DNA of 64,000 bases from an uncultured Candidatus Bathyarchaeia archaeon (lineage in GTDB: Archaea > Thermoproteota > Bathyarchaeia > 40CM-2-53-6 > RBG-13-38-9). The stretch covers positions 49,650 to 113,649 of the forward strand of contig CAYZRW010000001.1 of the NCBI GenBank assembly GCA_964480955.1, given 5' to 3'. The notes below the pieces were generated by a model, which was given only the letters and a program-made list of their open reading frames with translations, made no database searches and was not told where the DNA came from. Shown piece after piece: positions 1 to 64,000 of this stretch (positions are counted from its first letter, which is position 1; the number at the start of each line of letters is the position of its first letter). Made by a program: the position numbers and the translations under genes.

Positions 1-1240
1 CGTCATCGTTGGCTGCCCTGGTCTCCTCGGGCACTCCAAGTAGGCACTCCCTTGCCCGGTCGAAGACCGCCCTCAAGGCCTCCTGTGCTTTCTCTTTGGA
101 GTCGGCGACCAGGACTACGGCGTCCCCTCCTGATGCGTTCAGTCTCTCCCTGAGTTCCTGCACCTCCCTCTGTGATACTCCGTAGTTGGGTAACTCGTCG
201 GTGTGGAAGATTCCGCCGACCCCTCCCCAGAAGATTGCTCGCTGAGCCATCTCGGTACCCAGTCTGACTCCTTTGTGAAGTTCCATGCCTACGAGGCCCC
301 CAAACTTCGGGAGCAGGGCTGCGAGGACGACTCCACCCCTCTTGAGGGCGGCGGTCAGCACCTTGGACTCTGTCTCTGCAAAGGGGCTGGATACATCGTG
401 GAATTCTTCTCTCAGATCTTCCTCTTCGAGGCCTCTGGCTTCGAGTTCTCTTCTTATCTTCAAGAGAGAGATTTGCCTAGCCACCTCACCCTCAACTATC
501 TCTGCAATGAGGTTGAGTCTCTGTACGCCTTTGATCTCCACCAGCGCCCCTTGCCTGGTTGAGACGTTGAGGTCCTGCCTTATCGTTCCAATACCCCTCT
601 TCACCCTCCTTGTGGCCCTGAGCAGTCTGCCTATTTCTAGAGCGACCTCCTCAGCCTCTTGGGGCGACCGGATCGAGGGTGCGGTCGCTATCTCGATTAG
701 GGGTATTCCAAGTCTGTCTATGCTGTAGTTTGAGGTCTGTTCAGTCTCCCCAGTCTTTCTGGCGGCGTCCTCCTCAACACTTACGTGTTGAATCCCTATC
801 TTCTCCCTTCCTACGGACCCGCCCAGTGAGACCACGCAAGTTCTCTGGAACCCGGTTGTGTTTGAGCCGTCTATGACTATCTTCCTCATCACGTGGATCT
901 CGTCGACCGGCTTTGAATTCATGAGGAGGGATACTGTGAGAGCGGTGTCTATCGCCTCCTCATTCAGCCTATGAGGCGGCTCTTCATCCATCTCAACAAG
1001 ACATGAGGTGTCGCTTGAGGCCTCATACTCTATCTTTCTTCCTTTCTTGAACTCGAAGAGAGCCGCCTGATCGACCTGACCAAGCTCGCTCTGGGTGGGC
1101 CTCAGTATACGAATGAATCTTACACCTGGCCGTTCTGAGAGCCTGGTTGGGCAACCGCAGAAGAGCTTATGTTCTGTGTCTAGCTGCTGATGAATCTCCA
1201 GCCCAACCCTCAGCCCAATCTCTTGATAATCAAGATTCAC
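1..1240 (-). CDS. gatE: Glu-tRNA(Gln) amidotransferase subunit E (GatE); the C-terminal ~200 aa lie beyond the window start
   Basis: Minus-strand translation from GTG at 1240 reads VNLDYQEIGLRVGLEIHQQLDTEHKLFCGCPTRLSE...MRKIVIDGSNTTGFQRT, the canonical GatE/GatB-type N-terminus. The GTG overlaps the gatD stop (GTGA). The frame has no stop called down to position 1. Plus-strand ORFs 203..876 are antisense artefacts. Confidence 0.8.
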   Translation of the reverse strand, partial: MNLDYQEIGLRVGLEIHQQLDTEHKLFCGCPTRLSERPGVRFIRILRPTQSELGQVDQAALFEFKKGRKIEYEASSDTSCLVEMDEEPPHRLNEEAIDTALTVSLLMNSKPVDEIHVMRKIVIDGSNTTGFQRTCVVSLGGSVGREKIGIQHVSVEEDAARKTGETEQTSNYSIDRLGIPLIEIATAPSIRSPQEAEEVALEIGRLLRATRRVKRGIGTIRQDLNVSTRQGALVEIKGVQRLNLIAEIVEGEVARQISLLKIRRELEARGLEEEDLREEFHDVSSPFAETESKVLTAALKRGGVVLAALLPKFGGLVGMELHKGVRLGTEMAQRAIFWGGVGGIFHTDELPNYGVSQREVQELRERLNASGGDAVVLVADSKEKAQEALRAVFDRARECLLGVPEETRAANDD

Positions 1241-2580
1241 CAATTCGAATCATCAGGCACAGTTCTCTCAGAGATCTCTCCCGCAACATTCGTTGTCAGA
1301 ATGCTCTTGGCTTCGCCTGGATCTCTGGTTTGACCGAGCGCCCACATCATCTTGACAAGTGCTGTTTCGGGAAGCATGTCCTCTAGAGGCACAACACCGA
1401 GACTCAGTAGGTCACGGCCTGTTGTATAGACATTCATGTCTATCCTACCCCATATACACTGGGAGGTCATACCGAGAAGTATGCCTGCATCTACTGCCTT
1501 TCTTATCGAGCCTTGAAGAGTCCTGCTTACGTGACCCAGACCCGTGCCCTCAATTACTATTCCAGAGTATTCCTTGTCGATAGCCCATTCGATTATGCCG
1601 CTGCTCATACCAGGATAGAACTTCGTCAATAAGACCTTCTCGTTGAAGTCTGCCTTCAATTCAAGTTTCTTGTTAGGGTCGCGTTTGAGATAGTCGGAAG
1701 AAACCATCTCGAGCATTGCTCTTTGCAGGTCATATTTGGCAAGTGGAAGAGAATTTATGGATCTGAATGCGTACCGTCCGCTTGTGTGGCATTTCCTTAC
1801 TCTTGTACCTCTGTGGACCGTTATCGTCTTATCTGACGAATCGCTGTGCATCGCAACAGCAACTTCGGCGAAGGGGGCCTTCGAAGCCACGGCGACTGCT
1901 CCCAAGAGATTGGTAGCGGCGTCTGAGCTCGGTCTATCTGAAGACCTCTGGGACCCAACCAGAATCACAGGGACTGGAAGGCCTCTGAGTGCAAAGCTTA
2001 GGGCTGCTGAAGTGTAGGTCATCGTGTCCGTCCCGTGGCAGACTACTACACCATCAGTTCCGGACTTTACTACCTCCAGTATCTTGTTGGCCATTCCGAC
2101 CCAGTGTTTGGGCGTAATGTTCTCGCTCAACTCACTGTATAGGATGTGAGCGTTTATGTTGGCTATCTCAGAGAGTTCTGGAACCGTGCTGTATAGGTCG
2201 GCGGCTGAGAGGGCTGGTTCAACCGCCCCTGTCCTGTAGTCGACCCTACTCGCTATCGTTCCCCCCGTACTGATTATGTCAACCCTCTCAAGGTCTCTTC
2301 TGCTTGCTGGTTGTTGGGGGCTGGTGAAGGTGGGCTTGGCCCCAACCCCGATCTTCTCGATCTTGCTGTCTCGAGTTATCTTGACGCCGACGTTGTATCC
2401 GCTTCCAAGCTTTATGACTACGTGTAGGTCATCTCCTAACTCAGACCTAGGCATCAAACCTCCTTCGTAGGTCTCTCCGTCTCTGATTATCCTTATCTTG
2501 TCACCGACAGAGACATTTGCGCTGCTGAGAATCTCGTATGCTCTGCCCTTGTAGCCTTCCAGTTCCCCTGTCGATTTCAA
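1237..2580 (-). CDS. gatD: Glu-tRNA(Gln) amidotransferase subunit D (GatD), asparaginase-like
   Basis: 447 aa with an asparaginase-type fold (IISTGGTIAS...HGTDTM...VILVGSQRSSD) and an N-terminal GatD-specific domain. It lies immediately upstream of gatE with a 4-nt overlap. Confidence 0.85.
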   Translation of the reverse strand: MKSTGELEGYKGRAYEILSSANVSVGDKIRIIRDGETYEGGLMPRSELGDDLHVVIKLGSGYNVGVKITRDSKIEKIGVGAKPTFTSPQQPASRRDLERVDIISTGGTIASRVDYRTGAVEPALSAADLYSTVPELSEIANINAHILYSELSENITPKHWVGMANKILEVVKSGTDGVVVCHGTDTMTYTSAALSFALRGLPVPVILVGSQRSSDRPSSDAATNLLGAVAVASKAPFAEVAVAMHSDSSDKTITVHRGTRVRKCHTSGRYAFRSINSLPLAKYDLQRAMLEMVSSDYLKRDPNKKLELKADFNEKVLLTKFYPGMSSGIIEWAIDKEYSGIVIEGTGLGHVSRTLQGSIRKAVDAGILLGMTSQCIWGRIDMNVYTTGRDLLSLGVVPLEDMLPETALVKMMWALGQTRDPGEAKSILTTNVAGEISERTVPDDSNW

Positions 2581-4223
2581 GACTCCAATTTCACTCCGCT
2601 ATCAGGGTGAGAGGCATATCGAGGGCTCGGATCATCAAACCTCTTTGACATGTATGGTCCCTCTAGGCCGTATCCGAACCTCATAAAGTATCTTCTTGAA
2701 CCGAGCGCACTGGTTACGAGAATCTTCTTGCAGTCGTACTCGTTCCACGCTATCTCCTCTGCCTCACTGAGCAGACCGGCCCCGAAACCTCTGTGCTGCC
2801 ACATTTCTGGATTGGACTCTCCTACTGGAACTAGGGGTCCTAGGACATGAATCTCCCTAATCAGGCCGGCTCTTCCTTCAGCAACCTCTCTTCTATGAGC
2901 CCTCTCCGAAGGGATTCGTAGCCTAGCATATCCAACCAGACACTCAGAGGCCGGGTCCTCTACTGAAATGAAGACCTCAACACCTCCGGAGGCCTCATAA
3001 GTTCTGGTCGTCAACTTCAGGTCATCCATTTGGGGGGGTCTCTCTCGCCTCAACAGTCTGTGGCCAACCTCCCTGCACCTGATACATCTACACTCGAGAC
3101 CTTCCCGACGCATCCTGTTGAGGACAATCTCACGAAGGTTTCCCTTCTTGACACCTGCAACTATCAAGTAGGCCGGGATATCCCTCTGTATCCGCATAAT
3201 CCTGACCCAAGGCGGAACCATCTTCTTGATCATGCTCAAGAGTTCAACCGTCTGGTCCAGCTCGTAAGGTTTGAACCACCCTCGTACCCACCAGTCATAG
3301 AGTTTAGTTCCCCTCAGCACTAGACACGGGTATATCTTCAGCATATCCGGCTTGAGGTCTGGGTCGGTGAAGAGTCTCTCGAAGGCTTCAAAGTCCCTCT
3401 CGGGACTGGAGCCCGGCAGGCCGGGCATCATGTGGGCGACAATCTTCAAACCTGAATCCTTGAGTGTCTGGAATGACTTTACAACCTCTCCTACGTGATG
3501 GCCCCTGTCAACTAGACTGTAGATGTCGTCGTAGAGGTTCTGGACCCCAACCTCAACCCTAGTCACGCCCATCGACAACATATTATCAACATCATGTTCA
3601 GCGGCACAGTCCGGCCTGGTCTCCACCGTGATTCCAACATTCCGATTCATGCTCCAAGTCGCGTTCTCCATAGCCTCTTCCAGAGAGCTTGAAGGATGAT
3701 CCGTTATGGCGTCAAGACACCGTTTGATGAACGCCCTCTGATACTCGATTGGGGAGGCTGGGAAGGTTCCTCCCTGAATTATCAGTTCAATCTTGTTGAT
3801 GGTGTGGCCGATAGCTTTGAGCTGACTCAATCTGCTCCTGACTTGGAGGAATGGGTCGAACAGGTTCTGTATTCCCCTCATCGCGGCAGGCTCTCTTCCA
3901 GTGTAGCTTGAGGGCACACCCTGCTCATGTGGACAGTAGGCGCACCTGCCGTGAGGGCAGTCCCTAGGTTGACTCATGACCGAGACGATGTTTACTCCAG
4001 ATATGCTCCTCACTCGCTTAAGCTGGAGGGTGGAGGTCAGGGTGGCCCTATCCGCTTGGTGTGCTAGGGAGAGTATCTCTGAGTTTCTTGGTAGAGATGT
4101 CGTGTGGAAACGCCTGCTCGACTTGAGTTTCAGTCTGTTGATGTCTACAGTCTCCTCTGAGTCTTCCATCAATCTGCTCAGCACTTCGCGGCAGACCGCT
4201 TTGTAGGCCTCAGACTCCTTCAT
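2577..4223 (-). CDS. elp3: Elongator complex protein 3 homologue (tRNA U34 carboxymethyl-modification enzyme): radical SAM domain plus GNAT acetyltransferase domain
   Basis: 548 aa. It has a CPHGRCAYC radical-SAM cysteine cluster, a central Elp3 core, and a C-terminal GNAT domain (HRGFGAGLL). An ATGA overlap couples it to gatD. Confidence 0.85.
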   Translation of the reverse strand: MKESEAYKAVCREVLSRLMEDSEETVDINRLKLKSSRRFHTTSLPRNSEILSLAHQADRATLTSTLQLKRVRSISGVNIVSVMSQPRDCPHGRCAYCPHEQGVPSSYTGREPAAMRGIQNLFDPFLQVRSRLSQLKAIGHTINKIELIIQGGTFPASPIEYQRAFIKRCLDAITDHPSSSLEEAMENATWSMNRNVGITVETRPDCAAEHDVDNMLSMGVTRVEVGVQNLYDDIYSLVDRGHHVGEVVKSFQTLKDSGLKIVAHMMPGLPGSSPERDFEAFERLFTDPDLKPDMLKIYPCLVLRGTKLYDWWVRGWFKPYELDQTVELLSMIKKMVPPWVRIMRIQRDIPAYLIVAGVKKGNLREIVLNRMRREGLECRCIRCREVGHRLLRRERPPQMDDLKLTTRTYEASGGVEVFISVEDPASECLVGYARLRIPSERAHRREVAEGRAGLIREIHVLGPLVPVGESNPEMWQHRGFGAGLLSEAEEIAWNEYDCKKILVTSALGSRRYFMRFGYGLEGPYMSKRFDDPSPRYASHPDSGVKLES

Positions 4224-4312
4224 TGATCTCGGCGGCCATCCTCGGTGTTCAGCGAGTTTAATTCTTCCCTGCTGTATTAAAGATAGATGTGTAGTCGAAG
4301 TGTGACTGCGAT

Positions 4313-5440
4313 GTGGAGTGTATTGGTGTGAGGAGGTCTGGTTTCGCCACCCTCAGGCTTCATGGAGGCAAAGCTCCCGCGTGGCTTGTTGTCAGGATGA
4401 CTCGGCTCTCCGCGGCTATGTTTGAAGCAATGGCCGACATCTGTTGCCCAAGAAAGATCCTGGCCAGACTCTCGGACCCCTTCTTTTTCCAAGCATGCTC
4501 CAACGTCCTTGGTTTCGACTGGGACAGCAGCGGCTCAACAACAGTCACCTGCGGTGTCATGAAAGAAGCCCTTGACCGGATCGATATCGGGGTCAAGGCT
4601 GTTGGTGGAAAGGGGAGAAATTCAAAGGTTTCCTGTGAGATCTCCAAGTTGGGGAAGTCCCTAGACTTATCGGATGAAGAGGTCTTGAAGATAGGCTACG
4701 GCAGCAGGATCTCAGCCAAGGTTGATACAGCAGCCATACAGGCGGGCTACAGCCTTTACCATCACACGGTATTCGCAGAGGAGGGAGGAGGCTGGGTAGT
4801 GGTTCAGCAAGGAATGAGGCCACAGGAGCGCTTGGCCAGGAGGTACCACTGGTTTTCTGAAGAGGTGGAGGACTTCGTCGTTGAGCCCCATAAGGCAATA
4901 GTTGGCATCAGACATGACGCTGTCTTGGATATGACGGCAAGAGAGAGCGATGGTTCAAGGAAGGCATGTGTGGACTTGGTTCATGAGGGGACTGGGAGGT
5001 TGAGGCGACTCTTCAAATCCATAGAGAACAAAGCACAGCCTTCGCTGGAGAGGTGGCTGGGTTGTGAGGTTTACCAAGAGGCGAGGTCCTACGCTGTCCC
5101 CTCCAGAGTGAATTGGGAAGCCCTTGAGAGGATCTACCTTAACCCTCCGTCCAACTTTGAGGGTTTGATCGCGTTTGCGGGTGTAGGGCCCGCTACGATT
5201 CGCGGTCTAGCTTTGGTGGCTGAACTGGTCTTCGGTGAGGAACCTAGCTGGAGAGACCCGGTGAAGTATTCCTTCGCGTTTGGAGGCAAGGACGGTGTTC
5301 CTTTTCCAGTCGACAGAAAAGCTATGGATGAGGCTACAGAAGTGCTTGAGTCAGCGTTGGAATCGTCGGAGATTGGTGATAGAGAGAAGCTTGAGGCACT
5401 TGCTAGGCTTCGACACTTCAGACCAGGGGATTGCGAGTGA
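4313..5440 (+). CDS. DUF763-family conserved archaeal protein
   Basis: 375 aa. The N-terminus (LRLHGGKAPAWLV...LARLSDPFFFQA...GFDWDSSGSTTV...GGKG) matches my recollection of the DUF763 signature. Function is unknown. Confidence 0.5.
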   Translation: MECIGVRRSGFATLRLHGGKAPAWLVVRMTRLSAAMFEAMADICCPRKILARLSDPFFFQACSNVLGFDWDSSGSTTVTCGVMKEALDRIDIGVKAVGGKGRNSKVSCEISKLGKSLDLSDEEVLKIGYGSRISAKVDTAAIQAGYSLYHHTVFAEEGGGWVVVQQGMRPQERLARRYHWFSEEVEDFVVEPHKAIVGIRHDAVLDMTARESDGSRKACVDLVHEGTGRLRRLFKSIENKAQPSLERWLGCEVYQEARSYAVPSRVNWEALERIYLNPPSNFEGLIAFAGVGPATIRGLALVAELVFGEEPSWRDPVKYSFAFGGKDGVPFPVDRKAMDEATEVLESALESSEIGDREKLEALARLRHFRPGDCE

Positions 5441-5501
5441 CTTATTGAGATAAAGTTTTTATTGCTCTTCGGTTTGGGCTAGGGTTCGTGGGGGTGAGAT
5501 C

Positions 5502-5864
5502 TTGAGATTTGGGCTGGCTGTTGGGTCTCTAGTCTTCATCTTGGGTTTCATTGGGTATCAGGTAGGTTCACACCTCATACCTCAAGAAAGCCGCACAGTA
5601 ACAGACTTCTTGGTATCCCTTCTGCCGGGAGGGATTCCGATAGAGACTCTTGGTCTGGCCTTACAGTTTGGAGGCGGGATAGCTGCAATAGTTGGGTTGG
5701 TTATGTGTTTGGCGTCCTTGTCTAGGTCGGCGGTCAGGCTCCAACCTGTAGGGGTCTCGCGGACCGCCCCAGAGACTGTTGAGGGATCACGCTGCAGGTT
5801 CTGTGGTGGTGCACTTGAGGAAGATGCTGTCTTCTGTCCTGTCTGCGGCAAGTCTCAGAAATAG
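5502..5864 (+). CDS. small membrane protein with a C-terminal Cys4 zinc ribbon
   Basis: 120 aa with two predicted TM helices, then CRFCGG...CPVCG. Confidence 0.4.
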   Translation: MRFGLAVGSLVFILGFIGYQVGSHLIPQESRTVTDFLVSLLPGGIPIETLGLALQFGGGIAAIVGLVMCLASLSRSAVRLQPVGVSRTAPETVEGSRCRFCGGALEEDAVFCPVCGKSQK

Positions 5865-6096
5865 TCTAGTAGCGTCTTCGACTTCCCATCCAGTTCTGTC
5901 CGACCTTCCTACCTAAGATGAACCTCTTGACGTGTATCCTTCTGAATCTTAATCTCGGCGGGGCAGACCTGTGTGGGGATGCCTGAATCTTAGGTGTCTG
6001 GCTTCTGACCTTCCCAGCCTTTGTCAGTGAACCGTGTGTCGGCATCCTAATCGACCTTGAAGATACTTTTCGGGTTGAACGATTTAAAGGTGTCCT

Positions 6097-6933
6097 CTAG
6101 ACTGGAACTTGTCTGCCTGAGTGGTCCCTCTTGGTGACACTGAGTTCCTTCAGGTTCCTCAAGATTTCGTCATCGAAGACAGGGCCGTCCCTGCAGACTC
6201 TGTGGGAATCTATGACGCAGCTCCCACATATCCCCACGCCGCACTTCATGATTCTCTCAAGACTGGCCTGAACCGGAATCGAGTACTCTGAACCTAGCTC
6301 CACCACTCGCTTTATCATCGCCTCCGGACCGCATGTATAGATGACGTCGTAATCATTCTCCTTGAGTTCAGCCTCAGCAACCTCTGAGGCCAAGCCTTTA
6401 ACCCCGTAAGCCCCGTCCTCGGTCACAGGGATCACTTTGCCTCCCACGTATTCAGAGTTGATTCTGTGTCGGTCCAGAAAGAGGAGTTCGCCCGTGACTG
6501 GGGCTCCAATAATCGCCGTGAACTCCCAGCCACTCCCCGCCAGTAGATCTGAGAGGGGCCCTAGGGGCGCTCCTCCAGCCCCTCCTGCAACGATGAGGGC
6601 CCTCTTACCATCAGTCAGGGTGAATCCTCTGCCGTAGGGACCTCTCACCCCCAGGGGTTGCCCCATCCTTCTGTAGTATAATGCTCCGGTTGCAGGCCCA
6701 ACCATCTTAACCGAGACTGCGGCGAGATCGTCCTGCAACATGTATGAGATACTCATCGGTATCTCGTCCAGACCGGGAATCCAGACCATCAAGAACTGTC
6801 CGGGCTCGGCTTTGGAGGAGGGTTCATCCCTGAAGTAGATGGACTTGATCGTCGCCGTCTCGACTACACCTTTTTGGATCCTTACAATCCTTGGGCTGTG
6901 AGCAATTCTCTCTTTGCGTGGTTCTGATGACAT
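6097..6933 (-). CDS. PyrK-like FAD/NAD(P)-binding oxidoreductase (dihydroorotate dehydrogenase electron-transfer subunit / FNR-like) with a C-terminal 2Fe-2S Cys cluster
   Basis: Motifs: GQFLMVWIPG, GGAGGAPL, and C-terminal CGVGICGSC...C. The start is taken at the internal ATG (6933) because the longer ORF would overlap herA. No pyrD partner is adjacent. Confidence 0.55.
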   Translation of the reverse strand: MSSEPRKERIAHSPRIVRIQKGVVETATIKSIYFRDEPSSKAEPGQFLMVWIPGLDEIPMSISYMLQDDLAAVSVKMVGPATGALYYRRMGQPLGVRGPYGRGFTLTDGKRALIVAGGAGGAPLGPLSDLLAGSGWEFTAIIGAPVTGELLFLDRHRINSEYVGGKVIPVTEDGAYGVKGLASEVAEAELKENDYDVIYTCGPEAMIKRVVELGSEYSIPVQASLERIMKCGVGICGSCVIDSHRVCRDGPVFDDEILRNLKELSVTKRDHSGRQVPV

Positions 6934-6988
6934 ATTCGCCACTATAAACCACAACTGCCTCTGGGTCGACTCTAAAAGCCTTTCTGGG

Positions 6989-8428
6989 TCAATCCTGGAA
7001 GAACTGTCGCGTCTGACCCATCGTCTGAACATTCAGTGGCTCCACATTGACTACCACCGGAAAGTTTCTGACTATGTCGCCAACTACCAGACAGTTGTGG
7101 ACTGGAAGGTCTTTAACGATCAGTCTTAGACTCTCGGCATCTATCTTGGCAACCTTGGAGACAGCGTCCAGGTCGTGTTCGTTTGTAAAGTTGAACATGA
7201 AGATGTTATCGGCTTGCCTGTACACACTCTCCTGGACTGTGTCTGGCTGATTAGTGATGAAGGTTGTGAATACACCCAGATGCCTCATCCTGGTCACTAT
7301 ATCGTCCCAGTAAGTCTCGCGTAGGTAGAAGTGAGCCTCCTCAGCAAAGAGGAAGACTGCTCTGAGCTTCATCTCCGAAAGTTGCTCAGTCAGTTTGCTT
7401 ATGAATAGTTCAACTATCAGTCTTCGACTGATTGAGTGTTCATCCTTCATGTTTATTATGAAGGCTGAACCCTCACTCATCCTCTTCTCGAAGAAGCTGA
7501 AGTCAAAAGCTTGTGAGGGGTCGTCAGTGAAGAGTTCGAGGTCGAGCAGGGTGTTGAATCTTGAGTAGATGGCCTCTCTGACACTCTCATGGCAGCCGAA
7601 TCTCCTGATAGTCTCGTTGAGGGCATTGAGGTTTAGGTTTCCGCTTCTCTCAAGCTCGCTCCAGATTCTGGAGAAGACCTTTGAGGATGTTCTGGGAAGG
7701 TCCAAGGCGTAGATCATGGTGTCAAGGAATGCCCTCAGGCCGACTCCTGCCAGGCTGAATCTCAGGTTTTGGCCTGGCGTCAGGACGAATATCCTCTCAG
7801 CGACCGGATTCGGCTCGTTCCTCTTTCCACGGCCTATATTGACGTATTCACCGTTGATGTCAAGTATGAGGCAGGGAGCTCCATTCTTAACTAGACTCAA
7901 GACTAGCAGCTTTGATAGGTGTGATTTACCAACACCCTTCTTTCCTGTTATGATATTTAGCTTCCCATCTAGCATCTTGACGTCCACTGTCAAGATGTCG
8001 GACCTTGTCCTTCCAAGGGTGACTGGCCGCCTCCCATCTTTTGTGGAAGCCAGCCTCTCGATCGGGTAAGGGACTATGCTTGAGGCTGTTCTTGAGGGGA
8101 GCCACGACGCGTCTTGGCGCGGTCTCCCATCATCGATAGCCCCCCTGATCTTGCATACTAACAGTCTGGTGTCCTTCAGTACCTCGATCTGGGACGAGAC
8201 TCTGAATGGGTCGTAGTCGCATCCTTGAACCGAGTCCTCGGTCATCACGTCTCTTAGGATGTCTTCAAGTATGCCAGGCAGGTTTGCAAACTGAATATCT
8301 ACAACTTGGACTATGAGCCCCTTTCTCAGCTTCTTGTCTTCTATTAGTAGGTAGTCTCCCTTCTGTACAAATTCCTCTGGAGGACAGATTATCTGTATGG
8401 TGTCGCCCTGCTTCTTGTATATCTTCAT
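6989..8428 (-). CDS. herA: HerA-like FtsK/HerA-superfamily ATPase (N-terminal HAS-barrel plus P-loop)
   Basis: 479 aa. N-terminal barrel-like segment (MKIYKKQGDTIQIICPPEEFVQKGDYLLIED...). Walker A is GKKGVGKSH. Walker B-like hhhhEEAH (FLFAEEAH). It follows nurA with zero gap. Confidence 0.7.
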   Translation of the reverse strand: MKIYKKQGDTIQIICPPEEFVQKGDYLLIEDKKLRKGLIVQVVDIQFANLPGILEDILRDVMTEDSVQGCDYDPFRVSSQIEVLKDTRLLVCKIRGAIDDGRPRQDASWLPSRTASSIVPYPIERLASTKDGRRPVTLGRTRSDILTVDVKMLDGKLNIITGKKGVGKSHLSKLLVLSLVKNGAPCLILDINGEYVNIGRGKRNEPNPVAERIFVLTPGQNLRFSLAGVGLRAFLDTMIYALDLPRTSSKVFSRIWSELERSGNLNLNALNETIRRFGCHESVREAIYSRFNTLLDLELFTDDPSQAFDFSFFEKRMSEGSAFIINMKDEHSISRRLIVELFISKLTEQLSEMKLRAVFLFAEEAHFYLRETYWDDIVTRMRHLGVFTTFITNQPDTVQESVYRQADNIFMFNFTNEHDLDAVSKVAKIDAESLRLIVKDLPVHNCLVVGDIVRNFPVVVNVEPLNVQTMGQTRQFFQD

Positions 8429-9595
8429 TCAGGATGCCTCTGTTGATGTGCCGAACGGTCCGAAGAGGGATCTTCTGAAGCTAAACCTTGGTGCCAAGCG
8501 GACGCCATACTCTATAGATAGGTGTCTTTGAATCGCCAGGACCTCGTTTGCTGTGAAGGTTGAGAGGATATGGGCAAGGCGAAGCGTTTCGGGGTAACCT
8601 TGCTCGACGAGGTCTGAATTGATCAGCCGCCCCACGGCAGCTATTCCTGATTCCTCAGGTAGTTGACGGTCGATATCGACTCTGAATGGAAAGCTGATCT
8701 GCGCAAGCTTTGCTACGTAGACTCTACCCATCAACCTTACAGGGGTGGATGGGAACTGGGGTGCTATCAGCCTATCAATGTCGAGTATGCACGGCGGGTC
8801 GGCCTCATCTAGGAGTCTAGTTATCCTCTTTCCTGAGTAGCAGAGTCTGGTCTCCTTGGAGAAGGCTATGACCACGTTGCTGTTCTCTCTCGCCCTGTTG
8901 AGAAGCTCCTCCACGTAGACTGTCGGGTTGTCCGGCGTTCCTGCTGTGAGTGAACCGTCAAGGAGGACTATTCCTTTGGAGAAGCGTGAGCAGGCGATCT
9001 TCTGCATCCACCTCTCAAGTGTATTTCTGAGCCTTGCGAGTACACGTTCAGTCATGGGCGACCATGCGGAATATGTGAGGTCCTCTTTTGCGTATGATCT
9101 CTTGTTGAGAGATCTTGCGATGGCGTCGTTTACGTGGAAGGTTAAGGGTCCACATCTTGTGAAATTGTAGCTTGAGCCTTCCCTCCAGACCAAAGCTCCC
9201 CTTAGTGAGTAGAGGAGGCCCTGTTCGGACTCACCGACCCTTATGCTTGAGACGTCGACTGCCACAACGGAACAGTTGCCTAGAGTGGCCGGAATGGGCG
9301 TGGGTTTGCTGAGCATCGGTGTGTCTTTGAGGTTTATCGCCGGGTCTTCGTCAATTTCCTCTTCGAGGCTTATCTCTGCCGTCGAGAGTTCTCGGGGTTC
9401 AAAACTTCCTCCATTTATGGTTCTCATCGATTCGCTGCTCAGGTCTAGCAGGAAATCTGGGAGTAGGGTTGTCTTGGAATCCTCCAAGAGTAACCTACTT
9501 ATCTTTGAATGTTCAAATTCTATTCCTTGGGTGCGGTGGGTCAATTTACTTCCCCCCAGTAGGAGTTTTCCCCCAAACTCCTGCGGCCGCCGCAC
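8429..9595 (-). CDS. nurA: NurA-domain 5'-3' nuclease
   Basis: 388 aa. NurA motifs: VVAVDVSS (motif I Asp), IVLLDGSL (DGS motif), and the C-terminal GYPETLRLAHILSTF, matching the conserved GYP..L..AH..F of NurA. Confidence 0.7.
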   Translation of the reverse strand: MRRPQEFGGKLLLGGSKLTHRTQGIEFEHSKISRLLLEDSKTTLLPDFLLDLSSESMRTINGGSFEPRELSTAEISLEEEIDEDPAINLKDTPMLSKPTPIPATLGNCSVVAVDVSSIRVGESEQGLLYSLRGALVWREGSSYNFTRCGPLTFHVNDAIARSLNKRSYAKEDLTYSAWSPMTERVLARLRNTLERWMQKIACSRFSKGIVLLDGSLTAGTPDNPTVYVEELLNRARENSNVVIAFSKETRLCYSGKRITRLLDEADPPCILDIDRLIAPQFPSTPVRLMGRVYVAKLAQISFPFRVDIDRQLPEESGIAAVGRLINSDLVEQGYPETLRLAHILSTFTANEVLAIQRHLSIEYGVRLAPRFSFRRSLFGPFGTSTEAS

Positions 9596-9614
9596 CTACT
9601 TGCGGTTGCCACAG

Positions 9615-10148
9615 TTACTTGTCAGGTTCTCGATTGCCTCCTGAGTCTTCGTTCCCCACATCCCTTAGAGTCTTGAGGGTCTCTTGGACCTCTCTGGTTC
9701 CGGCTAAGGTGAGTCTGTAGCTACCTTTTCCTACACGCTCAACGATGCCAGCCTTGCTCATCTCTGTGAGGGTGTTCTGGACGGTCTTTTGGGCCTTGCC
9801 TATGACCCTAGCAATCTCCTCCACCCGTGCCTCGTCGCTCGTCCTCTTTCCAAGTTTGAACGCTATCTGCATAGCGAGCAGGATCGCTCCGGCGGCCTCA
9901 TCTGTGGAGAGGTCTGACCGGAGAAGTATCGGTTGACCTTCAAGTGTCAGGTTCACAAATGTTGAGGTCTCCTCTAGGAGTGAGAGGTAGTCTGGGTTGT
10001 AGACAAGTCTTGAGGCGACGTCATAGGCTGGGTAGATCTCTGAGATATATTGATTTATAGCCTTCAAGACCTGTTCGGGTTCGCCCTCTATTGTATGTTT
10101 GAGGTCTCCGTGTTCTATCTGGACTCTCAACTTCGAATCTCGACTCAT
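9615..10148 (-). CDS. paralogue 1 of a tandem family: N-terminal beta-rich domain plus C-terminal winged helix
   Basis: 177 aa from the internal ATG (MSRDSKLRVQIEHGDLKHTIEG...), which has GAGGA 7 nt upstream and avoids overlap with paralogue 2. C-terminal GIVERVGKGSYRLTLAGTREV. It sits 20 nt upstream of nurA. Confidence 0.55.
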   Translation of the reverse strand: MSRDSKLRVQIEHGDLKHTIEGEPEQVLKAINQYISEIYPAYDVASRLVYNPDYLSLLEETSTFVNLTLEGQPILLRSDLSTDEAAGAILLAMQIAFKLGKRTSDEARVEEIARVIGKAQKTVQNTLTEMSKAGIVERVGKGSYRLTLAGTREVQETLKTLRDVGNEDSGGNREPDK

Positions 10149-10158
10149 CTTTTCTTCC

Positions 10159-10656
10159 TCATGTGGTGAGTTTGGGAACGATATTCCGGATGAAGAAGTC
10201 AAGCCCGTAGGTCGTTATTCTGTACTCGCCCTTGCCCACCCTCTCGACTAGACCTTCGGTGCACATCTCGCTTATTCTGCCGGCCACTGTTCCAGCAGCC
10301 TTCTTTGTGTAAGCTATCAAGTCTCCTATCAGGGCCTTGTCAGAATCTAGATGTTTGGTGATGTAGCCTACGTGAGCTTTGGAGAGGTTGAGCAGAATCA
10401 GTTCTCGGTCAGTCAAATGTTCGGTTGGGACTGTTACCACAACGCCTTCCAGTGTGAGTTTCATTATTTGGGAGCATGAGGAGAGGAGTTCCTCCTCGTC
10501 GACTGTTAGAGTTATCTTTGATATGAACTCGAGTTTGGGTATGTTCGCTGACATGAAGCTTATCAACTCACGGATCACCTCATTGACGTCTCCCCTGATC
10601 TTCTTCTCGAGGTCCCTGTATTTGATCGAGACCTCGACTGTCCTATCTTCGCTCAA
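10159..10656 (-). CDS. paralogue 2 of the tandem family
   Basis: 165 aa: MSEDRTVEVSIKYRDLEKKIRGD...GLVERVGKGEYRITTYGLDFF. Same architecture as its neighbours. Confidence 0.55.
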   Translation of the reverse strand: MSEDRTVEVSIKYRDLEKKIRGDVNEVIRELISFMSANIPKLEFISKITLTVDEEELLSSCSQIMKLTLEGVVVTVPTEHLTDRELILLNLSKAHVGYITKHLDSDKALIGDLIAYTKKAAGTVAGRISEMCTEGLVERVGKGEYRITTYGLDFFIRNIVPKLTT

Positions 10657-11122
10657 CCGCTACTCCTCCAGGCCTCATGGACTTGACCATGTTCTCTACC
10701 CAATGTTTTCCTGCTACCGTGAGTCTGTATGTGTCGCCCTCTTTGTAGGAGAAACCTTCACGTTTGAGTTCGCTGAGTCTGCTTGCGAATCCGACTGATA
10801 GGAATCCGCTGAGACTCAGGAGGCGACTGAGTTCTCTCGGCCTCACGCCTCTTGGGTCCATGGCGTAGAGCAGGATGCCGACCGCCTCTCTGTCGGTAAG
10901 TTTCTCTTTTGTGACTGTCAGGACCGGCCCTTCGGTTGTCACTTGGACTATTCCTGAGAGGATGTCCTTCTCCCCTACTGCGGCTGACTGGCTTGTAATC
11001 ATGCTGTCGATGACCTCGAGCCATTCAGGGAAGTCTTTCAGGCGGTCTATGATCTCGTCGAAGTTCTCGCCTTCCAGTTCTATGTCGCCGTAGCTTCTGT
11101 GGAGTACGAGCCTGACCTTCAA
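10643..11122 (-). CDS. paralogue 3 of the tandem family
   Basis: 159 aa: MKVRLVLHRSYGDIELEGENFDEI...GFSYKEGDTYRLTVAGKHWVEN. A TATA-like box lies 33-41 nt upstream. Confidence 0.55.
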   Translation of the reverse strand: MKVRLVLHRSYGDIELEGENFDEIIDRLKDFPEWLEVIDSMITSQSAAVGEKDILSGIVQVTTEGPVLTVTKEKLTDREAVGILLYAMDPRGVRPRELSRLLSLSGFLSVGFASRLSELKREGFSYKEGDTYRLTVAGKHWVENMVKSMRPGGVAVERR

Positions 11123-11154
11123 GTCGGTTCAGGATCTCTTTAGTCTACTGAAAA

Positions 11155-11163
11155 GTATATAAG
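11155..11163 (-). promoter_or_regulatory. TATA-box-like element upstream of paralogue 3 (archaeal promoter, near-leaderless)
   Basis: gtatataag lies 33-41 nt upstream of the ATG at 11122, consistent with an archaeal TATA centred at about -27 and a short leader. Confidence 0.35.
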
Positions 11164-11185
11164 TCTTGCCGTAAAGTTGGAAGTA

Positions 11186-11206
11186 TACGTAACGTTTAAC
11201 GTTTAC
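11186..11206. promoter_or_regulatory. tandem palindromic hexamers tACGTaACGTTtaACGTTtac between paralogues 4 and 3; candidate operator
   Basis: Two or three copies of the self-complementary AACGTT/ACGT spaced 7-8 nt apart in the 119-nt intergenic region. Confidence 0.3.
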
Positions 11207-11241
11207 AGAGAGCCTAACGAGGCCACTCAAGAGAAATAGAG

Positions 11242-11739
11242 TTACCGCAGCTTTCTGAGAACCTCATTCTCAACCCACTGTACACCGGCACCTGAGAGGG
11301 AGTACTTCCCGTTCTCAGCCACCAGTCGGCCCTCCCTTCTGAGTTCACTTGCTCTTGCCCTAACCGCTTCAGGCTTCATAGTCTTCCAGCTTGAGCTGAG
11401 GAGATTGCTTAACTCATCACATTCGATTGTTGCAGGTCGGGCTGCGTAGAGGATCAGTGCCAAAGCCTCCTTCGCCTTTAAGGTATCGACGGGAACCGTG
11501 AGCCTGGGTTTGCCTTCAGGTGTGAGCTCAACCACACCTTGTAGGGAGGGCGCGACTTGCATCTCTTGCCCCTCAAACTCAGAGAGCGTCTTTTGTAAAG
11601 AAGGTTGCTCACGGTCTGTTCTTGGGAGATTCTCCAAGAGCCTCTCGAAGCATTCTTTCACATATGTGAAGTTGCCTTCGAGCTCTACCTCATAATCCCC
11701 ACATCTTATTCGAAATCTCAAAGTCCTGTCTTCGCTCAA
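11242..11739 (-). CDS. paralogue 4 of the tandem family
   Basis: 165 aa: MSEDRTLRFRIRCGDYEVELEGNFTYVKECFERL...GRLVAENGKYSLSGAGVQWVENEV. It shares the MSEDRT N-terminus with paralogue 2. Confidence 0.55.
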   Translation of the reverse strand: MSEDRTLRFRIRCGDYEVELEGNFTYVKECFERLLENLPRTDREQPSLQKTLSEFEGQEMQVAPSLQGVVELTPEGKPRLTVPVDTLKAKEALALILYAARPATIECDELSNLLSSSWKTMKPEAVRARASELRREGRLVAENGKYSLSGAGVQWVENEVLRKLR

Positions 11740-12230
11740 CGGCTAATTTCTCCTATCTAGCTTCATCGCTGAGTTCTGAGTCACCAACTTAGCTACCAAG
11801 CTATATCAATAAAGGTCTTTTGCGGTCGCGCTGAAGATTTCTGGGGGTTAATCCATTTATTTTAATCGGGACCGTTCAGACTCCACATAGGCCCCCCGCA
11901 TAACTCAGCCTCATCCGCAGCAACTTAAGAGCGAATGCCGATGACTACGCCAATCTTCAAGCCAACTGCAGAAACCAAATCCTTCACAGTAAGAACGTTA
12001 TCTCAAGAGCCCAAATCCCAGTGACGGTCCCTAACGCTCTGCGGATTCGTCCAGTTTCATCAACCTCTTCAAGATATAGGCTCATGTTGCGCATATTCTA
12101 GACGAGTCCAGCAGAAAAATATTTGTGAAAGGCATGGAAGATTTGTGATCTAAGCCATTGTTTGCGCTTTACTTGCAGTGAACTCTGATAGCTGATCCGA
12201 GAGTGGCCGAGATCCTACGCATCAGGGTGC

Positions 12231-12449
12231 ATGGGACGGTTAGAAGTTAGGTGGAGTAAGATGTTGAGTGAGAGCCGACCAGGTCGACCGCGTCAACTTC
12301 CTTATGAGGGAAAACTCAGAAGAAGGACTGTTTGGTTGACGGAGAAGACTTGGCGACGAATCGAGGAGTGGTCACAGAGCAAAGGATGCGCCAGTATCAG
12401 TGAGGCTGTCAGGCAACTGGTGATGCGTGGGCTCGAAAGCCAGCAGTGA
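12231..12449 (+). CDS. ribbon-helix-helix (CopG/Arc-like) DNA-binding protein
   Basis: 72 aa: RRTVWLTEKTWRRIEEWSQSKGCASISEAVRQLVMRGLE is a beta-strand followed by two helices, the typical RHH fold. The real start may be the internal Met (MLSES...). Confidence 0.5.
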   Translation: MGRLEVRWSKMLSESRPGRPRQLPYEGKLRRRTVWLTEKTWRRIEEWSQSKGCASISEAVRQLVMRGLESQQ

Positions 12450-12577
12450 TTTGGGTCAGCCAGCCTCCTACGTTTTGCCACAAGTTTCAAAACGGATTAG
12501 TCTAGGAAGAGGCTTGGTAAGACCTAGCTCACTCAGAAAAACTCTTTATCTTGACCTAGTACCAAATATCGAGGCAT

Positions 12578-12717
12578 GCGGCCGTAGTCTAGATGTGCGG
12601 TCTGGAGTAGCCCGAAGACCCAGAGCACAGGACAACCTGGTCTAGGACATTGGCCTTCCATGATCAACATACAGTCGAAGCAAGCCAACGACCCGGGTTC
12701 GAATCCCGGCGGCCGCA
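12578..12717 (+). tRNA. tRNA-Gly(UCC) containing two introns: 43 nt in the D-loop and 22 nt at 37/38
   Basis: Exons GCGGCCGTAGTCTAG (12578-12592), CCTGGTCTAGGACATTGGCCTTCCA (12636-12660) and AGCCAACGACCCGGGTTCGAATCCCGGCGGCCGCA (12683-12717) assemble into a 75-nt cloverleaf. Acceptor stem GCGGCCG/CGGCCGC. D-stem GTCT/GGAC with D-loop AGCCTGGTCTA. Anticodon stem TTGGC/GCCAA with loop CTTCCAA (anticodon UCC). Variable loop CGAC. T-arm CCGGG-TTCGAAT-CCCGG. Discriminator A. CCA is not encoded. Confidence 0.65.
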
Positions 12718-12724
12718 CACCACT
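12704..12724 (+). repeat. attL core (overlaps the tRNA-Gly 3' end)
   Basis: Near-identical to 24348-24366. Similarity continues weakly downstream (GCAATGAA.TAG). Confidence 0.65.
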
Positions 12725-12842
12725 AGCAATGAATAGATACCACTCTGGGAAATGTGGGGTCTTGAAGTAAATCGCGCATTAGGGACAACGCTGCTTCTGG
12801 TCTTTAAATGGCAGCTTATATACGCTTAGACCACTTGTCAAA

Positions 12843-13565
12843 TTGTGTGTCTCACTCATGTGGTTGGGAAGCACTTTCTACAGAAACTGTGACATTGTTG
12901 TTCTTGCACTTTATCCGTTAGTCTCTATACCAGTAGTTACCTTGTTGCTGAGGATAGTTGAGATACCGACAGCAGCACTAATCTGGCTCACCTTCACGAC
13001 AATAATCATAATGGGTTGGCAGTCGTTGCGTGAAACTCATGAAATCGTGATTCTTCCGAATATTACTATATATGGAATTCGAAGGGGTGCGGGTTCGGCA
13101 GCGTTTGAGTCTCCGGTTAGGGCTCGTCAATCTAGACTCACATTCATCCATCGGGCAATACGTCGACCTTTGCTGAAGACAGAGGAATTTGGTCTTATGG
13201 ATCACTATGTTGTCACTTTTGATATTGGAAATGTTGGCTTTCACGACGTTACTCTACATGAGTACTTTGTGGAGAAGGAGGAACCATCTCCCAAAAGCAA
13301 AGTTACAGGATTGATACCTCTTTTTGGCGATATAGGTCAAAGAAAGATACTGCACAATGGAGAAAGAATAACTGGACAGTTCGGTTTACAGATTCAAGAT
13401 GATTGTCTTACTGTTTTCCGGATAAACATCATATGTGTTGGACTCGAGGCGTCTAGAAGGTTATACGTTCTCAAGAAAGGAGATAGGTTGCAGTACTTTG
13501 ACGCTGCAAGAAAAATTGGTCTGAATCGTCAGAAGACAGAAAGAGCTTTACTGTCAAAGTCATAG
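12843..13565 (+). CDS. hypothetical membrane-anchored protein (element cargo)
   Basis: 240 aa with two N-terminal TM helices then a soluble domain. AT-rich codon usage. No recognisable motifs. Confidence 0.35.
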   Translation: MCVSLMWLGSTFYRNCDIVVLALYPLVSIPVVTLLLRIVEIPTAALIWLTFTTIIIMGWQSLRETHEIVILPNITIYGIRRGAGSAAFESPVRARQSRLTFIHRAIRRPLLKTEEFGLMDHYVVTFDIGNVGFHDVTLHEYFVEKEEPSPKSKVTGLIPLFGDIGQRKILHNGERITGQFGLQIQDDCLTVFRINIICVGLEASRRLYVLKKGDRLQYFDAARKIGLNRQKTERALLSKS

Positions 13566-13586
13566 AGAGTGGCCCAAGCGTGTACG

Positions 13587-15005
13587 CTATTTACCTGCCA
13601 GAATCTCCTTTTTCAACGTCTCTTTCAATTCTCTGCTCAGTAGTTGAATCTCGTAGGCTTCTCTCTCACCTGCTGAGACACAGATCCTATGTGGTTCAGC
13701 TAACGCTTCCCTAGTCAGTATCTTTTCAGGGTCAAGACCCATACCTCTAGTAAAGGTCTTCAGCATCTCAATCTTCGAAACTTTGGTTTTGGGTCTAATA
13801 CTGAGACCAGAAGCAGAGTAGACGTTTCTCAGAAACTCAATGCCCTTCATCTGGATGTCATGGTAGGTATCGATAGTGTGACCCATCATGTAATCAACAT
13901 AGTCTGATTGAACTCCCAAAGCCATGAGTTGAGTCTTGAAGAACTTCCGAATACTATGCACCTTCAGGTCGTAGACTCTGCCCCTATTGGGCTTCAAGAG
14001 TCCTGCTTTGAAATACAATCCATGTACTAGCTGGTAGATCTGCTTCTCACCAATCGGCTTAGGAGTTCCCGAATTTGCATCCTTTATCAAGGGTGAATCA
14101 TCTGTGATGTCTTCGGGAGGGATCTTGCCGTCTGGTGAACCCTTCCGTCTAGTCTCCAAGTAGAGCTTCAGATATTCCACAGCTTCTTGGCCTAGAAATG
14201 TGTCATAATCGTGATACTTGCCTTTGGTTATGTCTGCCTCAACATGAATGTGAAGAGGGACTATCCCACGTTCCAGATCCTCTTTGACATGACCGTAAGT
14301 CAGCTTGATTAGGGTACCTTCTCTGAAGCCCCCCAGAGCCAGCAACGAGATTATGACTTTCTCACGGAGATCCGCTATGTCTAGTAGCTTTGCGAGTTCT
14401 TCAGGCCTTGGAGCCCGGTCCTTTCTGATGGTTCTCCGTTGTAGTGGGAAGGGGAGTTTTAGATCGATTCCGTGAACGCGGTATAGTGCTCTGATAGCCT
14501 TGACGTAGTTGCATATTCTGCATGGTGCAAGTCCTTCGTCTTGAAGTTCTGCGACAAATCGCTCTAGAGCTTTGATATGTTCTTGGAGTCTTTCATGTCT
14601 TACTTGTCCCTCTTCATTCTTCATATTACCGACAAGTTCGTCGGGGGTTAGATTGAGATAGTTGCAGTATCGTGTGATACAGTCTACATACAAGTAGAGT
14701 GTCTTGGGGCTGCCTGTCCTATACCTTAGAAGGTAGTTAGCAAGATTCTGTAATGCGAGGTTCTGAAATACATATGGGATCAGTCGAGGTCGTTCCCTCA
14801 GAAGAGAAGTGATGATATACTTGACAAGCCCCTTCTGGCTTACTGCCCTTAGATCCTCAAGAGGAACCTGAACTGGTGTTTTGAGTCTAGACCCTTCAGA
14901 ACTGTACTCTAACAGGAAACTGGTGTCTTCAATTCTCCCGAGACTCGTTAGAAACGGGAGGTCCTCAAGTGTAAGCATCCTTTCTTTCAAGATGAGTTCT
15001 GTCAA
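13587..15005 (-). CDS. int: tyrosine recombinase / integrase (intact, non-partitioning type)
   Basis: 472 aa. C-terminal catalytic region has HSIRKF (HxxR) ... GHTIDTYHD (nucleophile Tyr). It is adjacent to the tRNA att site. Confidence 0.75.
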   Translation of the reverse strand: MTELILKERMLTLEDLPFLTSLGRIEDTSFLLEYSSEGSRLKTPVQVPLEDLRAVSQKGLVKYIITSLLRERPRLIPYVFQNLALQNLANYLLRYRTGSPKTLYLYVDCITRYCNYLNLTPDELVGNMKNEEGQVRHERLQEHIKALERFVAELQDEGLAPCRICNYVKAIRALYRVHGIDLKLPFPLQRRTIRKDRAPRPEELAKLLDIADLREKVIISLLALGGFREGTLIKLTYGHVKEDLERGIVPLHIHVEADITKGKYHDYDTFLGQEAVEYLKLYLETRRKGSPDGKIPPEDITDDSPLIKDANSGTPKPIGEKQIYQLVHGLYFKAGLLKPNRGRVYDLKVHSIRKFFKTQLMALGVQSDYVDYMMGHTIDTYHDIQMKGIEFLRNVYSASGLSIRPKTKVSKIEMLKTFTRGMGLDPEKILTREALAEPHRICVSAGEREAYEIQLLSRELKETLKKEILAGK

Positions 15006-15119
15006 GGGTTATCGCCATATGTCGAGGGCTCTTGTGTACTTGTGTACAAGAGTATGAAAGTGTAGAAACCTAGATATAAACGCCTTGGTACACCTATCCT
15101 TAGGTACAAGGGAGCATAA

Positions 15120-15281
15120 ATGGCTCGCTGGCACGTGATAATTCCAGACGACCTTGACAAGAAGTTCCGAATGAGGGTTCTGGAGGAATATGGAAGTGAG
15201 AAGGGTGCTCTTAGTAAGGCCGTAGCCGAGGCTATTGATCTCTGGTTGAAACAGAGAGAATCAATGCCTAAGAAATGGTAG
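15120..15281 (+). CDS. small ribbon-helix-helix protein (53 aa), missed by the >=60 aa ORF track
   Basis: ATG at 15120: MARWHVIIPDDLDKKFRMRVLEEYGSEKGALSKAVAEAIDLWLKQRESMPKKW. This is a beta-strand plus two helices, as in CopG/Arc/MetJ. Preferred over the antisense ORF 15002..15298. Confidence 0.5.
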   Translation: MARWHVIIPDDLDKKFRMRVLEEYGSEKGALSKAVAEAIDLWLKQRESMPKKW

Positions 15282-15284
15282 CTT

Positions 15285-15545
15285 CTAGACGACTTCACGC
15301 ATCTCCAATATGGCTTTCTTTAGTATTGCGAGTCCACTTGATCTAATCCTAGCATTCTTTGGTGGATTTGGCTCAGAGAATCGCTCCCAGACTAGGCGAA
15401 TGAAATCATCACCCTCGTAGTCAAGCCAACCGACACATTCACGGGTCCAAGGCCGATATTCTGAGGAGTCTGAGTCTTTGAATAATACATGATCTCTGTA
15501 GCGCACATAGAACAGTGACCCCGACTTCTTCTTCTGTACCAACAA
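15285..15545 (-). CDS. hypothetical protein (element)
   Basis: 86-aa ORF placed between the helicase-module gene and the RHH gene. No motifs. Confidence 0.3.
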   Translation of the reverse strand: MLVQKKKSGSLFYVRYRDHVLFKDSDSSEYRPWTRECVGWLDYEGDDFIRLVWERFSEPNPPKNARIRSSGLAILKKAILEMREVV

Positions 15546-15558
15546 TAATCGCCCAGCC

Positions 15559-16380
15559 TTACTTGGTCAGCCTCCAATAGCCATCAGGATCCTTGGCCAG
15601 TAACCCCTCATCTTGAAACCTCTTCAGATAGCCCTCGGCCTTGGTGCGGTCTCCAGTCACCTTCATAGCTTGCTCGACAGCATAGTCCCAGCTCATGGGG
15701 CCCTTCACAGTTCGAAGTCTTCCGAGAACAAGGTCACGGACAGAATACTCCTCGTCTTTGCAGTTAAGCGGTGGTGCAGAGGATCTAGAGGCTGTAGATG
15801 TTTCCGGAAGGGTAGTTTCTACGTTGAAAGAGCTGTCAGAAGGCTCCCCTATCTTCCCTTTATTGCTCAGTTGCTCAGAATGCTCAGAACCAAGTGATGT
15901 TTCCCCTATGTGATCTCTGAGCAACTGAGCATCTGAGCAACTTTTAGGGGATATGAGGGTACTCAAAGTTTCAGTTCTTTTGACGTCATAGGTCGCGGCT
16001 AGCCGGTCGATGAGATCCCTATCGGTGACGATTGCGTAGCTACCTTTTGCATCAGGCATTCTAGCCTTTTTGAAACCGAGGCGAGCCAGAATCCAACCGA
16101 CTTTCTGAGGTTTGATACTGTCTTTCTCATCTCGCTCCTCGTTCACCTCTTCCGTGATAGCTTTGATAGGCAAGCGATCTCCCACGACTTGATCTAGACA
16201 TGTCACTATTGCTCGCACCACTTCTGCCTCTAAGCTGCTGGCTTCCTCTTCCCGCTGTTCTTGAAAGACGCCTAAAGCAAAGTCTTTGAGTTCGTCTTGG
16301 ATCTCATCGCTTGGAGCCACTTTGAGAAGGGCGTGGAAGATCTCGCCAACCCGACCATAGCGGTTCATGGTTTCGAACAT
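15559..16380 (-). CDS. hypothetical protein with C-terminal winged-helix domain; probable partner or C-terminal module of the SF3-like replication protein
   Basis: 273 aa. C-terminal YSVRDLVLGRLRTVKGPMSWDYAVEQAMKVTGDRTKAEGYLKRFQDEGLL. It directly follows ORF 16381..17112 (stop and start are adjacent). It contains an internal octamer repeat array. Confidence 0.4.
   Translation of the reverse strand: MFETMNRYGRVGEIFHALLKVAPSDEIQDELKDFALGVFQEQREEEASSLEAEVVRAIVTCLDQVVGDRLPIKAITEEVNEERDEKDSIKPQKVGWILARLGFKKARMPDAKGSYAIVTDRDLIDRLAATYDVKRTETLSTLISPKSCSDAQLLRDHIGETSLGSEHSEQLSNKGKIGEPSDSSFNVETTLPETSTASRSSAPPLNCKDEEYSVRDLVLGRLRTVKGPMSWDYAVEQAMKVTGDRTKAEGYLKRFQDEGLLAKDPDGYWRLTK
15862..15943. repeat. 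iteron-like array: three (T/A)TGCTCAG octamers, a ~25-bp spacer, then three inverted copies
   Basis: attGCTCAGttGCTCAGaatGCTCAGaacc ... tctCTGAGCaaCTGAGCatCTGAGCaactt. Located inside the coding sequence of the putative replication-module gene. Confidence 0.45.
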
Positions 16381-17112
16381 CTATGGTGTCCTCTCCTCGA
16401 ATTTTCGAAAACGGTAGCGGAGCAGTTTGCTTCTGAGAGTTTGAGCCCAAGCTAAGTCGATCTTCATAGGGATCTCACGTTGGTTTCGAACCATTCGGAT
16501 GAAGATACATCTAGATCCAAGTGAGTCGGGTGGCTGCCGAGTTCCTGCCAAGACTTTCGGTGAGAAAACCTTGTAGATGATAAGTTCAGAACCGGAGTCG
16601 CTTTCCCTTGGGCGTCTAGGGACAACTGAGCCTCTGCGGTAACCTGCATTAAAGAGGCCATCCAACTCGTTTCTTGTCTCTTTGGGCCAGAACTCGTAGT
16701 TGTCCGCTAGAAGAGTTGGACAGTAACGGTCAACAACCCAGAATACGACGGCTGGAGTCGGATGTGTGATATGCCAGCCTCGAAAGCAGAGCTGCGCGAG
16801 AACCTCTAAGGCTTTTGTCTTCCCTGTATTCTTTGGGCCGAGGAAGTCAAGGTAGGGTACAGCCTCAAACTCTTCAATCCTCCATGTCATGAGGATGAAG
16901 CAACTCATAACGGTGTAGCACTTCTTCTCTCGTAGCTCAAGATAATGTTGGTTGAACTCGCGGACCTCCTTGAAGAGCTCCAGGTCCGAGCCGTAATCGA
17001 TTGGAGAGCCCGGCAAAGGCCAAAGCGGCTGCTTCAACGGAACAAGGATTCCCTCATCCTGAGTGCCCGGGAATTGAATGTCGTCACGTGTTTGCCAAGA
17101 GCCGTCAGACAT
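16381..17112 (-). CDS. P-loop NTPase, SF3-helicase-like (plasmid/viral replication-protein type)
   Basis: 243 aa. Walker A FLGPKNTGKTKA resembles the SF3 GPPNTGKS/T. A downstream hydrophobic-D (VVFWVVDRY) and LLADNYE are possible B and C motifs. Confidence 0.45.
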   Translation of the reverse strand: MSDGSWQTRDDIQFPGTQDEGILVPLKQPLWPLPGSPIDYGSDLELFKEVREFNQHYLELREKKCYTVMSCFILMTWRIEEFEAVPYLDFLGPKNTGKTKALEVLAQLCFRGWHITHPTPAVVFWVVDRYCPTLLADNYEFWPKETRNELDGLFNAGYRRGSVVPRRPRESDSGSELIIYKVFSPKVLAGTRQPPDSLGSRCIFIRMVRNQREIPMKIDLAWAQTLRSKLLRYRFRKFEERTP

Positions 17113-17361
17113 CTTCTCGTGGATAGCATAGTAGCCGCCACAACCGGGGATCTTTATCTGCTCTACTATCGTTAATTGCCAGATCCCGCCAGGAGACTCT
17201 GTTCTTCGTGGCTGCTCCTCATTGCCAGAACGTTCATTACCCTGCCTTCGGCTTCTAGATATCTTAGCTCACCTTCCTTGCTGGCTGCAGGGTGTGTTGA
17301 GCCGAGGTTAGGAGCGGCCGCGAACCTTTCCTAACCTCCATTTTATTCGTCATTGTTCATG

Positions 17362-17715
17362 TCAACCGAATCTCGAGATTAACTTGTTATTTGGACCTGA
17401 GAACTTGTACTGTCTGCCATGAAGTTCCGTACTTCCACCATTCCTTGCCAACATATCAACGAGCATTTGAGCGACTGGGTGGTTTAAGTTGCGAAAGATC
17501 CAAGCTCCTTTACCGGATCTGAATGATTTCCAAGGGAGCTCCTCGGGGGTCTCTTTTGTAAACTCAGTTTTACCAATCATCTCAGGTGGAGATTCCTTGA
17601 TATTCTTCTCAATCTTCTCTAGCTCGCCAAGACATTCCTCCAGTTGCTGTCGAATTGATTGGATAATCGATAGCGCGATTTCAGACAACTTCAGTCTCAC
17701 CTTGTTTTTGACCAC
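17362..17715 (-). CDS. hypothetical protein (element)
   Basis: 117 aa with a coiled-coil-like N-terminus. No motifs. Confidence 0.3.
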   Translation of the reverse strand: MVKNKVRLKLSEIALSIIQSIRQQLEECLGELEKIEKNIKESPPEMIGKTEFTKETPEELPWKSFRSGKGAWIFRNLNHPVAQMLVDMLARNGGSTELHGRQYKFSGPNNKLISRFG

Positions 17716-17920
17716 CTTCGCTCTTTGTTATACTCGGAATTGTCGGTGCGTAGATACCGAGCGCCTTCTTCTCCTCTGGGCTGAGGTAGGAAAGTTTAGC
17801 TAACTCTATCTTGACGGCTCTGCGGACTAGATCGCTTACATCCTCGCCTCTGGCTTCTACAACTTTGCGGAGGACCGTGAGTGTCCTTGGATCGAACCTT
17901 ACCACAATCTGGTTAGCCAT
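17681..17920 (-). CDS. ribbon-helix-helix protein (80 aa from the internal ATG)
   Basis: MANQIVVRFDPRTLTVLRKVVEARGEDVSDLVRRAVKIELAKL. GGAGG lies 7 nt upstream of the ATG at 17920. The longer ORF N-terminus has no support. Confidence 0.5.
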   Translation of the reverse strand: MANQIVVRFDPRTLTVLRKVVEARGEDVSDLVRRAVKIELAKLSYLSPEEKKALGIYAPTIPSITKSEGGQKQGETEVV

Positions 17921-18000
17921 TATTGCATTCCTCCGCAATGCCTTTGTATGCGAGGTATTTAGAGAATGAACACAGTTTACGACTAGCTTAAGGTGGTCGT

Positions 18001-18705
18001 TTGTCGCTAATCCCAATAGCAACTTTTCAACATAGAAAGAGAACGCGTCGTACTCCAACTCAGTCAGCGGTACTATGGTATCTTGCCCTCGAACGCCCCG
18101 CCAACTCGTACACATTAACGAAGCTTACAAAATCCAATCGAAGCAGTGTCCAGATAGCTGTCAAGAATCTGGTGAGAGACTTCCTAATTTCGAATGTGAG
18201 GACCATCCTCAGTCGGAACAGGGTTAGGAGTAAGGTATACGACCTGACCATCTTTGGCCTTTTGACGGTTCTCTCAAACACTCGACAGGAGAAAATTGTG
18301 GCTCGCGTTGCTGAGAAGCATGCAGAGAAGCTCCCTCTGATCCTTGGAAAGTGGCCTGTCTTCATTGAGAGCCATGTCGATCCTTTAGCTCTGAAGATCC
18401 TGAACAAGATGCTAAAGATAGAATGGAGTGGGGAACTTCGAAGGGAAAAGCCTGGAACCAAGACCTTCCAAACAAAATTGGCGGAGGAAGCGACAATGAT
18501 GTTCTATCTTGGCGCAGCTGACATACTGGATCCAGACGAGCTTAAAAAGTGGGTGACGGTATTCAAGATTGACAAAGAGATCGCCGACAAGTTCCTCCAT
18601 ATCTTGACTCAAGAAGAGGATTGGCATCGTAGAAGAGCAAATGAATTTCAGAAGCAGCGTATAGAGATAGCACAGAGCCTCCAACCAAATTCACGGGAGG
18701 CCTAG
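18001..18705 (+). CDS. winged-helix transcription regulator-like protein
   Basis: 234 aa. N-terminal wHTH (SAVLWYLALERPANSYTLTKLTKSNRSSVQIAVKNLVRDFLI). TTG start. Confidence 0.4.
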   Translation: MSLIPIATFQHRKRTRRTPTQSAVLWYLALERPANSYTLTKLTKSNRSSVQIAVKNLVRDFLISNVRTILSRNRVRSKVYDLTIFGLLTVLSNTRQEKIVARVAEKHAEKLPLILGKWPVFIESHVDPLALKILNKMLKIEWSGELRREKPGTKTFQTKLAEEATMMFYLGAADILDPDELKKWVTVFKIDKEIADKFLHILTQEEDWHRRRANEFQKQRIEIAQSLQPNSREA

Positions 18706-18720
18706 CTGATCTCCTCTCGG

Positions 18721-19194
18721 GTGACTGTGAGGGGCCCTTCTCAGAGGAGCAGTAGATTGAAGCTCGAGATCGAGCTGGTTCCTAAACCTCTCTGGGGGAA
18801 GACTCTGGCGAAGATGTTGCCGAGAGACGAATGGGAGAGGTTGAGAGTTCAAAGGATCCAGGAGAAAGGTGAGAGATGCGAGATCTGTGGACAGGAGGGG
18901 CGTGTCCATCTTCATGAGATCTGGGAGTATGATGATGAGAGGCATGTTCAGCGGCTTGCAGGGTTCCAGCTTCTCTGCGCCACATGCCACTCCATAAAGC
19001 ACTTCGGCCTCACCCAAAACCTGGCGGCTGAAGGGAAGATTAACCTAAAGCCCATCACCACACACTTCTGCAAGGTCAACAACTGCACATTCCAGGATTT
19101 GAAGAACCATTGGAGGTCAACATATGAGAGATGGAAGCAGAGGTCTCAGCATCAGTGGACACAGGACTTAAGCCGACTGAAACAACCCAGCTAA
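18721..19194 (+). CDS. HNH endonuclease
   Basis: CEICGQEGRVHLHEIWEY...FQLLCATCHSIKH fits the CxxC...HxH...N...LCxxCHxxKH HNH signature. Confidence 0.65.
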   Translation: MTVRGPSQRSSRLKLEIELVPKPLWGKTLAKMLPRDEWERLRVQRIQEKGERCEICGQEGRVHLHEIWEYDDERHVQRLAGFQLLCATCHSIKHFGLTQNLAAEGKINLKPITTHFCKVNNCTFQDLKNHWRSTYERWKQRSQHQWTQDLSRLKQPS

Positions 19195-19331
19195 GTTTTC
19201 CAACTATTCTTCTCCAGCTACCCGTGTAATCACTTCAATGCTTATGTTCGGACCGCCATAGGGCAGAAAGACCTATCTCAAACCAAGCTGTAGATCATGA
19301 GCAAAGCTGAAAGGTAGGAACGGTTGCCGTT

Positions 19332-20282
19332 TTGCCGTTCTGTTCCAGATGTGGTAGAGAACTGCAACCCAATTGGAGGTTCTGCATGCATTGCGGAACA
19401 TCTATCACTACTCCTATTCCTATACCTCCAGCTATCCCGTCTCAGCCCATCAAGGAATCGCATATCATAAGGAACATCTTCATCGGTGTGATGTTTGTCC
19501 TTGTTATTGGAATCTTCGCGGTTGCACTGTCTGTGCCGAGACCACCAGCAGTGCCTGGAGGCCCGACTGTGCCTCAGGTACAAGAAGGTGGGACAGTTAC
19601 CATAGGGCAACCATTCATCTTGAAGTTTGGAACAGATGGTATACCTGTCAAATTTGTTTTCGACTCAGCTTGGTTCACTACAACTCATGAGTACTATGAG
19701 GCAGAAAGCGGATACAAGTTCTTAATCGTCCAACTAACAGCTCAGAACATTGGAAACAAAGAGGTAATTGCTTTCAGCTGGTTAGACAAGTGGGAGGTTA
19801 CTGTAGACAAAGGCTATCTTTACGAATCAAAATCCAAACCTTCGCTGAACGTTAGGCCAGAGGAAAAGAAGGAAGAACACATCATATTTGAGATTCTTCA
19901 AGAAACAAGCCCCGTGGAAGTCGGATACTACAAGTTTCTCTCGACATCGCCAAGCGTAGTCCTAAGTTTGAAAGGAGTTGGCTTTGCGACAAAAACTGTG
20001 GCAGCAAAGGAATGGCTCACCATAGATTCTTATGAGTGGCCTAAGGGCGGAACTTTGACCATTCAGATAGAGAACTACGGGTCCGTCAGCGCCACGATTG
20101 ATAAAGTGTACATTGACGAGCTTCTTGCCTCTGATGAAGATAAGCTAATCAAACCCAAAGCTGTTGCCGAGGTTAAGTGCAGTAATCCTCAAGGGCTTTC
20201 TTTGAAATCCAATAACATCTACAAGGTAAAGATAGTGACTACGGTCGGTAACACATTCGAATCCACAGTGTACTACAAGTAG
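19332..20282 (+). CDS. Zn-ribbon / TM / extracytoplasmic beta-domain protein (DUF4352-like architecture)
   Basis: N-terminal CSRCG...CMHCG ribbon, one TM helix, then a domain with YKFLIVQLTAQNIGNKEV, which resembles DUF4352. Confidence 0.4.
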   Translation: MPFCSRCGRELQPNWRFCMHCGTSITTPIPIPPAIPSQPIKESHIIRNIFIGVMFVLVIGIFAVALSVPRPPAVPGGPTVPQVQEGGTVTIGQPFILKFGTDGIPVKFVFDSAWFTTTHEYYEAESGYKFLIVQLTAQNIGNKEVIAFSWLDKWEVTVDKGYLYESKSKPSLNVRPEEKKEEHIIFEILQETSPVEVGYYKFLSTSPSVVLSLKGVGFATKTVAAKEWLTIDSYEWPKGGTLTIQIENYGSVSATIDKVYIDELLASDEDKLIKPKAVAEVKCSNPQGLSLKSNNIYKVKIVTTVGNTFESTVYYK

Positions 20283-20294
20283 GATGATAGGAAA

Positions 20295-20849
20295 GTGGCT
20301 GAGAGAACCGCTGAATTTATCCTCGGGCTGATAGGTGGAATCTCAGGCATACTTGTGGCTCCAGCACTTTACCTTCTTGGAGGCGTCTGGATGGCTTTCG
20401 GAGGTCCAGCTACATTAGTGATCGCATCAATCGTGGGGGGAATCCTGTCAATCCTTGGGCTGATCGGAGTGGCATTCGTCAAGACTCAACCAAAACTATC
20501 TGGAGTGATCATGCTCATAAGCGGCATCCTGGGACTCATTGTTGCATTAGGACTATACGTAGGCGCCCTGCTATTGACTGTTGCTGGCATCATAACTCTC
20601 GTCCGGACAGAAAAGCCAACAGAGATTCCATCGGTACCCACCCCTCAGCCAGCGTATTACTGTACAAACTGCGGCAAGCCTTTGAAGTTCAACTCACAAC
20701 TCCAGAGATGGTATTGTGAAAGCTGTGGTGTCCGTGCCCCGACCAAGGATGAACTCCTACGATACGCCATGAAAGCGCTTGACCAAGGAGACACAGAACT
20801 CGCCAAGAAATTCATGGATCAAGCACGATCAATGTCTGAATCAACGTAG
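20295..20849 (+). CDS. polytopic membrane protein with a C-terminal zinc ribbon
   Basis: Four TM helices, then CTNCGKPLKF...CESCG. Confidence 0.4.
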   Translation: MAERTAEFILGLIGGISGILVAPALYLLGGVWMAFGGPATLVIASIVGGILSILGLIGVAFVKTQPKLSGVIMLISGILGLIVALGLYVGALLLTVAGIITLVRTEKPTEIPSVPTPQPAYYCTNCGKPLKFNSQLQRWYCESCGVRAPTKDELLRYAMKALDQGDTELAKKFMDQARSMSEST

Positions 20850-21288
20850 TCCAAAGTGAACTCAACCTAGACCGTCAAGCAATCACTAATCCATCTCTAT
20901 CTCTAACATTCGACGACAAAAGTAACAGATGATGTAGTTTTGGTTCATCTTCAGTTTCTCCTCTTTGTCTTCTCCAGCTCTTCGAGTAAAATAGTTGAGG
21001 ACTAGGCGAGGTTATCTGGACCATTGAGCCTGAGAGGCTGCGCATAGTCGAGACCACTGTAACGCATCTCAACAGGGCTCGCCAATGACCAATAGGAAAC
21101 TCACATTCCGCCTAGCTGATGATATAATAAGTGCATACACGAAGGTTGATAGAGACGGGTCGGGAGTAAACGGGACCGACATTAAGGATGCACTATGCCT
21201 AGTTGACCCCAGGCTCTACTTAGTCATTATCCATATTGACAGTAAGTTTATAGGGGGCTTGGTTTAACAATTAGTTTAACGAAGAAAC

Positions 21289-21582
21289 ATGACAAATGAA
21301 AAGATTGTTGGGTTTAGGGCGGATGATGAGGTTCTCAAAGATATAGCGTATCTCAAGATGGCTTTTGGTTGTGACACTGATACATCAGTCATTTTGATGA
21401 GCCTAAAGCTGGCTACCGAGTTGACAAAGGCGAGGGTTCTTTTGAAGGATGCTGAAACAAAGCAGATGAGCGTTCTTCTTGATGCGATCAGTGAATCAAA
21501 CAAGCAGTTGCGGTGGCTTTTTGAAAATATGGAGTTGATTAAACGTGTCTTGGGTCGGTCGGATTCGAAATCGTCCGGATAG
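21289..21582 (+). CDS. hypothetical protein, possibly RHH-like
   Basis: KIVGFRADDEVLKDIAYLKMAFGCDTDTSVILMSLKLA is a beta-strand then helices. Confidence 0.3.
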   Translation: MTNEKIVGFRADDEVLKDIAYLKMAFGCDTDTSVILMSLKLATELTKARVLLKDAETKQMSVLLDAISESNKQLRWLFENMELIKRVLGRSDSKSSG

Positions 21583-21986
21583 GTCATCATCCATCAAGCT
21601 GCCACCTTGAAGAGACTACTAGCTACTCTTAACAAAACCGCTCCCCATGAATAAGAAAGGGCAGTCCTCTAAGAGAAGTATGACAGATGCGACTCCAAGT
21701 AGCCAGCCTAGACTTAGAACCGCTGCGAGTGCACAGACTAGACGGCTATTGAGGCTGCCAAGGAACAGTAGGGACCTCCCACCTTTCCCATAATAGGGAC
21801 CGAGGCGCCGGAACAATTCCTTAAGATGCAGCTCCCCTATAGCCTCAACATTGAGATGGAAAACACTCCGCTTCTCAATGCAGTTCAAAACACCCCTAAC
21901 CAAAGACGCCAAACACACGTTAACCCCCTGACACTCCCAACTTTCATCAAAGAAACTTACTTGCAAAAAACAAGCAATCAAACAAC

Positions 21987-22315
21987 AAAATTTTTAGGAG
22001 TTTGCCGTCAAACCGTAAAACCGTGAAGCCATAAGTTTCTCTTGTATGCTCTGGGCCCTGATGGGTTACGCTGTCACCTGTCTTGGATGTTTGGTTCTTG
22101 CTTTTCTAGAGGCTGAGAAAAGACATTTGTAGGCTGGAAAATTCTTATTCGCTGCCTATTTATTCGTGAATTCACAGGCGAGGTTGAAAGCTAGATTGAC
22201 GCAGCAGGAACACAACCTCTCAAAGAGAAGATAACGATCTCTTTGCCAAATCTTAGGTATTTTTATGCTTTAACGGTTTTACGGCGAGTTTACCTAACCT
22301 AAAAATTTTGTCAAT
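21987..22315. repeat. MITE-like or origin-like structure: ~45-bp imperfect inverted repeats flanking ~240 bp of AT-rich non-coding DNA
   Basis: Left arm acaaaatttttagg...ccgtcaaaccgtaaaaccgtgaag and right arm ctttaacggttttacggcgag...cctaaaaattttgtcaat. The two arms are reverse complements over two 12-13-bp blocks. Confidence 0.4.
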
Positions 22316-22721
22316 AATTGCTAGGTTTGTTCTAGGTGCATGTTGGTTTCGTCAGCGAAAGTCAGGGTTCTGAAAGGTAAGTTGGCACTATGGCGTCCTT
22401 CTTGCTTGCAAGGAATAGTTGTCTAGGTTGGAGTCTGTAATGTGGTTAAGCGGTTTCTGCTTTCCTATTGTGTCGTCTACGAGGTTGAAGTTCATTATTG
22501 TTGCTGCTTTTTGAGATGTTCTTATTGTGTAGGTTCTTGTGTAACGTTGGTCTTGTCCTGTCAAGAGGGCTCTGGATATGGAGGCGTTTGAAACTTTGTT
22601 CTCTGCCGCTGTAGGATTCTCTAGTCTCAGAAGTGGCTCCGAATCTCCCAGTTAGGTTGGATGTGTAGGGTTTTTCAGAAGTTTCGACGTCGAAAGTGAA
22701 TCTTTATTCAAGTGGAATCAA

Positions 22722-23411
22722 ATGGATTGGTGGAGTTCCAATTGTGTCCTGTCTAAGGGAGAGGAAGGAGGGTTGACTACCGCACTGCCACCCACCCCCA
22801 ATGACACTTACGCCTTGTGGAGAGTAAAATTTCTCAAGCCTAAACCTTTGCAAAATGAGGTTTTGAGGGCTTTGTCTCAAGTTGAGAGATCAAGTGTTAA
22901 AGGTTTAGCTTCAGATTTGAAGAGGGACAGACGCTCAATTCAACGTTGCCTAGAGAGACTGAAAGACGACGGCGAAGTTCACGATGTATGGTGCCGCCCA
23001 GCACCTTGGATCAGCCCTAAAATCATTGCTCATTACCACTCTCTCCCAACTCACCTGAAGAGCAAGACCGAACATAGCTCCTCTGACTGTGAAGAGGTTG
23101 TGGAGGAGCCTTTAGGATTCAGGATCCTAAGACTATTCTCAAATTTCCAGTGCTTCACAGTCGGCAGCGTTTCGAAGTTGCTTAAGAAACATCATAGCCA
23201 AGTAAGGAAGGTTCTGAAGACTCTTCACCGGCATGGCCTTGTCGATTATACAGAACATAAGACTGGAAGGGACCCAGACTCTCTGGGAAAAATATGTTTC
23301 TGGTTTGTCAACGATGAAGGCCGAACCTTAGCCGGACAGTCCGTAAAGGAATATGATTGTGTTGTTCGTAGGCGTAGAGGCGGAATAGCCTATAGGCATC
23401 GGGTGTCGTGA
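22722..23411 (+). CDS. tandem winged-helix (MarR-like x2) transcription regulator
   Basis: Two wHTH units (NEVLRALSQVERSSVKGLASDLKRDRRSIQRCLERLKDDGEV and FRILRLFSNFQCFTVGSVSKLLKKHHSQVRKVLKTLHRHGLVDY). Confidence 0.45.
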   Translation: MDWWSSNCVLSKGEEGGLTTALPPTPNDTYALWRVKFLKPKPLQNEVLRALSQVERSSVKGLASDLKRDRRSIQRCLERLKDDGEVHDVWCRPAPWISPKIIAHYHSLPTHLKSKTEHSSSDCEEVVEEPLGFRILRLFSNFQCFTVGSVSKLLKKHHSQVRKVLKTLHRHGLVDYTEHKTGRDPDSLGKICFWFVNDEGRTLAGQSVKEYDCVVRRRRGGIAYRHRVS

Positions 23412-23458
23412 CGCGTTACCTGAAACTATTTGAGTTAGTTAACGTTGCTTCTGTAATT

Positions 23459-24166
23459 CTATAATGTACTGGGATGTGGTGTCTTTCCATCTTCTCTGAG
23501 ACGTGGAAACTCAAATCGGAATAACTCCGTCTCCGCATAGACACGTCCAACTAAGCCCCTATAATCTAGCATAGGTTGACGGGCTCGAACTGCGCTGAGG
23601 ATTTGTGATTTGGCGTCAATACTCACGAATTCCCTATATTCTGAGTGAATCACGCCTTCCCGGAATACACATTCTCTCATTTCTTGAGGATAGACACTTA
23701 GTAAGAATAGACCAGCGAGAGCTCTAACCGTGAGACGAAGATTCATCTTGTTGAATAAGACCTCAAGGTTATGCTTGAACTTCGAATACGCTTTGAACCA
23801 CTCTGGTGATTGATTGCTTGAAAATTCTTCGAAAGGTCTTATGATACCGTAGTCACGAGGTAAGACACGCACACCCAACTGTGAAAGCTGATAATGCGGC
23901 TCGAATGCTTCCCTGAAGTCATCTATTGATACAGTCTCTTTGTTGATTCTTGGATATCCTTCGTAGCCTTCATATTTGGCCATGCGATAAAAGGCGGTTT
24001 CAATCCAATTTCCGACGCTAGAGGCTAGGGACGCCAACTCAAACGAGATGACTTCATCGTGCCTTTTGATGAGGGGAACGAATCGTATAAACTCAAGAAA
24101 CTTATCTTCAAGTTCGCGATATGCTGCCCAATAATCACTAACTTCAAGTGGTGTAGCGCTTTCCAA
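23459..24166 (-). CDS. hypothetical protein (element cargo next to attR)
   Basis: 235 aa with no clear motif. Weak Rx5H (REAFEPH). Confidence 0.3.
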   Translation of the reverse strand: MESATPLEVSDYWAAYRELEDKFLEFIRFVPLIKRHDEVISFELASLASSVGNWIETAFYRMAKYEGYEGYPRINKETVSIDDFREAFEPHYQLSQLGVRVLPRDYGIIRPFEEFSSNQSPEWFKAYSKFKHNLEVLFNKMNLRLTVRALAGLFLLSVYPQEMRECVFREGVIHSEYREFVSIDAKSQILSAVRARQPMLDYRGLVGRVYAETELFRFEFPRLREDGKTPHPSTL

Positions 24167-24347
24167 AAGGGTCCCCTCGCTGTTTAGCTATGTATGAAAT
24201 AACTGAAGATAAAGGTCATCGATCCTAGTTGATCAGAAGGATGTATAGGACAAATTATTGAGAGTTCTATACCCGTACTTGATCATGTGGTAGGAACGTT
24301 TTCAAGACGAGAGTGAGTGGGTACGTATTCAGTTCTAGATGATTAAG

Positions 24348-24366
24348 TCCCGGCGGCCGCACCACT
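24348..24366 (+). repeat. attR core (partial copy of the tRNA-Gly 3' end, T-loop not intact)
   Basis: tcccggcggccgcaccact, preceded by the degenerate ttaag instead of ttcgaa. Confidence 0.65.
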
Positions 24367-24455
24367 CTGGCAATGAACTAGTGTTGTTTATTCCAGTTTT
24401 CAACATGTGAGCAGGGTGGAGGAGGGTCTAAGAATGTTAAAGGTTCCGGACAGGG

Positions 24456-25100
24456 TTGAACTTATTTCTGCGAGCTTCCGAGCCATGTGACTCGAATCAC
24501 CCAGTTGTAAAGGCAACTGCTGCCAAGATCACGGAGGAGGCCGAGACACCGAAGGATGCAGCAATTGGGATATTCTATTTCGTTAGGGATAAGATACCGT
24601 TAGCAATAGTTCATCCTTGGAAGACTGCTTCGGAGACTCTGAAGATAGGCAGAGGAAGTTGCCTCACAAAAGCCACACTTCAAGTGGCATTGCTCAGGTC
24701 TGTAGGAATTCCCGCTAGATTTAGGGTTATTGAGTTCAAGGGCAACGACCCAGAGGAATGGCGGGGCATACTATCCTCGTTGGCTGTATCCAAAATGCCT
24801 GAGCGGTGGCCGCACTAAGTCGAAGTTTACATCGACGGTAGATGGACAATGGCGGATGCAACTCTTGACAAAGCTTTGATCCCAGATACCGAAGACTGGA
24901 ATGGTGACAACGATGTCTGCTCGATCAAGGACAGAGCAATCCTGTCAGACAAGGGAGCCGTCGCATTCATTGAGGAAGAAGCAAGAAAGCTAGATGAAAA
25001 ATATAGAACCCACACTTTCTGGGTTATGAATGGCTATGAGTTCTTTTGGATATTGAATATCTATCAGAGAGTTCAACGTCTCAAGAACAAGCTCCGTTGA
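24456..25100 (+). pseudogene. transglutaminase-like cysteine peptidase-fold protein interrupted by an in-frame TAA
   Basis: The Cys motif IGRGSCLTKATLQVALLRSVGIPARF and the His/Asp region PH*VEVYIDGRWTMADATLD are in the same frame. A TAA at 24816-24818 sits where the HxWVEVY motif is expected. Confidence 0.6.
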
Positions 25101-25366
25101 AGATCAAGGGTAACAAGCGCGCGCTCCACGTAGTCTTCTCTATTGATTCTTCTGTGCTCGTTCGTTCTTCATCTTGGACGGAGATTCGCTCTTCGACGAG
25201 TTCTTTCTCAGACTTGGCCTTCCGGCCAGATGATTGTGATCGTCTAGTGTGGATTACGCCAATAGTTGTGCCATATCTTCCAGATGTCACCTTGCAGATT
25301 GGTAACTTTATTGAGGAGGATGCGGTTCTAAGATGTAGTCTTGGGTGGCGATCCCGGGTAATCCAA

Positions 25367-27508
25367 ATGAAGATACCGACGCACCTGAATTATTTGCAAA
25401 AATGGGTTCTACTGGGAGCCATCATAGGATCAGTCTCCGGGATAGTTGCTGGCGTTTTCTATCTTCTTCTAAAGTCAAGCTCCAGCTTCTTCTTAGGTTA
25501 TGTTGGCAACTATTTCCCACCTGTAGCTGGCGGGGAGGGTCCGAGTGTCTCGCATACAGGGGAGGTTAGATGGTGGATCCTTGCCTTGATTCCAGCCATC
25601 GGAGGATTACTATCCGGTTTCATTATCTTTCAATGGTCTCCTGAGGCTGAGGGTCATGGGACCGATGCTGTGATCAATTCCTTTCATAGATTCGCAGGCA
25701 GGATCAGGAAAAGAGTTCCAATCATAAAATCTGTAGCCTCTATCTTGACGATAGGCAGCGGAGGAAGTGCTGGGAGAGAAGGGCCTGTGGCTCAAATATG
25801 CTCAGGCTTCTCTTCTTGGTTGGCTAACGCTCTAGGATTGAGCGATCGTGACCGGAGAATCATGTTGGTATGTGGCGCTGCGGCAGGCATAGGCAGCATC
25901 TTCAAGGCTCCCTTTGGGGGAGCAATATTCGCTATAGAAGTCCTGTATAGAAGGGATTTCGAGGTAGATGCTTTAATACCCTCATTCGTCTCGTCAGCAG
26001 TAGCATATTCGGTTTTTACATCCATTCCAGGTATAGGCTTTGAACCAATCTTCACTATCAAAGAAATCATGTTCACCAATCCCATCAACCTTCTCTTCTA
26101 CCTGATTTTGGGGATCGCCTGCGGTTTGCTCTCGATAGTATATGTTCTAGTCTTCTATGGTTTTCGAGACAGAATCTTTGGGCGGTTAAATATTCCCGCT
26201 CATCTCAAACCTGCAATTGGGGGAGGAATGCTCGGCATCCTTGCCCTATTTCTACCAGCATCGCTGGGCGGAGGGTACGGCTGGACCCAAGAGGCTATCT
26301 TCGGAAAGCTATCAGTCACCTTTATGATGATCTTGGTCTTCGCCAAGATCATAGCCACCAGCTTTACGATCAGCTCCGGTGGAAGCGGAGGTGTCTTCGC
26401 TCCCTCACTAGTCATAGGATGCATGATCGGCGGGGTTTTCGGGAAGTCTTTGGAGACTTTAGTGCCCATGATAAATCAAGAAGCGTTCGTATTGGTCGGG
26501 ATGGCTGCCTTCTTCGCTGGGGCAGGCAAGGTACCCATAGCCGCCATGGTCATGGTTTCAGAGATGACGAGAGACTACTTGCTCCTTGTACCTCTAATGT
26601 TGGCCTGCGCCACATCCTACATCATTTCTGGAAGATGGACGATATATGAGAATCAAGTCACTAACCGAGCCATGTCACCAGCTCACAGAGGAGAATTCAG
26701 CGTCGACATACTTGAGGAAGTCGAGGTTGAAAAGGTGGCGACCAAGAAGGTTGTGACGGTCTCGCCTGAAGACAACATATTCGACGTATCAAATTTGATA
26801 GCTTCAACCGGACATTTAGCATATCCAGTCGTTAGTGATGATAAGCTGATTGGAATCATATCTTACAATGACGTGCTGAAGATTCCTCATGATAAGGCTG
26901 CCTCAACTAGAATTAGGGAAGTCATGCAGCCGAAAGTTGCTGTATGCAGGCCCGACGAAAGTTTAGCAGTGGCCCTGAGACGTATGGATGAATCCGGTTA
27001 TGGACATCTCCCAGTAGTAGACATACATGATCCAAGCAGATTGGTTGGCATACTGAGTAAGAGGGATTTGATCAGGGGGCATGAGGCGTACAAGAGGGGG
27101 ATAGTATTCGAACATATCGATGTCTTGGATAGGGTTAAGGTGGAGGAGGTTATGCAGAGGGATTATGTAGCCATAGATTCAGACACCCACGTATTGAGTT
27201 TGGCACATATAATGTCCAAACGCCTGTTCATTGACTATCCAGTCCTAGAAGATGGAAAACTTGTAGGGGTCGTCGACATCTCTAAGCTGATAGACGCCAT
27301 CGTCAATAGGCACGATATACCGGTCAAAGAGATCGTTAACACAAGGACTCTTGTATCTTATCCTGAAGAGTCTGTTCACCAAGCCTTAGAGAAGATGTAT
27401 CGCAGCAACATTGGAGTGCTACCCGTAGTAGACAAGAAGAGACCCTTCAAACTACTAGGGGTGCTTACCAGAGCTGATGTGCTTCGGGCCTATGAGATGA
27501 AGCGTTAA
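25367..27508 (+). CDS. ClC-family chloride channel / H+-Cl- antiporter with four C-terminal CBS domains
   Basis: GSGGSAGREGP, GGAIFAIE and GGVFAPSL ClC motifs, then four CBS repeats. The start is taken at MKIPTHL (25367). ORF 25046.. extends 107 codons further upstream without homology. Confidence 0.7.
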   Translation: MKIPTHLNYLQKWVLLGAIIGSVSGIVAGVFYLLLKSSSSFFLGYVGNYFPPVAGGEGPSVSHTGEVRWWILALIPAIGGLLSGFIIFQWSPEAEGHGTDAVINSFHRFAGRIRKRVPIIKSVASILTIGSGGSAGREGPVAQICSGFSSWLANALGLSDRDRRIMLVCGAAAGIGSIFKAPFGGAIFAIEVLYRRDFEVDALIPSFVSSAVAYSVFTSIPGIGFEPIFTIKEIMFTNPINLLFYLILGIACGLLSIVYVLVFYGFRDRIFGRLNIPAHLKPAIGGGMLGILALFLPASLGGGYGWTQEAIFGKLSVTFMMILVFAKIIATSFTISSGGSGGVFAPSLVIGCMIGGVFGKSLETLVPMINQEAFVLVGMAAFFAGAGKVPIAAMVMVSEMTRDYLLLVPLMLACATSYIISGRWTIYENQVTNRAMSPAHRGEFSVDILEEVEVEKVATKKVVTVSPEDNIFDVSNLIASTGHLAYPVVSDDKLIGIISYNDVLKIPHDKAASTRIREVMQPKVAVCRPDESLAVALRRMDESGYGHLPVVDIHDPSRLVGILSKRDLIRGHEAYKRGIVFEHIDVLDRVKVEEVMQRDYVAIDSDTHVLSLAHIMSKRLFIDYPVLEDGKLVGVVDISKLIDAIVNRHDIPVKEIVNTRTLVSYPEESVHQALEKMYRSNIGVLPVVDKKRPFKLLGVLTRADVLRAYEMKR

Positions 27509-27658
27509 AGAACTTCATTCTTGCGTTTCGACGTATGGATCTGTTAACCAGACGCACGAGCGAGTATGCCAAAGCAGATTTCCTCATAAGTATCATTTCT
27601 CCAGCGGCTCTCTTCCACCGTGCGCGTCAGCTTATCTCATCCACTCTTGCAGCAGTCT

Positions 27659-28831
27659 TCACTTCGAATACGCTGCAACGATGGCGTTAGCCATATCTTC
27701 AGCGGTCAGTCCTGGCGACTTGACATTATGTTCTCTGTAGAAACGTTGGATTCTACGTGTCAAGATGTCACTTGTCACCTCTGTTCCCTTGAGTTCCCTC
27801 TCCAGTATCCGCAGCTGATCTTTGGGGATGAAGCAAAAGTCGCCGGTGATCATGATGTCCTCTATCTTGTTGTCCATCGTCTCGACGAGAACACGTAGGA
27901 GGCCTCCCTCGGTCTTATGGAGGGTCTCACCTACTTTCGCCCTACCTGATATCTTCAGGCTCCTTTTTTGGATGAGATTGTAATGTCCACTCTCGATCAT
28001 GTAGAGCCATTCCCGGCTCTGATACTTCTCTTCGAGCGATTCCATTAGCTCAATCTCTGTTTGCGAGAGTCCACCTTTGACAAGTTCGATTCCCAAAGTG
28101 GTTTCATAGTTGCGTCTCAATAGTTCTTTCACAGTCTCTCTGCTTGGCGGTTCTCGAAGTTCCCTCTCGATTGTGGTCAGCCTATCCTTGAGCGTCTTCG
28201 CCACTTTATCCCTGAACTTTTCACTTGGCACTTTCAGGATCTTCACCATCTCGTCGAAGTTGAAGTTGAAGATGATGTTTCCTGTGAGGACAGAGGATGC
28301 GCCGATCTCTGTGGCGCCGTTTCCACTTATCTTTCTGCCGTCAACCTCTATGTCGTTTATAGGTCTGTAGCGCGCAGCGATACCTATGTCATTGTAGGTC
28401 TTGACAGGGGCTGCCAGAAACCTCCTGAAGAGTTCTTGAATAGAGCTTGGAACCCTAGGGTCCGATCTGGAGGCTACAACCTGGTAGAAGAGTTGGCCTC
28501 CGTCAAGGTAGACTGCTCCACCGCCGAGGATTCGCCTCACAATCGGTAGAGCCTTCAGCCTACAGTATTCTACGTCGACCTCAGCCTCCAACTCTTGATG
28601 GTAACCAAGACAGACAAGAGAACTATTGGGACTGCAGAATATGATGGTACTTGGAGAGGTGTTTTGGTCAACAGCCTTTGCCACAGCGTGATAGACGACT
28701 TGAGTGGATAGGGGAGGCAGGTCTCCGAGGTCTAGAAGACGCCACCTATCAGTCAAAGCCAATACCAACTCATGCTTAGAATGCGTAGTCGAAGGGAGCC
28801 TAGATTTGATGTGAGTCTTGGAGGATCCCAA
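27659..28831 (-). CDS. lplA: lipoate-protein ligase A family protein
   Basis: BPL/LPL catalytic domain (RRILGGGAVYLD, KISGNGA) plus a C-terminal LplA domain. Confidence 0.65.
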   Translation of the reverse strand: MGSSKTHIKSRLPSTTHSKHELVLALTDRWRLLDLGDLPPLSTQVVYHAVAKAVDQNTSPSTIIFCSPNSSLVCLGYHQELEAEVDVEYCRLKALPIVRRILGGGAVYLDGGQLFYQVVASRSDPRVPSSIQELFRRFLAAPVKTYNDIGIAARYRPINDIEVDGRKISGNGATEIGASSVLTGNIIFNFNFDEMVKILKVPSEKFRDKVAKTLKDRLTTIERELREPPSRETVKELLRRNYETTLGIELVKGGLSQTEIELMESLEEKYQSREWLYMIESGHYNLIQKRSLKISGRAKVGETLHKTEGGLLRVLVETMDNKIEDIMITGDFCFIPKDQLRILERELKGTEVTSDILTRRIQRFYREHNVKSPGLTAEDMANAIVAAYSK

Positions 28832-28834
28832 ATC

Positions 28835-29581
28835 TCACTTCATACGTTCGAAGGCTCCTGTTCCAACCGTGAACATTATGGCCGCGAACCCCATTAGAAC
28901 AGCCAGATCCAGATAGAGCGGGAACTGTGAGACCCCTATGGTGACTGTTCTCAGGCCGTCGACGCCGTAGGTTACTGGGTCGATGTATGTTATGACTGAG
29001 AGCCAAAGGGGGAGGTTGCCCAGAGGAAAGAGTGCGCCGCTGAAGAAGAAGAGGGGAAAGATAAGGAAGCTGACGATCATGTTGAACCCTTCCGGGCTCT
29101 CCATGAGTGAACCTATTATCAGACCGGTGCTTACAAGGCTCAGAGCCAACAGAAAGAGAATAAGTACTGCGAGCAGGAAGGTTGCGGGAGTCAGTTGGAC
29201 CCCGACTGCGAAGCCTATCAGCAGCACGATGAAGGCTTGAAGCATCGAGTCTGTGCATCCGCCTAGAACCTTGCCGACGAAGATGGAGGTCCTTGAGAGG
29301 GGCGCCACAAGAACCTCCTTTAGTATATCGATCTTTCTGTCCCAGACTATGTAGACCCCGAAGAAGACCGAGCTGAAGAGGACGCTCATCGCCAAGATGC
29401 CTGGATAGATGAAGACTTGATAGTTGACGCCTCCAACCTCCACAGCAGAGCCCAAGCCTCCTCCGAAGACGAATATCCAGAGCAGAGGTGTGAAGATGGA
29501 CGTCACTACGCGTGATCTCTCACGAGTGAACACCTTGATCTCCCTGAGCCAGAGAGCGTAGATCCCCTCGGCTTGACTCAT
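28835..29581 (-). CDS. ABC-2 type transporter permease
   Basis: Six-TM ABC-2 permease, in an operon with the ATPase. Confidence 0.65.
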   Translation of the reverse strand: MSQAEGIYALWLREIKVFTRERSRVVTSIFTPLLWIFVFGGGLGSAVEVGGVNYQVFIYPGILAMSVLFSSVFFGVYIVWDRKIDILKEVLVAPLSRTSIFVGKVLGGCTDSMLQAFIVLLIGFAVGVQLTPATFLLAVLILFLLALSLVSTGLIIGSLMESPEGFNMIVSFLIFPLFFFSGALFPLGNLPLWLSVITYIDPVTYGVDGLRTVTIGVSQFPLYLDLAVLMGFAAIMFTVGTGAFERMK

Positions 29582-30576
29582 CTTAGTGTCCTCTCCCTCA
29601 TTATCCTCTGGACAAATCCGCCTTCACCGGTCTCGGGCCTTATCTCCTTTCCTGTGTAACTGAGAAAGACATCGTTCAAACTTGCAGGCCTAATCTCCAC
29701 ACTCTCAATCTTCCCGGCGATATCAAGGATCTTCTGGAGGTTCTCACTGGCGTTCCTGACGGTTAGGACTATGTGGTCACCTTTCACCTCGACCTTCCTT
29801 ACACTATCTATCTTCCTGAATCTATCAACATCAGAGTTCGCGGTCTTCAGGCAGACGATGTCTCCACCAACCGTCTCCTTCAGATTATCAGGTGTATCCA
29901 TGACGATTATCCTTCCCTGATCGATTATGGCAACCCTATCGCAGAGTCTGTCGGCCTCCTCCATGTAGTGGGTGGTCAACACGATGGTCATGTCACGCTC
30001 TCTAGACATGTCCTCGATGTATTCCCATATGTGTTCGCGAGTCTGAGGATCCAGCCCTAGGGTCGGCTCATCTAGGAATAATACCTTGGGAAGGTGGAGG
30101 AGCCCACGCGAGAGCTCCAGCCGTCTTCGCATGCCTCCGGAGTAAGTCTTCACCAAATCATTCTGTCTGGATTCAAGACCGACCAGTCTAAGAACCTCAT
30201 CTATTCTCTCATCACGAATATCTTTAGGGACCCCGTACCACATTGCGTGGAGGCGGAGATTCTCCCTGCCAGTGAGAATGTCGTCTACACTGGGTTGCTG
30301 AAACACTATGCCAATAGACTTCCTGACATCGTCAGGTTCCTTCAGTATATCGTAACCATTGACCGTAGCGGTTCCTCCAGACGGCCTCAGAATGGTGCAG
30401 AGCATAGAGATAGTCGTGGTCTTGCCAGCGCCGTTGGGTCCGAGCAGACCAAAGATCTCCCCCTGCTTAATCTTCACGCTGAGGTGGTCAACAGCGGTTA
30501 GGTCTCCGAACTGCTTGGTAAGGTCAGAAGTCTCTATCGCATTATCCAATACTAAGTGCCCCCAGAGTGATGGCAA
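29578..30576 (-). CDS. ABC transporter ATP-binding protein (DrrA-like)
   Basis: Walker A GPNGAGKTT, signature SGGMRRR, Walker B LFLDEPT. Confidence 0.8.
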   Translation of the reverse strand: MPSLWGHLVLDNAIETSDLTKQFGDLTAVDHLSVKIKQGEIFGLLGPNGAGKTTTISMLCTILRPSGGTATVNGYDILKEPDDVRKSIGIVFQQPSVDDILTGRENLRLHAMWYGVPKDIRDERIDEVLRLVGLESRQNDLVKTYSGGMRRRLELSRGLLHLPKVLFLDEPTLGLDPQTREHIWEYIEDMSRERDMTIVLTTHYMEEADRLCDRVAIIDQGRIIVMDTPDNLKETVGGDIVCLKTANSDVDRFRKIDSVRKVEVKGDHIVLTVRNASENLQKILDIAGKIESVEIRPASLNDVFLSYTGKEIRPETGEGGFVQRIMRERTLR

Positions 30577-30772
30577 GTGTAGTGGCTGACCAACCTATTT
30601 GTCTTGCTCCGGCAATGGTGCATTCATGATATTTATCGAAGAACTTGAAGATACGGCGCATATCAAATATGGCCGGAGAAGACATTGGGCAAATCAACCT
30701 GAAGACGCAACCTTTGAAAGGTTCATTAGATAGTTGTTGACGGTTTAGAGAGCCCACCCAAGGTCCTACTAA

Positions 30773-33583
30773 TTGTCTAGAGCCGAGACTGCCGGTCTTG
30801 AAGCATATTATTCGCAGCCGCCGGAGAGAGTTCTAGAAGTCCTAGGAACCGGACCCGAAGGCCTCAGTGATGATGAGGTCCGCTCACGGCTGGCACGCTA
30901 CGGCCCCAACGAGATTAGAGAGGTTCGTGGCAAACCCCTCACTCAGAGGTTTGCTGCCAACCTGACACATCCTATGGCGATCCTGCTCTGGTCAGCGTCC
31001 GTGATGGCCTACATTGGGAATATGCCGCAGCTTGCCGTCGCCATAGTCGGGGTCATAATCATAAACGCGGTATTCAGCTTCTGGCAAGAATATCGTGCAG
31101 AGCGGACCACAAAGGAACTCAAGAAGCTCATTCCCCAATACGCTCGCGTTATCCGCGGAGGGAGCGAGAAGCAGGTCCCAGCAAGAGAAGTAGTCCTAGG
31201 GGATGTTGTGGTCTTATCTGAGGGAGACCGCATCCCTGCAGACGGCAGGATCATCAAGAACTTCGGGATGCTAACAGATGAGTCTGCCTTGACAGGAGAG
31301 TCGAGGCCTGTACCCAAAACTTCTCAACCGATAGCCCTCAAAACATGCAAGACCTCATACGAACTTCCCAACCTAGTCTTCGGAGGAACGAATCTAGCCG
31401 CAGGATCAGGTGTTGCGGTGATCTTTGCAGCTGGAATGAACATGCAGTTTGGAAGGATTGCACACCTAACAGAGATGGTTGAGGAGGAACAGAGCCCACT
31501 CCAGAGAGAGCTGAGGAGAGTCACAGCCATAGTGACTTTGGTAGCGATCTTGGTTGGTACTGTAGTTTTTCTCGCGGCCTTCTCTTTAGGTCTTGCTGCG
31601 GCTGAGAGCTTCCTATTCGCTATAGGGATGATCGTGGCCTTCGTGCCCGAGGGGCTACTCCCCACAGTCACCCTATCGCTTGCGATGGCCATGCAGACGA
31701 TGGCCAAGAGACGCGCGGTGATAAAAAAGCTTTCCAGTGTCGAGACACTCGGCTGCACTACGGTCATCTGCACCGACAAGACAGGGACCCTAACCTGCAA
31801 CGCGATGACTGTTACTCGAATATGGGTGAGTGGTCTTGACATCAAGGTTACTGGAACAGGCTACAACCCGCAGGGGCGTTTCCTCACAGATTCAGGTGAA
31901 GAGCTGGTTGAAGACAATTCCGACCTCAAACTACTATTGACAGCAGCAATGACCTGTAACAATGCCCGCCTCATGCCTCCGACGGATCAACAGAGAAGAT
32001 GGAGCATCCTAGGTGATCCCACAGAGGGCGCTCTTCTGGTTGCAGCCCTTAAAGCGGGATTGGCCTATCCTCCTCGGGAAAACAGATTTGCCCTTCTCCC
32101 ATTCGACTCTAGGAGAAAGAGGATGAGTGTGATTGTATATGAGAATCGAGGAGGTGTCTTGAGAGGTCGGCCGGAAAAGCTCAGAGCATATGTTAAAGGG
32201 GCACCCGCAGAGCTGCTGGATTACTGCAGCGGCATTCTCAAGAATGCTGAGGTAGTGCCACTACAAGATTCAGATCGAACAGCAATTAGGAGCCAGATCG
32301 ACAGCTACGCAAGGGACGGCTTGAGAGTCCTAGGGATCGCCTTCAGAGACCTCACTGATCCTCCAGACAATGCGTCGCCTGAGAATGTTGAGAGTGAGAT
32401 GACATTTCTTGGGTTAGCAGCGATGATGGATCCTCCGAGGCCTGAAGTGGAGGAGGCGATACAGAAATGCAGACAGGCAGGAATCCGCGTCCTCATGTTG
32501 ACAGGCGACTATGGCTTGACGGCCGGGTTCATTGCGAAGAGGCTCGGGATCATATCTGGGAGAGCACGGATCATTACTGGCGAAGAGGTCAATTCCCTCT
32601 CTGACCAAGCGCTTCAAAGAGTTCTCCTAGAGGAGAACATTATCTTTGCGCGCATAACTCCTGAGCATAAACTCAGAATCGTAGTCGCCCTCCAGGCATT
32701 GAATCAGATTGTGGCTATGACCGGTGACGGTGTGAACGATGCGCCGGCCCTGAAGAGGGCGGATATCGGCGTGGCCATGGGAATCTCAGGAACAGATGTT
32801 GCTAAGGAGGCGGCGGACATGATAGTTACTGACGACAACTTTGCATCCATAGTCAGCGCCGTGGAGGAAGGTCGGGCGGTCTATAACAACATAAAGAAGT
32901 TCACCAAGTACATCTTCGCAAGCAATGTGCCTGAGGCGGTTCCCTTCATCTTCTACGTGCTCGCAGCAGTACCCTTGCCCCTTACTGTAATGCAAATCTT
33001 GTCAGTCGATCTCGGAACAGACATGATTCCAGCTTTGGCTTTAGGCGCGGAGCCGCCCGAAGGCGATGTTATGAGATTCCCTTCGCGAAAGCGTGAAAAG
33101 GGTATATTGAGCGGGGGCCTACTTGCGCACTCCCTTCTATTCTTGGGAGGGATAGAATCAATAGCGGCCATGGCATGCTATTACTGGATGAACTTCATCA
33201 ACGGATTTGGTCCAGGTTCCCTTGCACAGCCCGGGACAGTGGTCTACTCGATGGCCACAACGATGACTCTTGTCGGCATCGTCATGTCTCAGGTAGGAAA
33301 CGTCTTCGCGTGCAGAACAGAACGCGCCTCAAGCCTGAAGAGGAGCATAAAGATCAATCCATTGCTTCCGATGGGACTTGCATTTGAGCTGTCAATAATC
33401 TTGGCATTGGTCTACCTTCCCTTCCTTCACCCGGTCTTTGGAACTGCTCCCCTTTCGCCGGAGCATTGGCTCTTCCCCATGGTCTTTGCACCGGCAATAC
33501 TTTTAGCTGAAGAGGTGAGAAAACTGATACTCAGGCGCCTGGGTCAGATAACTCACCTTCGCAACGGTGGAGATTCGAAGTGA
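30773..33583 (+). CDS. cation-transporting P-type ATPase (type II)
   Basis: DKTGTLT phosphorylation site, TGES, MTGDGVNDAPALKRADIGVAMG. 936 aa. TTG start. Confidence 0.8.
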   Translation: MSRAETAGLEAYYSQPPERVLEVLGTGPEGLSDDEVRSRLARYGPNEIREVRGKPLTQRFAANLTHPMAILLWSASVMAYIGNMPQLAVAIVGVIIINAVFSFWQEYRAERTTKELKKLIPQYARVIRGGSEKQVPAREVVLGDVVVLSEGDRIPADGRIIKNFGMLTDESALTGESRPVPKTSQPIALKTCKTSYELPNLVFGGTNLAAGSGVAVIFAAGMNMQFGRIAHLTEMVEEEQSPLQRELRRVTAIVTLVAILVGTVVFLAAFSLGLAAAESFLFAIGMIVAFVPEGLLPTVTLSLAMAMQTMAKRRAVIKKLSSVETLGCTTVICTDKTGTLTCNAMTVTRIWVSGLDIKVTGTGYNPQGRFLTDSGEELVEDNSDLKLLLTAAMTCNNARLMPPTDQQRRWSILGDPTEGALLVAALKAGLAYPPRENRFALLPFDSRRKRMSVIVYENRGGVLRGRPEKLRAYVKGAPAELLDYCSGILKNAEVVPLQDSDRTAIRSQIDSYARDGLRVLGIAFRDLTDPPDNASPENVESEMTFLGLAAMMDPPRPEVEEAIQKCRQAGIRVLMLTGDYGLTAGFIAKRLGIISGRARIITGEEVNSLSDQALQRVLLEENIIFARITPEHKLRIVVALQALNQIVAMTGDGVNDAPALKRADIGVAMGISGTDVAKEAADMIVTDDNFASIVSAVEEGRAVYNNIKKFTKYIFASNVPEAVPFIFYVLAAVPLPLTVMQILSVDLGTDMIPALALGAEPPEGDVMRFPSRKREKGILSGGLLAHSLLFLGGIESIAAMACYYWMNFINGFGPGSLAQPGTVVYSMATTMTLVGIVMSQVGNVFACRTERASSLKRSIKINPLLPMGLAFELSIILALVYLPFLHPVFGTAPLSPEHWLFPMVFAPAILLAEEVRKLILRRLGQITHLRNGGDSK

Positions 33584-34227
33584 ATGTCATAGTGGTGGGA
33601 TGTGGAAGGGTCGGCTCATACTTGGCTGACCTATTGAATGCTGAAGGCCACAGGGTAGCGGTCATAGACAAGGACCCTAAGGCCTTCGAACGCTTGAGCG
33701 CTGGCTTCAAGGGCATCCGCATCGAGGGAGATGTGCTTGACAGGGAGGTACTCTACCAGGCTGGAATACAGAACGCTGACGCCCTAGCCTCGGTGACCAA
33801 CAGCGACAGCCTCAACGCCACCTTGGCCATAATTGCAAGGAACAAGTTCCGCGTTCCCAAACTGGCCATAAGGGTCTTTGACCCATCACATGCCGAAGTC
33901 TACAGGAGGCTTGGAATTCTAATTATTTCACCTACAGAGTGGGGTGCATCCTTCATAAAGGACGTTCTTGTACATCCTGAACTTCATCCAAAGCTCACGT
34001 TAGGAAATGGAGAGGTCAAGATCGTAGAGGTAGCGGTTCCACCAGGACTGGTTGGAAGACCAGTTGAGTCTGTGAATATCCCACAACAGGTGATTGTTGC
34101 CGCAATTGTAAGACAGGGCAAAGCCCTCATACCATACCCCGGGATGATGTTTCAGGAGAACGACTTCCTGACCTTGGCAGTCTCAACCACAGCCACGGGA
34201 AGGATTGAGGAACTCATCAGCCACTAG
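33580..34227 (+). CDS. trkA: TrkA-family K+ transport NAD-binding protein (N plus C domains)
   Basis: VVGCGRVGSYLA Rossmann motif with a TrkA-C-type tail. Confidence 0.7.
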   Translation: MNVIVVGCGRVGSYLADLLNAEGHRVAVIDKDPKAFERLSAGFKGIRIEGDVLDREVLYQAGIQNADALASVTNSDSLNATLAIIARNKFRVPKLAIRVFDPSHAEVYRRLGILIISPTEWGASFIKDVLVHPELHPKLTLGNGEVKIVEVAVPPGLVGRPVESVNIPQQVIVAAIVRQGKALIPYPGMMFQENDFLTLAVSTTATGRIEELISH

Positions 34228-34244
34228 GACGGTGAAGTCTAGAC

Positions 34245-34655
34245 ATGTTCGTCGTGATTGTCGGCGGTGGAGGGGCGGGCGCCTACTTGGCGAGCAGACT
34301 CTCCTCAGAAGGCCACAGGGTTGCTGTGATCGACACCAGTCCGGATGCACTTGAGGAGTTGTCTAGCAAGGTTCCAGCCGTATCTACGATTGTCGGAGAC
34401 GGCTCCAGACTTGAGACTATGCGGAAGGCGGGTCTGGAGAAAGCAGATGTCCTGGCGGTCCTGACAGGTGCTGACGAGAAGAACATCACAATAGCGATGC
34501 TGGCAAAGAATGAGTTCCGCATCCCACGCATAGTGGCACGAGTGAACGATCCAAAACATGAATGGCTCTTCGACAGACAAGCCGGAGTTGACTATGCGTT
34601 CAACCAGGACAATCTACTCGTAGATGCCATCATCAAGGCGATCCGAACCACCTAG
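34245..34655 (+). CDS. TrkA-N domain protein
   Basis: IVGGGGAGAYLA Rossmann motif. 136 aa. Confidence 0.65.
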   Translation: MFVVIVGGGGAGAYLASRLSSEGHRVAVIDTSPDALEELSSKVPAVSTIVGDGSRLETMRKAGLEKADVLAVLTGADEKNITIAMLAKNEFRIPRIVARVNDPKHEWLFDRQAGVDYAFNQDNLLVDAIIKAIRTT

Positions 34656-34894
34656 GAACACACCCAACAAGAGTGTTGGGTGCTCGCGCAAGATCATTAC
34701 TGGAACCTCTGCTAAGATATCCCCCTGAAGGTAGCGCGTCTTATCTGAGGCGCATTAGTCACGGTCAAGAAATCCTCTCAACCTCGTCTTCAAGAGGCTG
34801 AAACAAAGGAAGAATTCATGAATCCAAATCACAATGACGATTCTTGAGCCGGGCTTCTGCAGCAGAGTTCTGGTATGAGAGCCTATTGAACAAT

Positions 34895-35611
34895 CTATGA
34901 TAGAGGGAAGGCTAGGATCTTTGACCTCCTCAGAAGCAGCAGCAAGGGGGAGTACACTGCTATCGAGACTACAAGGACTATTACATCTTCTAGGTATGAG
35001 CCCGCAGCCCCAATGACAAAGGCGTAGTAGACCGCCTCGAATGTGCCCAACTCAACCATATACATTCCAGCGGGTACAAGGATGAAGACCATTGTTAAGG
35101 AATGGGCTACTGTTGAGATGAATGATATTAATAAAACTGTGAGAGCGAACCTCCTGACCTCCATTCTCTTCTCGAAGATGTTCCTGTTCAACACTGCGGC
35201 TGGATAGATCAGAGCGAAGGCAACCATGCAGTCGAGAACAGCCCAAAGGGGCAGCATCAGACCGTAGGGATGAGTGAAGTACGCTGCCAGCATGAACGCG
35301 TAGAGTGCTGCAACGATCCTCCACCTACCCTTGATTAGGAGGCCAGCGGTTGCTACGCCTACAGCCTCGCCGGTCACGCCGTAGACGAATGAGAATATGT
35401 TTGCGCCGATCACTGCCCTAGAGATAGAACCCCCGACTACAGCCGTCAATACACCCAGTCTGGGCCCCAAGATCATCCCCTCAAGGGGCTCTAAATATAC
35501 AGCCCATTCCCTGAAAGGGTAGACGGGTATAGAGTCCATTATCACATGTAGAGCCGCAAAGACAGCGACCGAAGCCGCAGACCTGCTCTCGCCCAAGGCC
35601 TTCAGGCGCAT
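34895..35611 (-). CDS. polytopic membrane protein, possibly ECF-transporter S-component-like
   Basis: 238 aa with six predicted TM helices. Weak resemblance only. Confidence 0.3.
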   Translation of the reverse strand: MRLKALGESRSAASVAVFAALHVIMDSIPVYPFREWAVYLEPLEGMILGPRLGVLTAVVGGSISRAVIGANIFSFVYGVTGEAVGVATAGLLIKGRWRIVAALYAFMLAAYFTHPYGLMLPLWAVLDCMVAFALIYPAAVLNRNIFEKRMEVRRFALTVLLISFISTVAHSLTMVFILVPAGMYMVELGTFEAVYYAFVIGAAGSYLEDVIVLVVSIAVYSPLLLLLRRSKILAFPLS

Positions 35612-35620
35612 CCCTCACAA

Positions 35621-36889
35621 CTAGTTGACAGAGGAGAGGGAACTGTAAATCGATCTGGATATCTGCTTTGTCCTCTTCAGCAGAGCCTCCCTATTGCGGT
35701 CCTCCACAAGTATCGAGCAGAGCGGCTCACCTTCCTCAACCACGGTTTCTGGTGGAGGTACGTCCCTACATTCATTGAGGGTGCTTAAGTCAGGTGCCGC
35801 TGAACGTTGCTTTGCGAACAGGATCAGTCGAATGCAAGACTTCGTGGGCTCTTTGGGGACTGCTGGAAGACTTCCGTCAACACATGCCCTCACGTGAGCC
35901 TCTACAACATTCAATCCAAGGACTCTCTCAACACATTCGATAGTTCCTTGAAACCTAGGATTGACCTCAATCACGTGAGGTGTGCCTTCCTTGGAGATGA
36001 CCATGTCGACACCATTCGACCCGATCAAGCCAAAATATGAAACAACCCTCTCGGCAGCATCTCTGCACTTATCTATGATGTCTGAAGGCGCTGAGAGGGG
36101 AACTATATTGCCACAATAGCCAAAAGGCTCTTGTTGACCCACCTCAGAGACCCCCAATAGTTGCTCACTCACAACTAACGTTAGGGCCTCCCCCGGTACA
36201 GATATCACAGATGCGCTGGCATGTGTGCCCGAGACATACTCTTGAACCTGAATGCCGGCATCCGACTTTCGAACTGCCCCTAGAGCATTATCGAGTTCTT
36301 GGGCGTTAGAAACCTTCCTTATCCCTAGGCCTCCAAACCCCTTTTCAGGCTTGAGCAGAAGAGGAAAACCCATATCTTTGGAGGCTCTTTTCGCCTCCAC
36401 AAAGTTGTGAGCGAATACCGTTTCCGGAAATGGGAGCTCCAACCGTCTGACTATCGCAAAGAACTTTGACTTATCACGGACCCTCCGAAAAAGGTCGGGG
36501 GGGTTCCCTAGTATAGGGATCAAGTAGTTGAGTTCGTAAAGAACTTCTGGGGAATCGTCCAGACCGGAAGCCAAAAGCGAAGCATCAATCTCATAGTTTT
36601 CCTCAAGTCCTCTTGCCAATTCGAGAAGGGCCTCCGGTAAAGGGTTGCCGAATATTCCCGATTGAGATCTTCCTCCTTTTCGCTTTGCCAAAGACAGACT
36701 TGCGGAGCAGCTCTGGCCCAAGTCTTGGTCGCCGTGGTAATCAACCGCATAGACATCATAACCGGCTCGCCTAGCCGAGTTAGCCAATTGGGCGACATCC
36801 ACGACCCCTATTGCAAGAACACGGCGAACATCAGAGCGCACGCGATCTCTCTTTGGAGAGTCTCCCAAAAGTTGACTTATCCATGTCAC
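35621..36889 (-). CDS. ATP-grasp domain enzyme
   Basis: FPLLLKPEKGFGGLGIRKV plus a downstream E...N ATP-grasp signature. Subfamily not assignable. Confidence 0.55.
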   Translation of the reverse strand: MTWISQLLGDSPKRDRVRSDVRRVLAIGVVDVAQLANSARRAGYDVYAVDYHGDQDLGQSCSASLSLAKRKGGRSQSGIFGNPLPEALLELARGLEENYEIDASLLASGLDDSPEVLYELNYLIPILGNPPDLFRRVRDKSKFFAIVRRLELPFPETVFAHNFVEAKRASKDMGFPLLLKPEKGFGGLGIRKVSNAQELDNALGAVRKSDAGIQVQEYVSGTHASASVISVPGEALTLVVSEQLLGVSEVGQQEPFGYCGNIVPLSAPSDIIDKCRDAAERVVSYFGLIGSNGVDMVISKEGTPHVIEVNPRFQGTIECVERVLGLNVVEAHVRACVDGSLPAVPKEPTKSCIRLILFAKQRSAAPDLSTLNECRDVPPPETVVEEGEPLCSILVEDRNREALLKRTKQISRSIYSSLSSVN

Positions 36890-37034
36890 CTCAGTTACCC
36901 CGCCTTGGCAGATAGTCCATTAGGGCTTTGACACATCATCTAAAATTACTTAGCCACGTAGGTTCAACAGAGAACTAGGGTAGAAGCTGCGTTTTGGCAT
37001 AGGCCAGATAGGCAGAGGCGCCAGATCCCAAGAC

Positions 37035-37319
37035 CTATTTCAGCATCCTCGCCAGGGCAATCAATCCACAAAGGTAAATTCCCAAGCTCAAAGCGATGGC
37101 TGATCGAACTGTTCCATATTGCCACGACCAACCTGCCATGTTACTGACGAGTTTTACGAAGAGTATCGCAAACCATACAGTGCCTGTGATTCCGAAGAGT
37201 TTCCACGCGAGACCTCGTCTCTCACAGTATGCAACCATCAGATAGAATACTGCTCCGAACAGGAAGCATGCTGCAACTAATGCGTCTATCAACGGTTCAA
37301 TTGCGGCCATATGTCCCAC
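37035..37319 (-). CDS. small membrane protein
   Basis: 94 aa, three TM helices. Confidence 0.35.
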   Translation of the reverse strand: MGHMAAIEPLIDALVAACFLFGAVFYLMVAYCERRGLAWKLFGITGTVWFAILFVKLVSNMAGWSWQYGTVRSAIALSLGIYLCGLIALARMLK

Positions 37320-37327
37320 ATCTCACC

Positions 37328-37615
37328 TTACTTGTAGACGAACATTTCATGTAGCTTGACCCCGGCGAGAGCAAATGATAGGGCTCCCGCCAGAAGAAAT
37401 ATGTATTGCTCCAAACGCTGGGTTGCAAGGTTGACTGGAAAAGCCAGTCCAACTACACCGAGCAGCATCGCGAAGAACATGCAGAACGAAGTTATCCCTA
37501 GATATATCCATACAGAGGCTCCTCGCTTAACCCTCGCCATTACATAGACCGAGAACACGATAGCGGCAAACGCAAAGGTGGCTCCAACGGTTTCACAAAC
37601 AAGAACCCAATCCAT
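37328..37615 (-). CDS. small membrane protein
   Basis: 95 aa, three TM helices. Tandem with 37035..37319. Confidence 0.35.
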   Translation of the reverse strand: MDWVLVCETVGATFAFAAIVFSVYVMARVKRGASVWIYLGITSFCMFFAMLLGVVGLAFPVNLATQRLEQYIFLLAGALSFALAGVKLHEMFVYK

Positions 37616-38162
37616 CGAGTCAACCCTCAGGCAGGCCTAGTATACTGTTGTTTGGAGAGACAAATCTAAATAACTTTTCATTATTCCGATAAGAATAGAG
37701 CTACGGTTGGCACGGCCTAACACGAAGCTAACCACCGCACGATAGTCAATAGTAGCGCACGCAGAGAATTATCATATATACCATGCTCTGGACAGCAGTC
37801 GATACCGTACTTTCTGGACGTAGTCTTTGTAGCCATCTAGCTCGTCCTGTAGTGTTCCATCTTCGAGCGCAGTGCGGAGAATAATCAGGCGCACGCTGAG
37901 ACGAGGCACGCAACAAACGATCTTTTACACGTTCAGGTTCACCCAAGCGTGCATCTGGGGGGATATCTTCACCAATAGGCAGTAGGTAAGGCGCTCACCC
38001 ACAAATAGCTGTTGAGACTCGAAAACTCAGGCAGCCGCCGAGGAGGTCGACCGCACTCGTTGCCCGTATATCAAAACTGATATTAGTCAATCATGGACAA
38101 AGAGACTTCAGCCCGGCCGCGCCTAAACGAATACCAAGCTAATCTCGGGTGGTGCACGCAGA

Positions 38163-38789
38163 ATGGTTGATGGCTCAGTCCCCATTAGGAAGATACTTGT
38201 TCCAACAGATGGGTTAGCTCACTCAGTGAAAGCCTGCCAGTACGCAGTTGGATTGGCCAAGCTTACTGGGGCAGAGATAATTGGGGTCCATATTCTACCA
38301 AACCAGATGTCTAGAATATTTGAGGAGAGAAGACATCTTGGAGAGATCTCACATGACTTCGCCGGCCAATATCGGAAGGAAGGCGAAGAGTACCTGAAAC
38401 AAGTTGAAAGGATATGTTCAAGAGAGATGGTCAGGTGCCGAACAATGTTGTTAGATGGTTACCCACCGGAAGAAATACTGAAGATTGCCCAGAAGGAGAA
38501 CGCAGACCTGATACTCATCCCCAGTAGGGAGGAAGGCTTCGGTCTGCCTGTGATCGAGGCGGGCGCAGCCCGTAAACCCATCTTCTGTTCAAGGATCCCC
38601 CCATTCCAGGAACTGATTAGAGACGATATTGAGGGATTCATGTTTGATCTGGCGGAGGATCCAAAGAGTATCGCGTTCAGAATCTACAGGCGGTACCTCG
38701 AAGACAGGGTCGACAACAACTTCGATAATGTGATCAAGAGATTCACATGGGAATCAATAATCAGGAAGAAGCTTATCCCGCTACTCTAG
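38163..38789 (+). pseudogene. chimeric ORF: universal stress protein (UspA) N-terminal half fused to a GT4 glycosyltransferase C-terminal fragment
   Basis: The N-terminus KILVPTDGLAHSVKACQYAVGLAKLTGAEIIGVHI is Usp-like. From ADLILIPSREEGFGLPVIEAGAARKPIFCS...FQELI the sequence is the E-x7-E C-terminal motif region of GT4 enzymes. Confidence 0.45.
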
Positions 38790-38828
38790 ACTGATTACTA
38801 TACCCAGAGATCTTGGAACGGTGAAAGA

Positions 38829-39560
38829 ATGTTCGAGGAGTTAATGCCTGAAATATGGACAGAACTCTTGCAGACAGTCCCAAGATTCCTTTTTGCAGCG
38901 GCCATTCTGGCTTTTGGTTGGGTCGCTGGACATCTGTTTGGCAGAGGTCTCTCACGGCTACTTGTGAAGTTGGGTTTCGAGGATCTTCTGCACAGAACAA
39001 TACTGGGCAAAGCGCTTGAGCAGTCAGGTACAACATGCGTCAAGTTCTTCGAGTTCACCATAAGGTGGATCATCTATCTACTCGCTATTCTTTTTGCACT
39101 GGATCTATTTCAGGTCGGAGTCCTGAGAACGCTGATCCAGACCACGCCCGAGTATCTCCCCAACATCGTGGCTGGGCTCCTAGTGCTATTCATAGGATTA
39201 GTGGTAGCAGACTTCATAGCTGACATCGCCAGGGTTATCGGGGCTGAGGCAAGGGTGGAGTTAGCCGGGCTTTTATCTATTGGACTGAGACTGATTGGCT
39301 ACTACGTGGTCGCCGTTATTGCACTAAGCATAATGAAGATCGATGTCACCATCCTTAACACAATCGGAAATGCTCTTGCCTGGGGCATTGCACTGGGAGC
39401 AGGTTTGGGCATCGGGATAGCATTCGGTTTCGGCCTCAAAGACTATGTCGCCAAGAATGTTGAAACCTGGATCAGTGCAACAAAGGAAGTCGCTAGGAAA
39501 CCGGAAGACTTCTGGTCCTGGTATACCCGGACCAAAGAAGAAAAGGAGACTGGAATCTAG
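38829..39560 (+). CDS. membrane protein with two MscS-type conserved TM-helix repeats and an MscS TM3-like segment, lacking the beta-domain
   Basis: FAAAILAFGWVAGHLFGRGLSRLLVKLGFEDLL and NIVAGLLVLFIGLVVADFIADIARVIG repeats, plus a GAGLGIGIAFGFG glycine zipper. Confidence 0.4.
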   Translation: MFEELMPEIWTELLQTVPRFLFAAAILAFGWVAGHLFGRGLSRLLVKLGFEDLLHRTILGKALEQSGTTCVKFFEFTIRWIIYLLAILFALDLFQVGVLRTLIQTTPEYLPNIVAGLLVLFIGLVVADFIADIARVIGAEARVELAGLLSIGLRLIGYYVVAVIALSIMKIDVTILNTIGNALAWGIALGAGLGIGIAFGFGLKDYVAKNVETWISATKEVARKPEDFWSWYTRTKEEKETGI

Positions 39561-40966
39561 CCGACCCGTAGCAGTCCGGCCTTGCTGAGTCTTGAGAAAG
39601 TGCTCTGGTTGCTTCTCGTTCTCAGGAGTGCGCTTACGGCAAAGTAGTTGACATCTGAGCTGAGTTCTTTCCAAGACGGTAATAGAAATTGCTCCGGATC
39701 ATGATCGTGCAGGAACTTGGTTCTGAACTCTCTGTAGAATCGCCGAAATCTCTGCAGATCTATCTCTCTTGAATAGTGTATTCTTTGATCAGTATCAACT
39801 TGCCTCTGCAGATCCTCAAAGCTCTTCCAATAGGTCGGTAACCTGGCCAGCGCCTCTTTTCTATATCGCGAGATCACTTGCTGCCGCCTCTCCTTGGATA
39901 GTTTGATACCTTCAAGTTCCAAGGTCCTGAGAACTCTGTTTGTTATCTGGAATATCATTGCATCAAGTCCTTTGATGGACTGACCTATGTGGAAGAATAC
40001 GTCAAGATCGACTTGAGCTATGGCTAAGGGGGATAGTCTTCTCATGGATTGATTTAGAATCGAGAATTCGATGCTGTAGTCGCTTGGGAAATGCATGCTC
40101 TCCAGAAGCTCTCGTTTAGCAGCGAACTCTCCCGAGAGAGGGTACTTCAGCATGTCGAATCCTTGAAATATGCTCGGAAACTCCTTCGTCAGAACCTTCA
40201 TGAGCGGGATCGCGAAGAGTCTGGTCACGCGTCCTCCGAACGTGTATGATCCATGTGGATGCTCATAGATCATTGTTAACCGCTTATAGAAGGCCTTAGT
40301 CATGGCGAAGCTGCGACTCCTTTTTCTTAGCCCTTCGACGATCGGATGGCACAGAGCAACAGCGAACTCTTTCTGGAAATTCATTATGTCGGAGTCGAGG
40401 AAACATACAATGTCGCCTTTAGTCATGGGAAGGGCAAGCCACAGTGCGGCGCCTTTACCCGGCGGTATAGATTTGAGATTAGTCCTGCTTGAGGCGCCGT
40501 ACTTCTCCAGTACATGAAAAAGATTCCTGTCAAACTGGTGAACTACCTTGACTATGAAGTCGAAGTATCCCCTCTTGGAGTGTATCGCTTCTGCGCGATT
40601 CTCTCTAAGCAGACCTACTTGTCGCCTGAAAAGGTCAAGCTCTTCGTAGGCAGTCTCAACAACTTTGACAAGTGTCGAAAAGTCCGGCTTGCCATGCTGA
40701 TCAAGAGATCCGTCGATGACCAAGATCTCATCGATATACCCTAAGTCGATGAGTTTACTACATTCAGAGAGCACTCTCTTGAGAACGTCCAGTTCGAGTT
40801 CACGCGTTTTCTTACCGACATCTATCTTGGTTGGTATTACAAGAGACAACAAGAGAGGCCTCTTGAGGTCTGCTTCGTCACGAATGAAACTGTTCAACTT
40901 CCTATCCAGGCACTTGTCGATATCGAAGTTCTTGTATGAACCTAGATCGGCGACTCCGGGTTGCAT
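39557..40966 (-). CDS. glucosyl-/mannosyl-3-phosphoglycerate synthase-like glycosyltransferase (GT81/GT55-like)
   Basis: GKGAALWLAL...GDIVCFLDSDI and LVIPTKIDVG match GpgS/MpgS-type retaining GTs. The start is taken at the internal ATG (40966) to avoid overlap with the HAD gene. Confidence 0.5.
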   Translation of the reverse strand: MQPGVADLGSYKNFDIDKCLDRKLNSFIRDEADLKRPLLLSLVIPTKIDVGKKTRELELDVLKRVLSECSKLIDLGYIDEILVIDGSLDQHGKPDFSTLVKVVETAYEELDLFRRQVGLLRENRAEAIHSKRGYFDFIVKVVHQFDRNLFHVLEKYGASSRTNLKSIPPGKGAALWLALPMTKGDIVCFLDSDIMNFQKEFAVALCHPIVEGLRKRSRSFAMTKAFYKRLTMIYEHPHGSYTFGGRVTRLFAIPLMKVLTKEFPSIFQGFDMLKYPLSGEFAAKRELLESMHFPSDYSIEFSILNQSMRRLSPLAIAQVDLDVFFHIGQSIKGLDAMIFQITNRVLRTLELEGIKLSKERRQQVISRYRKEALARLPTYWKSFEDLQRQVDTDQRIHYSREIDLQRFRRFYREFRTKFLHDHDPEQFLLPSWKELSSDVNYFAVSALLRTRSNQSTFSRLSKAGLLRVG

Positions 40967-40971
40967 GAATG

Positions 40972-41628
40972 TTAACCTCGGCCGAGCCTCTGCTTCAGGA
41001 ATGCCGTCGCTTGATAGAAGTTTTGAACAATAGCGTCCGCCTTCACCTTTATTCTTTCGCTTTTCGGATTGTATGCTACTGAGATGTCCGCTCCCTGCAA
41101 CATGCAATAATCTGAATCGCTATCGCCGATCGCGACAGAGACGCCTCCTAGAGCGCCCTGAAGTGACTTGAGAAGGCGAAGTTTGCAGACAAGGTACTCC
41201 TTACAATGAGGGATCTTCAAACAGCCAGGCACTGTCAAGACTTTTCCAGTCAAGCGATCTCCGTTAAATTGCAGTCTATTCGCATACACAAGATCCAGTT
41301 GAAGCCTATCTTTCAGCCTGTCAGCCAGGAACTTGTATGAATCTGTGGCCAAAGCAACCATGAAACCTCTGTCTCTTAGGAATGAAACAAACTCGTGAAC
41401 TCCTGCGTTCAGAGGGATCGAATCAAAAGCGTTCTCCAAGTCAGACCTACTCTTCCCGGACAAGAGTCCAGCTATTCCCATCGTGACCACAAACCTTGGG
41501 GCTTCCCTGAACTCAAGATCTAGCTGCTTGAGCTTGGACGTGAGGCCAAATCGGTCACATAATACGTCGATGGATCTCTTCGAGAGTATTGTCCCATCCA
41601 TGTCCAGCACGGCTACATCAGTCTTCAA
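40972..41628 (-). CDS. HAD-superfamily phosphatase (PSP-like), candidate glycosyl-3-phosphoglycerate phosphatase
   Basis: Motif I VAVLDMDGT near the N-terminus, with TTG at 41628 as start. Motif III/IV region GDSDSD. It sits immediately upstream of the synthase. Confidence 0.45.
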   Translation of the reverse strand: MKTDVAVLDMDGTILSKRSIDVLCDRFGLTSKLKQLDLEFREAPRFVVTMGIAGLLSGKSRSDLENAFDSIPLNAGVHEFVSFLRDRGFMVALATDSYKFLADRLKDRLQLDLVYANRLQFNGDRLTGKVLTVPGCLKIPHCKEYLVCKLRLLKSLQGALGGVSVAIGDSDSDYCMLQGADISVAYNPKSERIKVKADAIVQNFYQATAFLKQRLGRG

Positions 41629-41638
41629 TGGATCTCCC

Positions 41639-42769
41639 TCAAGATTCCAGAGTCTGCTTGTACACTTCGAGTGTCTTCTCAGCCGCCAGATCCCAGTTGA
41701 AGAGAGCCTCAACCCTCTTCCTCCCTTGTATCCCCATCCTCTGGCGCATTTCTGGATCTTTTAGAATCTGGATGATGCCTGCTGCGAGTCCTTCGTGGTC
41801 TGCAGGCCTTACCAGAATTCCGGTCTCTCCATCTGCGACCACCTCAGGGATTGCGCAGTGGTTGAAAGCCACTACAGGTCTGGCTGAGGCCTGAGCCTCA
41901 GCAGGGGTCAGACCAAACCCCTCCCACATACTGGGGTAGCAGAAGACATCACAGGCTGAGTAGAGACGAGGGATCTCTTCGTCAGGCACGTAGCCAGTGA
42001 AGACAAGAGCTTTGCGTATCCTACTCAAGACGGATTGATGAATCTTGACTTGGTCGAACCTCGTTCCGCCTGCTATGACGAACTTGGCGTTTGGGAATGC
42101 CTCCAAGACAAGAGGGACCGCCTTGAGCAAGTACTGCACTCCCTTGTAGGGGTCCATCCTTCCTACGTACAGAATCGTTGGGTTATCAGCTACACCATAC
42201 CTCTCCCAGATGGTTGACCTCTCTGTTCGTGGATGGAATCTCTCGAGATCGACCCCATTGTAGACTAGTGATATCTTCGCTTCATCGAAATGGTAGAAGC
42301 CAGTCAATAGTCTCTTGATGTATTGGCTGATCGCGATGACCTTGTTTACGCCTGCGTGCAGTGCCACGAACGTTCCAATCGTGTGGTCTATCATCTTGAG
42401 CCTCTGTGCCGGGTTAGTCCAACTTCTGATGGGTGCGTATCCATGGAACGTGAAGATGTGTGGAGTTTTCCTTAGAGAACGAACGAAGTTCCCGACGAAT
42501 ATGCTAGGGTGATACTGGGTATGGACAAGATCGAAGTCCTTGATCAACGTGCCACACTTGGCCATGAATCCGAAGTGTCGGATGAAAGGGATGTCTGAGC
42601 CAGTGAATCCCACTTCTATAGATTCTGTTGGCGAGATGTCGCCAAGTGTTTCACGCGTGAAAACCTTGAGCTCTAGGCCTTTGTTACGGAGCCTCTTGGT
42701 GAGTTCACGGATGTGTACAGTCTGGCCTGAGCCTTTGTGAAGAGTGCTTCTGACAATGGCGACTCTCAA
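41639..42769 (-). CDS. GT4-family glycosyltransferase
   Basis: 376 aa. GT-B fold with EGFGLTPAEAQASARPVVA (E-x7-E). Confidence 0.7.
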   Translation of the reverse strand: MRVAIVRSTLHKGSGQTVHIRELTKRLRNKGLELKVFTRETLGDISPTESIEVGFTGSDIPFIRHFGFMAKCGTLIKDFDLVHTQYHPSIFVGNFVRSLRKTPHIFTFHGYAPIRSWTNPAQRLKMIDHTIGTFVALHAGVNKVIAISQYIKRLLTGFYHFDEAKISLVYNGVDLERFHPRTERSTIWERYGVADNPTILYVGRMDPYKGVQYLLKAVPLVLEAFPNAKFVIAGGTRFDQVKIHQSVLSRIRKALVFTGYVPDEEIPRLYSACDVFCYPSMWEGFGLTPAEAQASARPVVAFNHCAIPEVVADGETGILVRPADHEGLAAGIIQILKDPEMRQRMGIQGRKRVEALFNWDLAAEKTLEVYKQTLES

Positions 42770-42805
42770 GTCAGTTCGCCCCTGAGTCTGGCCTCCTCTG
42801 TTAGT

Positions 42806-44044
42806 TCATTCGCCGTAGTGCGAAAGAAGAAACGGTTTCTGTTCTTCAAAGACAGAGGCTTCCTGTTCTATCAACCTGTTTGCTTCTTCATCCGTCATGT
42901 CTTTGGTCTGAAGGAGGAAGCTGTATGTCTTTCCAAGCCATAGACCCCGCAAGGAGATCAGGAGCTCGTTTCTGTTCTCTTCTTCTGTCTGTCTTGCGAA
43001 GGCGCAGGTGAACGAATAGACGGTCTTAGCCCAAACCTCAGGAGACATCTGCATCTTCTGTGAACTTGACAGCTCAGTTAGAGTTCTAAGCAGATCTTCC
43101 TCAAGCACTTTTCCGAGAAGCGCTCTTCTATCTGAGAGGGTCTCTCTGAATCCGCTGTAGAGTCTCAAAGAGTCCACTTTGACCGGTTCTGGCCCAGGAT
43201 GAGAGAATGGGTATTCTAGAAGTGGCACGGGTTTGCTTCGCAATACTTGTCTCCAGTATTTCTCGTACTCTTTCGCGCATGTGAACATCGACCCGACTAC
43301 CTGAGTGAACATCGCCGTCAGTTCAGCTCCGGGATCCTTTGCCTCGTGAACCTTTGATCCCAGCAGAGCCTCCATTATCTTGAGTCCGCTGGCAATGGCT
43401 GTGTGGGTGATGAATATGTCAATACCAAATCTTCTGACATATGTACTATTCCACAATGAGCTCTCAAGGAGCTTGGTCACTAGGGATTTTGAGAAACCAA
43501 AGTCGCCGCCGATAGGTTGACGAACTCTTAGACCGTATACCCCCCTTGTGAACGGATAACAGAGGTTATTGGTTATGGTGCCGTCAAATTTGTGGCGGAC
43601 ATAGTGTGGTGTTACGAGATCTGCGTCTCTCGATGCAGCTTCAAGCACAATCTTGCACCATTCAGGAGCAATACTTCGAAGGTCTGAGTCGAACATCGCG
43701 ACGGCTTCAACATCAAGAGAAGAGGCCGCTTCCAGGATTGCTCTAGTAGCCGACCCTTTTCCCGAAAGACCGACGTATCTAGTGAAAAAGCGGCTGACTC
43801 CATCAAGCCTGACAGCTTCAACGACTTCCCTTGTTCCATCCTGCGAACCACCGTCAGAGACTAGAATCAATGATCTGCGATCTGGAAAGTATTTAGCGAG
43901 GCCTCTTGCCACTTGGTGCAGAACATAGCCTATTGTGTGGGCGCAGTTGTAAGATGGGATCCCCACTAAGAGATCAGTCGTTCCCGCCTCAACAAGTCTC
44001 TTCGCCATTTCGGGATCCAGAGAAGCAAGATCTGAAGCGCTCAT
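42806..44044 (-). CDS. GT2-family glycosyltransferase
   Basis: GIPSYNCAHTI...VSDGGSQDGT...MFDSD is a GT-A DxD-type fold. Confidence 0.6.
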   Translation of the reverse strand: MSASDLASLDPEMAKRLVEAGTTDLLVGIPSYNCAHTIGYVLHQVARGLAKYFPDRRSLILVSDGGSQDGTREVVEAVRLDGVSRFFTRYVGLSGKGSATRAILEAASSLDVEAVAMFDSDLRSIAPEWCKIVLEAASRDADLVTPHYVRHKFDGTITNNLCYPFTRGVYGLRVRQPIGGDFGFSKSLVTKLLESSLWNSTYVRRFGIDIFITHTAIASGLKIMEALLGSKVHEAKDPGAELTAMFTQVVGSMFTCAKEYEKYWRQVLRSKPVPLLEYPFSHPGPEPVKVDSLRLYSGFRETLSDRRALLGKVLEEDLLRTLTELSSSQKMQMSPEVWAKTVYSFTCAFARQTEEENRNELLISLRGLWLGKTYSFLLQTKDMTDEEANRLIEQEASVFEEQKPFLLSHYGE

Positions 44045-44122
44045 GAGCTCAGATTAGACATTTGTTTCTTATGTAGTTTCCACAACAGGCAATATTGTCC
44101 AATCTATGGCATAGATTATTAG

Positions 44123-45358
44123 TTGACTAGCACTATTTGTAGACCTGACATGATCATGATCGATGATGTGTCGCTGGCACTGTTACTTGCAGCGGCGATA
44201 ATTGTGATCGGTTCCCTCGGGAGCTTTCTCTTTCGCAAAACAGGTGTTCCAGACATGATCTTCCTCGTGATACTCGGTATACTCTTCGGGCCGATAACAG
44301 GACTCATTCAACTGAAAGATATCGAACCTCTAGCACCTTACCTAGCAGTACTGACGCTGATAATAATCCTGCTTGATGGCGGAATGAGCCTCAGCCTACG
44401 TCAGACGATCAAGCAAAGCCCACGAGCAATTTTGCTGGCGGTTCTTGCATTCATCTTGAGCGTAGCCACTGTAGCCTTCTTTTCAAAGCTAACCTTGGGA
44501 CTGCGATTGTCGGAAGGGTTACTGCTCGGAAGTATCCTCGGCGGCAGCAGCTCGATCGTGGTAGTCTCCTTAGCTAACAGGATAGGCGTGAGTCAAGAAT
44601 GCTCGACCACTCTTATCCTAGAATCGGCGATAACCGATGTACTCTGCACGATTGCAGCTCTGACTCTGATCGGCATCATACTGTCTGGATTACCAACTAC
44701 GGAGGCCTTAGCATCTATTCTAGCTTCGAGGTTCTCAATCGGTGCGATGCTAGGCCTGATCTTCGGCCTCATCTGGATCGGTGCACTCTCTAGGATGCGG
44801 AATGAGCCATACCGGTACATGTTGACCTTGGCAGTGCTGTTTGCAGGCTACCAGGCATCTGAATCTCTTGGTGGGAGTGGAGCGCTATCAGTCCTCGCAT
44901 TTGGTATAGTACTGGGGAACGAAGGAGTGATCCTCAACCTCATCCGCAGATCGGAGATGCCGACTGTTGTCGATGAGTCGTTTAGGAAGCTGGAGGCCGA
45001 GATCGCTTTTCTCACAAAGGCATTCTTCTTTGTGTATCTTGGGCTCATAGTAAGTTTTCCAAGTGTCTTCTGGGTTGCGTACGGGCTTGTGCTATCGTTG
45101 CTCCTACTGTTGGTCCACTATATGGCTGTGGGCGTTGCGACTGTACTGAGTCCGATGCGACGGGAGAGGGGAGTCATGAGCGTAGTGTATTCGAGAGGGC
45201 TCGCTGCGGCTGTTCTTGCTGTTCTTCCTCAGCAGTTTGGTCTGGAGAACTACCAGATCTTTGTTCCAACAACTCTTATGGTCATACTGAGTACGGCACT
45301 CATCACCACGATAGGGGTCTTTCACTTCTCCCGCAAGACAAGGAATGCCAAAGCGTAA
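44123..45358 (+). CDS. Na+/H+ (cation:proton) antiporter, CPA1/NhaP type
   Basis: 411 aa, 11-12 TM helices, typical NhaP N-terminus. Confidence 0.65.
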   Translation: MTSTICRPDMIMIDDVSLALLLAAAIIVIGSLGSFLFRKTGVPDMIFLVILGILFGPITGLIQLKDIEPLAPYLAVLTLIIILLDGGMSLSLRQTIKQSPRAILLAVLAFILSVATVAFFSKLTLGLRLSEGLLLGSILGGSSSIVVVSLANRIGVSQECSTTLILESAITDVLCTIAALTLIGIILSGLPTTEALASILASRFSIGAMLGLIFGLIWIGALSRMRNEPYRYMLTLAVLFAGYQASESLGGSGALSVLAFGIVLGNEGVILNLIRRSEMPTVVDESFRKLEAEIAFLTKAFFFVYLGLIVSFPSVFWVAYGLVLSLLLLLVHYMAVGVATVLSPMRRERGVMSVVYSRGLAAAVLAVLPQQFGLENYQIFVPTTLMVILSTALITTIGVFHFSRKTRNAKA

Positions 45359-45453
45359 GTTCTCAAACGCCAGAAGAACTGACCATCCGGCTTCAAAAAG
45401 ATGCTCTTGATTCCAATACGTGATTCCTCAAACGACATCCTCGGGTCTATCTC

Positions 45454-46272
45454 TTATGCAACGTACCCGGGACTTCTCCTCGAGTTCTTGTATTCTATCT
45501 CAAGCTTTTGGACGAGTTCTGCGAATGAACGGTCCTGCTTCATCAATGAGTCCAGCTGCTTCTGGAATAGGTTCGCTTCCATCTGGAGTTCCTTCATGTC
45601 GACTTCAATATTCAAAAGGGCTTTGGCTTTGCTCAGGAGCTGATGGGCGGTTCTTGGATCAACATCGTTTACGTACTCTGGAGCGTGACCCCAAATACTG
45701 ACAGCTGGAATTCCTCTCCTTTCGCTCTCCCTGAGAACCAAGCTGTGAATGCTGCTTGGACCACTATATTCTGCGGGCTCGACACCTTTCCGTCTCATCT
45801 CTGTCATAAGTTTAGGGGTACTCGTTACTCCAGAGATCAACGGTTCGACAGTGTGAGGGATACGATCAACCAGTCCTCCAAGCAGACAGATGAGATTGAC
45901 CCTCCTAGGATCTAGTGCCTGGAACAATGATTCAACATATGTTCCCCAGTTAGTATGCGGTTCCACCCCTATCAGTATCAATAAGCCATGAGCAGACGAT
46001 TTGATCTTTGCAGCATACAGCTCATTGATTGGAGGCGTATAGTCTTTCACGAGTCCCTTCTTGATGTTAACTAGGGGACGTTCGATCACGAAGTCATAGA
46101 AGGGTAATGGGTCTATCTCGCCTATCTTCTCTGCCTTCAACTTATCCCGCAGATACTCTGCCGCGAATGTAGCCACTCTCTTAGCGTCCGGCCATCCAGC
46201 GAACGCCGCAACTACGTTGACAGTCTTGAAATCCATCTTCTTTAAGAGGCGCAGGTATTTCTTCTCGTCCAT
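45454..46272 (-). CDS. PAC2-family (proteasome assembly chaperone-like) protein
   Basis: 272 aa. VVAAFAGWPDAKRVATFAAEYL and GVEPHTNW resemble archaeal PAC2-domain proteins. Confidence 0.45.
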   Translation of the reverse strand: MDEKKYLRLLKKMDFKTVNVVAAFAGWPDAKRVATFAAEYLRDKLKAEKIGEIDPLPFYDFVIERPLVNIKKGLVKDYTPPINELYAAKIKSSAHGLLILIGVEPHTNWGTYVESLFQALDPRRVNLICLLGGLVDRIPHTVEPLISGVTSTPKLMTEMRRKGVEPAEYSGPSSIHSLVLRESERRGIPAVSIWGHAPEYVNDVDPRTAHQLLSKAKALLNIEVDMKELQMEANLFQKQLDSLMKQDRSFAELVQKLEIEYKNSRRSPGYVA

Positions 46273-46466
46273 GGGCTATCTGCAGTCCTACTTGTAATTG
46301 GTCTTAATAGCTCTCACTTCTAGGTCACAAATCAATATGGCTAGCTGAACGCGCACTTGCGAACGTCAACTTGGCGCATCTTACACCAGTGACGGCATAA
46401 GGTACGTGCAATAGCTTTCATAGCAGACAAGATAAAGCTGAAGACAGTGTCTTCAGAGGTGTCGAC

Positions 46467-46685
46467 ATGACGTGCTATTTCAGGCATCTTCGAGGCGTCT
46501 TCCAGAAGGCTGGAATAGAAGTCACCAAAGAAAACCGGCAAGACATCGACAGAGCAATTCACGACATTGTGAGCGTCAAATACAAGACCTGTCCGGCTGC
46601 TTGGAAAGAAGTAAAGAAGAGAATCACAGAGGACGAGGATGCTTTCGCTTCTGAGCTGAGGAAGACACTTAACAAGACGAAATAG
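46467..46685 (+). CDS. hypothetical small protein
   Basis: 72-aa ORF, basic. No motifs. Confidence 0.25.
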   Translation: MTCYFRHLRGVFQKAGIEVTKENRQDIDRAIHDIVSVKYKTCPAAWKEVKKRITEDEDAFASELRKTLNKTK

Positions 46686-46787
46686 ATGTTAGAGAACTGT
46701 TTACGTGAGCGGAGCACTCGCACCGCAAGGGATAGCCTCGACGATAAAGTCTAAAACATGTGGAGCTGACCTGTACAGCTGATCACG

Positions 46788-47372
46788 ATGAGGTCACAGG
46801 CACTCATAGGATTAGCCACTAGAAGGAAGACGACGAGAAGATTCGCGAAGACTCCTATTAACATGGAGGATGTTCTCTACTGCATCAGGGTTGCTATCCA
46901 GGCGCCGTCAGGAGCAAACAAACAGCCATGGCGGCTCCTAATTATTGATGATCCTAGCTTAAGGAGGAAGGCGCGTGCAGCATGCGAAGACCAGGAGAAG
47001 CTCTTTCACGCCAGTGCAGATCTAAGCCTGCAAAAATGGTTTCAATCGAAAAACATCACTTGGGACAAGCCATTTCTCACTGATGCGCCTATGCTTCTGG
47101 CAGTGTTCTCTAATCAAGACATGATCTACGCTACAGAGAGCACATGGTTAGCGATAGGCTACATCATTCTTGCTCTGGAGGAGAAAGGACTTGCTACAGT
47201 AGTGTACACGCCTCCATATCCGAAGGATCTGCGAAGCTTGTTTAATGCCCCACCAGAGTACAGGCTGGAAACAATATTGCCGATAGGTTACTCAGCAGAT
47301 ACGAAACCGAAGGAGGAGCGGCGGCCTCTCGAATCATTCATCTTCAGGAACTCTTGGGACAGGAGTACGTGA
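46788..47372 (+). CDS. nitroreductase family protein
   Basis: RRFAKTPI...APSGANKQPWRLLII is the nitroreductase FMN-binding signature. Confidence 0.65.
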   Translation: MRSQALIGLATRRKTTRRFAKTPINMEDVLYCIRVAIQAPSGANKQPWRLLIIDDPSLRRKARAACEDQEKLFHASADLSLQKWFQSKNITWDKPFLTDAPMLLAVFSNQDMIYATESTWLAIGYIILALEEKGLATVVYTPPYPKDLRSLFNAPPEYRLETILPIGYSADTKPKEERRPLESFIFRNSWDRST

Positions 47373-47485
47373 ACTCGGGAGTTCTAATCCGTCAGACGAA
47401 GGTTGCGTCTCGACCCCAGAACTTCCACGACGCGACTAAAAGTTCTGAATCCGCTTGGGCGAGACGGTCACATCAAGGTTTGTCA

Positions 47486-47845
47486 TCAGTTATTCTCAAC
47501 TTCTCGGTGTTTCTTTTCCGAGTGTTCGATGTCTCGTCCCAAGAAGTATCCTAGGGCAGTTCTGAGACCTATTATTGCTGCCAACTGTCCTATGCTGGTC
47601 CATGACGGTGCGACCGCTGTCTTGAGGATGTCTGCTGCTATCAGGAACTCTAGTCCGAGAGTGAGGGATCTGCCCATCCTCAATCTTATCGTCTCTTGAT
47701 ATGTTGAGGAGCCCGAGGTCTTCACAAGATCTTTGAAGTACGAATAGACTGTTCTAATTACTCCCAGAGAGATCACCAGGACGCCGCATGCCTCGGCAAT
47801 AATGCTCAAGTAGTCTATCAGGATTGTCAGGTAGGATTCCATCAA
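47486..47845 (-). CDS. small membrane protein (DUF-type)
   Basis: 119 aa, three TM helices. Confidence 0.3.
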   Translation of the reverse strand: MMESYLTILIDYLSIIAEACGVLVISLGVIRTVYSYFKDLVKTSGSSTYQETIRLRMGRSLTLGLEFLIAADILKTAVAPSWTSIGQLAAIIGLRTALGYFLGRDIEHSEKKHREVENN

Positions 47846-47974
47846 CTATTCCTCTGAGCGCATTACGTGTTTATTGAGATGACATGCCAAAAAAGCCTGG
47901 TATAATGGTTGTCTGAGAAAGGTGGCTTCTGCAATACTCTGGCCTTGCATTCCCCGTCATGGGTGAACTGAAGA

Positions 47975-48694
47975 ATGGAAGCAGAGGATAGTGTTGCTCG
48001 GGAGAGTCGGAAAAAGAAGCTTAGGATCACACTGCTCGTGCGAATACCTCTGTTTGTAGTTCTGCAGGTTTTGATCTTATTTGTCTCAGCAGGGCGCTTC
48101 GATATGCCACGCATGTGGCTCTATGTGGCCATGATCTGTGTGTACATTCCTGTGAGTATACTAGTTCTTTACAAGCTTAACCAGGAGCTAATTTACCAAA
48201 GGGCACACGGTTCAAGACACGGAACCAAATCCTGGGATAAAGTCTTGATGCCTGTGATAGTCATTCTGCCGTACTTCCAGCTTGCGGTAATCGGGTTAGA
48301 TGTCAGGCGATTTCGATGGTCAACTCTCAGTGCCGATTTTGCAGTAATCGGTGTACTGCTGTATGTCTTTGCGTCAGTCCTCATCAACTGGGGAATGATA
48401 ACAAATCGGTACTTTGAGCCGACGGTTCGGATCCAAAAAGAGAGAAACCATCAGGCTATAACTGGTGGACCGTACAAGATAATCAGACACCCAGGCTATC
48501 TCGCAGGAATACTCTTCCCGGTATCAATTACCATCATCATAGGCTCCGTCTTCGGCTTGATACCGGCGGGGATCAATGCCGTACTGATAACGGTCCGTAC
48601 GGCACTGGAGAACAGAACCTTGCAGAAGGAATTAAGCGGCTATTCCGAATACTCCAAGAAAGTTCGGTATCGTCTTCTTCCCGGAGTCTGGTAA
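47975..48694 (+). CDS. isoprenylcysteine carboxyl methyltransferase / PEMT-family membrane methyltransferase
   Basis: IRHPGYLAGIL and a C-terminal E...NR motif. Polytopic. Confidence 0.6.
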   Translation: MEAEDSVARESRKKKLRITLLVRIPLFVVLQVLILFVSAGRFDMPRMWLYVAMICVYIPVSILVLYKLNQELIYQRAHGSRHGTKSWDKVLMPVIVILPYFQLAVIGLDVRRFRWSTLSADFAVIGVLLYVFASVLINWGMITNRYFEPTVRIQKERNHQAITGGPYKIIRHPGYLAGILFPVSITIIIGSVFGLIPAGINAVLITVRTALENRTLQKELSGYSEYSKKVRYRLLPGVW

Positions 48695-48951
48695 CTACCA
48701 AATCTCAGGTTTGAAGGCACTCGTGATCTTCTCAACGATGTGCGGTGGGACGTCAGCTAGGTTGTGCTGGTTCCTAACGTGTTCTCTTGCTTGTTCCAGA
48801 GCTTCCTCGATGATGTTACCTCTATTTCAAAAAAGCATCCATCGATGGGGCACTTTAGAGTAGGGCCCAGCGCGCGCCACAATCTCATTACGGTTGATTG
48901 ACTACTTAATCTTATTGCAGGTTAGCGTGTGACGCCAGAAGCTAGGTGCGT

Positions 48952-49482
48952 TTAGAGTGGATGCTGCTGTGTTTTAGTATCAGATTCCTGCCATTTTGGA
49001 CAATTCTCAAAAAGCCTCTCAATTCCTAGACCGGGGAGCATTCGACCATATATGTTGTGGAAGAGTTCGAGGCCCTCTCTCTTTGGTATCGTTCCAGACC
49101 TTGAGGCGCCAATAATTACAGACGGAATCCCTGCAGTGGTGATCTCTAGGATCCCAGCCACGGTGTCGACCTCTCTATCGTTTGTAAGAACAGGCTGAGC
49201 TTTGTGTTGGAGTGCTAAAGCTAGACAAGCTTCCTCATGTACAGATAGTCTGATCCCGCTCTTTGACTCGATCTTATCTACTTGCATAAGATAATTCATC
49301 TCGGGATCGAAGAACTCCATCCAACCTTCAGTTAATGCTTCATCTAAAGCGTTGGTTGGTATCTCCTCTATGATTGATGTTGGTATCAGTACCTTTTGGT
49401 AGGCGTCCTTGAGGAGCCTGAGGGCATTATGCTTTTGCAGTAGAATCAGAACATGTGGATCTGGTATTGCGGTCATCATCAC
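48952..49482 (-). CDS. DUF3368-like PIN-fold putative toxin
   Basis: Overlaps the upstream UPF0175-like gene by ~56 nt. LLKDAYQKVLIPTSIIEEI is DUF3368-like. Confidence 0.4.
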   Translation of the reverse strand: MMMTAIPDPHVLILLQKHNALRLLKDAYQKVLIPTSIIEEIPTNALDEALTEGWMEFFDPEMNYLMQVDKIESKSGIRLSVHEEACLALALQHKAQPVLTNDREVDTVAGILEITTAGIPSVIIGASRSGTIPKREGLELFHNIYGRMLPGLGIERLFENCPKWQESDTKTQQHPL

Positions 49483-49777
49483 TCAGCTCCTTGATCAGAG
49501 ATTCTAGGTTGTAACGCGGTGTCAATCCTCTTTTGCGCATTTCCTCTAGTAACTCTGCTAGGCTAATCTCAGCAAGCTCCGCAGCTCGACCTACTGACAT
49601 GAAACCCCTTTCGTATTGCTCCAGAGCAAAACGAATGTTGAGTTCTCTGAACCCTAGTTTCACTGCTTCACTGAGGAGTATTGACCGCTTTATTCTCTTC
49701 CTGCGTGTCAGTTCGTTTATGCTTCTTAACAGTCCGTCAGGGATTGTAACGGAGACGCGGGTCTTCAACTCGATCAC
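49427..49777 (-). CDS. UPF0175-like antitoxin (RHH/HTH)
   Basis: 116 aa: SVTIPDGLLRSINELTRRK ... SVGRAAELAEISLAELLEEMRKRGL. Confidence 0.45.
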   Translation of the reverse strand: MIELKTRVSVTIPDGLLRSINELTRRKRIKRSILLSEAVKLGFRELNIRFALEQYERGFMSVGRAAELAEISLAELLEEMRKRGLTPRYNLESLIKELSDDDRNTRSTCSDSTAKA

Positions 49778-49861
49778 TTCTTACGAAACAGCCATTTAGT
49801 CTGTTAGTCCCGTTCTACGACTCCTGCAGTAAAGGTGAACCATTGTTCCTGCTGTCATTAT

Positions 49862-50767
49862 TCAGAGGTCAACAGGTTGGGTCAGCTTAGTCTCTCCCTT
49901 TAAGGAGGATTCTATCGTGCTAACTATCTTCATGAATGCTTTGGCTGCAGGGCTGTCTGGATATTCGACAATGAATGGTTTACCTCTGTCTGAAGCCTCG
50001 CAGACTCTTGGATCTAGGGGGATGCTCCCCATGAAGGGGACATCGAGGTCTTCGGATATCTTCTTGCCCCCGCCAACATTGAAGATCTGTGACTCTGAGC
50101 CGCACTTTGGGCAGATGAAGCCGCTCATGTTCTCTACAATGCCGATTATTGGGATCTTCAATTGGCGTGCGAACGTTACAGCTTTCTTGACCACTATCTG
50201 TGAGACCTCTGACGGAATTGTGACTATTATCACGCCGTCCATTTCTGGAAGAAGTTGCATGACGCTCAGAGGCTCATCGCCTGTGCCGGGAGGAAGATCG
50301 ATGAGGAGGAAATCTAGTGGTCCCCACATCACCTCCGACAGGAACTGTCTTATGGCAGACATTTTGAGTGGGCCGCGCCATATGACTGGAGTATCGTCGT
50401 TTGGAAGCAGGAAATCCATGGAAACAACTTCCACTCCGAAAGGTCCAGATACGGGAAACGCTCCGATGGGTCCAGCTTTGAGTTGTTGACCTCTTATGCC
50501 AAGCATCTTTGGAACAGATGGCCCGTGAATGTCAGCGTCCAAGATGCCCACCTTGTTGCGGTGACCGTGCAGGGCTAGGGCGATGGCTAGGTTAACGGTG
50601 GTAAGGCTCTTTCCAACTCCTCCTTTGCCACTGATGATTGCGATCTTGTGTTTCACCTTGGCCATTCTTTCTCTGAGTAACTGCTCCTGCCTATCGACGG
50701 ATTGTTTTGTGCTGACGCCGTGTCCTGATTTCGCGTGGGAGGGGCATCTTTCTAACTCAGGTTGCAT
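49862..50767 (-). CDS. apbC: Mrp/NBP35/ApbC-family Fe-S cluster carrier ATPase
   Basis: KIAIISGKGGVGKSLTTVNLAIALA deviant Walker A, plus CPKCG. Confidence 0.8.
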   Translation of the reverse strand: MQPELERCPSHAKSGHGVSTKQSVDRQEQLLRERMAKVKHKIAIISGKGGVGKSLTTVNLAIALALHGHRNKVGILDADIHGPSVPKMLGIRGQQLKAGPIGAFPVSGPFGVEVVSMDFLLPNDDTPVIWRGPLKMSAIRQFLSEVMWGPLDFLLIDLPPGTGDEPLSVMQLLPEMDGVIIVTIPSEVSQIVVKKAVTFARQLKIPIIGIVENMSGFICPKCGSESQIFNVGGGKKISEDLDVPFMGSIPLDPRVCEASDRGKPFIVEYPDSPAAKAFMKIVSTIESSLKGETKLTQPVDL

Positions 50768-50876
50768 AAGCGAATTCCTCGATCTTAAACTGATGATGGC
50801 ACTTCGGTTAATAATGGAAATGCATTTAAACCTTTTCGGTTAATGTTCTTCGTATGCAAACCGAAAAAGCGTTGGT

Positions 50877-51230
50877 GTGAAGGTATTGATTGTTCTCAAT
50901 TGTTCGGATGTTGAAGCTAAGGAAGCTGGCGAGGGAGCTGTGAACGTCAGAATGAGATGGCTTATCTCAAAGGATATGGGGGCGGAGAACTTCGCTATGA
51001 GACACATAGAAATTGATCCACAGGGTCACAGTCCACTTCACAGCCATCCATGGGAGCATGAGATCTTCATCTTAGAAGGAGAAGGAGTCGTGACCGACGG
51101 AAAAGAGGAGAAGAAAGTCAAAGAGGGTGACTTCATCTTCATCCCGCCCAATGGGACGCATCAGACGAAGAACGCAAGTCAGAAGACTATGGAACTCCTT
51201 TGCATGATCCCATACAAGGAAACACGTTGA
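50877..51230 (+). CDS. cupin-domain protein
   Basis: HSHPWEHEIFILEG...IPPNGTHQ are cupin motifs 1 and 2. Confidence 0.6.
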   Translation: MKVLIVLNCSDVEAKEAGEGAVNVRMRWLISKDMGAENFAMRHIEIDPQGHSPLHSHPWEHEIFILEGEGVVTDGKEEKKVKEGDFIFIPPNGTHQTKNASQKTMELLCMIPYKETR

Positions 51231-51244
51231 TTGGCTCTAATTGA

Positions 51245-51925
51245 ATGACTAGTGACAAGAGGGATGATTTGATGACTATGGAGGTTGAGACAAAGGAAAT
51301 GCTAGTTCTGGGAAAAGAAGTGCCCAACTTCGAAGCCTCAACCACATCTGGAACTGTAAGGCTGTCGGACTACAAAGGCAAATGGGTCGTGCTTTTCTCA
51401 CACCCGGCAGACTTCACACCAGTCTGCACCACAGAATTCGTTGCCTTCGCCTAGAAGCATGACGAGTTCAAGAGAAGAGGTGTGCAGTTGCTTGGCCTAA
51501 GTATAGATAGTGTTTACTCACACATTGGTTGGATGAAAAGAATCGAGGAGAAGTTTGGTGTGCAGATACCTTTCCCAATAATAGCTGATGCCGATATGAA
51601 AGTGGCGAAGCTCTTTGGTATGATTCATGAAGGCGAAAGTAGCACTGAAGCCGTTAGAGCAGTCCTCATAATGAACCCGGAACAGAAGTTGCGGGCAATA
51701 CTCCAATATTCACTCTCGAACGGCAGGAATATCGATGAGATCATAAGGCTGATCGATGCGCTCCAGACCTCTACAAAACACGGCGTAGCCACTCCTGCAA
51801 ATTGGAGACTTGGGGACGCGGTGATCGTTCCTCCACCGTTAACAAAGGAGGAGGCTGACAAAAGGCTCGAACAGAAAGGAATGGAGTGCCGAGACTGGTT
51901 CTTCTGCACTAAGAAGGTTTCCTGA
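51245..51925 (+). pseudogene. peroxiredoxin (Prx6/1-Cys-like, AhpC/TSA family) with an in-frame TAG
   Basis: [19 protein letters not shown][TAG]KHDEFKRRGVQLLGLSIDSVYSHIGW...FPIIAD...VATPANW is continuous in one frame. The TAG at 51452-51454 replaces a normally K/R position. Confidence 0.65.
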
Positions 51926-52082
51926 ACCTACGTATGCCAGTCTTCGCTCTGCTCTTCCCGCCTTTTCTCTTTCATTGTGTAGATGATGGTGCTCTCATAT
52001 ACCTGAATCTTGAGTGAAGGCGCGATAACCTTAAAATGTCGAGGTTACAGACTTTAACCAGAGTTCTTCGATGGGTTAAAGG

Positions 52083-52655
52083 ATGTCAAAGAAGCTACTT
52101 GACGATATCGATAAGGTGATTGTGTCCGAGCTGCAGAAAGACGGACGAGTTGCCTTATCTAGTATTGCCAAGAAAACAGGAGTGTCACATGTTGCGATTC
52201 ACAAGCGACTGGAGAGGTTGATCGAGAAGGGAGTGATCAAAGTATCTGCTGGCTTGAATACAGAAGCCCTAGATTCGAAAATAGCAGCGATAATCGTTGA
52301 GGTTGAAAACTCGCGGAGACTGGGCGAGCTCATTGAGTTATTCCAGGATTGCCCTCGAACTGTTCTGCTGTCTCCCCTTAGTGCATCTAACCTGTTAACG
52401 GTGGTGGTGGGCGAGGACTTTTCCACGCTGGAGAGCGTCATAGGGGTCTGTTCATTACGTGTCCAGAAAGGAGTCAGGCGATCAGAGGTTCATATAGGCA
52501 AGCTGCCGAACTACCCCAAGTTCTTACCAATAAGAATAGCTGCTGAGCGGAAAGAATGCTCTCCCTGCGGCGTGGTCTGCAGTGAATGCGACAGTTTCAA
52601 GAACAGACAATGCTTGGGATGCCCAGCAACCAAGTTCTACAATGGGCCTCTCTAA
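52083..52655 (+). CDS. Lrp/AsnC-family regulator with a C-terminal Cys-rich (metal-binding?) extension
   Basis: HTH (DKVIVSELQKDGRVALSSIAKKTGVSHVAIHKRLERL) plus a RAM domain, then CSPCGVVCSECDSFKNRQCLGCP. Confidence 0.55.
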   Translation: MSKKLLDDIDKVIVSELQKDGRVALSSIAKKTGVSHVAIHKRLERLIEKGVIKVSAGLNTEALDSKIAAIIVEVENSRRLGELIELFQDCPRTVLLSPLSASNLLTVVVGEDFSTLESVIGVCSLRVQKGVRRSEVHIGKLPNYPKFLPIRIAAERKECSPCGVVCSECDSFKNRQCLGCPATKFYNGPL

Positions 52656-52666
52656 GTCAATGAGCA

Positions 52667-53638
52667 GTGAATAGCTTCCAAGATGGCGTTTGCTCACGCC
52701 ACAACTTGCCCTCAAAGGGGTCGCACATATTGTCAGCGGGAACAGTGAAAGTCGTAAACATATCAAAGGCACCCGTTCCGGCAGTAGAGACCCTGAAGCT
52801 GACAGTTCTTGTCGAGGACACTGCCAGTGTGAGCATACCTAATCTCACAGCTAGGCACGGCCTATCTTTACTTGCTACGATGAAGTCAGCTGGTGCTTAC
52901 TCCCAAATCCTGATGGATGCCGGTCCGCCGCCAGATATCGCTCTACAGAACGCGCGCAAACTAGAGGTTGACTTGAATAAGACGAATGTGATAGTCATCA
53001 GCCATGGTCACTACGATCATGTCGGTGGACTAATCGAGACACTAAAACACATAGACCATTCTGTTCCAGTAGTGGCGCATCCAAAGGCTTTTGATCAGAA
53101 GTTCATCTACAGACCCCACCTCAAGTTTGTCGGCCCCGAATTCGATCGGTCATCGTTAGGGAATGTGGGAGGAATGTTGCTCCTTTCTCGCAGCCCAGTT
53201 ACTTTACTCAGTGGAGTACTCACAAGTGGAGAGATACCTAGAAAGACGCACTTTGAACAGACCAGAGGCTTCTATGCTGTAGCTAATGATCGATTCGTGG
53301 AAGACCCTATTCTTGACGATCAGGCCCTTTTCATTAACCTCAAAGGCAGGGGGCTTGTGGTCATAGTGGGTTGCGCACACGCTGGTATCATAAATACACT
53401 TAGACACGCCCGGAGGATCGTTGGTACAAGTGACATCCACGCTATAGTCGGTGGTCTCCACTTGGCCAAGGCTGATGAAACCCGAATCTATGCTGTCATG
53501 AAAGAGCTTGCAAGGATCAACCCTCGAATGATATATCCATGCCACTGCACAGGTTCGACCGCGATCAATCAACTACTCGGTTATTTTGGAGACAGATGCA
53601 GACCTGTCCACACAGGCGATACTATTGAGTTCCAATAA
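52667..53638 (+). CDS. MBL-fold metallo-hydrolase
   Basis: ISHGHYDHVGG plus downstream His/Asp ligands. Confidence 0.6.
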   Translation: MNSFQDGVCSRHNLPSKGSHILSAGTVKVVNISKAPVPAVETLKLTVLVEDTASVSIPNLTARHGLSLLATMKSAGAYSQILMDAGPPPDIALQNARKLEVDLNKTNVIVISHGHYDHVGGLIETLKHIDHSVPVVAHPKAFDQKFIYRPHLKFVGPEFDRSSLGNVGGMLLLSRSPVTLLSGVLTSGEIPRKTHFEQTRGFYAVANDRFVEDPILDDQALFINLKGRGLVVIVGCAHAGIINTLRHARRIVGTSDIHAIVGGLHLAKADETRIYAVMKELARINPRMIYPCHCTGSTAINQLLGYFGDRCRPVHTGDTIEFQ

Positions 53639-53694
53639 TGTCAGCGGTCTAGCTTGATCTAAGCTACAGTCGCACTGAGCGTCCGAGAGTAAGC

Positions 53695-54588
53695 CTATTC
53701 TTGCTTATGAGTCAAACCAATATGTATGGTTACGGAGTCTAGCGTCTTGACAGAATTCTTAACCCTGTTCTCCACCGTATCTGCTATCATATGTGCCGCT
53801 TCCACTGTAGTCCCTTTGTCGACCTCGATATGTGCTTCCGCAAACATAAACGGCCCAGACTTCCTAATCTTCAGGGCATGAATCCCTACTACTCCGGGGG
53901 TCTTCTCCATTAGGTCTCTGATCCTTGTCCTAATCTCAGGTTCGACCGAGATGTCCATAAGGGAGAAAACGGAATCTTTTCCAAACCTGAAAGCCGACCA
54001 TAGAATGAAGAGGCCTATGATGAACCCTGCTAGCGCCTCAGCCCATAAGATGTTGAAATAAGTGAAGGCGACGCCGCTGCAGACTAGAACTGCATTAAGA
54101 ACGTCGGTCATTGAATGTCTACTCTCAACTATCAGCGCTTGTGAATTTGTCTCTCGCCCAACCCTGTCCTTGTATCGAGCCAGCGAAAAGGAAACCAAGC
54201 CTGAGCCAATAGCAACAACGATGACGAGTATTCTGAATGAAATGACAGAAGGCGAGAACAACTTCTCCATTGAATCCTGCAAGATACCGATTCCCGTGAA
54301 CAGTATGATTATAGAAACAATCAGTGCTGAGATAGACTCTGCCTTGTAGAAGCCGTATGGGAATCTTTCTGTGGGTCTCTTAAGCGATATTCTTAGACCT
54401 GCCCAGACGAGAACCGAGCCTGCGATATCTGAAACAGTATGTACCGTATCAGCGAACAGGGCTATGCTCCCAGCCAAGAGGCTGACACCTCCCTCTAGAA
54501 TAGACAGAGCTACCAAGACAAGGCTGGATCTCTTCGAGGCTGCGATTCCTTTTTGAAGCATTGATGCTCTAGAATCAGCAGCACTCAT
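53695..54588 (-). CDS. cation diffusion facilitator (CDF) family metal efflux transporter
   Basis: Six TM helices, HSMTD and ADTVHTVSD metal-site motifs, C-terminal cytoplasmic domain. Confidence 0.7.
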   Translation of the reverse strand: MSAADSRASMLQKGIAASKRSSLVLVALSILEGGVSLLAGSIALFADTVHTVSDIAGSVLVWAGLRISLKRPTERFPYGFYKAESISALIVSIIILFTGIGILQDSMEKLFSPSVISFRILVIVVAIGSGLVSFSLARYKDRVGRETNSQALIVESRHSMTDVLNAVLVCSGVAFTYFNILWAEALAGFIIGLFILWSAFRFGKDSVFSLMDISVEPEIRTRIRDLMEKTPGVVGIHALKIRKSGPFMFAEAHIEVDKGTTVEAAHMIADTVENRVKNSVKTLDSVTIHIGLTHKQE

Positions 54589-54658
54589 TGTCTGTCCAGA
54601 CCTTTCTCGCCGTCGAATTCATGCTGCAGGAGCGAAACACTTCCCAGATCATGCGTGG

Positions 54659-55555
54659 TCAGATTTCTACATCGAATAATACCCTTATGAGGAATCCAAC
54701 ACCAAATGACAAAGCTGCTACTCCCAGACTGATTGCCGCCATCTCAGAAAACCTCTTCGTGAACGGAATATCTTTTGCAACAGATATGTAGAAGGTGAAC
54801 ACAGAGATCGCTACGATCGCGTTCAAGATCGTGCAACCCAGGCAATAGTATAGATCCGACAGGAGTAGATACGGAGAAATTAGAAAAAGGACCGTGAGAA
54901 CATATGCAGCCCCCGTGTAGATGGATGCTTTTGCAGGGTTCTTACCTTCAGATTCCGATTTGGTTGAGAGGTATTCAGAGGATGCCATTGACAACGATGC
55001 AGCGATTCCAGTGATCGAGCCGGCCATGGCTATCAACCGTGCATTTTGCAGAGCAAGGGTAAGTCCTGCCAGCGCGCCGGTGAGCTCCACAAGAGCATCA
55101 TTCAAGCCTAGAACTATTGAACCGACATATCTCAGTCGCTCCTCATCAATCAAGTCTATGAGCTTTCTTTCATGTTCCTCTTCATCTCTGAGTACGTCTT
55201 TAGCACCCGGTATTGATTCGAGAATCCTTCGGTACGCTTTCTCGGCTCGATCTTCACCGCGCTCCATCAATTTCATGCCAAATGTTGTTCCGAATACTCT
55301 CGAGATGATGTAGTACTTCCATATCGCAAGTCTGGCTGGCTGTACGTCGCGATCCGTATATTGCCTCCAAAAATCATGATGTTTCAACTCATCTCTTGCG
55401 ATGCTTCTTAGGACATCTTTGTTGTGAGAATCTTTCGTCGATTGAGCCAGTTTCTCATAGATGATGTGTTCTGTGAGCTCATTCCTCTGAGCGATCAACA
55501 ACCGTTTCCTTGTTTCTTCGTCCAGCATCACACCTTCCATCTCCTTGGCAGGCAA
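54659..55555 (-). CDS. VIT1/CCC1-family iron transporter with an N-terminal ferritin/rubrerythrin-like domain
   Basis: N-terminal E..H diiron-like helices (EHIIYEKLA...DELKHHDFW...EEEHERKL), then five TM helices of VIT1 type. Confidence 0.6.
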   Translation of the reverse strand: MPAKEMEGVMLDEETRKRLLIAQRNELTEHIIYEKLAQSTKDSHNKDVLRSIARDELKHHDFWRQYTDRDVQPARLAIWKYYIISRVFGTTFGMKLMERGEDRAEKAYRRILESIPGAKDVLRDEEEHERKLIDLIDEERLRYVGSIVLGLNDALVELTGALAGLTLALQNARLIAMAGSITGIAASLSMASSEYLSTKSESEGKNPAKASIYTGAAYVLTVLFLISPYLLLSDLYYCLGCTILNAIVAISVFTFYISVAKDIPFTKRFSEMAAISLGVAALSFGVGFLIRVLFDVEI

Positions 55556-55646
55556 CTTGTTACAGCTCCCACTGGATCATGTGTAGTATTGTTCTGGATA
55601 CAGCTAAGAATGTCTCTTTCGTTATGTGGGAGATCCTAATGTCTTC

Positions 55647-56408
55647 TCACTCCTTCCTCTGGTTCATTACGTGAAAGCGGTTACTTAGGAAGAGGAACAA
55701 GAGTGCATAAAGCAAGAGTACGCCCACGTTGAGTGTAGGCTCAAAGAAGTGCTCATTACCTAGTCCTGCTCTCAGCAACTCAATACTGTGGGTCAAAGGT
55801 GACAACATGGATACAGTCTGAGCGAGTGAAGGCAGGCTTCTGACTGGGATGAAGACACCACTTATGAACAGCAGCGGAATACGCACTAGGTTTAAGGGCA
55901 TCATGATTTGACCTGGACCCTGACCGGGAAGGAGAGCGAACGTAATTCCCATGGCTGCGAAGCCTAGGGCTGATAGGATCATGCCCGCCGCCAGGCAGGG
56001 GAGGTTCGACACCTGACATTTAAGGAGAACTAGGCCTGCGACCACGGGGATTGCAGATACTAGTATACCATAAAGAAATCCTGCCAGCATCTTGCCTATT
56101 AGAACTGTGCTAAGTGAAACTGGAGCTGTGAGAAATCGCTCAAAGGTTCGCATCCTTCTTTCTAAGGGGATAGTGATCGGCCCTATAGATGATGAGGCGA
56201 AGAGTAGCGTTTGTGCTACCAACACTGGAATGGCCCGGTCAGCCGGCATATTCCTGCCTATGACGAACGAGAGAAACATGGAGACGGGGAATAGGATTCC
56301 GAACATAAGGGAAGGTGGTTTAGCGTAGTAGATCCTTGCATCCTTCTCCGCAATAGCCCATGCAACCCTGATCTCTCGCGTGAGACGTTCATTTCCTATC
56401 GTGGTCAT
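55647..56408 (-). CDS. ABC-2 type transporter permease
   Basis: Six TM helices. It overlaps the ATPase gene by 4 nt. Confidence 0.6.
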   Translation of the reverse strand: MTTIGNERLTREIRVAWAIAEKDARIYYAKPPSLMFGILFPVSMFLSFVIGRNMPADRAIPVLVAQTLLFASSSIGPITIPLERRMRTFERFLTAPVSLSTVLIGKMLAGFLYGILVSAIPVVAGLVLLKCQVSNLPCLAAGMILSALGFAAMGITFALLPGQGPGQIMMPLNLVRIPLLFISGVFIPVRSLPSLAQTVSMLSPLTHSIELLRAGLGNEHFFEPTLNVGVLLLYALLFLFLSNRFHVMNQRKE

Positions 56409-57364
56409 TTTCGATCAGACTCCTCCTGCTCTGTGTCTCCCCTTACGTGAAGTCTTATGCCGGTAAGCTTGACGAAAACGTCCTCTAGACTCGGCCCAAG
56501 AGTATTGATGGTAGTGATTTTGAGGCCTCTGGCGGAAGCGAGGTTCCAAACATCAGAGAGGACACTTGAAGGATCTCTCGTGTATAATCGATATCTGTCC
56601 CCATACTTCGAGACCTCAGCGACCATTGAGAACTTCCCAAGATCTGGAGCCAGGTCCGTTTCTCTGTCTTGAAAGGATACCTCTACCGAATGTAGCGTCT
56701 CGATATTCTGACTGAGATTCTGCGGAGTGTCAATTGCAACCAGTTTGCCTCTATTTATTATGGCTACCCTGTCACACATTCTGTTCGCCTCATCCATGTT
56801 GTGAGTGGTGAGGAAAACGGTCAGTCCACCCTGATTCATCCTTCTGATCAGTTCTCTTATCATCAAGACGCTTTGAACATCAAGTCCACTTGTAGGCTCA
56901 TCTAAGAATAGGATGGACGACCTGTTCATTAGTGCCATTGCTATGCACAGGCGTCTCTTCATACCTTTTGAGAAACCTTCTACTGTCTCTCGGCGGCAGT
57001 TGGGAAGGCCGAACATCTCCAGAAGTTCCTTTGCTCTGTTTTCCCTCTTTGTCGTGGGTATGTCGTACAGTCTCCCTGTGAACACTAGGTTATCCCAAGC
57101 GGACAGTTCAGTGTAGACGTTAGATATGTCGGGAACGATCCCCATCAGCTCTTTCGCTTTAACCGCATGCCTTTGTATGTCAAAACCCATTACTTCCGCA
57201 GTTCCCTCACTGGGCTTCGATATCCCTGTGAGCATACGAACTGTGGTCGATTTTCCAGCTCCATTGGGACCAAGGAAACCAAAGATCTCTCCCTTCTCCA
57301 CCTCGAAGTCTACATGGTCGACCGCCAGCAGACTTCCATAATACTTAGTGAGATCAGTCGTCAC
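56405..57364 (-). CDS. ABC transporter ATP-binding protein
   Basis: GPNGAGKST, LSGGMKRRL-like (SKGMKRRL), ILFLDEPT. Confidence 0.8.
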   Translation of the reverse strand: MTTDLTKYYGSLLAVDHVDFEVEKGEIFGFLGPNGAGKSTTVRMLTGISKPSEGTAEVMGFDIQRHAVKAKELMGIVPDISNVYTELSAWDNLVFTGRLYDIPTTKRENRAKELLEMFGLPNCRRETVEGFSKGMKRRLCIAMALMNRSSILFLDEPTSGLDVQSVLMIRELIRRMNQGGLTVFLTTHNMDEANRMCDRVAIINRGKLVAIDTPQNLSQNIETLHSVEVSFQDRETDLAPDLGKFSMVAEVSKYGDRYRLYTRDPSSVLSDVWNLASARGLKITTINTLGPSLEDVFVKLTGIRLHVRGDTEQEESDRK

Positions 57365-57535
57365 TATGGCCTGCTCTAACGGCGTTACCTCCTTCGATTG
57401 TCTTATCGCAAAATCCTAGCTAATTCTCTAGAAGCTTAGAATGTGGACTCTGACTGAGTAGAACGCAAAACCGATGGGAGTCTCGAGCAAAGAGAACCAA
57501 TCACCATGGACAACCATCCTTGCATACGTGAGAGA

Positions 57536-58114
57536 CTAAGGTTCCTTCCTTCTCGACAGAGGTTTGATCTCTATGAGGCTGGAAGACCAACTAGCCCAGT
57601 AGTCTTGATCTGGACCATGAGAGTACTGTGGGTCAACTGCACATATTCTATATCCGTGGTCGATACGGTTTATGACCACGTAGTGGCCAAGTTCCTCTCT
57701 TTTGCGTTCATATGCGTCGCACACCTTTGGAATCAGAATGATCGGTGGTATCCCTCTCTGCAGGCAATTAAAGATGAGGTGTCTGTCTGTCTTTATTCTC
57801 TTCACCCTGCCACCAAGTTTGAAGAAGGTCTTTGTGAGGCGTGGCTTTCTGCCGTAGACGACAACCCTAAACCCCCTTCTCAGGGCAAGTGTACCCAATG
57901 TACCCTCGCTAAGACCTCTTCTTGAATTCTGCACCAGCCTCCTGATGCGTTTGTTTTCCAGAAAGTCCGTCTGGGTGTCCGTGGCCCCGTAGTATCTTAA
58001 CACCATTTCAAGAGCCGCGAGGCCGCACCCACATATGTTCTTCTGTCTGACGTGATCTATCGGGAGACTTATCGGCTGACATAGCACCGGTCTGTTACTC
58101 ATGTACCAGACCAA
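57536..58114 (-). CDS. peptidase C39-like (papain-fold) domain protein
   Basis: CGCGLAALEMVLRYYG (catalytic Cys region) and a later GHYVVI His region. Confidence 0.5.
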   Translation of the reverse strand: MVWYMSNRPVLCQPISLPIDHVRQKNICGCGLAALEMVLRYYGATDTQTDFLENKRIRRLVQNSRRGLSEGTLGTLALRRGFRVVVYGRKPRLTKTFFKLGGRVKRIKTDRHLIFNCLQRGIPPIILIPKVCDAYERKREELGHYVVINRIDHGYRICAVDPQYSHGPDQDYWASWSSSLIEIKPLSRRKEP

Positions 58115-58324
58115 CTAGTAAAATTCTGTGCGCATGAACAAAATAAGCCTGTCGCTCCCGCTATGTCTAATGATGTAGTTGTGCACATACTGCTCGCAGG
58201 AATACTGGTCTTTGGTATTATGTGATAGTTCAAGATCGGCCGACGACAGTTAAGCCCACACTGAGACTAGCGCAACTAAAGATTTATTTCGTGCAATGAC
58301 ACAGAATAACAGCGGAGATTTGAT

Positions 58325-59422
58325 ATGGCTAAGAGTGTTAAAGGCGTGAGTGATGGCGGACTCAATTTGGGGCCTGACAAGGAAATAAACCGAGACCAAT
58401 GGTTAAGGGATGTTTTTCCAGAGTGGGGCACCGTACTCAACAAGGAGATAGAGTCAACCAATCCAGAGCCTAACACCTTCATACTCTGGTGGCTTGGAGG
58501 AGCATCATGGTGGTTCAAGAGCGCCGGCGGCACAAACCTATGCATCGATCAGTACAGCGGCTCCGGAGGATGCCTGGACTATAACGAGCTCTCCAAGTAC
58601 TCCGGCGTAGTAAGGATGACCGGAGCACAGAAGATGTGCTGGATCAGATGTGTGCCACATGTTCTGGATCCTTGGCTGATCAAGGAGTGTGACGCATACG
58701 TCTCAACCCACATCCACACCGACCACGCTGACTTCTACACCATCAAGCCTCTACTGCAGAACACGGACTGCAAGTTCATTGGCCCTCCGAGATGCAAGGA
58801 GATATTCGAAAGATGGAAAGTCCCAGCTGACAGAGTCGAAGTAGTGAAGCCTGGCTCAGTAGTTAAGATAAAGGACACCGAGATACATGCGGTCGAATCC
58901 TTTGACAGGACAGTCCTGATAACAGAACAGGCGGACTTCAAGAAGACGACTATGGAAGAGTTTGCTAAGCTGATGGATGAGAAAGCGGTAAACTATATAC
59001 TGAAAACACCTGCCGGCAGCGTATATGATGCAGGAGACTCCCACTACTCAAACATGTTCTTCAAACACGGCAAGCAACACAACATAGATGTGGCCCTGAT
59101 AACCTTTGGGGACAACCCAGACGGCATGACAGACAAGATGACCCCCTATGACGCATACCGCGCGGGAAAGTGTCTTAATGCTAAGGTTGTCATTCCGCAG
59201 CATTACGAGAACTGGGGCATTGTTGAGGGAGATCCAACTGATTTGGAAATGATAGCTAACAAGAAGTTTTCACCATTCAGAGTATGCATAATGAGGCCTG
59301 GCACCAGGTATGTGTGGCCCACCGACAAAGACAAGCCGCGGATCTACTATCTACAGCAAACAGAAGTCAGCAAAGACTTCAGAACAGACTTGGTAGATCT
59401 GCCATTTCCAGCATACCTATAG
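58325..59422 (+). CDS. ulaG: UlaG-like MBL-fold lactonase (L-ascorbate-6-phosphate lactonase family)
   Basis: Collinear similarity to E. coli UlaG over the full length: FPEWG, GTNLCIDQ, THIHTDH, VVKPGSVVKIKDTEIHAVESFDRT, AVNYILKTPAGSVYDAGDSHYSN, IDVALITFGDNPDGMTDKMT, LNAKVVIPQHYE, DLPFPAYL. Confidence 0.7.
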   Translation: MAKSVKGVSDGGLNLGPDKEINRDQWLRDVFPEWGTVLNKEIESTNPEPNTFILWWLGGASWWFKSAGGTNLCIDQYSGSGGCLDYNELSKYSGVVRMTGAQKMCWIRCVPHVLDPWLIKECDAYVSTHIHTDHADFYTIKPLLQNTDCKFIGPPRCKEIFERWKVPADRVEVVKPGSVVKIKDTEIHAVESFDRTVLITEQADFKKTTMEEFAKLMDEKAVNYILKTPAGSVYDAGDSHYSNMFFKHGKQHNIDVALITFGDNPDGMTDKMTPYDAYRAGKCLNAKVVIPQHYENWGIVEGDPTDLEMIANKKFSPFRVCIMRPGTRYVWPTDKDKPRIYYLQQTEVSKDFRTDLVDLPFPAYL

Positions 59423-59488
59423 AGAGTCAACCCGACTCTCTTTTCATCTCTTTTTTCTTAGTTTTCATCTGGTGTAAGTCATGATTGC

Positions 59489-59806
59489 GTGAAAACAATG
59501 GATCCAGATGAGTTTCTCGTCCTAACTCGAAAAGGCTTGGAGTTTGTGAAGAGATGGTTTTTTGATAGGGGGAGGGTTCCTTCTGAACTGACACGGGAGT
59601 ATCAGCTGCTACTCCACATTTGTTGTTTTGAAGGTCTCATGAAGTATGAAATACTAAAAGAAATAGGATACAATGACAGTACAATAGCAAAAGCATTGAG
59701 AGAAAAGCTTGTGACTATATCCAAAGATGGTTCAGAACTTGAAGAGGGGGTCAAGGCTGAGATAGTGAAGACTGTCGAGAAACCTCACGATTCAGTATAT
59801 GCATAA
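59489..59806 (+). CDS. hypothetical small protein, possible wHTH
   Basis: 105 aa. No strong motifs. Confidence 0.3.
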   Translation: MKTMDPDEFLVLTRKGLEFVKRWFFDRGRVPSELTREYQLLLHICCFEGLMKYEILKEIGYNDSTIAKALREKLVTISKDGSELEEGVKAEIVKTVEKPHDSVYA

Positions 59807-59832
59807 TCCATCGAGAGACAGAGGTCTGGCTA

Positions 59833-60525
59833 ATGCTGATTCTGTGGATACTGACATTCAGTGTTCTAGGCAGCGTCGGAGCTATTATTGCGGCCGCTGC
59901 TTTTCTTCTGCTTGAGACTAAAGTGCAGAAAACTTTAATTTCTTGCTTAATCTCCTATGCTACGGGAACGCTCCTAACTGTGGCCTTGCTAGGACTAATA
60001 TCCCAGTCTTTGCAGCATATAGCTCCAGTTCCGACCCTATTCACCGTATTGGTCGGAATTATCCTCTTCTTCTCCCTTGAGAAACTGTTGATTTGGCGCC
60101 ACTGTCATGACGGCAAGTGTGAGGTCCATGGCGTCGCGGGGCCAATGATCCTCGTTGGAGACGTCTTTCATAATCTTACAGATGGTGTTGTTGTAGCTGC
60201 AAGTTTCCTAGCCTCCGTATCTATTGGCGTAGCTGCAGGCCTTTCAGTAATAGTACACGAAGTCTCTCAAGAAGTAGGTGATTTTGCTACACTTCTATAT
60301 GGAGGCTATTCCCGAAGAAAGGCCCTAACGCTAAACACTCTATCTAGCTTAAGTACAATCCCCGGAGCAATTCTGGCCTACTATGCTCTAGAAGTCATTC
60401 GCTCAGCTACGCCCTATGTTATGGCAATTTCAGCATCAAGCTTCCTTTACATTGCCTGGCCGATCTATCGCCAGAACTTCATCGCGAAGCAAGACCCTGG
60501 CATGCAATTCAGCAATTCCTTCTGA
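59833..60525 (+). CDS. ZIP-family metal (Zn/Fe) transporter, ZupT-like
   Basis: HNLTDGVVVAASF and HEVSQEVGDFATLL are ZIP signature helices IV and V. Confidence 0.7.
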   Translation: MLILWILTFSVLGSVGAIIAAAAFLLLETKVQKTLISCLISYATGTLLTVALLGLISQSLQHIAPVPTLFTVLVGIILFFSLEKLLIWRHCHDGKCEVHGVAGPMILVGDVFHNLTDGVVVAASFLASVSIGVAAGLSVIVHEVSQEVGDFATLLYGGYSRRKALTLNTLSSLSTIPGAILAYYALEVIRSATPYVMAISASSFLYIAWPIYRQNFIAKQDPGMQFSNSF

Positions 60526-60665
60526 TCTTGGAGGAGTTGGAACTGTTGTTCTTTTCCTTCAATTTCATCCATGAGTTGGTCAAAACTCAACTTATGCACT
60601 CTATATTCTCAAAGACGAGACAAGGTATTCTTGACAAATGATGTTGCTTCTAATTGTGTTAGAAA

Positions 60666-61340
60666 TTGGGAACGAGAAATCTAAGTGAGTATGCCAGAAA
60701 GGTTCCAGCCACAATCCAGGTTTTTGATAAGTTTTGCTGCCGTTATGACGCGTGGTTTAGAAAAAACAAATGGGCCTACGCGTCTGAAATCGAGGCGTTG
60801 AGAAGGCTTATCCCGCGTGACGGTTTGGGGCTGGAAGTTGGGGTTGGAACGGGAAGGTTTTCTACCCCATTCGGTGTAGAAGTTGGGTTGGATCCGTCAA
60901 CGAAAATGGCGTCTATGGCAAAGAAGAGAGGAATTAATGTCATTTGTGGTGTGGGCGAGTTTTTACCCTTCAAGGAAGAAACATTCGATTTCGTTCTTAA
61001 CGTTACCACAATATGCTTCGTCCGAAATTCATGGAGGACTTTGGAAGAGACTAGAAGAGTCTTAAGGAAACGAGGGGCTGCAATAATAGGATTCATAGAC
61101 AGAAATAGTCAGCTGGGGAAATCCTGCGAAGCCAAGAAGACGGTAAACGTGTTTTATGGGCTGGCCAGATTTTACTCAGTAGATGATATCAAGAAAATGC
61201 TGGTTGGATTGTCCTTTGTTGATTTTTCGGTGTGTCAGACTTTGTTTCGAGACATAAACCAGATCAACGATCTGGAACCCGTTAAGGAGGGGCATGGCGA
61301 AGGGGGATTCGTCGTTCTTAGGGCCAGAAAAGGTGAATAA
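60666..61340 (+). CDS. class I SAM-dependent methyltransferase
   Basis: LEVGVGTGRF is methyltransferase motif I. Confidence 0.6.
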   Translation: MGTRNLSEYARKVPATIQVFDKFCCRYDAWFRKNKWAYASEIEALRRLIPRDGLGLEVGVGTGRFSTPFGVEVGLDPSTKMASMAKKRGINVICGVGEFLPFKEETFDFVLNVTTICFVRNSWRTLEETRRVLRKRGAAIIGFIDRNSQLGKSCEAKKTVNVFYGLARFYSVDDIKKMLVGLSFVDFSVCQTLFRDINQINDLEPVKEGHGEGGFVVLRARKGE

Positions 61341-61349
61341 CGAGACACG

Positions 61350-62481
61350 CGCGCCAGCCTCTTGCAATATTACTTCGGTCCTGTCAATTTCATGAGTTGG
61401 ACTGGTGACCACATTCTGTGGGTGTAGCCGTGCTTGATCGCTGACAGGGCAGTCGATAACATTGCGATCAAACATAGGTCTACATGGGATAGGACGTTTC
61501 TTAATCCTCGGGTTCTAGGCTGGCACAGTCCGAAGTGAGTCTTCAATCGTGAGACGGTTCTCTTGATGGAGGATCGTTTTCGGTAGAGGCGTCTCAGCTT
61601 GGCAGGTCCATGAGTGTGGAATCTTCTGTCAGCACGTAGAACTCTTTTGCCTTTCATCTGGTTCTTGGGGTAGGGGATGACTGGCTCTACGCCCAGACAC
61701 CTTGCCTTATCCCTGAAGGCTTCGCTGGAGTACTGTGAGTCTGAAACCATACTCTTCCATCCGTGTCTCTTCTTCATCGCCTTATAGAGCAGCGGGGGTG
61801 CAACCTTCTTCTCGTTGACGTTTACCGGCTCCACTGTGACTGCGAGCGGCATCTCGCTGGAGGCATCCACAGCCAGATGGACGCCGTAGCCTAGAACCAC
61901 GTTTCTGCCCTGTTTTCCTAATCTGGCTTCGGAATCACTGTATCCGCGGCTGTTATCGTTTGGGTCTTTCTGGCTGTAAGCCTTGATGAAGGTGGCGTCC
62001 AGCACGAAGGTCGAGTCCAGGATGCCTATGCGGTCAAGCTGCTTGATGAGCCGGTTCATGAGGCGGTGAAATCCTTGAGGGCCTATCTTGCGTCGGAACT
62101 TTAGAAGTATGGATGGGTGATACGGCCTCTCACCCTCCCTGATGATGCATAAGCTTCTCAAAACATCATCAGCCTCAAGAAGCCTGTAGAGTTCCTCGTA
62201 GCTCTCGATCCGCCTTAACCGTTTGATGAGCTCAGCCTTGAACATGCCAAGCAGATCTCTATGAGGTCTGCCAACTTCACTTTCTCTTCCGTAGCTTCTT
62301 GACAGACTCTCCTCTACAGACTTCAAATCCAAAGCCTGAAACATATCATGCAGAGCTTTATACTCACTCGTTCTTTCTCACCAGAAACGGCATGAGTGAG
62401 TGTAAAGCTCATTGATCTTGCGATCAAAAACATGTATGCATTCTCATGCTAGATCCATGAATATTGCAAGAGGCTGGCGCG
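61350..62481. mobile_element. IS element (IS4/IS5-superfamily DDE transposase) with 22-bp perfect terminal inverted repeats
   Basis: cgcgccagcctcttgcaatatt at 61350-61371, and its exact reverse complement at 62460-62481, enclose the transposase gene. Confidence 0.7.
61370..62344 (-). CDS. DDE-type transposase
   Basis: 324 aa. LDATFIKA ... HLAVDASS are DDE-like acidic motifs. It is bounded by the terminal inverted repeats. Confidence 0.65.
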   Translation of the reverse strand: MFQALDLKSVEESLSRSYGRESEVGRPHRDLLGMFKAELIKRLRRIESYEELYRLLEADDVLRSLCIIREGERPYHPSILLKFRRKIGPQGFHRLMNRLIKQLDRIGILDSTFVLDATFIKAYSQKDPNDNSRGYSDSEARLGKQGRNVVLGYGVHLAVDASSEMPLAVTVEPVNVNEKKVAPPLLYKAMKKRHGWKSMVSDSQYSSEAFRDKARCLGVEPVIPYPKNQMKGKRVLRADRRFHTHGPAKLRRLYRKRSSIKRTVSRLKTHFGLCQPRTRGLRNVLSHVDLCLIAMLSTALSAIKHGYTHRMWSPVQLMKLTGPK

Positions 62482-62745
62482 ATATGTTCTGCGACACTAG
62501 GCCACAATAAGAACATTTATGCTAACCCTGCGCGGAGCATGACCGCCATTAACTTTCTCCTTAGAGCATACTCCTCGGCCGACAAATGACTGTCTGAGAT
62601 GCTGTCTCCTCCAAATGGCATGTAGGTTTTCTAGACGTTACTAACCTACACTGAATGGAGCGAATAGACACGTGAGGTTCCACAAATTTAGGGAAGATAT
62701 GTACTCGGTTGGTAACTTCTTCCGTTATTCTGGTCTTCGATTCTT

Positions 62746-64000
62746 CTAAGCAGATTTCATGCTCTGGATGGCACTTTCAGCTGCGTTAACTAACTGATAG
62801 GCTATAGGCGAGGCCGTAAGGGCTGGATGTGTTCCAGTCTGGAACGTTGCTATGTCATCGGCAGTCATCCTCTGATGGATACAGGCACTGATAGCATTGA
62901 TGAGTTCACCGCCACTCATTGCGCCGGTGACTTGCCCCCCTAGAATCACGCCGCTACCTTTTTCGAATATCAATGTAACCTTTAGATGGTCTGCGCCAGG
63001 CATACTGCCAGGGTGTCGATTGATAGAGTCAGACTCACCCACGACTATGGCGTATCCCTTCTGTTTTGCCTCTGATCTGGTAAGCCCAGCTGCAGCGAAG
63101 GAGGATCCTCCCAAGATCGTCGAGTATACTCCTATGACGCCCATGTTGACGCGATGTGTTGAGAACAAGTTTGCTCCAGCGATCCGAGCTTCCATGGCGG
63201 AGATGGAAGCAAGCTTCAGGTATGTAGGTTTTCCATCGAAGTAGGATACTTTCTCGGCGCAGTCGCCACATGCAAAAACATTGTCATCACTAGTCTGCAT
63301 ATATCGATTAACTTGAATGCCTTTGGTCGGTCCTAGCTCAAGGCCTGCCTTTTTGGCTAGCTCCACATTAGCAGATGCCCCGATGCCTATTATTGCCATG
63401 TCAGCCTTGATCTCTTTGCCGCTTGCAAGCTTCACTTTCTCCAATTTCTTGTCGCCCAAGAAAGCTTCCACCTTCTCGTCTGTGAGGAGACTGATCTTCT
63501 CTTCCTTCAAGACCTTCTCTGCTTTGATGCAGAATTCCTCATCGTAGACCAGTTGGAGGCAATGTCTAAGCATCTCCACGATTGCAATGTTGAGGTCCTT
63601 TCGCCTCTTTCTACATTCTTCAGCAATCTCGCATCCGATGAAGCCGCATCCCACGATCACCAAGTCCGATGCTTTGTCCATCGCATCGAGGACTTCGTCA
63701 AGGTACGGAACATCCTTCCTTACCGCAAAGATGTTCACTTTTTCCACACCTGGTATGGGAGGAACTATTGGTGTAGAGCCGGCCGCAAGTACAACTTTCT
63801 GATAACTTATCTTCTCTCCACTAGAAATCATGATGGTACGGTCTTCCCTGTTTATGTCAGTAACCTCGCCTATCAGGAGATCGATTCCATTCTTGGTAAG
63901 AGTCTCGTCGGGAATGATGTTTTTTGCTGTACCCTCTAGTGTTCCAAAGACGTATGGAATGCCGCATGGAATCAATACTTTCGATTCCTTCCGGACTAGT
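62746..64000 (-). CDS. FAD-dependent pyridine nucleotide-disulfide oxidoreductase (NADH oxidase / CoA-disulfide reductase family); N-terminus beyond the window end
   Basis: CGIPYV (redox-active Cys region), a second Rossmann motif VIVGCGFIGCE, a C-terminal dimerisation domain. The frame stays open upstream of the TTG at 63975 to the window edge. Confidence 0.65.
   Translation of the reverse strand, partial: LVRKESKVLIPCGIPYVFGTLEGTAKNIIPDETLTKNGIDLLIGEVTDINREDRTIMISSGEKISYQKVVLAAGSTPIVPPIPGVEKVNIFAVRKDVPYLDEVLDAMDKASDLVIVGCGFIGCEIAEECRKRRKDLNIAIVEMLRHCLQLVYDEEFCIKAEKVLKEEKISLLTDEKVEAFLGDKKLEKVKLASGKEIKADMAIIGIGASANVELAKKAGLELGPTKGIQVNRYMQTSDDNVFACGDCAEKVSYFDGKPTYLKLASISAMEARIAGANLFSTHRVNMGVIGVYSTILGGSSFAAAGLTRSEAKQKGYAIVVGESDSINRHPGSMPGADHLKVTLIFEKGSGVILGGQVTGAMSGGELINAISACIHQRMTADDIATFQTGTHPALTASPIAYQLVNAAESAIQSMKSA

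Follow-up and report, generated by a model that had tools for sequence, protein, structure and literature searches.

HerA and NurA constitute the archaeal end-resection motor for homologous recombination and, to our knowledge, how this motor is recruited and restrained is unclear even in model species. In another member of the FtsK-HerA superfamily of translocases, selectivity for the DNA substrate is provided by a winged helix: the gamma domain of FtsK, which recognises KOPS. The HerA-NurA end-resection complex has been described from Sulfolobus, Pyrococcus and Thermococcus, with its genes lying in a herA-mre11-rad50-nurA operon (PMC3326311, PMC5715905, PMC4351679, PMC12977600), and our literature search for a linkage between an array of winged helix-turn-helix (wHTH) proteins and nurA-herA returned work on canonical HerA-NurA only. 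In the Bathyarchaeia locus described here, as in the archaeal systems above, the gene for a NurA-domain nuclease adjoins that for a HerA/DUF87 ATPase, the two are translationally juxtaposed, and both the Walker A/B motifs and the conserved acidic and His residues of NurA are kept. By contrast, both enzymes are very divergent, and the pair is preceded by two to four winged-helix paralogues, a type of partner that has not been described for the canonical system. We propose, with a rough probability of 0.45, that these paralogues assemble into a hetero-oligomer that binds DNA and serves a divergent NurA-HerA machine as its sensor or targeting set.

Four genes ahead of a divergent nurA-herA pair

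The window, i.e. the whole stretch of 64,000 nucleotides that we analysed, carries four tandem paralogous genes (A to D) upstream of, and co-directional with, nurA-herA. The arrangement is as claimed in an earlier note on this DNA, all open reading frames being present on the minus strand:

11242-11739, minus strand: paralogue A, 165 aa; own upstream TATA-like box; 119 nt from B
10643-11122, minus strand: paralogue B, 159 aa, TTG start; its stop overlaps the C start by 14 nt
10159-10656, minus strand: paralogue C, 165 aa; the most conserved member
9615-10148, minus strand: paralogue D, 177 aa counted from ATG
8429-9595, minus strand: nurA, 388 aa; divergent NurA nuclease
6989-8428, minus strand: herA, 479 aa; divergent HerA-type ATPase
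12578-12717, plus strand: tRNA gene carrying two insertions; lies next to A on its upstream side, a conserved position that marks the locus boundary

The ATG start of D is consistent with its 177-aa orthologues. C and D are separated by 10 nt and D and nurA by 19 nt, and nurA and herA abut. Across loci, the median junction gaps are -14 nt for B-C, 4 nt for C-D (73 loci, with D always directly after C), 67 nt for D-NurA and 0 nt for NurA-HerA. In most other lineages A forms a separate unit, located 370-2900 nt upstream of C.

The tRNA gene upstream of A is the integration site of an element of ~11.6 kb in the window. We considered and rejected the array being part of this element, as both the array and its adjacency to the tRNA gene are kept in genomes that lack the element; what places the element beside the array is the tRNA gene, which is ancestrally next to A. 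A PyrK-like gene was likewise treated as a neighbour rather than as a part of the system, since its distance to herA varies (from overlap to ~570 nt) and it is missing in Caldarchaeum.

As judged by Pfam, the two enzymes belong to the expected groups: NurA scores 31.6 bits against the NurA family (PF09376, gathering threshold 21) and HerA scores 50.3 bits against the DUF87 model (PF01935, gathering threshold 23.2). The Walker A (GxKGxGKS, residues 162-169) and Walker B (FAEEAH, residues 361-366) motifs of HerA are invariant, and residues D114, E194, D213, D307/D309 and H342 of NurA, probably the catalytic positions, are at least 95% conserved among 70 orthologues. HerA scores 21.8 bits against the NCBIfam equivalog for canonical Thermoproteota HerA (HerA_Thermprot, cut-off 800) and matches Sso HerA (4d2i) with an E-value of 3e-4 only, and the window NurA has no sequence match to any solved NurA. 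The best 120 matches of the HerA homologue search are all from Bathyarchaeia. Median identity across Bathyarchaeia is 57% for HerA and 41% for NurA, and C orthologues are mostly ~50% identical to the window copy.

Paralogy and fold of the proteins

By BLASTP, A and B are 37% identical (E 2e-17), A being the closest relative of B, and C and D are 31% identical (E 5e-20), with E-values of 1e-7, 5e-7, 2e-6 and 4e-4 for A-C, B-C, B-D and A-D, respectively. A hidden Markov model (HMM) built from C orthologues alone scores 96 bits against D, 38 against A and 33 against B, the best of 800 shuffled copies reaching 10.8 bits. Judging by this similarity, which is far above chance, A to D are true paralogues. 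A, C and D each have their own orthologues in other genomes (50-80% identity) and B has orthologues in related loci (62-86% identity), in agreement with the old duplication suggested by the earlier note; the motifs that it quoted, namely the N-terminal hairpin, LT.EG and the wing G(L/I)VERVGKG.YR(L/I)T, are real.

The AlphaFold (AF2) model of C (pLDDT 86) consists of a hairpin (residues 7-22), helices (24-61), a further hairpin (65-74), a winged helix (83-147) and a helix (149-164), the N-terminus being an acidic hairpin followed by three helices. The winged helix has the MarR/ArsR/PadR-like wHTH fold, whose defining elements are, in order, helix 1, strand, helix 2, helix 3 and beta-hairpin wing, and it can be superposed on solved representatives. 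We propose a new family, defined by the N-terminal hairpin module followed by hairpin, wHTH and helix in a protein of ~150-185 aa that ends in a winged helix, to which all four window proteins belong (family HMM scores of 114-241 bits). A profile of the N-terminal ββααα module has 196 matches among 1.84 billion representative proteins, and nearly all of these share the same architecture.

The earlier note had been unable to place the family, and named families, membership of which we took to require that the curated gathering or cut-off score be reached, do not accommodate it either. Searches of Pfam, NCBIfam, PADLOC and PHROGs yielded sub-threshold matches to A-D only, all of them on the winged helix, and the N-terminal module is without any Pfam match. 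D is the only copy with near-threshold wHTH matches in Pfam, the best being HVO_A0261_N (25.8 bits, cut-off 35), a family matched by 52 of 83 relatives, every one below the cut-off. A, B and C match the named wHTH families (HVO_A0261_N, TrmB, AbiEi_4, MarR and Csa3 HTH) with E-values of at least 0.02, and the score against cas_HTH is 22.4 with a cut-off of 60.2.

A Foldseek search of the PDB found no full-length analogue (best E 4e-3, winged helix only); the best structural matches are all DNA-binding regulators, and a low-confidence model of the stand-alone N-terminal module did not match solved folds. Compared with MarR/ArsR/PadR-type regulators, including AF1382 (2qvo) and the pNOB8 centromere-binding protein AspA (4rs8, 5k5q), A-D have in addition the N-terminal hairpin-plus-helices module, the second hairpin and the C-terminal helix, and while the former are single regulators, A-D are sets of hetero-paralogues linked to enzymes. 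ESCRT-II, kite and GINS-like relationships, which we also considered, found neither structural nor profile support.

The window proteins are mildly acidic overall (pI 5.2-5.8), and their winged-helix halves have a net charge of 0 to +5 only, which is weak for a DNA-binding protein. Such acidic to neutral proteins, occurring in multi-paralogue sets, with single weak matches to the MksE and JetB models and with no full-length analogue among DNA-binding regulators, might use their winged helices as protein-protein modules in the manner of ESCRT-II or SMC kite proteins, and so help to assemble or hold together the HerA hexamer and the NurA dimer without binding DNA. We consider this improbable, since the invariant residues of C (R127, S129, R139, K142 and Y145) map to the recognition helix and the wing, the parts with which DNA-binding winged helices touch DNA, since the closest structures are those of DNA-binding regulators, and since the kite-type matches are single and sub-threshold.

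Distribution, fusions and genomic context

C, D, NurA and HerA are encoded in this order on the same strand in essentially all of the 80 species-level Bathyarchaeia loci with enough flanking sequence, with NurA followed immediately by HerA in 68 loci. Our phmmer screen gave no NurA or HerA at the six most divergent loci (L079-L085); at one of these six (L080), the downstream open reading frames are NurA (1e-19; 71 bits for the orthologue) and DUF87 (9e-11) by Pfam. Caldarchaeum and 'Nitrososphaerota' genomes have C/D-like copies beside the same NurA-HerA subfamily, the enzymes being 40% (HerA) and 32% (NurA) identical to those of the window. Caldarchaeum has two copies in tandem and a third, shorter copy on the other strand, and an opposite-strand gene lies between the copies and nurA, so co-transcription is not universal. 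C-D is thus the core that all loci share, A is in most cases its own transcription unit and B is limited to one lineage. The link to nurA-herA, central to the earlier note, is thus kept in ~80 Bathyarchaeia species and in Caldarchaeum, and profile searches placed the proteins in no well-characterised regulator family. The arrangement is also non-canonical, as claimed: unlike in the herA-mre11-rad50-nurA operon, mre11 and rad50 were found neither among the window open reading frames scanned nor among the genes called in six loci (L001, L004, L005, L089, L091 and L093).

Elsewhere, the modules are fused to other domains. Three assemblies encode a Ser/Thr kinase that carries a C-type module followed by a D-type one, in the gene order of the locus (first module, ogC 107 versus ogD 51 bits; second module, ogD 97 versus ogC 59 bits), both modules being without the N-terminal hairpin. 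At locus L086, three genes adjoin an XPB/PbeA-like SF2 helicase: one joins an A-type module to a TIR-like domain, another joins a C/D-type module to a putative nuclease domain (PD-(D/E)xK-like by eye), and the third encodes a stand-alone D-like module. The module set therefore recurs with another helicase and a putative nuclease.

The earlier note had offered defence as one option, and an anti-virus or anti-plasmid system built on HerA/NurA, with the winged-helix proteins sensing foreign DNA, has some points in its favour. The best PADLOC match of HerA is mad8 (1e-16), followed by anti-phage HerA models, Sir2-HerA (8j4u, 4e-7) is among its nearest solved sequence relatives, the L086 fusions lie in a defence-like island, and the integrated element is next door in the window. 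The bacterial anti-phage systems Sir2-HerA and DUF4297-HerA, as well as MADS, also pair their weakly similar HerA-type ATPase with an effector nuclease or NADase. However, the effector here is NurA and the Sir2, DUF4297 or MADS partner is absent; no PADLOC system is complete, with only the HerA component matching and NurA, A, B and C having no significant match, and HerA scores 38.8 bits against the HerA_antiphage equivalog with its cut-off of 800. Rather than a patchy island, the locus is chromosomal, conserved and syntenic with housekeeping genes over ~80 species (tRNA, PyrK-like, S30e, GatD/E and Elp3) and into Caldarchaeum (Ogg/RsmB); one copy is present per locus examined, sequences diverge gradually between loci, no patchy or mobile context was seen, and the family has no match in the plasmid, phage and IMG/VR collections searched. 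The tRNA gene accounts for the neighbouring element. A defence role for the locus is, on this evidence, unlikely.

Promoter, operator-like site and proposed role

The 119-nt gap between A and B holds the TATA box that the earlier note had assigned to it, together with further conserved elements:

11155-11162, A-B gap: TATA box TTATATAC, real and conserved
11155-11177, minus strand: promoter core ACTTTACGGCAAgaCTTATATAC, a BRE-like segment plus the TATA box; conserved; 33-40 nt upstream of the B start codon
11183-11203, minus strand: operator-like block AACGTTAAACGTTACGTATAC; conserved; 21-41 nt ahead of the TATA box that serves the B-C-D-nurA-herA unit

The operator core ACGTTACGTA is confined to lineages with B. 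Allowing at most one mismatch, 18 of 28 B-type loci have the motif between -10 and -90 relative to the B start, against 7 matches elsewhere in 289 kb; the 64-kb window has it once. Written as ACGTTACGTATAC in the B lineage, it is replaced in B-less lineages by AGTAACACCT: these lineages have a divergent small wHTH gene of their own and an operator motif of their own, the latter in 52 of 52 loci, which suggests a role in operon regulation that is separate from C and D. We treated this small gene as a separate wHTH rather than as a truncated family member because its profile-profile match is weak (E 0.009 over 43 columns for A/B, 0.28 for C).

These elements speak to the main rival, according to which A-D are ordinary transcription factors that bind operators such as AACGTTACGTATAC and repress or activate nurA-herA, and perhaps also a DNA-damage regulon, without touching the enzymes. 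Small winged-helix proteins heading operons are classically repressors or activators, and the MarR/ArsR/PadR-like fold, the weak profile matches to TrmB, AbiEi, Csa3-HTH and MarR and the conserved operator-like block upstream of the TATA box of B are all as this explanation would have it; moreover, B and ACGTTACGTA coincide by lineage, so B could be the regulator in this lineage. As an account of the whole set, however, it strikes us as rather unlikely: two to four conserved paralogues per locus are unusual for an autoregulator, C-D is present even beside a separate divergent regulator gene, the fusions with kinase, TIR-like and putative nuclease domains are what one typically sees for modules that sense or target, nothing in this account explains the N-terminal module and, with a single operator motif in 64 kb, the window shows no regulon. 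The earlier note's 'regulatory or targeting module' is still the right level of claim, but within it subunits for targeting or sensing are the better supported option, perhaps combined with a degree of autoregulation.

In the sensor or targeting set that we favour, the paralogous subunits would form a hetero-oligomer, with C-D as the obligate core to which A and, in this lineage, B are added. We infer that the cellular role of the NurA-HerA pair lies in a chromosomal, vertically inherited machine for DNA-end or DNA processing in Bathyarchaeia and related Thermoproteota, in which the set would work with the NurA nuclease and the HerA translocase. The acidic N-terminal hairpin-plus-helices module may hold the paralogues together, and the module of hairpin, winged helix and C-terminal helix may contact DNA or a partner, such that the set as a whole would detect or choose the DNA substrate and bring in or gate NurA-HerA. 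B-C-D-nurA-herA would be transcribed from its own promoter, and the upstream operator-like site could permit feedback control, perhaps exerted by B. The closest mechanistic analogy for a winged helix directing a HerA-type motor may be FtsK gamma, although that winged helix is the C-terminal domain of the motor itself whereas here the proteins are separate paralogues, with no sequence relationship to it and no known target motif.

A more specific version, possible but doubtful, would make A-D a previously unrecognised hetero-oligomeric DNA sensor or loader, assembled through the N-terminal hairpins and selecting substrate through the winged helices. Its dedicated task would be to recruit and gate a NurA-HerA resection machine of a distinct kind in Bathyarchaeia and Caldarchaeales, and the A/C/D set would be a portable adaptor that evolution has also attached to a kinase, a TIR-like effector and a nuclease-plus-SF2-helicase pair.

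The recurrence of the arrangement suggests that an archaeal machine for DNA-end processing has an accessory module not described so far. A strictly linked accessory set conserved throughout an archaeal class would constitute a new kind of HerA-NurA partner, and would give a function to a family listed in databases as 'hypothetical protein'. The locus defines a testable unit for reconstitution in vitro, made up of six proteins and a single promoter element, which matters because Bathyarchaeia have no genetic system. Should the proteins be regulators only, a likely control circuit of recombination genes would have been identified in an abundant uncultured lineage. Finally, the occurrence of the module in fusions with kinase, TIR-like and putative nuclease domains hints at a sensor or adaptor that can be put to repeated use, a matter of interest for signalling and defence in archaea.

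The four-gene array and its predicted fold

The earlier note had placed four consecutive winged-helix genes (here named A to D) directly ahead of nurA-herA, and we recover all four as ORFs on the minus strand of 9615-11739.

Genes of the array and the adjoining pair
11242-11739, minus strand: paralogue A, 165 aa
10643-11122, minus strand: paralogue B, 159 aa
10159-10656, minus strand: paralogue C, 165 aa
9615-10148, minus strand: paralogue D, 177 aa counted from the ATG
8429-9595, minus strand: NurA-domain protein (Pfam NurA, 31.6 bits; cut-off 21)
6989-8428, minus strand: HerA/DUF87 ATPase (Pfam, 50.3 bits; cut-off 23.2)

Starting D at this ATG agrees with the 177-aa orthologues. The A-B spacer is 119 nt long, B and C overlap by 14 nt, C-D and D-nurA are separated by 10 and 19 nt, respectively, and nurA and herA directly abut. 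The four proteins can be aligned end to end, with pairwise BLASTP E-values ranging from 4e-4 (A-D, the weakest) to 5e-20 (C-D, the strongest), and form two pairs: A+B (37% identity) and C+D (31%). An HMM built from C orthologues only scored D at 96, A at 38 and B at 33 bits, the top score among 800 shuffled control copies being 10.8 bits.

We modelled C with AlphaFold2 using 83 relatives (mean pLDDT 86).

Elements of the AlphaFold2 model of C
residues 7-22: first beta-hairpin
residues 24-38, 42-49 and 54-61: N-terminal helices
residues 65-74: second hairpin, bearing the invariant T.EG motif
residues 83-147: canonical winged helix
residues 149-164: C-terminal helix

No above-threshold family match for A-D was detected in Pfam, NCBIfam, PADLOC or PHROGs, and the sub-threshold matches cover the winged helix only. 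Net charge runs from -4 to -7 in the N-terminal halves (acidic) and from 0 to +5 in the C-terminal ones (neutral or slightly basic); there are invariant residues in the recognition helix and the wing.

Linkage to nurA-herA and the surrounding genes

The four-protein profile retrieved 638 relatives; those that are named are nearly all from Bathyarchaeia and annotated as 'hypothetical'. Among the relatives listed, the A, C and D orthogroups are distinct at 50-80% identity, and related loci also contain B orthologues (62-86% identical). With one genome scanned per species, we obtained 80 loci, which all come from Bathyarchaeia save a few bins with bacterial names, which are probably mis-binned. 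ORF calling and HMM labelling of 85 loci (these 80 and five fetched earlier) yielded four common layouts, each with or without PyrK: A-C-D-NurA-HerA (32 loci), C-D-NurA-HerA (13), A-B-C-D-NurA-HerA (10) and B-C-D-NurA-HerA (6); most of the loci outside these layouts are truncated at contig ends. Median gaps across loci are -14 nt for B-C, 4 nt for C-D, 67 nt for D-NurA and 0 nt for NurA-HerA, and where B is missing A sits 370-2900 nt upstream of C. While phmmer detected no NurA or HerA in the six most divergent loci (L079-L085), in L080, the only one of these re-examined, the next two ORFs are NurA (1e-19) and DUF87 (9e-11) as judged by Pfam.

Beyond Bathyarchaeia, one or two C/D-like copies in Caldarchaeum sp. 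and 'Nitrososphaerota' genomes adjoin nurA-herA genes that belong to the subfamily seen in the window (identity to the window protein, 40% for HerA and 32% for NurA), with Ogg and RsmB coming next. Between the family member and nurA, three of these loci carry an opposite-strand gene (L091 7453-7863, L093 7489-7953 and L089 8669-9127, all minus) for a shorter protein of 136-154 aa, 49-77% conserved among the three, with the same N-terminal hairpin motif and winged helix and without the middle hairpin.

The surroundings are of a housekeeping nature: a tRNA gene upstream and a PyrK-like gene, S30e, DUF763, Elp3 and GatD/E downstream.

Further features around the array
6097-7032, minus strand: PyrK-like gene (DHODB_Fe-S_bind), overlapping the herA stop by 44 nt
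12231-12449, plus strand: 72-aa ORF between A and the tRNA gene, weak ribbon-helix-helix (CopG) match (E 0.09)
12578-12717, plus strand: tRNA gene (Rfam, 47.5 bits; missed by ARAGORN)
12704-12733 and 24348-24377: 30-nt direct repeats, 11.6 kb apart, 87% identity
13587-15005, minus strand: tyrosine integrase gene, just inside the first repeat
22722-23411, plus strand: 229-aa ORF, two winged-helix matches (HVO_A0114, 7e-8; TFIIE_alpha, 1e-5)
23084-23165, plus strand: ARAGORN tRNA-Leu call

The PyrK-like gene is a frequent, not constant, downstream neighbour (in other loci it is followed by S30e), and by position only may be co-transcribed. The upstream tRNA gene contains two insertions (51 and 24 nt) and is ancestrally adjacent to A. 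Related genomes lack the 12231-12449 stretch, and there the tRNA lies ~100-150 nt from A. The first repeat begins at the tRNA 3' end and G+C falls to 0.44-0.47; the region looks like an integrated element using this tRNA as its attachment site. The tRNA-Leu call lies within the 229-aa ORF, had no Rfam confirmation and may be a false positive.

Lineage-specific motifs in the promoter region

The A-B spacer is conserved among genomes whose proteins share only 60-80% identity. The conserved stretch comprises AACGTTAAACGTTACGTATAC (11183-11203) followed by ACTTTACGGCAA..CTTATATAC (11155-11177), and stops 33-40 nt ahead of the B start. Allowing at most one mismatch, we detected ACGTTACGTA between positions -90 and -10 relative to the B start in 18 of the 28 loci with B and at the equivalent site in none of the 52 loci without it; seven other matches lie outside these sites in 289 kb, and the window contains a single copy. 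The B-less lineages carry AGTAACA(C/T)CT ~37 nt upstream of the C TATA box (52/52 loci), frequently doubled with the copies 73 nt apart (in L040, for example, 178 and 105 nt upstream of C). Furthermore, in 25 of these 52 we detected a conserved divergent gene between A and C for an 85-100-aa winged-helix protein (for example, L048 5457-5756, minus strand; B-less loci within L021-L078), whose membership in the family could not be demonstrated by profile comparison. This gene and the AGTAACA(C/T)CT sites likely form a regulator-operator pair. Together, the lineage-specific motifs and the small gene suggest that the operon is regulated, with the regulator and operator varying by lineage and C-D constant. 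In the window's lineage, B is the best candidate regulator.

Putative partners of a divergent NurA-HerA pair

NurA residues D114, E194, D213, D307/D309 and H342 are kept in 70 orthologues, and HerA retains both Walker motifs (A, GxKGxGKS at 162-169; B, FAEEAH at 361-366); the orthologues show a median of 41% (NurA) and 57% (HerA) identity to the window protein. As judged by sequence, both are far from characterised enzymes: the HerA_Thermprot model scores 21.8 bits on the window HerA against a cut-off of 800, among solved structures HerA is closest to Sir2-HerA (4e-7) and Sso HerA (3e-4), and the NurA sequence matched none of the solved NurA proteins. No Mre11 or Rad50 was found in the scanned window ORFs or in the gene calls of the six loci whose tables were examined. 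For thermophilic Thaumarchaeota, published work considers HerA-NurA the recombination pair and reports Mre11 and Rad50 at other genomic sites (PMC5797428).

A search of 1.84 billion proteins with a profile covering the first 80 residues gave just 196 representatives, nearly all of them 150-185-aa proteins of the same architecture or fragments thereof. In one exception, P0292 (535 aa; three independent assemblies), a Ser/Thr kinase precedes two hairpin-plus-winged-helix modules. Of these, the first is C-type (107 bits with the C orthogroup HMM vs 51 with that of D) and the second D-type (97 bits with D vs 59 with C), matching the gene order of the array. Its gene (L088 322-1929; L095 369-1976) adjoins an MFS-like transporter, and no nurA-herA was found next to it. 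Such a Rosetta-stone-type fusion suggests pairwise action of C and D. Both P0292 modules lack the N-terminal hairpin-helix, and we infer that the N-terminal module normally keeps the separate paralogue proteins together.

The earlier note had also raised the possibility of a defence system. One cluster does look defence-like: in L086 1094-5592 (on metagenome contig k141_4062102; L087 has the same genes), the modules adjoin an XPB/PbeA-like SF2 helicase. They comprise a 141-aa stand-alone D-like module, an A-type module joined with a TIR-like domain (PADLOC, 7.6e-12) and a full C/D-type module preceded in the same protein by a domain that, read by eye, is putatively PD-(D/E)xK-like, with no library match. 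L086 also encodes a small E-C-K-motif ORF and, on the opposite strand, three weakly related small winged-helix genes. While at least one defence-like island has taken up the module, the array itself is unlikely to be a defence system, since its locus is syntenic with housekeeping genes, its sequences diverge gradually between loci, and no relatives were found in plasmid, phage or IMG/VR collections. What L086 does indicate is that the A/C/D set recurs with a different helicase and putative nuclease pair.

The linkage is conserved and tight, several paralogues are retained, the N-terminal module is specific to the family, C and D are found fused, and the set is used again with other enzymes; on these grounds we propose C-D, together with A or B, as putative functional partners of a helicase-nuclease machine and not only its repressors. 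DNA binding and some autoregulation are plausible considering the winged-helix fold, the invariant recognition-helix and wing residues and the operator-like site. A full-text literature search found no description of the family or of its NurA-HerA linkage, and none of the curated family libraries contains it. While NurA-HerA itself is well known, what is new here is a divergent form of the system, accompanied by a conserved group of winged-helix paralogues that are as yet uncharacterised.

Follow-up and report, generated by a model that had tools for sequence, protein, structure and literature searches.

A two-intron tRNA-Gly(UCC) gene in a Bathyarchaeia archaeon, with a predicted non-canonical D-loop intron and an integrated element at its 3′ end

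The locus described here lies in a window of 64,000 nucleotides, by which we mean the whole stretch of DNA that was analysed, on a contig of an uncultured Candidatus Bathyarchaeia archaeon. Judged by its sequence, the segment from 12578 to 12717 on the plus strand is a real tRNA-Gly gene of this archaeon with two small introns, its three exons being 15, 25 and 35 nt long. A promoter-like element lies upstream of the gene and a mobile element is inserted at its 3′ end. The layout of the gene is as follows.

12537 to 12551, plus strand: promoter-like element AAAAC-TC-TTTAT-CT, at a fixed distance in orthologs
12578 to 12592, plus strand: exon 1, with the acceptor 5′ strand GCGGCCG, U8 A9, the D-stem 5′ strand GUCU, and A14 G15; invariant in all 10 two-intron sequences
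12593 to 12635, plus strand: intron 1, 43 nt, non-canonical, at tRNA positions 15/16 in the D-loop; boundaries fixed by intron-less and one-intron orthologs
12636 to 12660, plus strand: exon 2, with the remainder of the D-loop CCUGGUCUA, the D-stem 3′ strand GGAC, A26, the anticodon stem 5′ strand UUGGC, and the loop nucleotides CUUCCA
12657 to 12659, plus strand: anticodon UCC, within exon 2 and followed by A37 at 12660
12661 to 12682, plus strand: intron 2, 22 nt, canonical, at 37/38; placed by a hand parse, by RNAalifold and by the 22-nt intron of ARAGORN
12683 to 12717, plus strand: exon 3, with A38, the anticodon stem 3′ strand GCCAA, the 4-nt variable loop CGAC, the T-arm (CCGGG-UUCGAAU-CCCGG), the acceptor 3′ strand CGGCCGC, and the discriminator A73

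Just upstream of the tRNA gene are two paralogous small ORFs of 159 and 165 aa on the minus strand (10643-11122 and 11242-11739), a pair that is conserved beside the tRNA in the orthologous loci, including the intron-less L013; a Pfam search with one of the two gave no match.

Rfam RF00005 matches 12578-12717 (+) from end to end (model positions 1-71; 47.5 bits, E = 4.7e-07, compared to a gathering score of 29), with the alignment skipping two inserts, which in model terms measure 51 nt (D-loop) and 24 nt (anticodon loop, after the anticodon). When 12593-12635 and 12661-12682 are removed in silico, ARAGORN reports a 75-nt tRNA-Gly(tcc) with a clean cloverleaf, and when the D-loop insert alone is removed it reports tRNA-Gly(tcc) with a 22-nt intron. 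The hallmarks of a tRNA can be read directly (U8, A14, G18 G19, U33, A37, the T-loop UUCGAAU, and A73), and the 7-nt loop around the anticodon UCC has U33 and, at position 37, a purine, as in a Gly(UCC) isoacceptor. The original prediction had proposed both the identity as tRNA-Gly(UCC) and the presence of two introns, one of 43 nt in the D-loop and a canonical one of 22 nt; the former is borne out by the RF00005 score and the ARAGORN call on the spliced sequence, and the latter by the 75-nt tRNA that removal of the introns leaves, which matches the exons of orthologs with one intron (L014) or with none (L013).

The unspliced gene is easily overlooked. ARAGORN makes no call at the raw tRNA-Gly locus in a scan of the window and, with introns allowed, no tRNA-Gly call in the raw 140 nt either, so that this program, which had been named in advance as a means of checking the gene, calls Gly(tcc) on the spliced sequence and misses the gene as it stands. 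Removal of the anticodon intron alone yields a call of tRNA-Pro, which we rejected as a mis-call. Rfam in 'evalue' mode finds no tRNA-Gly match in the entire window and only a local fragment of 22.8 bits in 12000-24600, and a gathering run of Rfam/Infernal over 15 loci missed every two-intron ortholog, including the near-identical copy in L019. With 47.5 bits in one mode and nothing in others, detection of a tRNA with long inserts is strongly filter-dependent, and we treat the Rfam misses as filter or alignment-mode effects of these inserts. The failure of ARAGORN to call the raw locus, and of Infernal with stricter filters to find any of the two-intron orthologs, could also be taken as signs of a pseudogene, i.e. 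a tRNA-Gly inactivated by the 43-nt D-loop insertion with another gene supplying tRNA-Gly(UCC); the comparisons below bear on this explanation.

A scan with a 22-nt exon word over one genome per GTDB species gave eight hits, all of them in Bathyarchaeia MAGs and one per genome. An insert at the identical position in the D-loop is present together with the canonical intron in four of the eight (L011, L015, L016 and L018), one (L014) has the canonical intron alone, and three (L012, L013 and L017) are intron-less. A metagenome scan contributed five further distinct two-intron copies (L019, L021, L022, L023 and L025), and a D-loop intron at 15/16 is thus found in nine Bathyarchaeia sequences besides the window. 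Chance is excluded as a cause by the identical architecture in these nine other distinct MAG or metagenome sequences. The spliced window tRNA is identical to the exons of the one-intron ortholog L014 at 75 of 75 positions, and to the uninterrupted gene of L013, which itself scores 70.1 bits with Rfam, at 74 of 75. In most loci the genes that precede the tRNA show synteny with the window, at 71-76% nucleotide identity, so that the loci are orthologous and come from different species. Many metagenome contigs, drawn from several samples of JGI, Logan and ENA, encode proteins identical to those of the window, and in six of them the tRNA region is identical too; the neighbours on the matching contigs include the archaeal markers ribosomal protein S30e, GatD/GatE, Elp3 and NurA/HerA.

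The orthologs also settle the position of the D-loop junction. Only removal of 12593-12635 reproduces their D-loop sequence AGCCUGG, so that the junction is exactly at 15/16, and the earlier view that the boundaries of intron 1 are ambiguous by 1-2 nt has to be given up. It is the canonical intron, not intron 1, that permits a slide of 2 nt (CA/CA), and ARAGORN places it shifted by 2, leaving the product unchanged. A separate observation concerns the T-loop, which reads UCCGAAU or UCCAAAU, with C55 where U55, the pseudouridine site, is almost universal, in six related lineages (L011, L015, L018, L021, L022 and L025), and UUCGAAU in the window, L016, L023, L013 and L014.

Across the 10 two-intron sequences the exons are invariant except at five positions, and the first three nucleotides of intron 1 (AUG) and its last eight (CAGGACAA) do not vary at all, with the interior of the intron divergent in sequence and its length ranging from 36 to 44 nt. 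Upstream, the motif (A)AAAC(Y)CTTTAT is found at an equal distance in 9/9 two-intron orthologs, with TTTAT spanning -33 to -29 relative to the mature 5′ end and with diverged surroundings. The archaeal BRE/TATA consensus is known, and on this basis AAAAC-TC-TTTAT-CT is a putative BRE/TATA-like archaeal promoter. These patterns speak against the inactivated gene introduced above. Its exons are held nearly constant within diverged intron interiors and flanks of ~70-76% identity, the intron ends required for bulge-helix geometry are invariant, the pairing of the intron hairpin is kept by compensatory changes (see below), and the promoter-like element stays at its fixed distance. Moreover, the exon 22-mer has a single match per genome, where a pseudogene calls for a second gene as the supplier. 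We note that the D-loop motif is without an outer helix, as described below, which would fit a pseudogene; even so, we consider this explanation very improbable.

By the accepted rule, an archaeal splice motif consists of a 4-bp helix H and two 3-nt bulges on opposite strands, with the cut after the second nucleotide of the bulge (PMC4090602, PMC7714728); of the outer helices, h is exonic and h′ intronic, and each has at least two Watson-Crick pairs in the strict form hBHBh′ (PMC7714728, PMC4090602). Intron 2 has this strict form in a hand parse that was checked by script. Here h is the 5-bp anticodon stem, H pairs CUUC at 12655-58 (positions 32-35) with GAAG at 12677-80 through four Watson-Crick pairs, the bulges are CA/U and CA/A (the slash marking the splice site), and h′ joins GAU at 12662-64 to GUC at 12674-76 (G-C, A-U and U-G). 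RNAalifold recovers the motif unguided from the 10 sequences, in which H is paired in 39 of 40 cells with one-sided changes from UA to UG.

In intron 1 the 4-bp helix H joins GUCU at 12587-90 (positions 10-13), the D-stem 5′ strand, to GGAC at 12630-33 within the intron, with three Watson-Crick pairs and a G-U; this GGAC is a copy of the true D-stem 3′ strand. A 3-nt bulge, AG/A, holds the 5′ site; its third nucleotide is the first A of the intron, and h′ (UGUGC 12594-98 with GCACA 12625-29) starts at once and is extended by an inner helix into a longer hairpin with a stability of -5 to -12 kcal/mol. At the 3′ site, AA/C, the AA at 12634-35 makes up the 3′ bulge. The 4-bp H, the 3-nt bulge and the stacked hairpin are the unconstrained MFE fold in 9/9 distinct intron-1 cassettes. 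When the hairpin pairs are indexed from the continuous 3′ strand, double compensatory changes are seen at four positions (UA to GC, CG to AU, UA to CG, and UA to CG); H and the first two pairs of h′ never vary, so covariation cannot test those pairs.

No outer helix h accompanies this motif. U8 A9, on the 5′ side of H, cannot pair with C17 U17a, on the 3′ side of the bulge, and the BHB-constrained folds of nine sequences contain no h for intron 1. Two candidates for such a helix, pairing of U8 A9 with a downstream UA and a local downstream hairpin CCUG/UAGG, were rejected, with nothing in them conserved. Intron 1 is therefore of the relaxed HBh′ type, with a 4-bp H, a 3-nt bulge at the 5′ site, an h′ of at least 2 bp and a 3′ site 2 nt past H, and is not a strict hBHBh′, the outer exonic h of at least two Watson-Crick pairs being absent. 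Of the BHB motifs that the original prediction expected at the junctions, the strict motif of intron 2 and the 5′ bulge-helix of intron 1 can be upheld, whereas the part that falls away is the outer exonic helix of intron 1.

The comparison of folds depends on how the helices are aligned. RNAalifold on a MAFFT alignment did not recover the intron-1 helix because the bulges of the 5′ strand sit differently between lineages, a difficulty that indexing from the 3′ strand solved; in its place is a competing small hairpin at the 3′ end of intron 1, of CAGG with YCUG. Covariation on the same alignment is modest since helix registers differ between lineages. In the proposed structure of the precursor 92.4% of cells pair, compared to 29-50% when the partners are slid by 1-3 columns. 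Both motifs coexist in one fold of -49.3 kcal/mol, and the free MFE of the full precursor is -51.2 kcal/mol (z of -2.0) and is not the BHB conformer. The BHB-constrained fold lies above the free MFE by 1.9 kcal/mol in the window and by 1.5-7.6 kcal/mol in the orthologs, so that the global MFE is uninformative here.

Retention of intron 1 at one position over many lineages, together with its stable hairpin of -5 to -12 kcal/mol, might indicate that it is kept for a second product such as a guide sRNA or a stable RNA circle of the intron, and some archaeal tRNA introns do carry C/D-box guides. However, its conservation is limited to the nucleotides of the splice motif, with an interior that varies over 36-44 nt, and on direct reading both introns lack a C box (RUGAUGA) and a D box (CUGA); a role of this kind thus appears to have only a slight chance of being correct.

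Another alternative accepts that the D-loop insert is removed but dispenses with BHB-guided EndA, either through a different nuclease or by removal after splicing of the anticodon intron and refolding. We know of no other intron-removal pathway for archaeal tRNA. The 3′ splice site does lie outside a closed bulge, and the competing hairpin of CAGG with YCUG is possible around that junction, but the geometry of the 5′ site is textbook in 9/9 sequences, and the invariant intronic GGAC two nt upstream of the 3′ junction fits the symmetric measuring rule of EndA. Similar relaxed motifs are also documented EndA substrates (PMC3241643, PMC6379350), and we regard removal by any such other route as highly unlikely.

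We therefore favour, with a probability of roughly 0.88, the reading that this is a functional three-exon, two-intron tRNA-Gly(UCC) gene, the introns of which are predicted to be excised by EndA at bulge-helix motifs, strict at 37/38 and relaxed in the D-loop. By analogy with established archaeal tRNA splicing, the precursor would probably be transcribed from the gene's own BRE/TATA-like promoter ~30 nt upstream, and each intron would present splice sites two nt into 3-nt bulges flanking a 4-bp helix, the geometry that EndA reads. This archaeal RNA-splicing endonuclease would cut the four bulge positions, and an RtcB-type ligase would then join the exons. In the process GUCU would release the intronic GGAC and pair with the exonic one instead, giving the D-stem of a normal 75-nt tRNA.

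With the outer helix h absent, the 3′ cut of intron 1 would depend on the type of EndA. D-loops are among the places where relaxed hBH/HBh′ motifs are found, and such motifs require (alpha-beta)2 or epsilon2 enzymes (PMC6379350, PMC4090602). Motifs that are relaxed or lie in the D-loop are EndA substrates, with efficient cleavage limited to epsilon2 enzymes and to (alpha-beta)2 enzymes that have the crenarchaeal loop (PMC3241643, PMC6379350). We thus predict for the clade an EndA of broad specificity, either (alpha-beta)2 or epsilon2. There is no EndA gene in the gene tables of the window or of the orthologous loci examined, and a search of the literature did not find the EndA type of Bathyarchaeia. 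We also entertain, as an unlikely extension, that the intron at 15/16 marks a single Bathyarchaeia subclade by vertical inheritance and has a function over and above being tolerated, either in ordering D-arm folding or modification relative to splicing, or through an EndA architecture uncharacterised for the class. Intron 1 lies immediately 3′ of G15, where archaeal tRNAs have their archaeosine, and the D-stem 5′ strand is held in a decoy helix, through which the intron could order D-arm folding and modification with respect to splicing.

The DNA to the right of the tRNA gene belongs to a mobile element, with the following features.

12704 to 12718, plus strand: attL core TCCCGGCGGCCGCAC, covering the T-arm 3′ half, the acceptor 3′ strand, A73 and the base after it; a direct repeat, exact over 15 nt
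12719 to 24362, unstranded: mobile element of ~11.6 kb, inserted at the tRNA 3′ end; the tRNA is the attB and the element is not part of the tRNA
13587 to 15005, minus strand: tyrosine integrase of 472 aa, intact (PF00589, 32.8 bits with a cut-off of 27.1; PF16795, weak; PHROG_1, 1.2e-13)
18721 to 19194: HNH endonuclease (phrog_5200 at 7e-30)
24348 to 24362, plus strand: attR core TCCCGGCGGCCGCAC; beyond it lies the tRNA's original trailer CACTCTGGCAATGAAC, which matches the empty-site contig L019

Imperfect similarity of ~20 nt extends beyond the 15-bp att repeat. The element also encodes zinc-ribbon and membrane proteins and HTH regulators, its remaining ORFs (12719-24362) match no family and include no capsid or terminase hallmark, and its predicted circular attP junction has no match in IMG/VR. 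Its G+C content is 0.44-0.49, compared to ~0.52 in the flanks. Contig L019, from the same species, lacks 12719-24347, its tRNA being directly followed by window sequence from 24363 on, and the 11.6-kb block is therefore a discrete insertion. The PF00589 integrase, the 15-bp repeat and the element-free L019 allele are those of a pNOB8-like, tRNA-targeting integrative element, and they sustain the earlier proposal that the tRNA is the integration target of its neighbour. The tRNA of L019 has both introns, with one substitution in the loop of intron 1 relative to the window; as judged from this contig the introns predate the element, and they are outside its attachment site.

Several further observations can be made on this region. 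The empty site (L019), attR (24361-24368) and all orthologs encode CCA immediately behind the discriminator (GCA-CCA); the attL trailer of the window is CACCACT (12717-12725), with no CCA directly after A73, and thus the element has replaced the trailer. In L011 there is integrase-like DNA near the tRNA-Gly (3383-3900; 68% identical to window 13881-14405), and the L011 tRNA trailer ccacgctagcaatgaatagata resembles the attL side of the window, which suggests that related elements reuse this tRNA repeatedly. A second stretch, window 24426-27137, is likewise missing from L019, where 2.7 kb have been deleted between two GGTGGAGGAGG repeats (window 24414-24425 and 27139-27149; L019 7398-7409); lost with it are a transglutaminase-like ORF and, from the ClC/CBS channel gene at 25046-27508, the N-terminal two thirds. 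Within the element, ARAGORN calls a tRNA-Leu(cag) at 23084-23165 (+), inside the HTH/TrmB-like ORF 22722-23411; this is probably a false positive, since there is no Rfam tRNA match there at E up to 10.

Knowledge of multi-intron tRNAs and of D-loop introns reportedly goes back to the surveys of Marck and Grosjean and of Sugahara. The original prediction held that multi-intron tRNAs with D-loop introns are already known in archaea, and they are indeed established in Crenarchaeota, Thaumarchaeota and Aigarchaeota; tRNAscan-SE 2.0 lists 673 non-canonical introns in 217 archaeal genomes, mainly of Crenarchaeota and Thaumarchaeota (PMC8450103). Aeropyrum pernix pre-tRNA-Thr2(UGU) has a D-loop intron that the (alpha-beta)2 EndA of that species cleaves in vitro (Hirata et al. 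2011, PMC3241643), and the gene described here resembles it in having a non-canonical intron within the D-loop, a bulge-helix geometry moved there from the anticodon loop, and a host from a TACK lineage. The A. pernix precursor is, however, of another isoacceptor and has a single intron with a motif described as a canonical BHB, whereas the D-loop motif of this tRNA-Gly has no outer exonic helix and the gene has a second, canonical intron; for the A. pernix intron there is in vivo and in vitro evidence, and splicing of tRNA-Gly(UCC) is here predicted from sequence.

Among the Thermoproteales, Pyrobaculum islandicum tRNA-Pro(UGG) has introns at 25/26, 37/38 and 56/57 (Sugahara et al. 2007/2008, as cited in PMC4090602). 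As far as PMC4090602 and PMC8450103 describe the multi-intron tRNAs of this order, the likeness lies in the presence of at least two introns, canonical and non-canonical, with the latter often of the relaxed hBH/HBh′ forms, and these genes too are missed by standard tRNA finders. The differences are the host class, Bathyarchaeia being absent from the clades on which the surveys were trained, and the position of the intron at 15/16; there is also no sign, in ~250 kb of sequence, of near-identical introns in several tRNA genes, a feature considered in the comparison with Thermoproteales.

Non-canonical and multiple tRNA introns are likewise found in Thaumarchaeota and 'Candidatus Caldiarchaeum subterraneum' (PMC8450103, PMC3293823), and in Caldiarchaeum introns of the D-, V- and T-arms lie beside integrases, with an intron argued to have come with a mobile element (PMC3293823). 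The situation here is similar to that in these mesophilic or moderately thermophilic TACK archaea in that an intron-bearing tRNA gene adjoins an integrase-carrying element. Unlike in Caldiarchaeum, the element recombines at the 3′ end of the T-arm and acceptor, ~70 nt downstream of the D-loop intron, and the element-free L019 has both introns. Integration of archaeal plasmids and viruses at tRNA 3′ ends, the pNOB8 type, is described in PMC3293823. Compared with the type as outlined in that source, the element shares an intact integrase beside a reconstituted tRNA gene and a short direct repeat of the tRNA 3′ end as its boundary, and differs in that its integrase is on the strand opposite to the tRNA and its core repeat is only 15 bp with ~20 bp of imperfect similarity.

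A search of the literature found no description of tRNA introns in Bathyarchaeia. Given that Bathyarchaeia fall within the TACK/Thermoproteota radiation, a two-intron tRNA-Gly is to be expected there; the gene type is well known in related archaea, the find is correct but fairly ordinary, and it leaves the current view of archaeal tRNA splicing unchanged. Its main value is in annotation, because a gene that ARAGORN misses and that Rfam/Infernal finds only with lenient filtering would make tRNA-Gly(UCC) falsely look absent from Bathyarchaeia MAGs. The gene also extends the documented multi-intron, D-loop-interrupted tRNAs to Bathyarchaeia, and the 10 two-intron sequences, with their one-intron and intron-less orthologs, provide a small natural series of intron variants for the relaxed recognition of BHB motifs.

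Follow-up and report, generated by a model that had tools for sequence, protein, structure and literature searches.

A probable cryptic integrated plasmid-like element at a tRNA-Gly gene of a Bathyarchaeia archaeon

Bathyarchaeia are among the most abundant archaea of sediments, and we know of no genetic system for them. Description of their viruses has begun (PMC10848311), and no description of a Bathyarchaeia plasmid was found in a literature search. The cryptic integrated elements (CIE) of Thaumarchaeota (Nitrososphaeria) are small (median 17 kb) and carry a tyrosine integrase, replication helicases of MGE type (MCM, Cch-like, primpol-S3H) and RHH/wHTH regulators, with virus and conjugation hallmark genes absent (Krupovic et al., 2019; PMC6563490). 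Sulfolobus plasmids of the pRN family (pXZ1, pSSVi) are likewise small and cryptic and integrate in tRNA genes. The alpha protein of satellite phage P4 and ORF904 of plasmid pRN1 have a common layout of primase, SF3 helicase and winged helix (PMC2777425).

The locus described here was analysed in a window of 64,000 nucleotides (the whole stretch of DNA under study) from an uncultivated sediment archaeon, the host belonging to Bathyarchaeia. Positions 12718-24361 of the window probably represent a cryptic integrated plasmid-like element, inserted into the Bathyarchaeia chromosome by lambda-type integration. An empty site, an intact integrase, a replication-type ATPase and the lack of structural or packaging genes together make this the best reading. 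The initial annotation had likewise preferred an integrated plasmid or cryptic element to a complete provirus, a preference that the empty site, the integrase and the lack of structural and packaging genes bear out. Features are collected in Table 1.

Table 1. Features of the element and its attachment site, in window coordinates.
Feature	Position	Strand	Evidence
Host tRNA-Gly(UCC) gene, two introns	12578..12717	+	Rfam RF00005; ARAGORN after D-loop intron removal
attL core, 15-nt exact repeat TCCCGGCGGCCGCAC	12704..12718	+	repeat search
Membrane protein, 235-240 aa, N-terminal TM helices	12858..13565	+	ORF/gene call (L002), hydropathy
Tyrosine integrase, 472 aa	13587..15005	-	PF00589 7e-8; phrog_1 1e-13; XerA model 2e-14
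86-aa protein	15285..15545	-	homologues neighbouring Rep/integrase; family searches empty
Rep C-terminal half, 273 aa, winged-helix-like domain at end	15559..16380	-	phrog_2440, residues 213-272
Rep N-terminal half, AAA+ ATPase, 243 aa	16381..17112	-	Walker A GPKNTGKT, Walker B LLADNYE
Protein of 112-117 aa, upstream of Rep	17362..17715	-	gene calls (L001); tblastn 38% to L032, partial conservation; family searches empty
79-aa RHH-like protein, head of Rep operon	17681..17920	-	weak Plasmid_stab_B, PSK_trans_fac, DUF6290, E ~0.1
Putative wHTH protein, 234 aa	18001..18705	+	weak MarR_2, E 0.06; otherwise none
HNH endonuclease, 145-157 aa	18721..19194	+	phrog_5200 7e-30; Pfam HNH weak, E 0.03
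Membrane protein, 316 aa: N-terminal Zn ribbon, one TM (43-74), DUF4352-like outer domain	19332..20282	+	Zn_Ribbon_1 1.4e-8, DUF4352 1e-4
Membrane protein, 184 aa: four TM (DUF4064), C-terminal Zn ribbon CxxC...CxxC	20295..20849	+	DUF4064 3e-9, phrog_6780 3e-17
Two small ORFs, 60 and 97 aa, RHH-like N-termini	21085..21582	+	pattern only; family matches insignificant
Composite inverted repeat, arms 21985-22034 and 22263-22311	21985..22311	.	14-nt arms 100% complementary, 22-nt arms 86%
Two-winged-helix regulator, 229 aa	22722..23411	+	HVO_A0114 7e-8, TrmB 2e-7, TFIIE_alpha 1e-5
235-aa protein beside attR	23459..24166	-	family searches empty
attR core, second TCCCGGCGGCCGCAC copy	24348..24362	+	repeat search

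Insertion at the tRNA-Gly gene

A tRNA was placed at 12578-12717 (+) by Rfam (47.5 bits against a gathering score of 29) and was missed by ARAGORN on the unedited sequence. With ~42-44 nt cut from the D-loop region, ARAGORN returned tRNA-Gly(tcc), interrupted at the canonical position by a 22-nt intron, and the gene is thus a tRNA-Gly(UCC) with two introns. It lies beside the NurA/HerA cluster, an arrangement conserved in seven Bathyarchaeia MAGs. The 3' end of this tRNA-Gly(UCC) is the attachment site (the attB half of attL).

The repeat TCCCGGCGGCCGCAC consists of the last 14 nt of tRNA-Gly plus one base. Two copies of a repeat of 19-21 bp had been annotated initially; the two copies stand, and the length slightly overstates the exact run (15 nt) and understates the ungapped extension, an imperfect 30 nt at 87%. 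The sequence TCCCGGCGGCCGCA occurred exactly twice in the window (12704-12717 and 24348-24361), the chance expectation being 0.22 matches in the window with up to two mismatches allowed. Directly after the attL core follows the element-derived arm CACCACTAGCAATGAATAGATA, and directly after the attR core the host arm CACTCTGGCAATGAACTAG, which in the empty-site contig described below adjoins the tRNA without a break. The element-side arm CTAGCAATGAATAGATA was also found 3' of tRNA-Gly in MAG loci of two other species (L011 and L013), one of which has an integrase pseudogene that is 58% identical; clearly degraded remnants with integrase fragments occupy the tRNA-Gly site of L011. The element, 12718-24361, measures 11,644 bp between the repeat copies. 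Its GC content is 46.4%, compared with 51.9% in the left flank and 49.0% in the right, in keeping with the lower-GC segment first annotated, and it is the lowest-GC 11.6-kb stretch in the window, the dip being modest.

An unoccupied tRNA-Gly site, which the initial annotation had proposed to look for in related genomes, was found in metagenome contig L005 (Ga0315280_10000560), 97-98% identical to both flanks. In this contig the tRNA 3' end was joined directly to window position 24362 onward, with zero trace of 12718-24361, and the junction fell exactly at the repeat. Because a near-identical strain is without the element, the insertion into tRNA-Gly is real and recent. The same insertion was present, identical, in contigs from several further samples, and all element-carrying contigs had one single insertion site. 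The left flank was syntenic in more than 10 Bathyarchaeia MAGs, where the only element gene was the integrase fragment in L011. The lone RHH gene at 12231-12449 also adjoins the empty site, where it is truncated, and is therefore not part of this element.

JGI contigs were scanned with a degenerate pattern for the attP and attB junctions, and only attB was returned. The circular (attP) junction was not found in JGI contigs and IMG/VR, the collection being incomplete and missing a known attL-bearing contig. The IMG/VR search yielded nothing matching the junction and no close relative of the replication protein (Rep).

Integrase and replication operon

As first annotated, the tyrosine integrase is full-length: its ORF is uninterrupted in the integrated state, family matches were obtained and the catalytic set is complete (R228, K261/263, H350-x-x-R353, H376, Y381). 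Full-length alignments, with coverage of 96-100%, were obtained to over 100 homologous clusters. The gene lies ~870 bp from attL. An SSV-type (class I, 'suicidal') integrase was ruled out, the ORF being unbroken and the att repeat lying outside it. The pNOB8 sequence family, defined by the signature R...Y-x-x-R...Y and at least 30% identity over 60% of the length (PMC8371274), was also ruled out: the box reads H-S-I-R, and no similarity to archaeal plasmids in PLSDB was found at E <= 1e-3. The best characterised relative was the psiM100 integrase, at 25% identity. Homologues numbered at least 1300, and those with a source name were labelled Bathyarchaeota or Bathycorpusculaceae. A 64%-identical integrase in the complete genome CP060866.1 has part of the same tRNA end (20 nt) beside it, and some other Bathyarchaeia elements with the same integrase family carry a recognisable terminase. 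Bathyarchaeia carry members of this family in abundance, and in different species these repeatedly target tRNA-Gly(UCC).

Integration at tRNA-Gly by the element's own integrase is strongly supported. The enzyme recombined a circular attP (...GATTAAG-TCCCGGCGGCCGCAC-ACCACTAGCAATGAATAGATA...) with attB, the last 14 nt of tRNA-Gly(UCC) plus one base, by the lambda paradigm (class II for archaeal integrases), in which the integrase gene is kept entire and the tRNA body restored. In the rebuilt tRNA-Gly the gene-encoded CCA is changed to CAC.

The 243-aa ATPase carries a basic beta-hairpin at residues 163-181 (VPRRPRE). Its structure model had a high-confidence AAA+ fold, with MCM, E1, Rep40 and phage primase-helicases as best neighbours; it differs from the SF3/MCM helicases (papillomavirus E1, AAV Rep40, archaeal MCM, SCCmec Cch) in sharing only 9-20% identity with them, at TM-scores of ~0.4-0.5. 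It matched none of the Pfam or NCBIfam helicase models and gave no profile match to any PDB sequence. The initial annotation of an SF3-type P-loop protein thus holds for the AAA+ fold and its nearest SF3/MCM neighbours, and fails for membership of a curated SF3 family by sequence. In its model the P-loop protein comes out as an AAA+ ATPase of replication type, closest in fold to the SF3 and MCM helicases. An SF3 helicase would show Walker A, Walker B, an Asn motif C and a pre-sensor-1 beta-hairpin within an AAA+ core that SF3 family models recognise, and the ATPase is a candidate for this superfamily.

Relatives of Rep numbered 15,160 (about 15,000 cluster representatives, E <= 0.001). Most are ~450-550 aa long and correspond to both ORFs fused (e.g. 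in P0010 and L043), and because of this fusion the ATPase was assigned as the N-terminal half of Rep and the 273-aa ORF as the C-terminal half. Fusions of Prim-Pol/PriCT to Rep were seen in only a few of the sampled distant relatives. By tblastn, the ATPase was 27-28% identical to 'DUF3631 domain-containing' proteins of actinobacterial plasmids (Streptomyces plasmids, E 5e-7 to 9e-8) and to a plasmid protein of Haladaptatus salinisoli (E 4e-20), with ~70-86% of the ATPase aligned; all are encoded on small plasmids. These proteins differ in being bacterial or haloarchaeal, and in the Haladaptatus protein the Rep homologue is fused to the HBD domain of NrS-1 polymerase. The Pfam DUF3631 model did not match the window ATPase. 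Profile searches detected no Prim-Pol or primase domain in any element ORF, and a primase-helicase Rep of the ORF904 type, with its N-terminal archaeo-eukaryotic primase-polymerase domain, was not encountered.

We infer autonomous replication by Rep. Extrachromosomal copying would be carried out by a two-piece initiator/helicase, one piece being the AAA+ ATPase with its basic pore hairpin, and the host primase and polymerase would presumably be recruited, since the element encodes neither. A homologue of the 86-aa protein is encoded immediately after Rep in L032 (54%) and in L043 (53%), and in L040 (36%) immediately before the integrase, making this protein a candidate accessory DNA-binding or directionality factor; the module of Rep and the 86-aa protein (E86) is kept in related elements with different cargo. 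A gene of 68-79 aa occupies the position of the RHH-like gene in L032 and L043. By analogy with ORF56 of pRN1, the RHH-like protein heading the operon is a candidate, and in the proposed mechanism the likely, copy-control repressor.

Both halves of the split Rep are intact in at least nine related clusters (60-88% identity), and the junction varies among relatives (in-frame TAG-ATG, ATGA overlap, 8-nt gap). Judged from these sequences, the differing stop/start arrangements and the intact halves indicate a functional two-subunit Rep and not a fresh nonsense mutation. The same observations bear on whether this is a decaying genomic island, which arrived by integration and is now immobile or non-replicative, the split Rep and missing primase being signs of decay. 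That Rep occupies two ORFs where most relatives have a single protein would fit such decay, as would the attP junction not being found, the one site shared by every element-carrying contig and the degraded remnants at tRNA-Gly in other MAGs (integrase fragments in L011). The core ORFs are, however, all full-length, the catalytic residues of the integrase are complete, the split is itself conserved, and presence or absence of the element among ~98%-identical strains argues for recent movement; decay is most improbable.

Accessory genes and virus hallmarks

In the preferred reading as a cryptic integrated plasmid-like element, the HNH nuclease, wHTH regulators, Zn-ribbon membrane pair and orphan ORFs would be accessory. 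About half of the element ORFs had no detectable family. The HNH endonuclease and the adjacent Zn-ribbon membrane proteins of the initial annotation were recovered by profile and hydropathy (Table 1); its wHTH regulators held for 22722-23411, with a weak signal for 18001-18705, and its count of at least four RHH proteins was not sustained, the evidence being a sequence pattern with profile matches at E >= 0.09. The membrane protein between attL and the integrase gene had no family match in profile searches and is not conserved in L043. The 235-aa protein beside attR, with just 5 homologous clusters among 5.8 billion proteins, is probably cargo. The composite inverted repeat lies in a gene-poor stretch of ~1.1 kb (21600-22720), with motifs that are unique in the window and not conserved in the fetched related loci, and a DNA fold z of -2.9. 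It is a candidate origin or regulatory region, and would serve as origin in the proposed mechanism.

Homologues of the 316-aa and 184-aa membrane proteins were present in L043 (60% and 63%), and the pair was absent from the broader Rep-sharing relatives L032, L036 and L037. The tail of the 184-aa protein had a chromosomal homologue in MAG L006. Since L043, the closest related element, has kept the pair, a role in the life cycle of the element itself is probable. The joint conservation of the pair with integrase and Rep in L043 also fits a virion or transfer function.

Capsid proteins of archaeal viruses often escape recognition at the sequence level. No capsid, portal, terminase or packaging genes were found when the ORFs were scanned with Pfam, PHROGs, NCBIfam and PADLOC, a sensitivity that divergent archaeal capsids could escape; the initial annotation had reported none either. 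Pfam scans returned no conjugation families, and the sole P-loop protein was the Rep ATPase. At the sensitivity of these scans an integrative-conjugative element was ruled out, with no VirB4/TraG-like ATPases or mating-pore apparatus.

In archaea, pleomorphic and spindle-shaped viruses combine small genomes with integrases, and profile searches miss their membrane-embedded structural proteins. The locus could on these grounds be a provirus of an unrecognised non-head-tailed type (membrane-enveloped pleomorphic or spindle-shaped), with the Zn-ribbon pair (19332-20849) as envelope or spike and virion proteins among the orphan and membrane ORFs, of which the former are many; the retention of the pair (60-63%) alongside integrase and Rep in L043 is consistent with this. 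VP1-3 of a Bathyarchaeia spindle virus were detected only with HHblits (PMC10848311). Zero matches to virus structural or packaging families were obtained with Pfam and PHROGs, however, and IMG/VR held no close Rep relative or junction. DUF4064, DUF4352 and the Zn ribbon are families widespread in cellular genomes, the tail of the 184-aa protein has its chromosomal homologue in L006, and three elements (L032, L036, L037) share Rep but not the membrane pair. A provirus is quite unlikely.

Terminase-bearing Bathyarchaeia elements with the same integrase family and the same tRNA-Gly end are potential helpers for a satellite (cf. Sulfolobus pSSVi/pSSVx and P4), which would integrate and replicate itself, with particles of a Bathyarchaeia virus in the same host packaging and spreading it. 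The gene set (integrase, helicase-wHTH Rep, regulators, capsid-less) and the size of 11.6 kb fit this pattern, but a plain integrative plasmid fits it equally; genes for manipulating a helper (capsid-size redirection, small terminase, cos/pac) were not detected in profile searches, and no helper virus was identified within the window. Helper dependence is accordingly very unlikely.

A bolder proposal, itself unlikely, is a first Bathyarchaeia self-transmissible or helper-packaged 'plasmid-virus intermediate'. The Zn-ribbon pair, perhaps with orphan proteins, would build a membrane vesicle or pleomorphic particle, or else capsids of terminase-bearing Bathyarchaeia viruses sharing its integrase family and tRNA-Gly target would carry the element; Rep would represent a very large, uncharacterised family of helicase-only initiators between MCM and SF3.

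As a cryptic integrated plasmid-like element, it is of an ordinary kind, which adds an example to a known class and overturns nothing. The boundaries of this integrative element are precise, its 15-nt core is defined, both att arms are available and an empty site occurs naturally. Together with an integrase family that recurs at tRNA-Gly(UCC), the locus offers the ingredients for an integrative vector and a strain-level mobility marker in metagenomes. It also supplies genomic context (Rep operon, primase fusions) for a large AAA+ family outside curated domain libraries.

Comparison with known systems

The genome of satellite phage P4 is ~11.6 kb. P4 is thus similar in size to the element and is likewise capsid-less, with an integrase and a helicase-winged-helix Rep (layout: PMC2777425). 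It differs in being bacterial, in the DnaG-type primase of its alpha protein and in its helper-manipulating genes, for which no counterpart was detected here.

In pRN1 the replication operon opens with a small RHH repressor (ORF56), and in the Rep (ORF904) a winged helix comes after the NTPase domain (PMC2777425); the operon described here is laid out similarly, with an RHH-like candidate repressor at its head. Residues 419-664 of the Rep of pXZ1 (1077 aa) are homologous to the 243-aa ATPase (hhalign 96.9%, E 2e-10); this pXZ1 domain is without the Walker A lysine and is at most a tentative counterpart of the SF3 core of ORF904. In the present element Rep is divided between two ORFs and the integrase gene is intact, in contrast to that of pXZ1, which we take to be of SSV type and to split on integration. 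The pXZ1 integrase is related to a fusellovirus integrase (PMC8371274).

The integrase resembles the class II (pNOB8-like, lambda-paradigm) archaeal integrases, whose gene is intact after integration, whose attP lies outside the gene and which insert at the 3' end of a tRNA gene and reconstitute the tRNA (PMC8371274). It differs from the pNOB8 subfamily in having the H-x-x-R box (H350/R353) of XerA and bacterial integrases in place of Y-x-x-R.

With the thaumarchaeal CIE the element shares its small size, a tyrosine integrase, an MGE-type replication helicase, RHH/wHTH regulators and the absence of virus and conjugation hallmark genes. It differs in its host class, Bathyarchaeia, in a helicase-only AAA+ Rep that is encoded by two ORFs and belongs to a family without a Pfam model, and in an integrase whose family is large and, where members carry a source name, labelled Bathyarchaeota or Bathycorpusculaceae.

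Target site and its unoccupied counterpart

The only tRNA found in the window by Rfam was a tRNA-Gly(UCC) gene (47.5 bits; gathering score 29) with two introns, one in the D-loop region (~42 nt) and one at the canonical position (22 nt). Because of these two introns the gene was missed by ARAGORN in default mode; once ~42-44 nt had been cut from the D-loop region, the program consistently called tRNA-Gly(tcc) and placed the 22-nt intron canonically. A tRNA-Leu(CAG) called by ARAGORN at 23084-23165, within the wHTH ORF, was not matched by Rfam even at E <= 1 and is probably a false positive. The final 14 nt of the tRNA-Gly, TCCCGGCGGCCGCA, are present in exactly two copies in the window (12704-12717 and 24348-24361), the chance expectation with up to two mismatches being 0.22 matches. 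The direct repeat has an exact run of 15 nt and can be extended without gaps to 30 nt at 87%. Among stretches of its length in the window, the DNA between the repeats has the lowest GC content (left flank 51.9%, right flank 49.0%). A second GC dip (44.5-45.5%) was seen at 59000-61000, and low GC persists right of the element to about 28000. Features are listed in the table.

Features of the integrated element and its surroundings (window coordinates)
Feature	Position	Strand	Description
Tandem paralogues	9615-11739		195, 165, 159 and 165 aa
Lone RHH ORF	12231-12449		outside element
tRNA-Gly(UCC)	12578-12717	+	two introns
attL core	12704-12718
Element	12718-24361		11,644 bp, GC 46.4%
Tyrosine integrase	13587-15005	-	472 aa
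86-aa gene	15285-15545	-	86 aa
Rep-C	15559-16380	-	273 aa, starts MNRYGRVGEIFHALL...
Rep-N ATPase	16381-17112	-	243 aa, GPKNTGKT
Gene-poor stretch	21600-22720		~1.1 kb
Composite inverted repeat	21985-22034 vs 22263-22311		candidate origin or control region
Double wHTH regulator	22722-23411
attR core	24348-24362

JGI metagenome contigs were scanned with a single degenerate pattern covering four junctions (attL, attR, attB and attP). One contig only was returned, L005 (Ga0315280_10000560, 68.5 kb), with identities of 97% to window 12173-12736 and 98.4% to window 27138-34547. Here the tRNA-Gly is joined straight to CCACTCTGGCAATGAACTAGTGTTG..., the window sequence right of the second repeat. The empty tRNA-Gly site that the initial annotation had proposed to look for in a relative was thus found, as a vacant attB in another strain of this species. 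Since this attB is without the element, the attL arm after the core, CACCACTAGCAATGAATAGATA, comes from the element. Integration restored the tRNA body, with the encoded CCA becoming CAC. The attB sequence reads ...GGGTTCGAATCCCGGCGGCCGCACCACTCTGGCAATGAAC... and the predicted attP junction ...GATGATTAAGTCCCGGCGGCCGCACACCACTAGCAATGAATAG.... The occupied state was found at 99.99-100% identity in contigs of SRR5214704, SRR5214703, SRR6481372, ERZ27247973 and JGI 3300025136, and also, according to the protein index, in an NCBI assembly. The element has integrated at this site, and its presence or absence among strains ~98% identical strongly implies mobility; that it is a dead island remains as a rival explanation.

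Window 24426-27137 is also missing from L005. Encoded there are a transglutaminase-core fragment ORF (120 aa) and the greater part of a ClC-channel/CBS gene (820 aa). The 11-nt direct repeat GGTGGAGGAGG stands at either end of the segment (24415-24425 and 27127-27137), which suggests that L005 lost it by a microhomology deletion. What remains at the deletion (L005 7398-7409) is a CBS-pair ORF of 122 aa whose start is new. Homology between L005 and the window ends at window 12173, where L005 (7810-8527) has a TnpB-like ORF of 168 aa whose C-terminus is Zn-finger/RuvC-like. Beside the empty site the lone RHH ORF, no part of the element, is also found, shortened to 45 aa. The attB host arm CACTCTGGCAATGAACTAG (window 24362-24381) resembles the element arm ACCACTAGCAATGAATAGATA (12719-12740), and the "empty" site of L005 may be what an older, related insertion left behind. 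Tandem integration was considered, and an older outer attR copy was sought to the right; none was found within 8 mismatches of 25 nt.

The integrase and the tRNA-Gly locus in other Bathyarchaeia

The integrase was matched by Phage_integrase (7e-8), phrog_1 (1e-13) and the archaeal XerA model (2e-14), its score against the last being far below that model's cut-off. Residues R228, K261/263, H350-x-x-R353, H376 and Y381 are present. The gene is uninterrupted, so the scheme is that of lambda and archaeal class II integration; the SSV type, in which the gene is split, does not apply (both defined in PMC8371274). Membership of the pNOB8 family was rejected by sequence, the box being HxxR and not YxxR; PLSDB gave no archaeal match. 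The best characterised relative was the psiM100 integrase (25% identity). At least 1300 homologues were found at E <= 1e-10, with more than 100 clusters 56-77% identical over the full length, and those carrying a name were labelled Bathyarchaeota or Bathycorpusculaceae. Integrases of the same family were also found in two elements with a large terminase, L040 and the IMG/VR contig L044, and different kinds of elements thus share this family. In L040 (CP060866.1 799458-820960, integrase 64% identical) and L044 (IMGVR_UViG_3300035099_000682, 52%) the integrase lies ~8-10 kb from a gene for a large terminase, and an ABC-type ATPase comes after the terminase.

The left-flank HerA shares 78-84% identity with HerA of Candidatus Bathyarchaeota/Bathyarchaeia MAGs, in which HerA, NurA, four paralogous 159-195-aa genes and tRNA-Gly form a syntenic block; the left flank is therefore chromosomal. 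The four paralogues, in tandem beside NurA/HerA and two of them also syntenic in Nitrososphaeria MAGs, may be uncharacterised HerA-NurA partners. Right of tRNA-Gly, no DNA was conserved between Bathyarchaeia species in the MAG loci compared, which marks this tRNA end as a variable site. The element-type arm, CTAGCAATGAATAGATA, lies directly 3' of tRNA-Gly in two other species (L011 and L013); L011 also has a DNA methylase, a VapBC-like pair and an integrase (58% identical) in fragments. In CP060866.1, a complete Bathyarchaeota genome, the integrase (64% identical) is followed after 25 bp by 20 nt that partly copy this tRNA-Gly end, GAATCCCGGCGGCCGCACCA. From these arms and this copy, the integrase family repeatedly uses the tRNA-Gly(UCC) 3' end.

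A replication protein in two halves

Rep-N was without a match in Pfam, PHROGs, NCBIfam, PADLOC and PDB sequences, and a word-indexed search gave 10 close homologues only. An exhaustive profile search gave 15,160 cluster representatives at E <= 0.001 (8,727 at E <= 1e-10); GTDB species genomes and IMG/VR, searched with the alignment of close Rep sequences, gave no relative. Most relatives are 450-550 aa long with the domain at the N-terminus. The consensus of their C-terminal half (GRxxELFxPL...) aligns with the start of Rep-C, and P0010 (a Rep homologue) and a protein of L043, the closest related element, are natural Rep-N/Rep-C fusions; the two ORFs are therefore halves of one Rep. The split is common to all close relatives and the junctions differ: TAG is followed immediately and in frame by ATG in the window (16378-16386) and in the 88%-identical relative L032 (10730-10738), L036 has an ATGA overlap and L037 a gap of 8 nt. 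A shared split with varied junctions argues for a functional two-subunit Rep and against a recent nonsense mutation. Stop-codon recoding or readthrough was rejected, L036 and L037 having TGA stops with other frame relations, and ordinary translational coupling seems more likely.

Rep-N was modelled with AlphaFold. The 11 close sequences gave pLDDT 53, and a 111-sequence alignment was used instead (pLDDT 91, pTM 0.87). The model has a five-stranded AAA+ core, a helical lid and a beta-hairpin (163-181, VPRRPRE) between Walker B and sensor 1. Top neighbours by Foldseek were E1 and AAV Rep40 in the PDB (TM ~0.43) and phage primase-helicases in BFVD (TM up to 0.76). Rep-N is thus classed with the replication-type AAA+ ATPases, in the helicase group that bears such a hairpin; "SF3-like", as the protein was initially annotated, is fair as a description of resemblance, though not as an assignment to SF3.

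Rep-C ends in an HTH-like segment (phrog_2440; MarR_2 in the homologue P0012). Some of the distant members sampled have Prim-Pol and PriCT-1 or primase-subunit-like domains ahead of the ATPase domain, and a Haladaptatus plasmid protein has the NrS-1 polymerase HBD domain there. A module of a small RHH-like gene, a 112-163-aa gene, Rep-N, Rep-C and an 82-86-aa gene is found again in related elements whose other cargo differs, namely an ApeA/HEPN gene (L032), ParB-like genes (L036) and AbiE (L037). Host DNA beside the L032 element contains two fluoride riboswitches (18222-18292 and 18996-19067) flanking small genes beside a Na+/H+ exchanger, unconnected with the element.

Remaining genes and comparison with known elements

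The element also encodes an HNH nuclease (phrog_5200, 7e-30), several orphan ORFs (at 12858-13565, 17362-17715, 18001-18705 and 21085-21582, among others) and, beside attR, a 235-aa ORF at 23459-24166 with homologues in 5 clusters only, none named. Profile support was weak or absent for the four proteins initially annotated as RHH. Of a pair of membrane proteins, one (19332-20282) has a Zn ribbon, a TM segment and DUF4352, and the other (20295-20849) combines DUF4064 (four TM) with a Zn ribbon. L043 (integrase 77%, membrane proteins 60-63% identical) keeps the gene order membrane pair ... Rep, 86-aa gene, integrase, and the pair therefore belongs to the element's conserved set within this sub-lineage. 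The region of the inverted repeat (fold z-score -2.9) is a candidate origin or control region; neither the repeat nor the gene-poor stretch was conserved in the related elements fetched, and no Rfam family was found in the stretch.

Searches of the element brought up no gene for capsid, portal, terminase or conjugation functions and no known defence gene, in agreement with the initial annotation as to capsid and packaging genes, and PADLOC defence-system matches were HTH-only. The reading that fits best is a plasmid-like cryptic integrated element, the term being taken as it is for Thaumarchaeota (PMC6563490). An unrecognised provirus and a helper-dependent satellite of the pSSVi/P4 type remain as rivals. 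As a cryptic integrated element it enters the 3' end of tRNA-Gly through exchange by a tyrosine recombinase and, after excision, would be replicated by the helicase-type initiator with borrowed host primase and polymerase; we infer replication, copy control and origin.

The Rep of pXZ1, an integrative plasmid of Sulfolobus, is 1077 aa long, and its residues 419-664 align with Rep-N (hhalign probability 96.9%, E 2e-10); that copy of the domain is without the Walker A lysine. Streptomyces plasmid proteins annotated DUF3631 also align with the domain. The helicase plus winged-helix layout of pRN1 ORF904 and P4 alpha (PMC2777425) is matched by Rep-N/Rep-C. New are the host class (a literature search found descriptions of Bathyarchaeia viruses and no plasmid), the particular Rep family, which is without a curated model, and the exact definition of attB and attP; the integration scheme, tRNA target, short att core, helicase-type Rep and RHH/wHTH regulators are precedented.

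Follow-up and report, generated by a model that had tools for sequence, protein, structure and literature searches.

A peroxiredoxin gene of an uncultured Bathyarchaeia archaeon interrupted by an in-frame amber codon, probably a recent nonsense pseudogene

The 64-kb stretch of Bathyarchaeia DNA analysed here (hereafter the window) carries, at 51245-51925, two consecutive reading frames that are best explained as a single, recently inactivated nonsense pseudogene of an archaeal Prx6-type ('3-Cys') peroxiredoxin, a reading to which we attach a probability of about 0.9. A single C>T change at 51452 converted a glutamine codon (CAG) into an amber codon (TAG), so that translation would stop after about 60-69 residues. 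The truncated product would keep the peroxidatic cysteine but would be without most of the thioredoxin fold, the catalytic arginine and the C-terminal domain that forms the dimer or decamer, and for that reason should be inactive. This is plain pseudogenisation. In practice, a single peroxiredoxin pseudogene should be annotated in place of the two ORFs, and nothing in the window raises the suspicion of an altered genetic code.

A peroxiredoxin frame divided by a single codon

An ORF finder returned two same-frame ORFs on the + strand, the first of 69 aa (51245..51454, ending in TAG) and the second of 147 aa (51482..51925, opening on GTG and ending in TGA). The in-frame TAG occupies 51452-51454 in the frame of the ORF starting at 51245, and reading through it yields a product of 217-226 aa. 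This read-through translation matches Pfam AhpC-TSA (PF00578; E 3e-35, 121 bits against a cut-off of 26) over residues 14-142, a match that spans the stop at residue 61 of the read-through product, as well as Pfam 1-cysPrx_C (PF10417; E 5e-15, 55.6 bits against a cut-off of 21.1), and it is 65-70% identical to peroxiredoxins of 213-221 aa over 95-100% of its own length. Those homologues for which a source is named come mostly from Bathyarchaeia or Bathyarchaeota. Judged from these alignments, a chance juxtaposition of two ORFs at 51245-51925 is ruled out. The ORF list and the spanning Pfam match agree with the original prediction, which held that the single TAG at 51452-51454 cuts a full-length peroxiredoxin into ORFs of 69 and 147 aa.

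The N-terminal fragment of the pseudogene (51245..51451, +), as delimited by the ORF list and the homologue alignment, comprises 69 codons from the ATG at 51245; the same alignment suggests that the true start of the peroxiredoxin is the ATG at 51272 (MTMEVE...). This fragment carries the PxxxTxxC active-site motif, aligned to homologues and to PDB 5OVQ, including the codon for the peroxidatic Cys (TGC, 51425..51427, +), which lies in a PVCTTE segment aligned to PVCTTE of 5OVQ, and in the gene calls of other assemblies the fragment is itself matched by Pfam AhpC-TSA/Redoxin. Beyond the premature stop (TAG, 51452..51454, +), the rest of the peroxiredoxin frame (51455..51925, +) continues for 156 codons to a TGA stop at 51923-51925. 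It encodes the remaining thioredoxin fold, the catalytic Arg (AGA, 51656-51658, +, in an AVRAV motif aligned to the same motif of 5OVQ), the 1-cysPrx_C domain and the C-terminal CxDWxxC pair, whose Cys codons (TGC at 51887-51889 and 51905-51907, +) likewise align to 5OVQ. Gene calls in other assemblies start this C-terminal piece at TTG 51488 (P0078), GTG 51482 (P0122) or ATG 51533 (P0121).

The solved structure closest to the read-through product is PDB 5OVQ (E 4e-78, residues 10-216), followed by the Aeropyrum pernix thioredoxin peroxidase (2CV4, 1X0R), a Pyrococcus horikoshii Prx (3W6G) and human PRDX6 (1PRX). As in these structures of the Prx6 subfamily ('1-Cys'/'3-Cys'), the AhpC-TSA domain is followed by 1-cysPrx_C, and the PxxxTxxC motif, the catalytic Arg in xVRAx and the CxDWxxC pair are all present. 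Unlike them, the window has no single open frame of the ~210-220 codons needed for a whole Prx6 protein, owing to the TAG at 51452-51454, which breaks the frame after residue 60/69 (counted from the ATG at 51272 or 51245), and it encodes Leu and Ser at two positions where Phe and Pro are near-invariant in the family. The locus is a Prx6-subfamily member by descent, as a pseudogene and not as a working enzyme gene.

Origin of the stop and constraint on the interrupted frame

The sense codon from which the stop derives is preserved in a sister contig, L003 (JGI 3300002465), which is collinear with window 39831-53808 at 87-93% nucleotide identity (~93% at the peroxiredoxin) and encodes an uninterrupted peroxiredoxin (P0123; 233 aa as called; L003 10001-10702). 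In a codon-by-codon comparison, the L003 codon opposite the window TAG is CAG (Gln), and the stop is thus a single C>T transition at 51452. The original prediction had placed the stop at a conserved K/R position, which is not borne out: among 119 homologues the interrupted column holds Q in 56, K in 41, E in 15, N in three, and R and D in two each, and is a variable polar position whose ancestral state in this lineage was Gln. A sense codon one mutation away in a close orthologue, together with a residue in the column in 119/119 homologues, is a pattern expected of a nonsense pseudogene. The locus resembles ordinary nonsense pseudogenes of prokaryotes and MAGs both in this one-base change from the sense codon of the closest relative, fixed in a clonal lineage, and in the other small lesions nearby (a transglutaminase TAA, a Usp-GT fusion and an IS4/IS5-type transposase, detailed below), with no notable difference from them; the lesion is young, and the rest of the peroxiredoxin frame is therefore nearly intact.

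Elsewhere in the collinear region, window 47560-48831 (~1.27 kb), which includes part of a DUF1622 ORF (47486-47845) and an ICMT/PEMT-type methyltransferase (47975-48694), has no alignment to L003, in which a 71-aa ORF is called at the corresponding place. This stretch is probably an indel between the window and L003 lineages.

The aligned 217 residues contain 11 differences between the window and L003 proteins, and the 119 homologues allow six of them (alignment positions 7, 10, 61, 132, 147 and 180) to be polarised. Each of these six changes arose on the window branch, leaving none for the L003 branch (one-sided binomial p about 0.016). Three derived substitutions on the window branch affect conserved motifs on the + strand. 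The first, F>L at 51665..51667 (CTC versus TTC in L003), lies in the AVRAVF motif three residues past the catalytic Arg, where 118 of the 119 homologues have Phe. The second, P>S at 51710..51712 (TCA versus CCG in L003), alters the YPLSNGRN (YPxxxGRN) motif at a column that is Pro in every homologue (119/119), and the third, P>L at 51809..51811 (CTT versus CCT in L003), falls in ANWRPGD, where the homologues have Pro in 111 cases and Leu in seven. Pairwise dN/dS between the peroxiredoxin and its L003 counterpart is 0.21, and that of intact neighbouring genes is 0.10-0.32. The value carries no strong signature of neutral drift, as expected if the stop is recent, and the case for relaxed selection rests on few substitutions, which modestly favour a relaxation of constraint on the branch that gained the stop.

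In addition, ten columns that show at least 95% conservation across the 119 nearest homologues have an atypical residue in both the window peroxiredoxin and the L003 copy (D>N in the IDP motif, Y>Q, H>S and P>E are examples), with the replacement residue differing between the two at two of these columns. The peroxiredoxin of this small clade had therefore diverged unusually far by the time the stop arose.

An interrupted frame may nonetheless be leaky, or split yet useful, if near-cognate read-through of UAG by tRNA-Gln (CUG) supplies some full-length protein or if a 145-aa C-terminal piece is made from TTG 51488. Bacteria and yeast are known to read through amber codons by near-cognate decoding at about 0.1-1%, and decoding by tRNA-Gln would in principle restore the ancestral Gln to a frame that still encodes the active-site Cys, Thr and Arg as well as the C-terminal Cys pair. 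In addition, a Shine-Dalgarno-like GAGGTG (51476-51481) lies 7 nt upstream of TTG 51488, and two gene callers start the protein there. We nevertheless consider continued function of this kind improbable: the C-terminal piece would be without the peroxidatic Cys and the N-terminal piece without the Arg and the greater part of the fold, the F>L and P>S changes at near-invariant positions suggest that the frame is no longer protected, and the TAG allele is clonal and bears no mark of a programmed site.

Amber codons as terminators and other broken genes in the window

Recoding of UAG is less probable still. It would require that a pyrrolysine (Pyl) system or another amber suppressor be encoded elsewhere in the genome and that a full-length, working peroxiredoxin be made. 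PylRS is encoded by some Bathyarchaeota (PMC9630628), so taxonomy alone leaves recoding unsettled, and the locus shares with Pyl-recoded genes of Methanosarcinales, Methanomassiliicoccales, Sifarchaeia and some Bathyarchaeota an in-frame UAG in a conserved archaeal gene. The interrupted column, moreover, tolerates Q, K and E, so that an inserted residue would probably be harmless, and a dN/dS of 0.21 is not a neutral value. If recoding were true, UAG would be spreading into an ordinary housekeeping gene of an archaeon that still uses it as a frequent terminator.

The use of TAG elsewhere in the window argues against this. In a greedy ORF map of the window, the 62 ORFs of at least 100 aa terminate in TGA (23), TAG (22; 35%) or TAA (17). 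Domain boundaries agree with TAG as the true end of genes: for example, the Pfam TrkA_C match of TrkA (33580-34227) ends two residues before its TAG and the ZT_dimer match of a cation-efflux protein ends seven residues before its own, while the next in-frame stop past many TAG terminators is TAG again. TAG is thus a common genuine terminator in the window. In Pyl-using archaea, by comparison, fewer than 6% of CDS end in UAG, with the exception of Sifarchaeia at 21% (PMC9723677), an exception by which frequent TAG stops are not strictly exclusive of Pyl. The Pyl sites known so far are in methylamine methyltransferases, at conserved positions of the active site (PMC9723677), whereas the window UAG occupies a variable surface position (Q/K/E/N/R/D) of a peroxiredoxin and is not conserved in the orthologue of the closest relative, L003, which has CAG. 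Neither avoidance of UAG as a terminator nor its conservation at a functionally required position was therefore observed, and the two extra substitutions at near-invariant columns on the same branch also speak against a protein maintained by recoding.

ARAGORN and Rfam found no tRNA with a CUA anticodon within the 64-kb window, and no pyl gene was seen in it. The original prediction had proposed a search for suppressor tRNAs; run within the window, it returned calls for Leu(CAG) and Gly(UCC). The latter is a 140-nt tRNA at 12578-12717 (+), identified by Rfam and missed by ARAGORN with and without its intron option, that is interrupted by 43 nt in the D-loop (12593-12635) and again, after position 37, by ~22 nt (about 12661-12682). 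Splicing out both inserts by hand gives a clean cloverleaf with the anticodon loop CUUCCAA, that is, a tRNA-Gly(UCC) with two introns, and its UCC anticodon led to its rejection as a suppressor. The tRNA-Leu(CAG) at 23084-23165 (+) was called by ARAGORN only, with no Rfam match there even at E up to 1, and lies inside a 229-aa winged-helix ORF (22722-23411) within a putative integrated element; either a false call or a degenerate tRNA borne by that element would explain it.

The 3' end of the tRNA-Gly gene (TCCCGGCGGCCGCAC...) at 12704-12733 is repeated 11.6 kb downstream at 24348-24377 (26/30 bases). Between the two copies, at about 12.7-24.4 kb, are a tyrosine integrase (13587-15005; Pfam Phage_integrase) and ORFs most of which could not be annotated. 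Such an arrangement is consistent with a virus or plasmid integrated at the tRNA gene and bounded by att sites. At 9615-11739, four consecutive ORFs of 159-195 aa on the - strand (9615-10202, 10159-10656, 10643-11122 and 11242-11739) look like tandem paralogues from their translations, two of which begin LSEDRT... and all four of which end in a winged-helix-like ...ERVGKG.Y.LT..G.

Four other in-frame TAG junctions in the window, at 16381, 18703, 20280 and 38787, were considered as read-through sites and rejected, as no Pfam domain spans any of them. DUF4064 begins right past the TAG at 20280 and an ATG directly follows that at 16381, and the junctions are gene boundaries, with separate neighbouring genes sharing a frame by chance; several TGA-separated gene pairs share a frame likewise.

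Where a second conserved gene is broken, the codon is not TAG. The transglutaminase-like gene at 24456-25100 (+) has a TAA at 24816-24818 inside its Pfam Transglut_core match, which spans the stop, in keeping with the original prediction, which counted one TAA among two conserved genes with in-frame stops. At this point 76/76 aligned homologues have WPH-[Y/I]-[F/L]-[A/V]-E; the window has WPH-*-VE and is thus one residue shorter, and the DNA at the stop is CAC TAA GTC, suggesting that a 3-bp deletion from something like CAC TAT TTA GTC gave rise to the TAA. The 120-aa N-terminal fragment of this gene (P0201) occurs in five JGI contigs. A third decayed locus is probably represented by the 208-aa ORF at 38163-38789 (+), in which the first ~115 positions of Pfam Usp are followed by the C-terminal part of Glycos_transf_1 (GT4), with a junction near ...ENADLIL/IPSREEGFGLP..., a stretch that we take to resemble both families. 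This ORF looks like a deletion or recombination fusion of two genes. An IS4/IS5-type transposase is also present at 61370-62344. The two broken genes differ in mutational route and in stop codon, and with the Usp/GT fusion and the transposase they form a pattern of ordinary decay and not of codon reassignment.

Recurrence of the stop and loss of the enzyme

The reproducibility of the stop was judged from assembled contigs, six of which (L001, L002 and L004-L007) were fetched. All six come from metagenome assemblies of JGI or ENA, match the window exactly or almost exactly over 4.8-20.4 kb and have TAG at the same codon. Five are 100% identical to the window, namely L001 (ENA ERZ27245470), L002 (ENA ERZ27247973), L004 (JGI 3300013127), L005 (JGI 3300010319) and L007 (JGI 3300025136), while L006 (JGI 3300022556) has one SNP over the first 16.8 kb (41488-58324) and is then divergent. 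The C-terminal fragment was also recovered as a called protein (P0078, P0121 and P0122; at least 15 + 7 + 3 contigs from NCBI, Logan, ENA and JGI), as was the 69-aa N-terminal fragment (P0124; seven JGI contigs). Some of the matching assemblies may share reads, since L005 and L007 have identical extents, and several represent distinct samples.

No full-length protein with the window allele was present in the protein collection, where the sole full-length member of the 90% cluster is the intact L003 protein. A 51-base pattern round the stop, with N at the mutated base, matches the window and L001-L003 as a control and had no match in the genome or metagenome contig collections, from which the lineage is absent. 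Similarly, among the matches listed for the intact sister protein against genome contigs, there were only peroxiredoxins of 50-64% identity, from many phyla.

Recurrence of the TAG allele in independently assembled contigs excludes a mistake confined to one assembly. The broader possibility of a sequencing or assembly artefact, with a sense codon in the real genome, can safely be set aside: single-base errors do occur in metagenome assemblies and some matching contigs may reuse the same reads (L005/L007), but at least four JGI sample ids, two ENA assemblies and NCBI and Logan records share the identical TAG, L006, a distinguishable strain with different downstream genes, has it as well, and no recorded contig combines the window haplotype with a sense codon. 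The original prediction had weighed decay and sequencing error above recoding, which it held to be much less likely, and the recurrence of the stop, the CAG in L003, the TAG terminators and the TAA elsewhere in the window favour decay.

The TAG allele appears to be fixed in a near-clonal population sampled across several metagenomes, and on that basis the peroxiredoxin would be dispensable in the habitat. The stop cannot be dated from divergence within the population, because the TAG contigs differ by one SNP and one recombinant gene. A search of the window with tblastn found no second peroxiredoxin copy inside it. If the frame is indeed inactive, a near-clonal Bathyarchaeia population has lost a peroxide-detoxifying enzyme that its sister lineage keeps, a loss that would fit a niche of lasting anoxia or a genome that encodes a redundant antioxidant at another locus.

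Past the stretch that is identical but for the one SNP, where L006 16838-20438 faces window 58325-62344, L006 differs from the window by 86 mismatches (60 synonymous, 26 not), which are confined to a metallo-beta-lactamase-fold gene (58325-59422), and it is a separate strain. Further downstream, L006 encodes an HflX-type GTPase and a trypsin/PDZ protease, and the window counterpart (to 62344) encodes a small ORF, a ZIP transporter, a methyltransferase and the IS4/IS5-type DDE transposase. The interval 58325-62344 thus seems to mark a recombination or insertion boundary between the window and L006.
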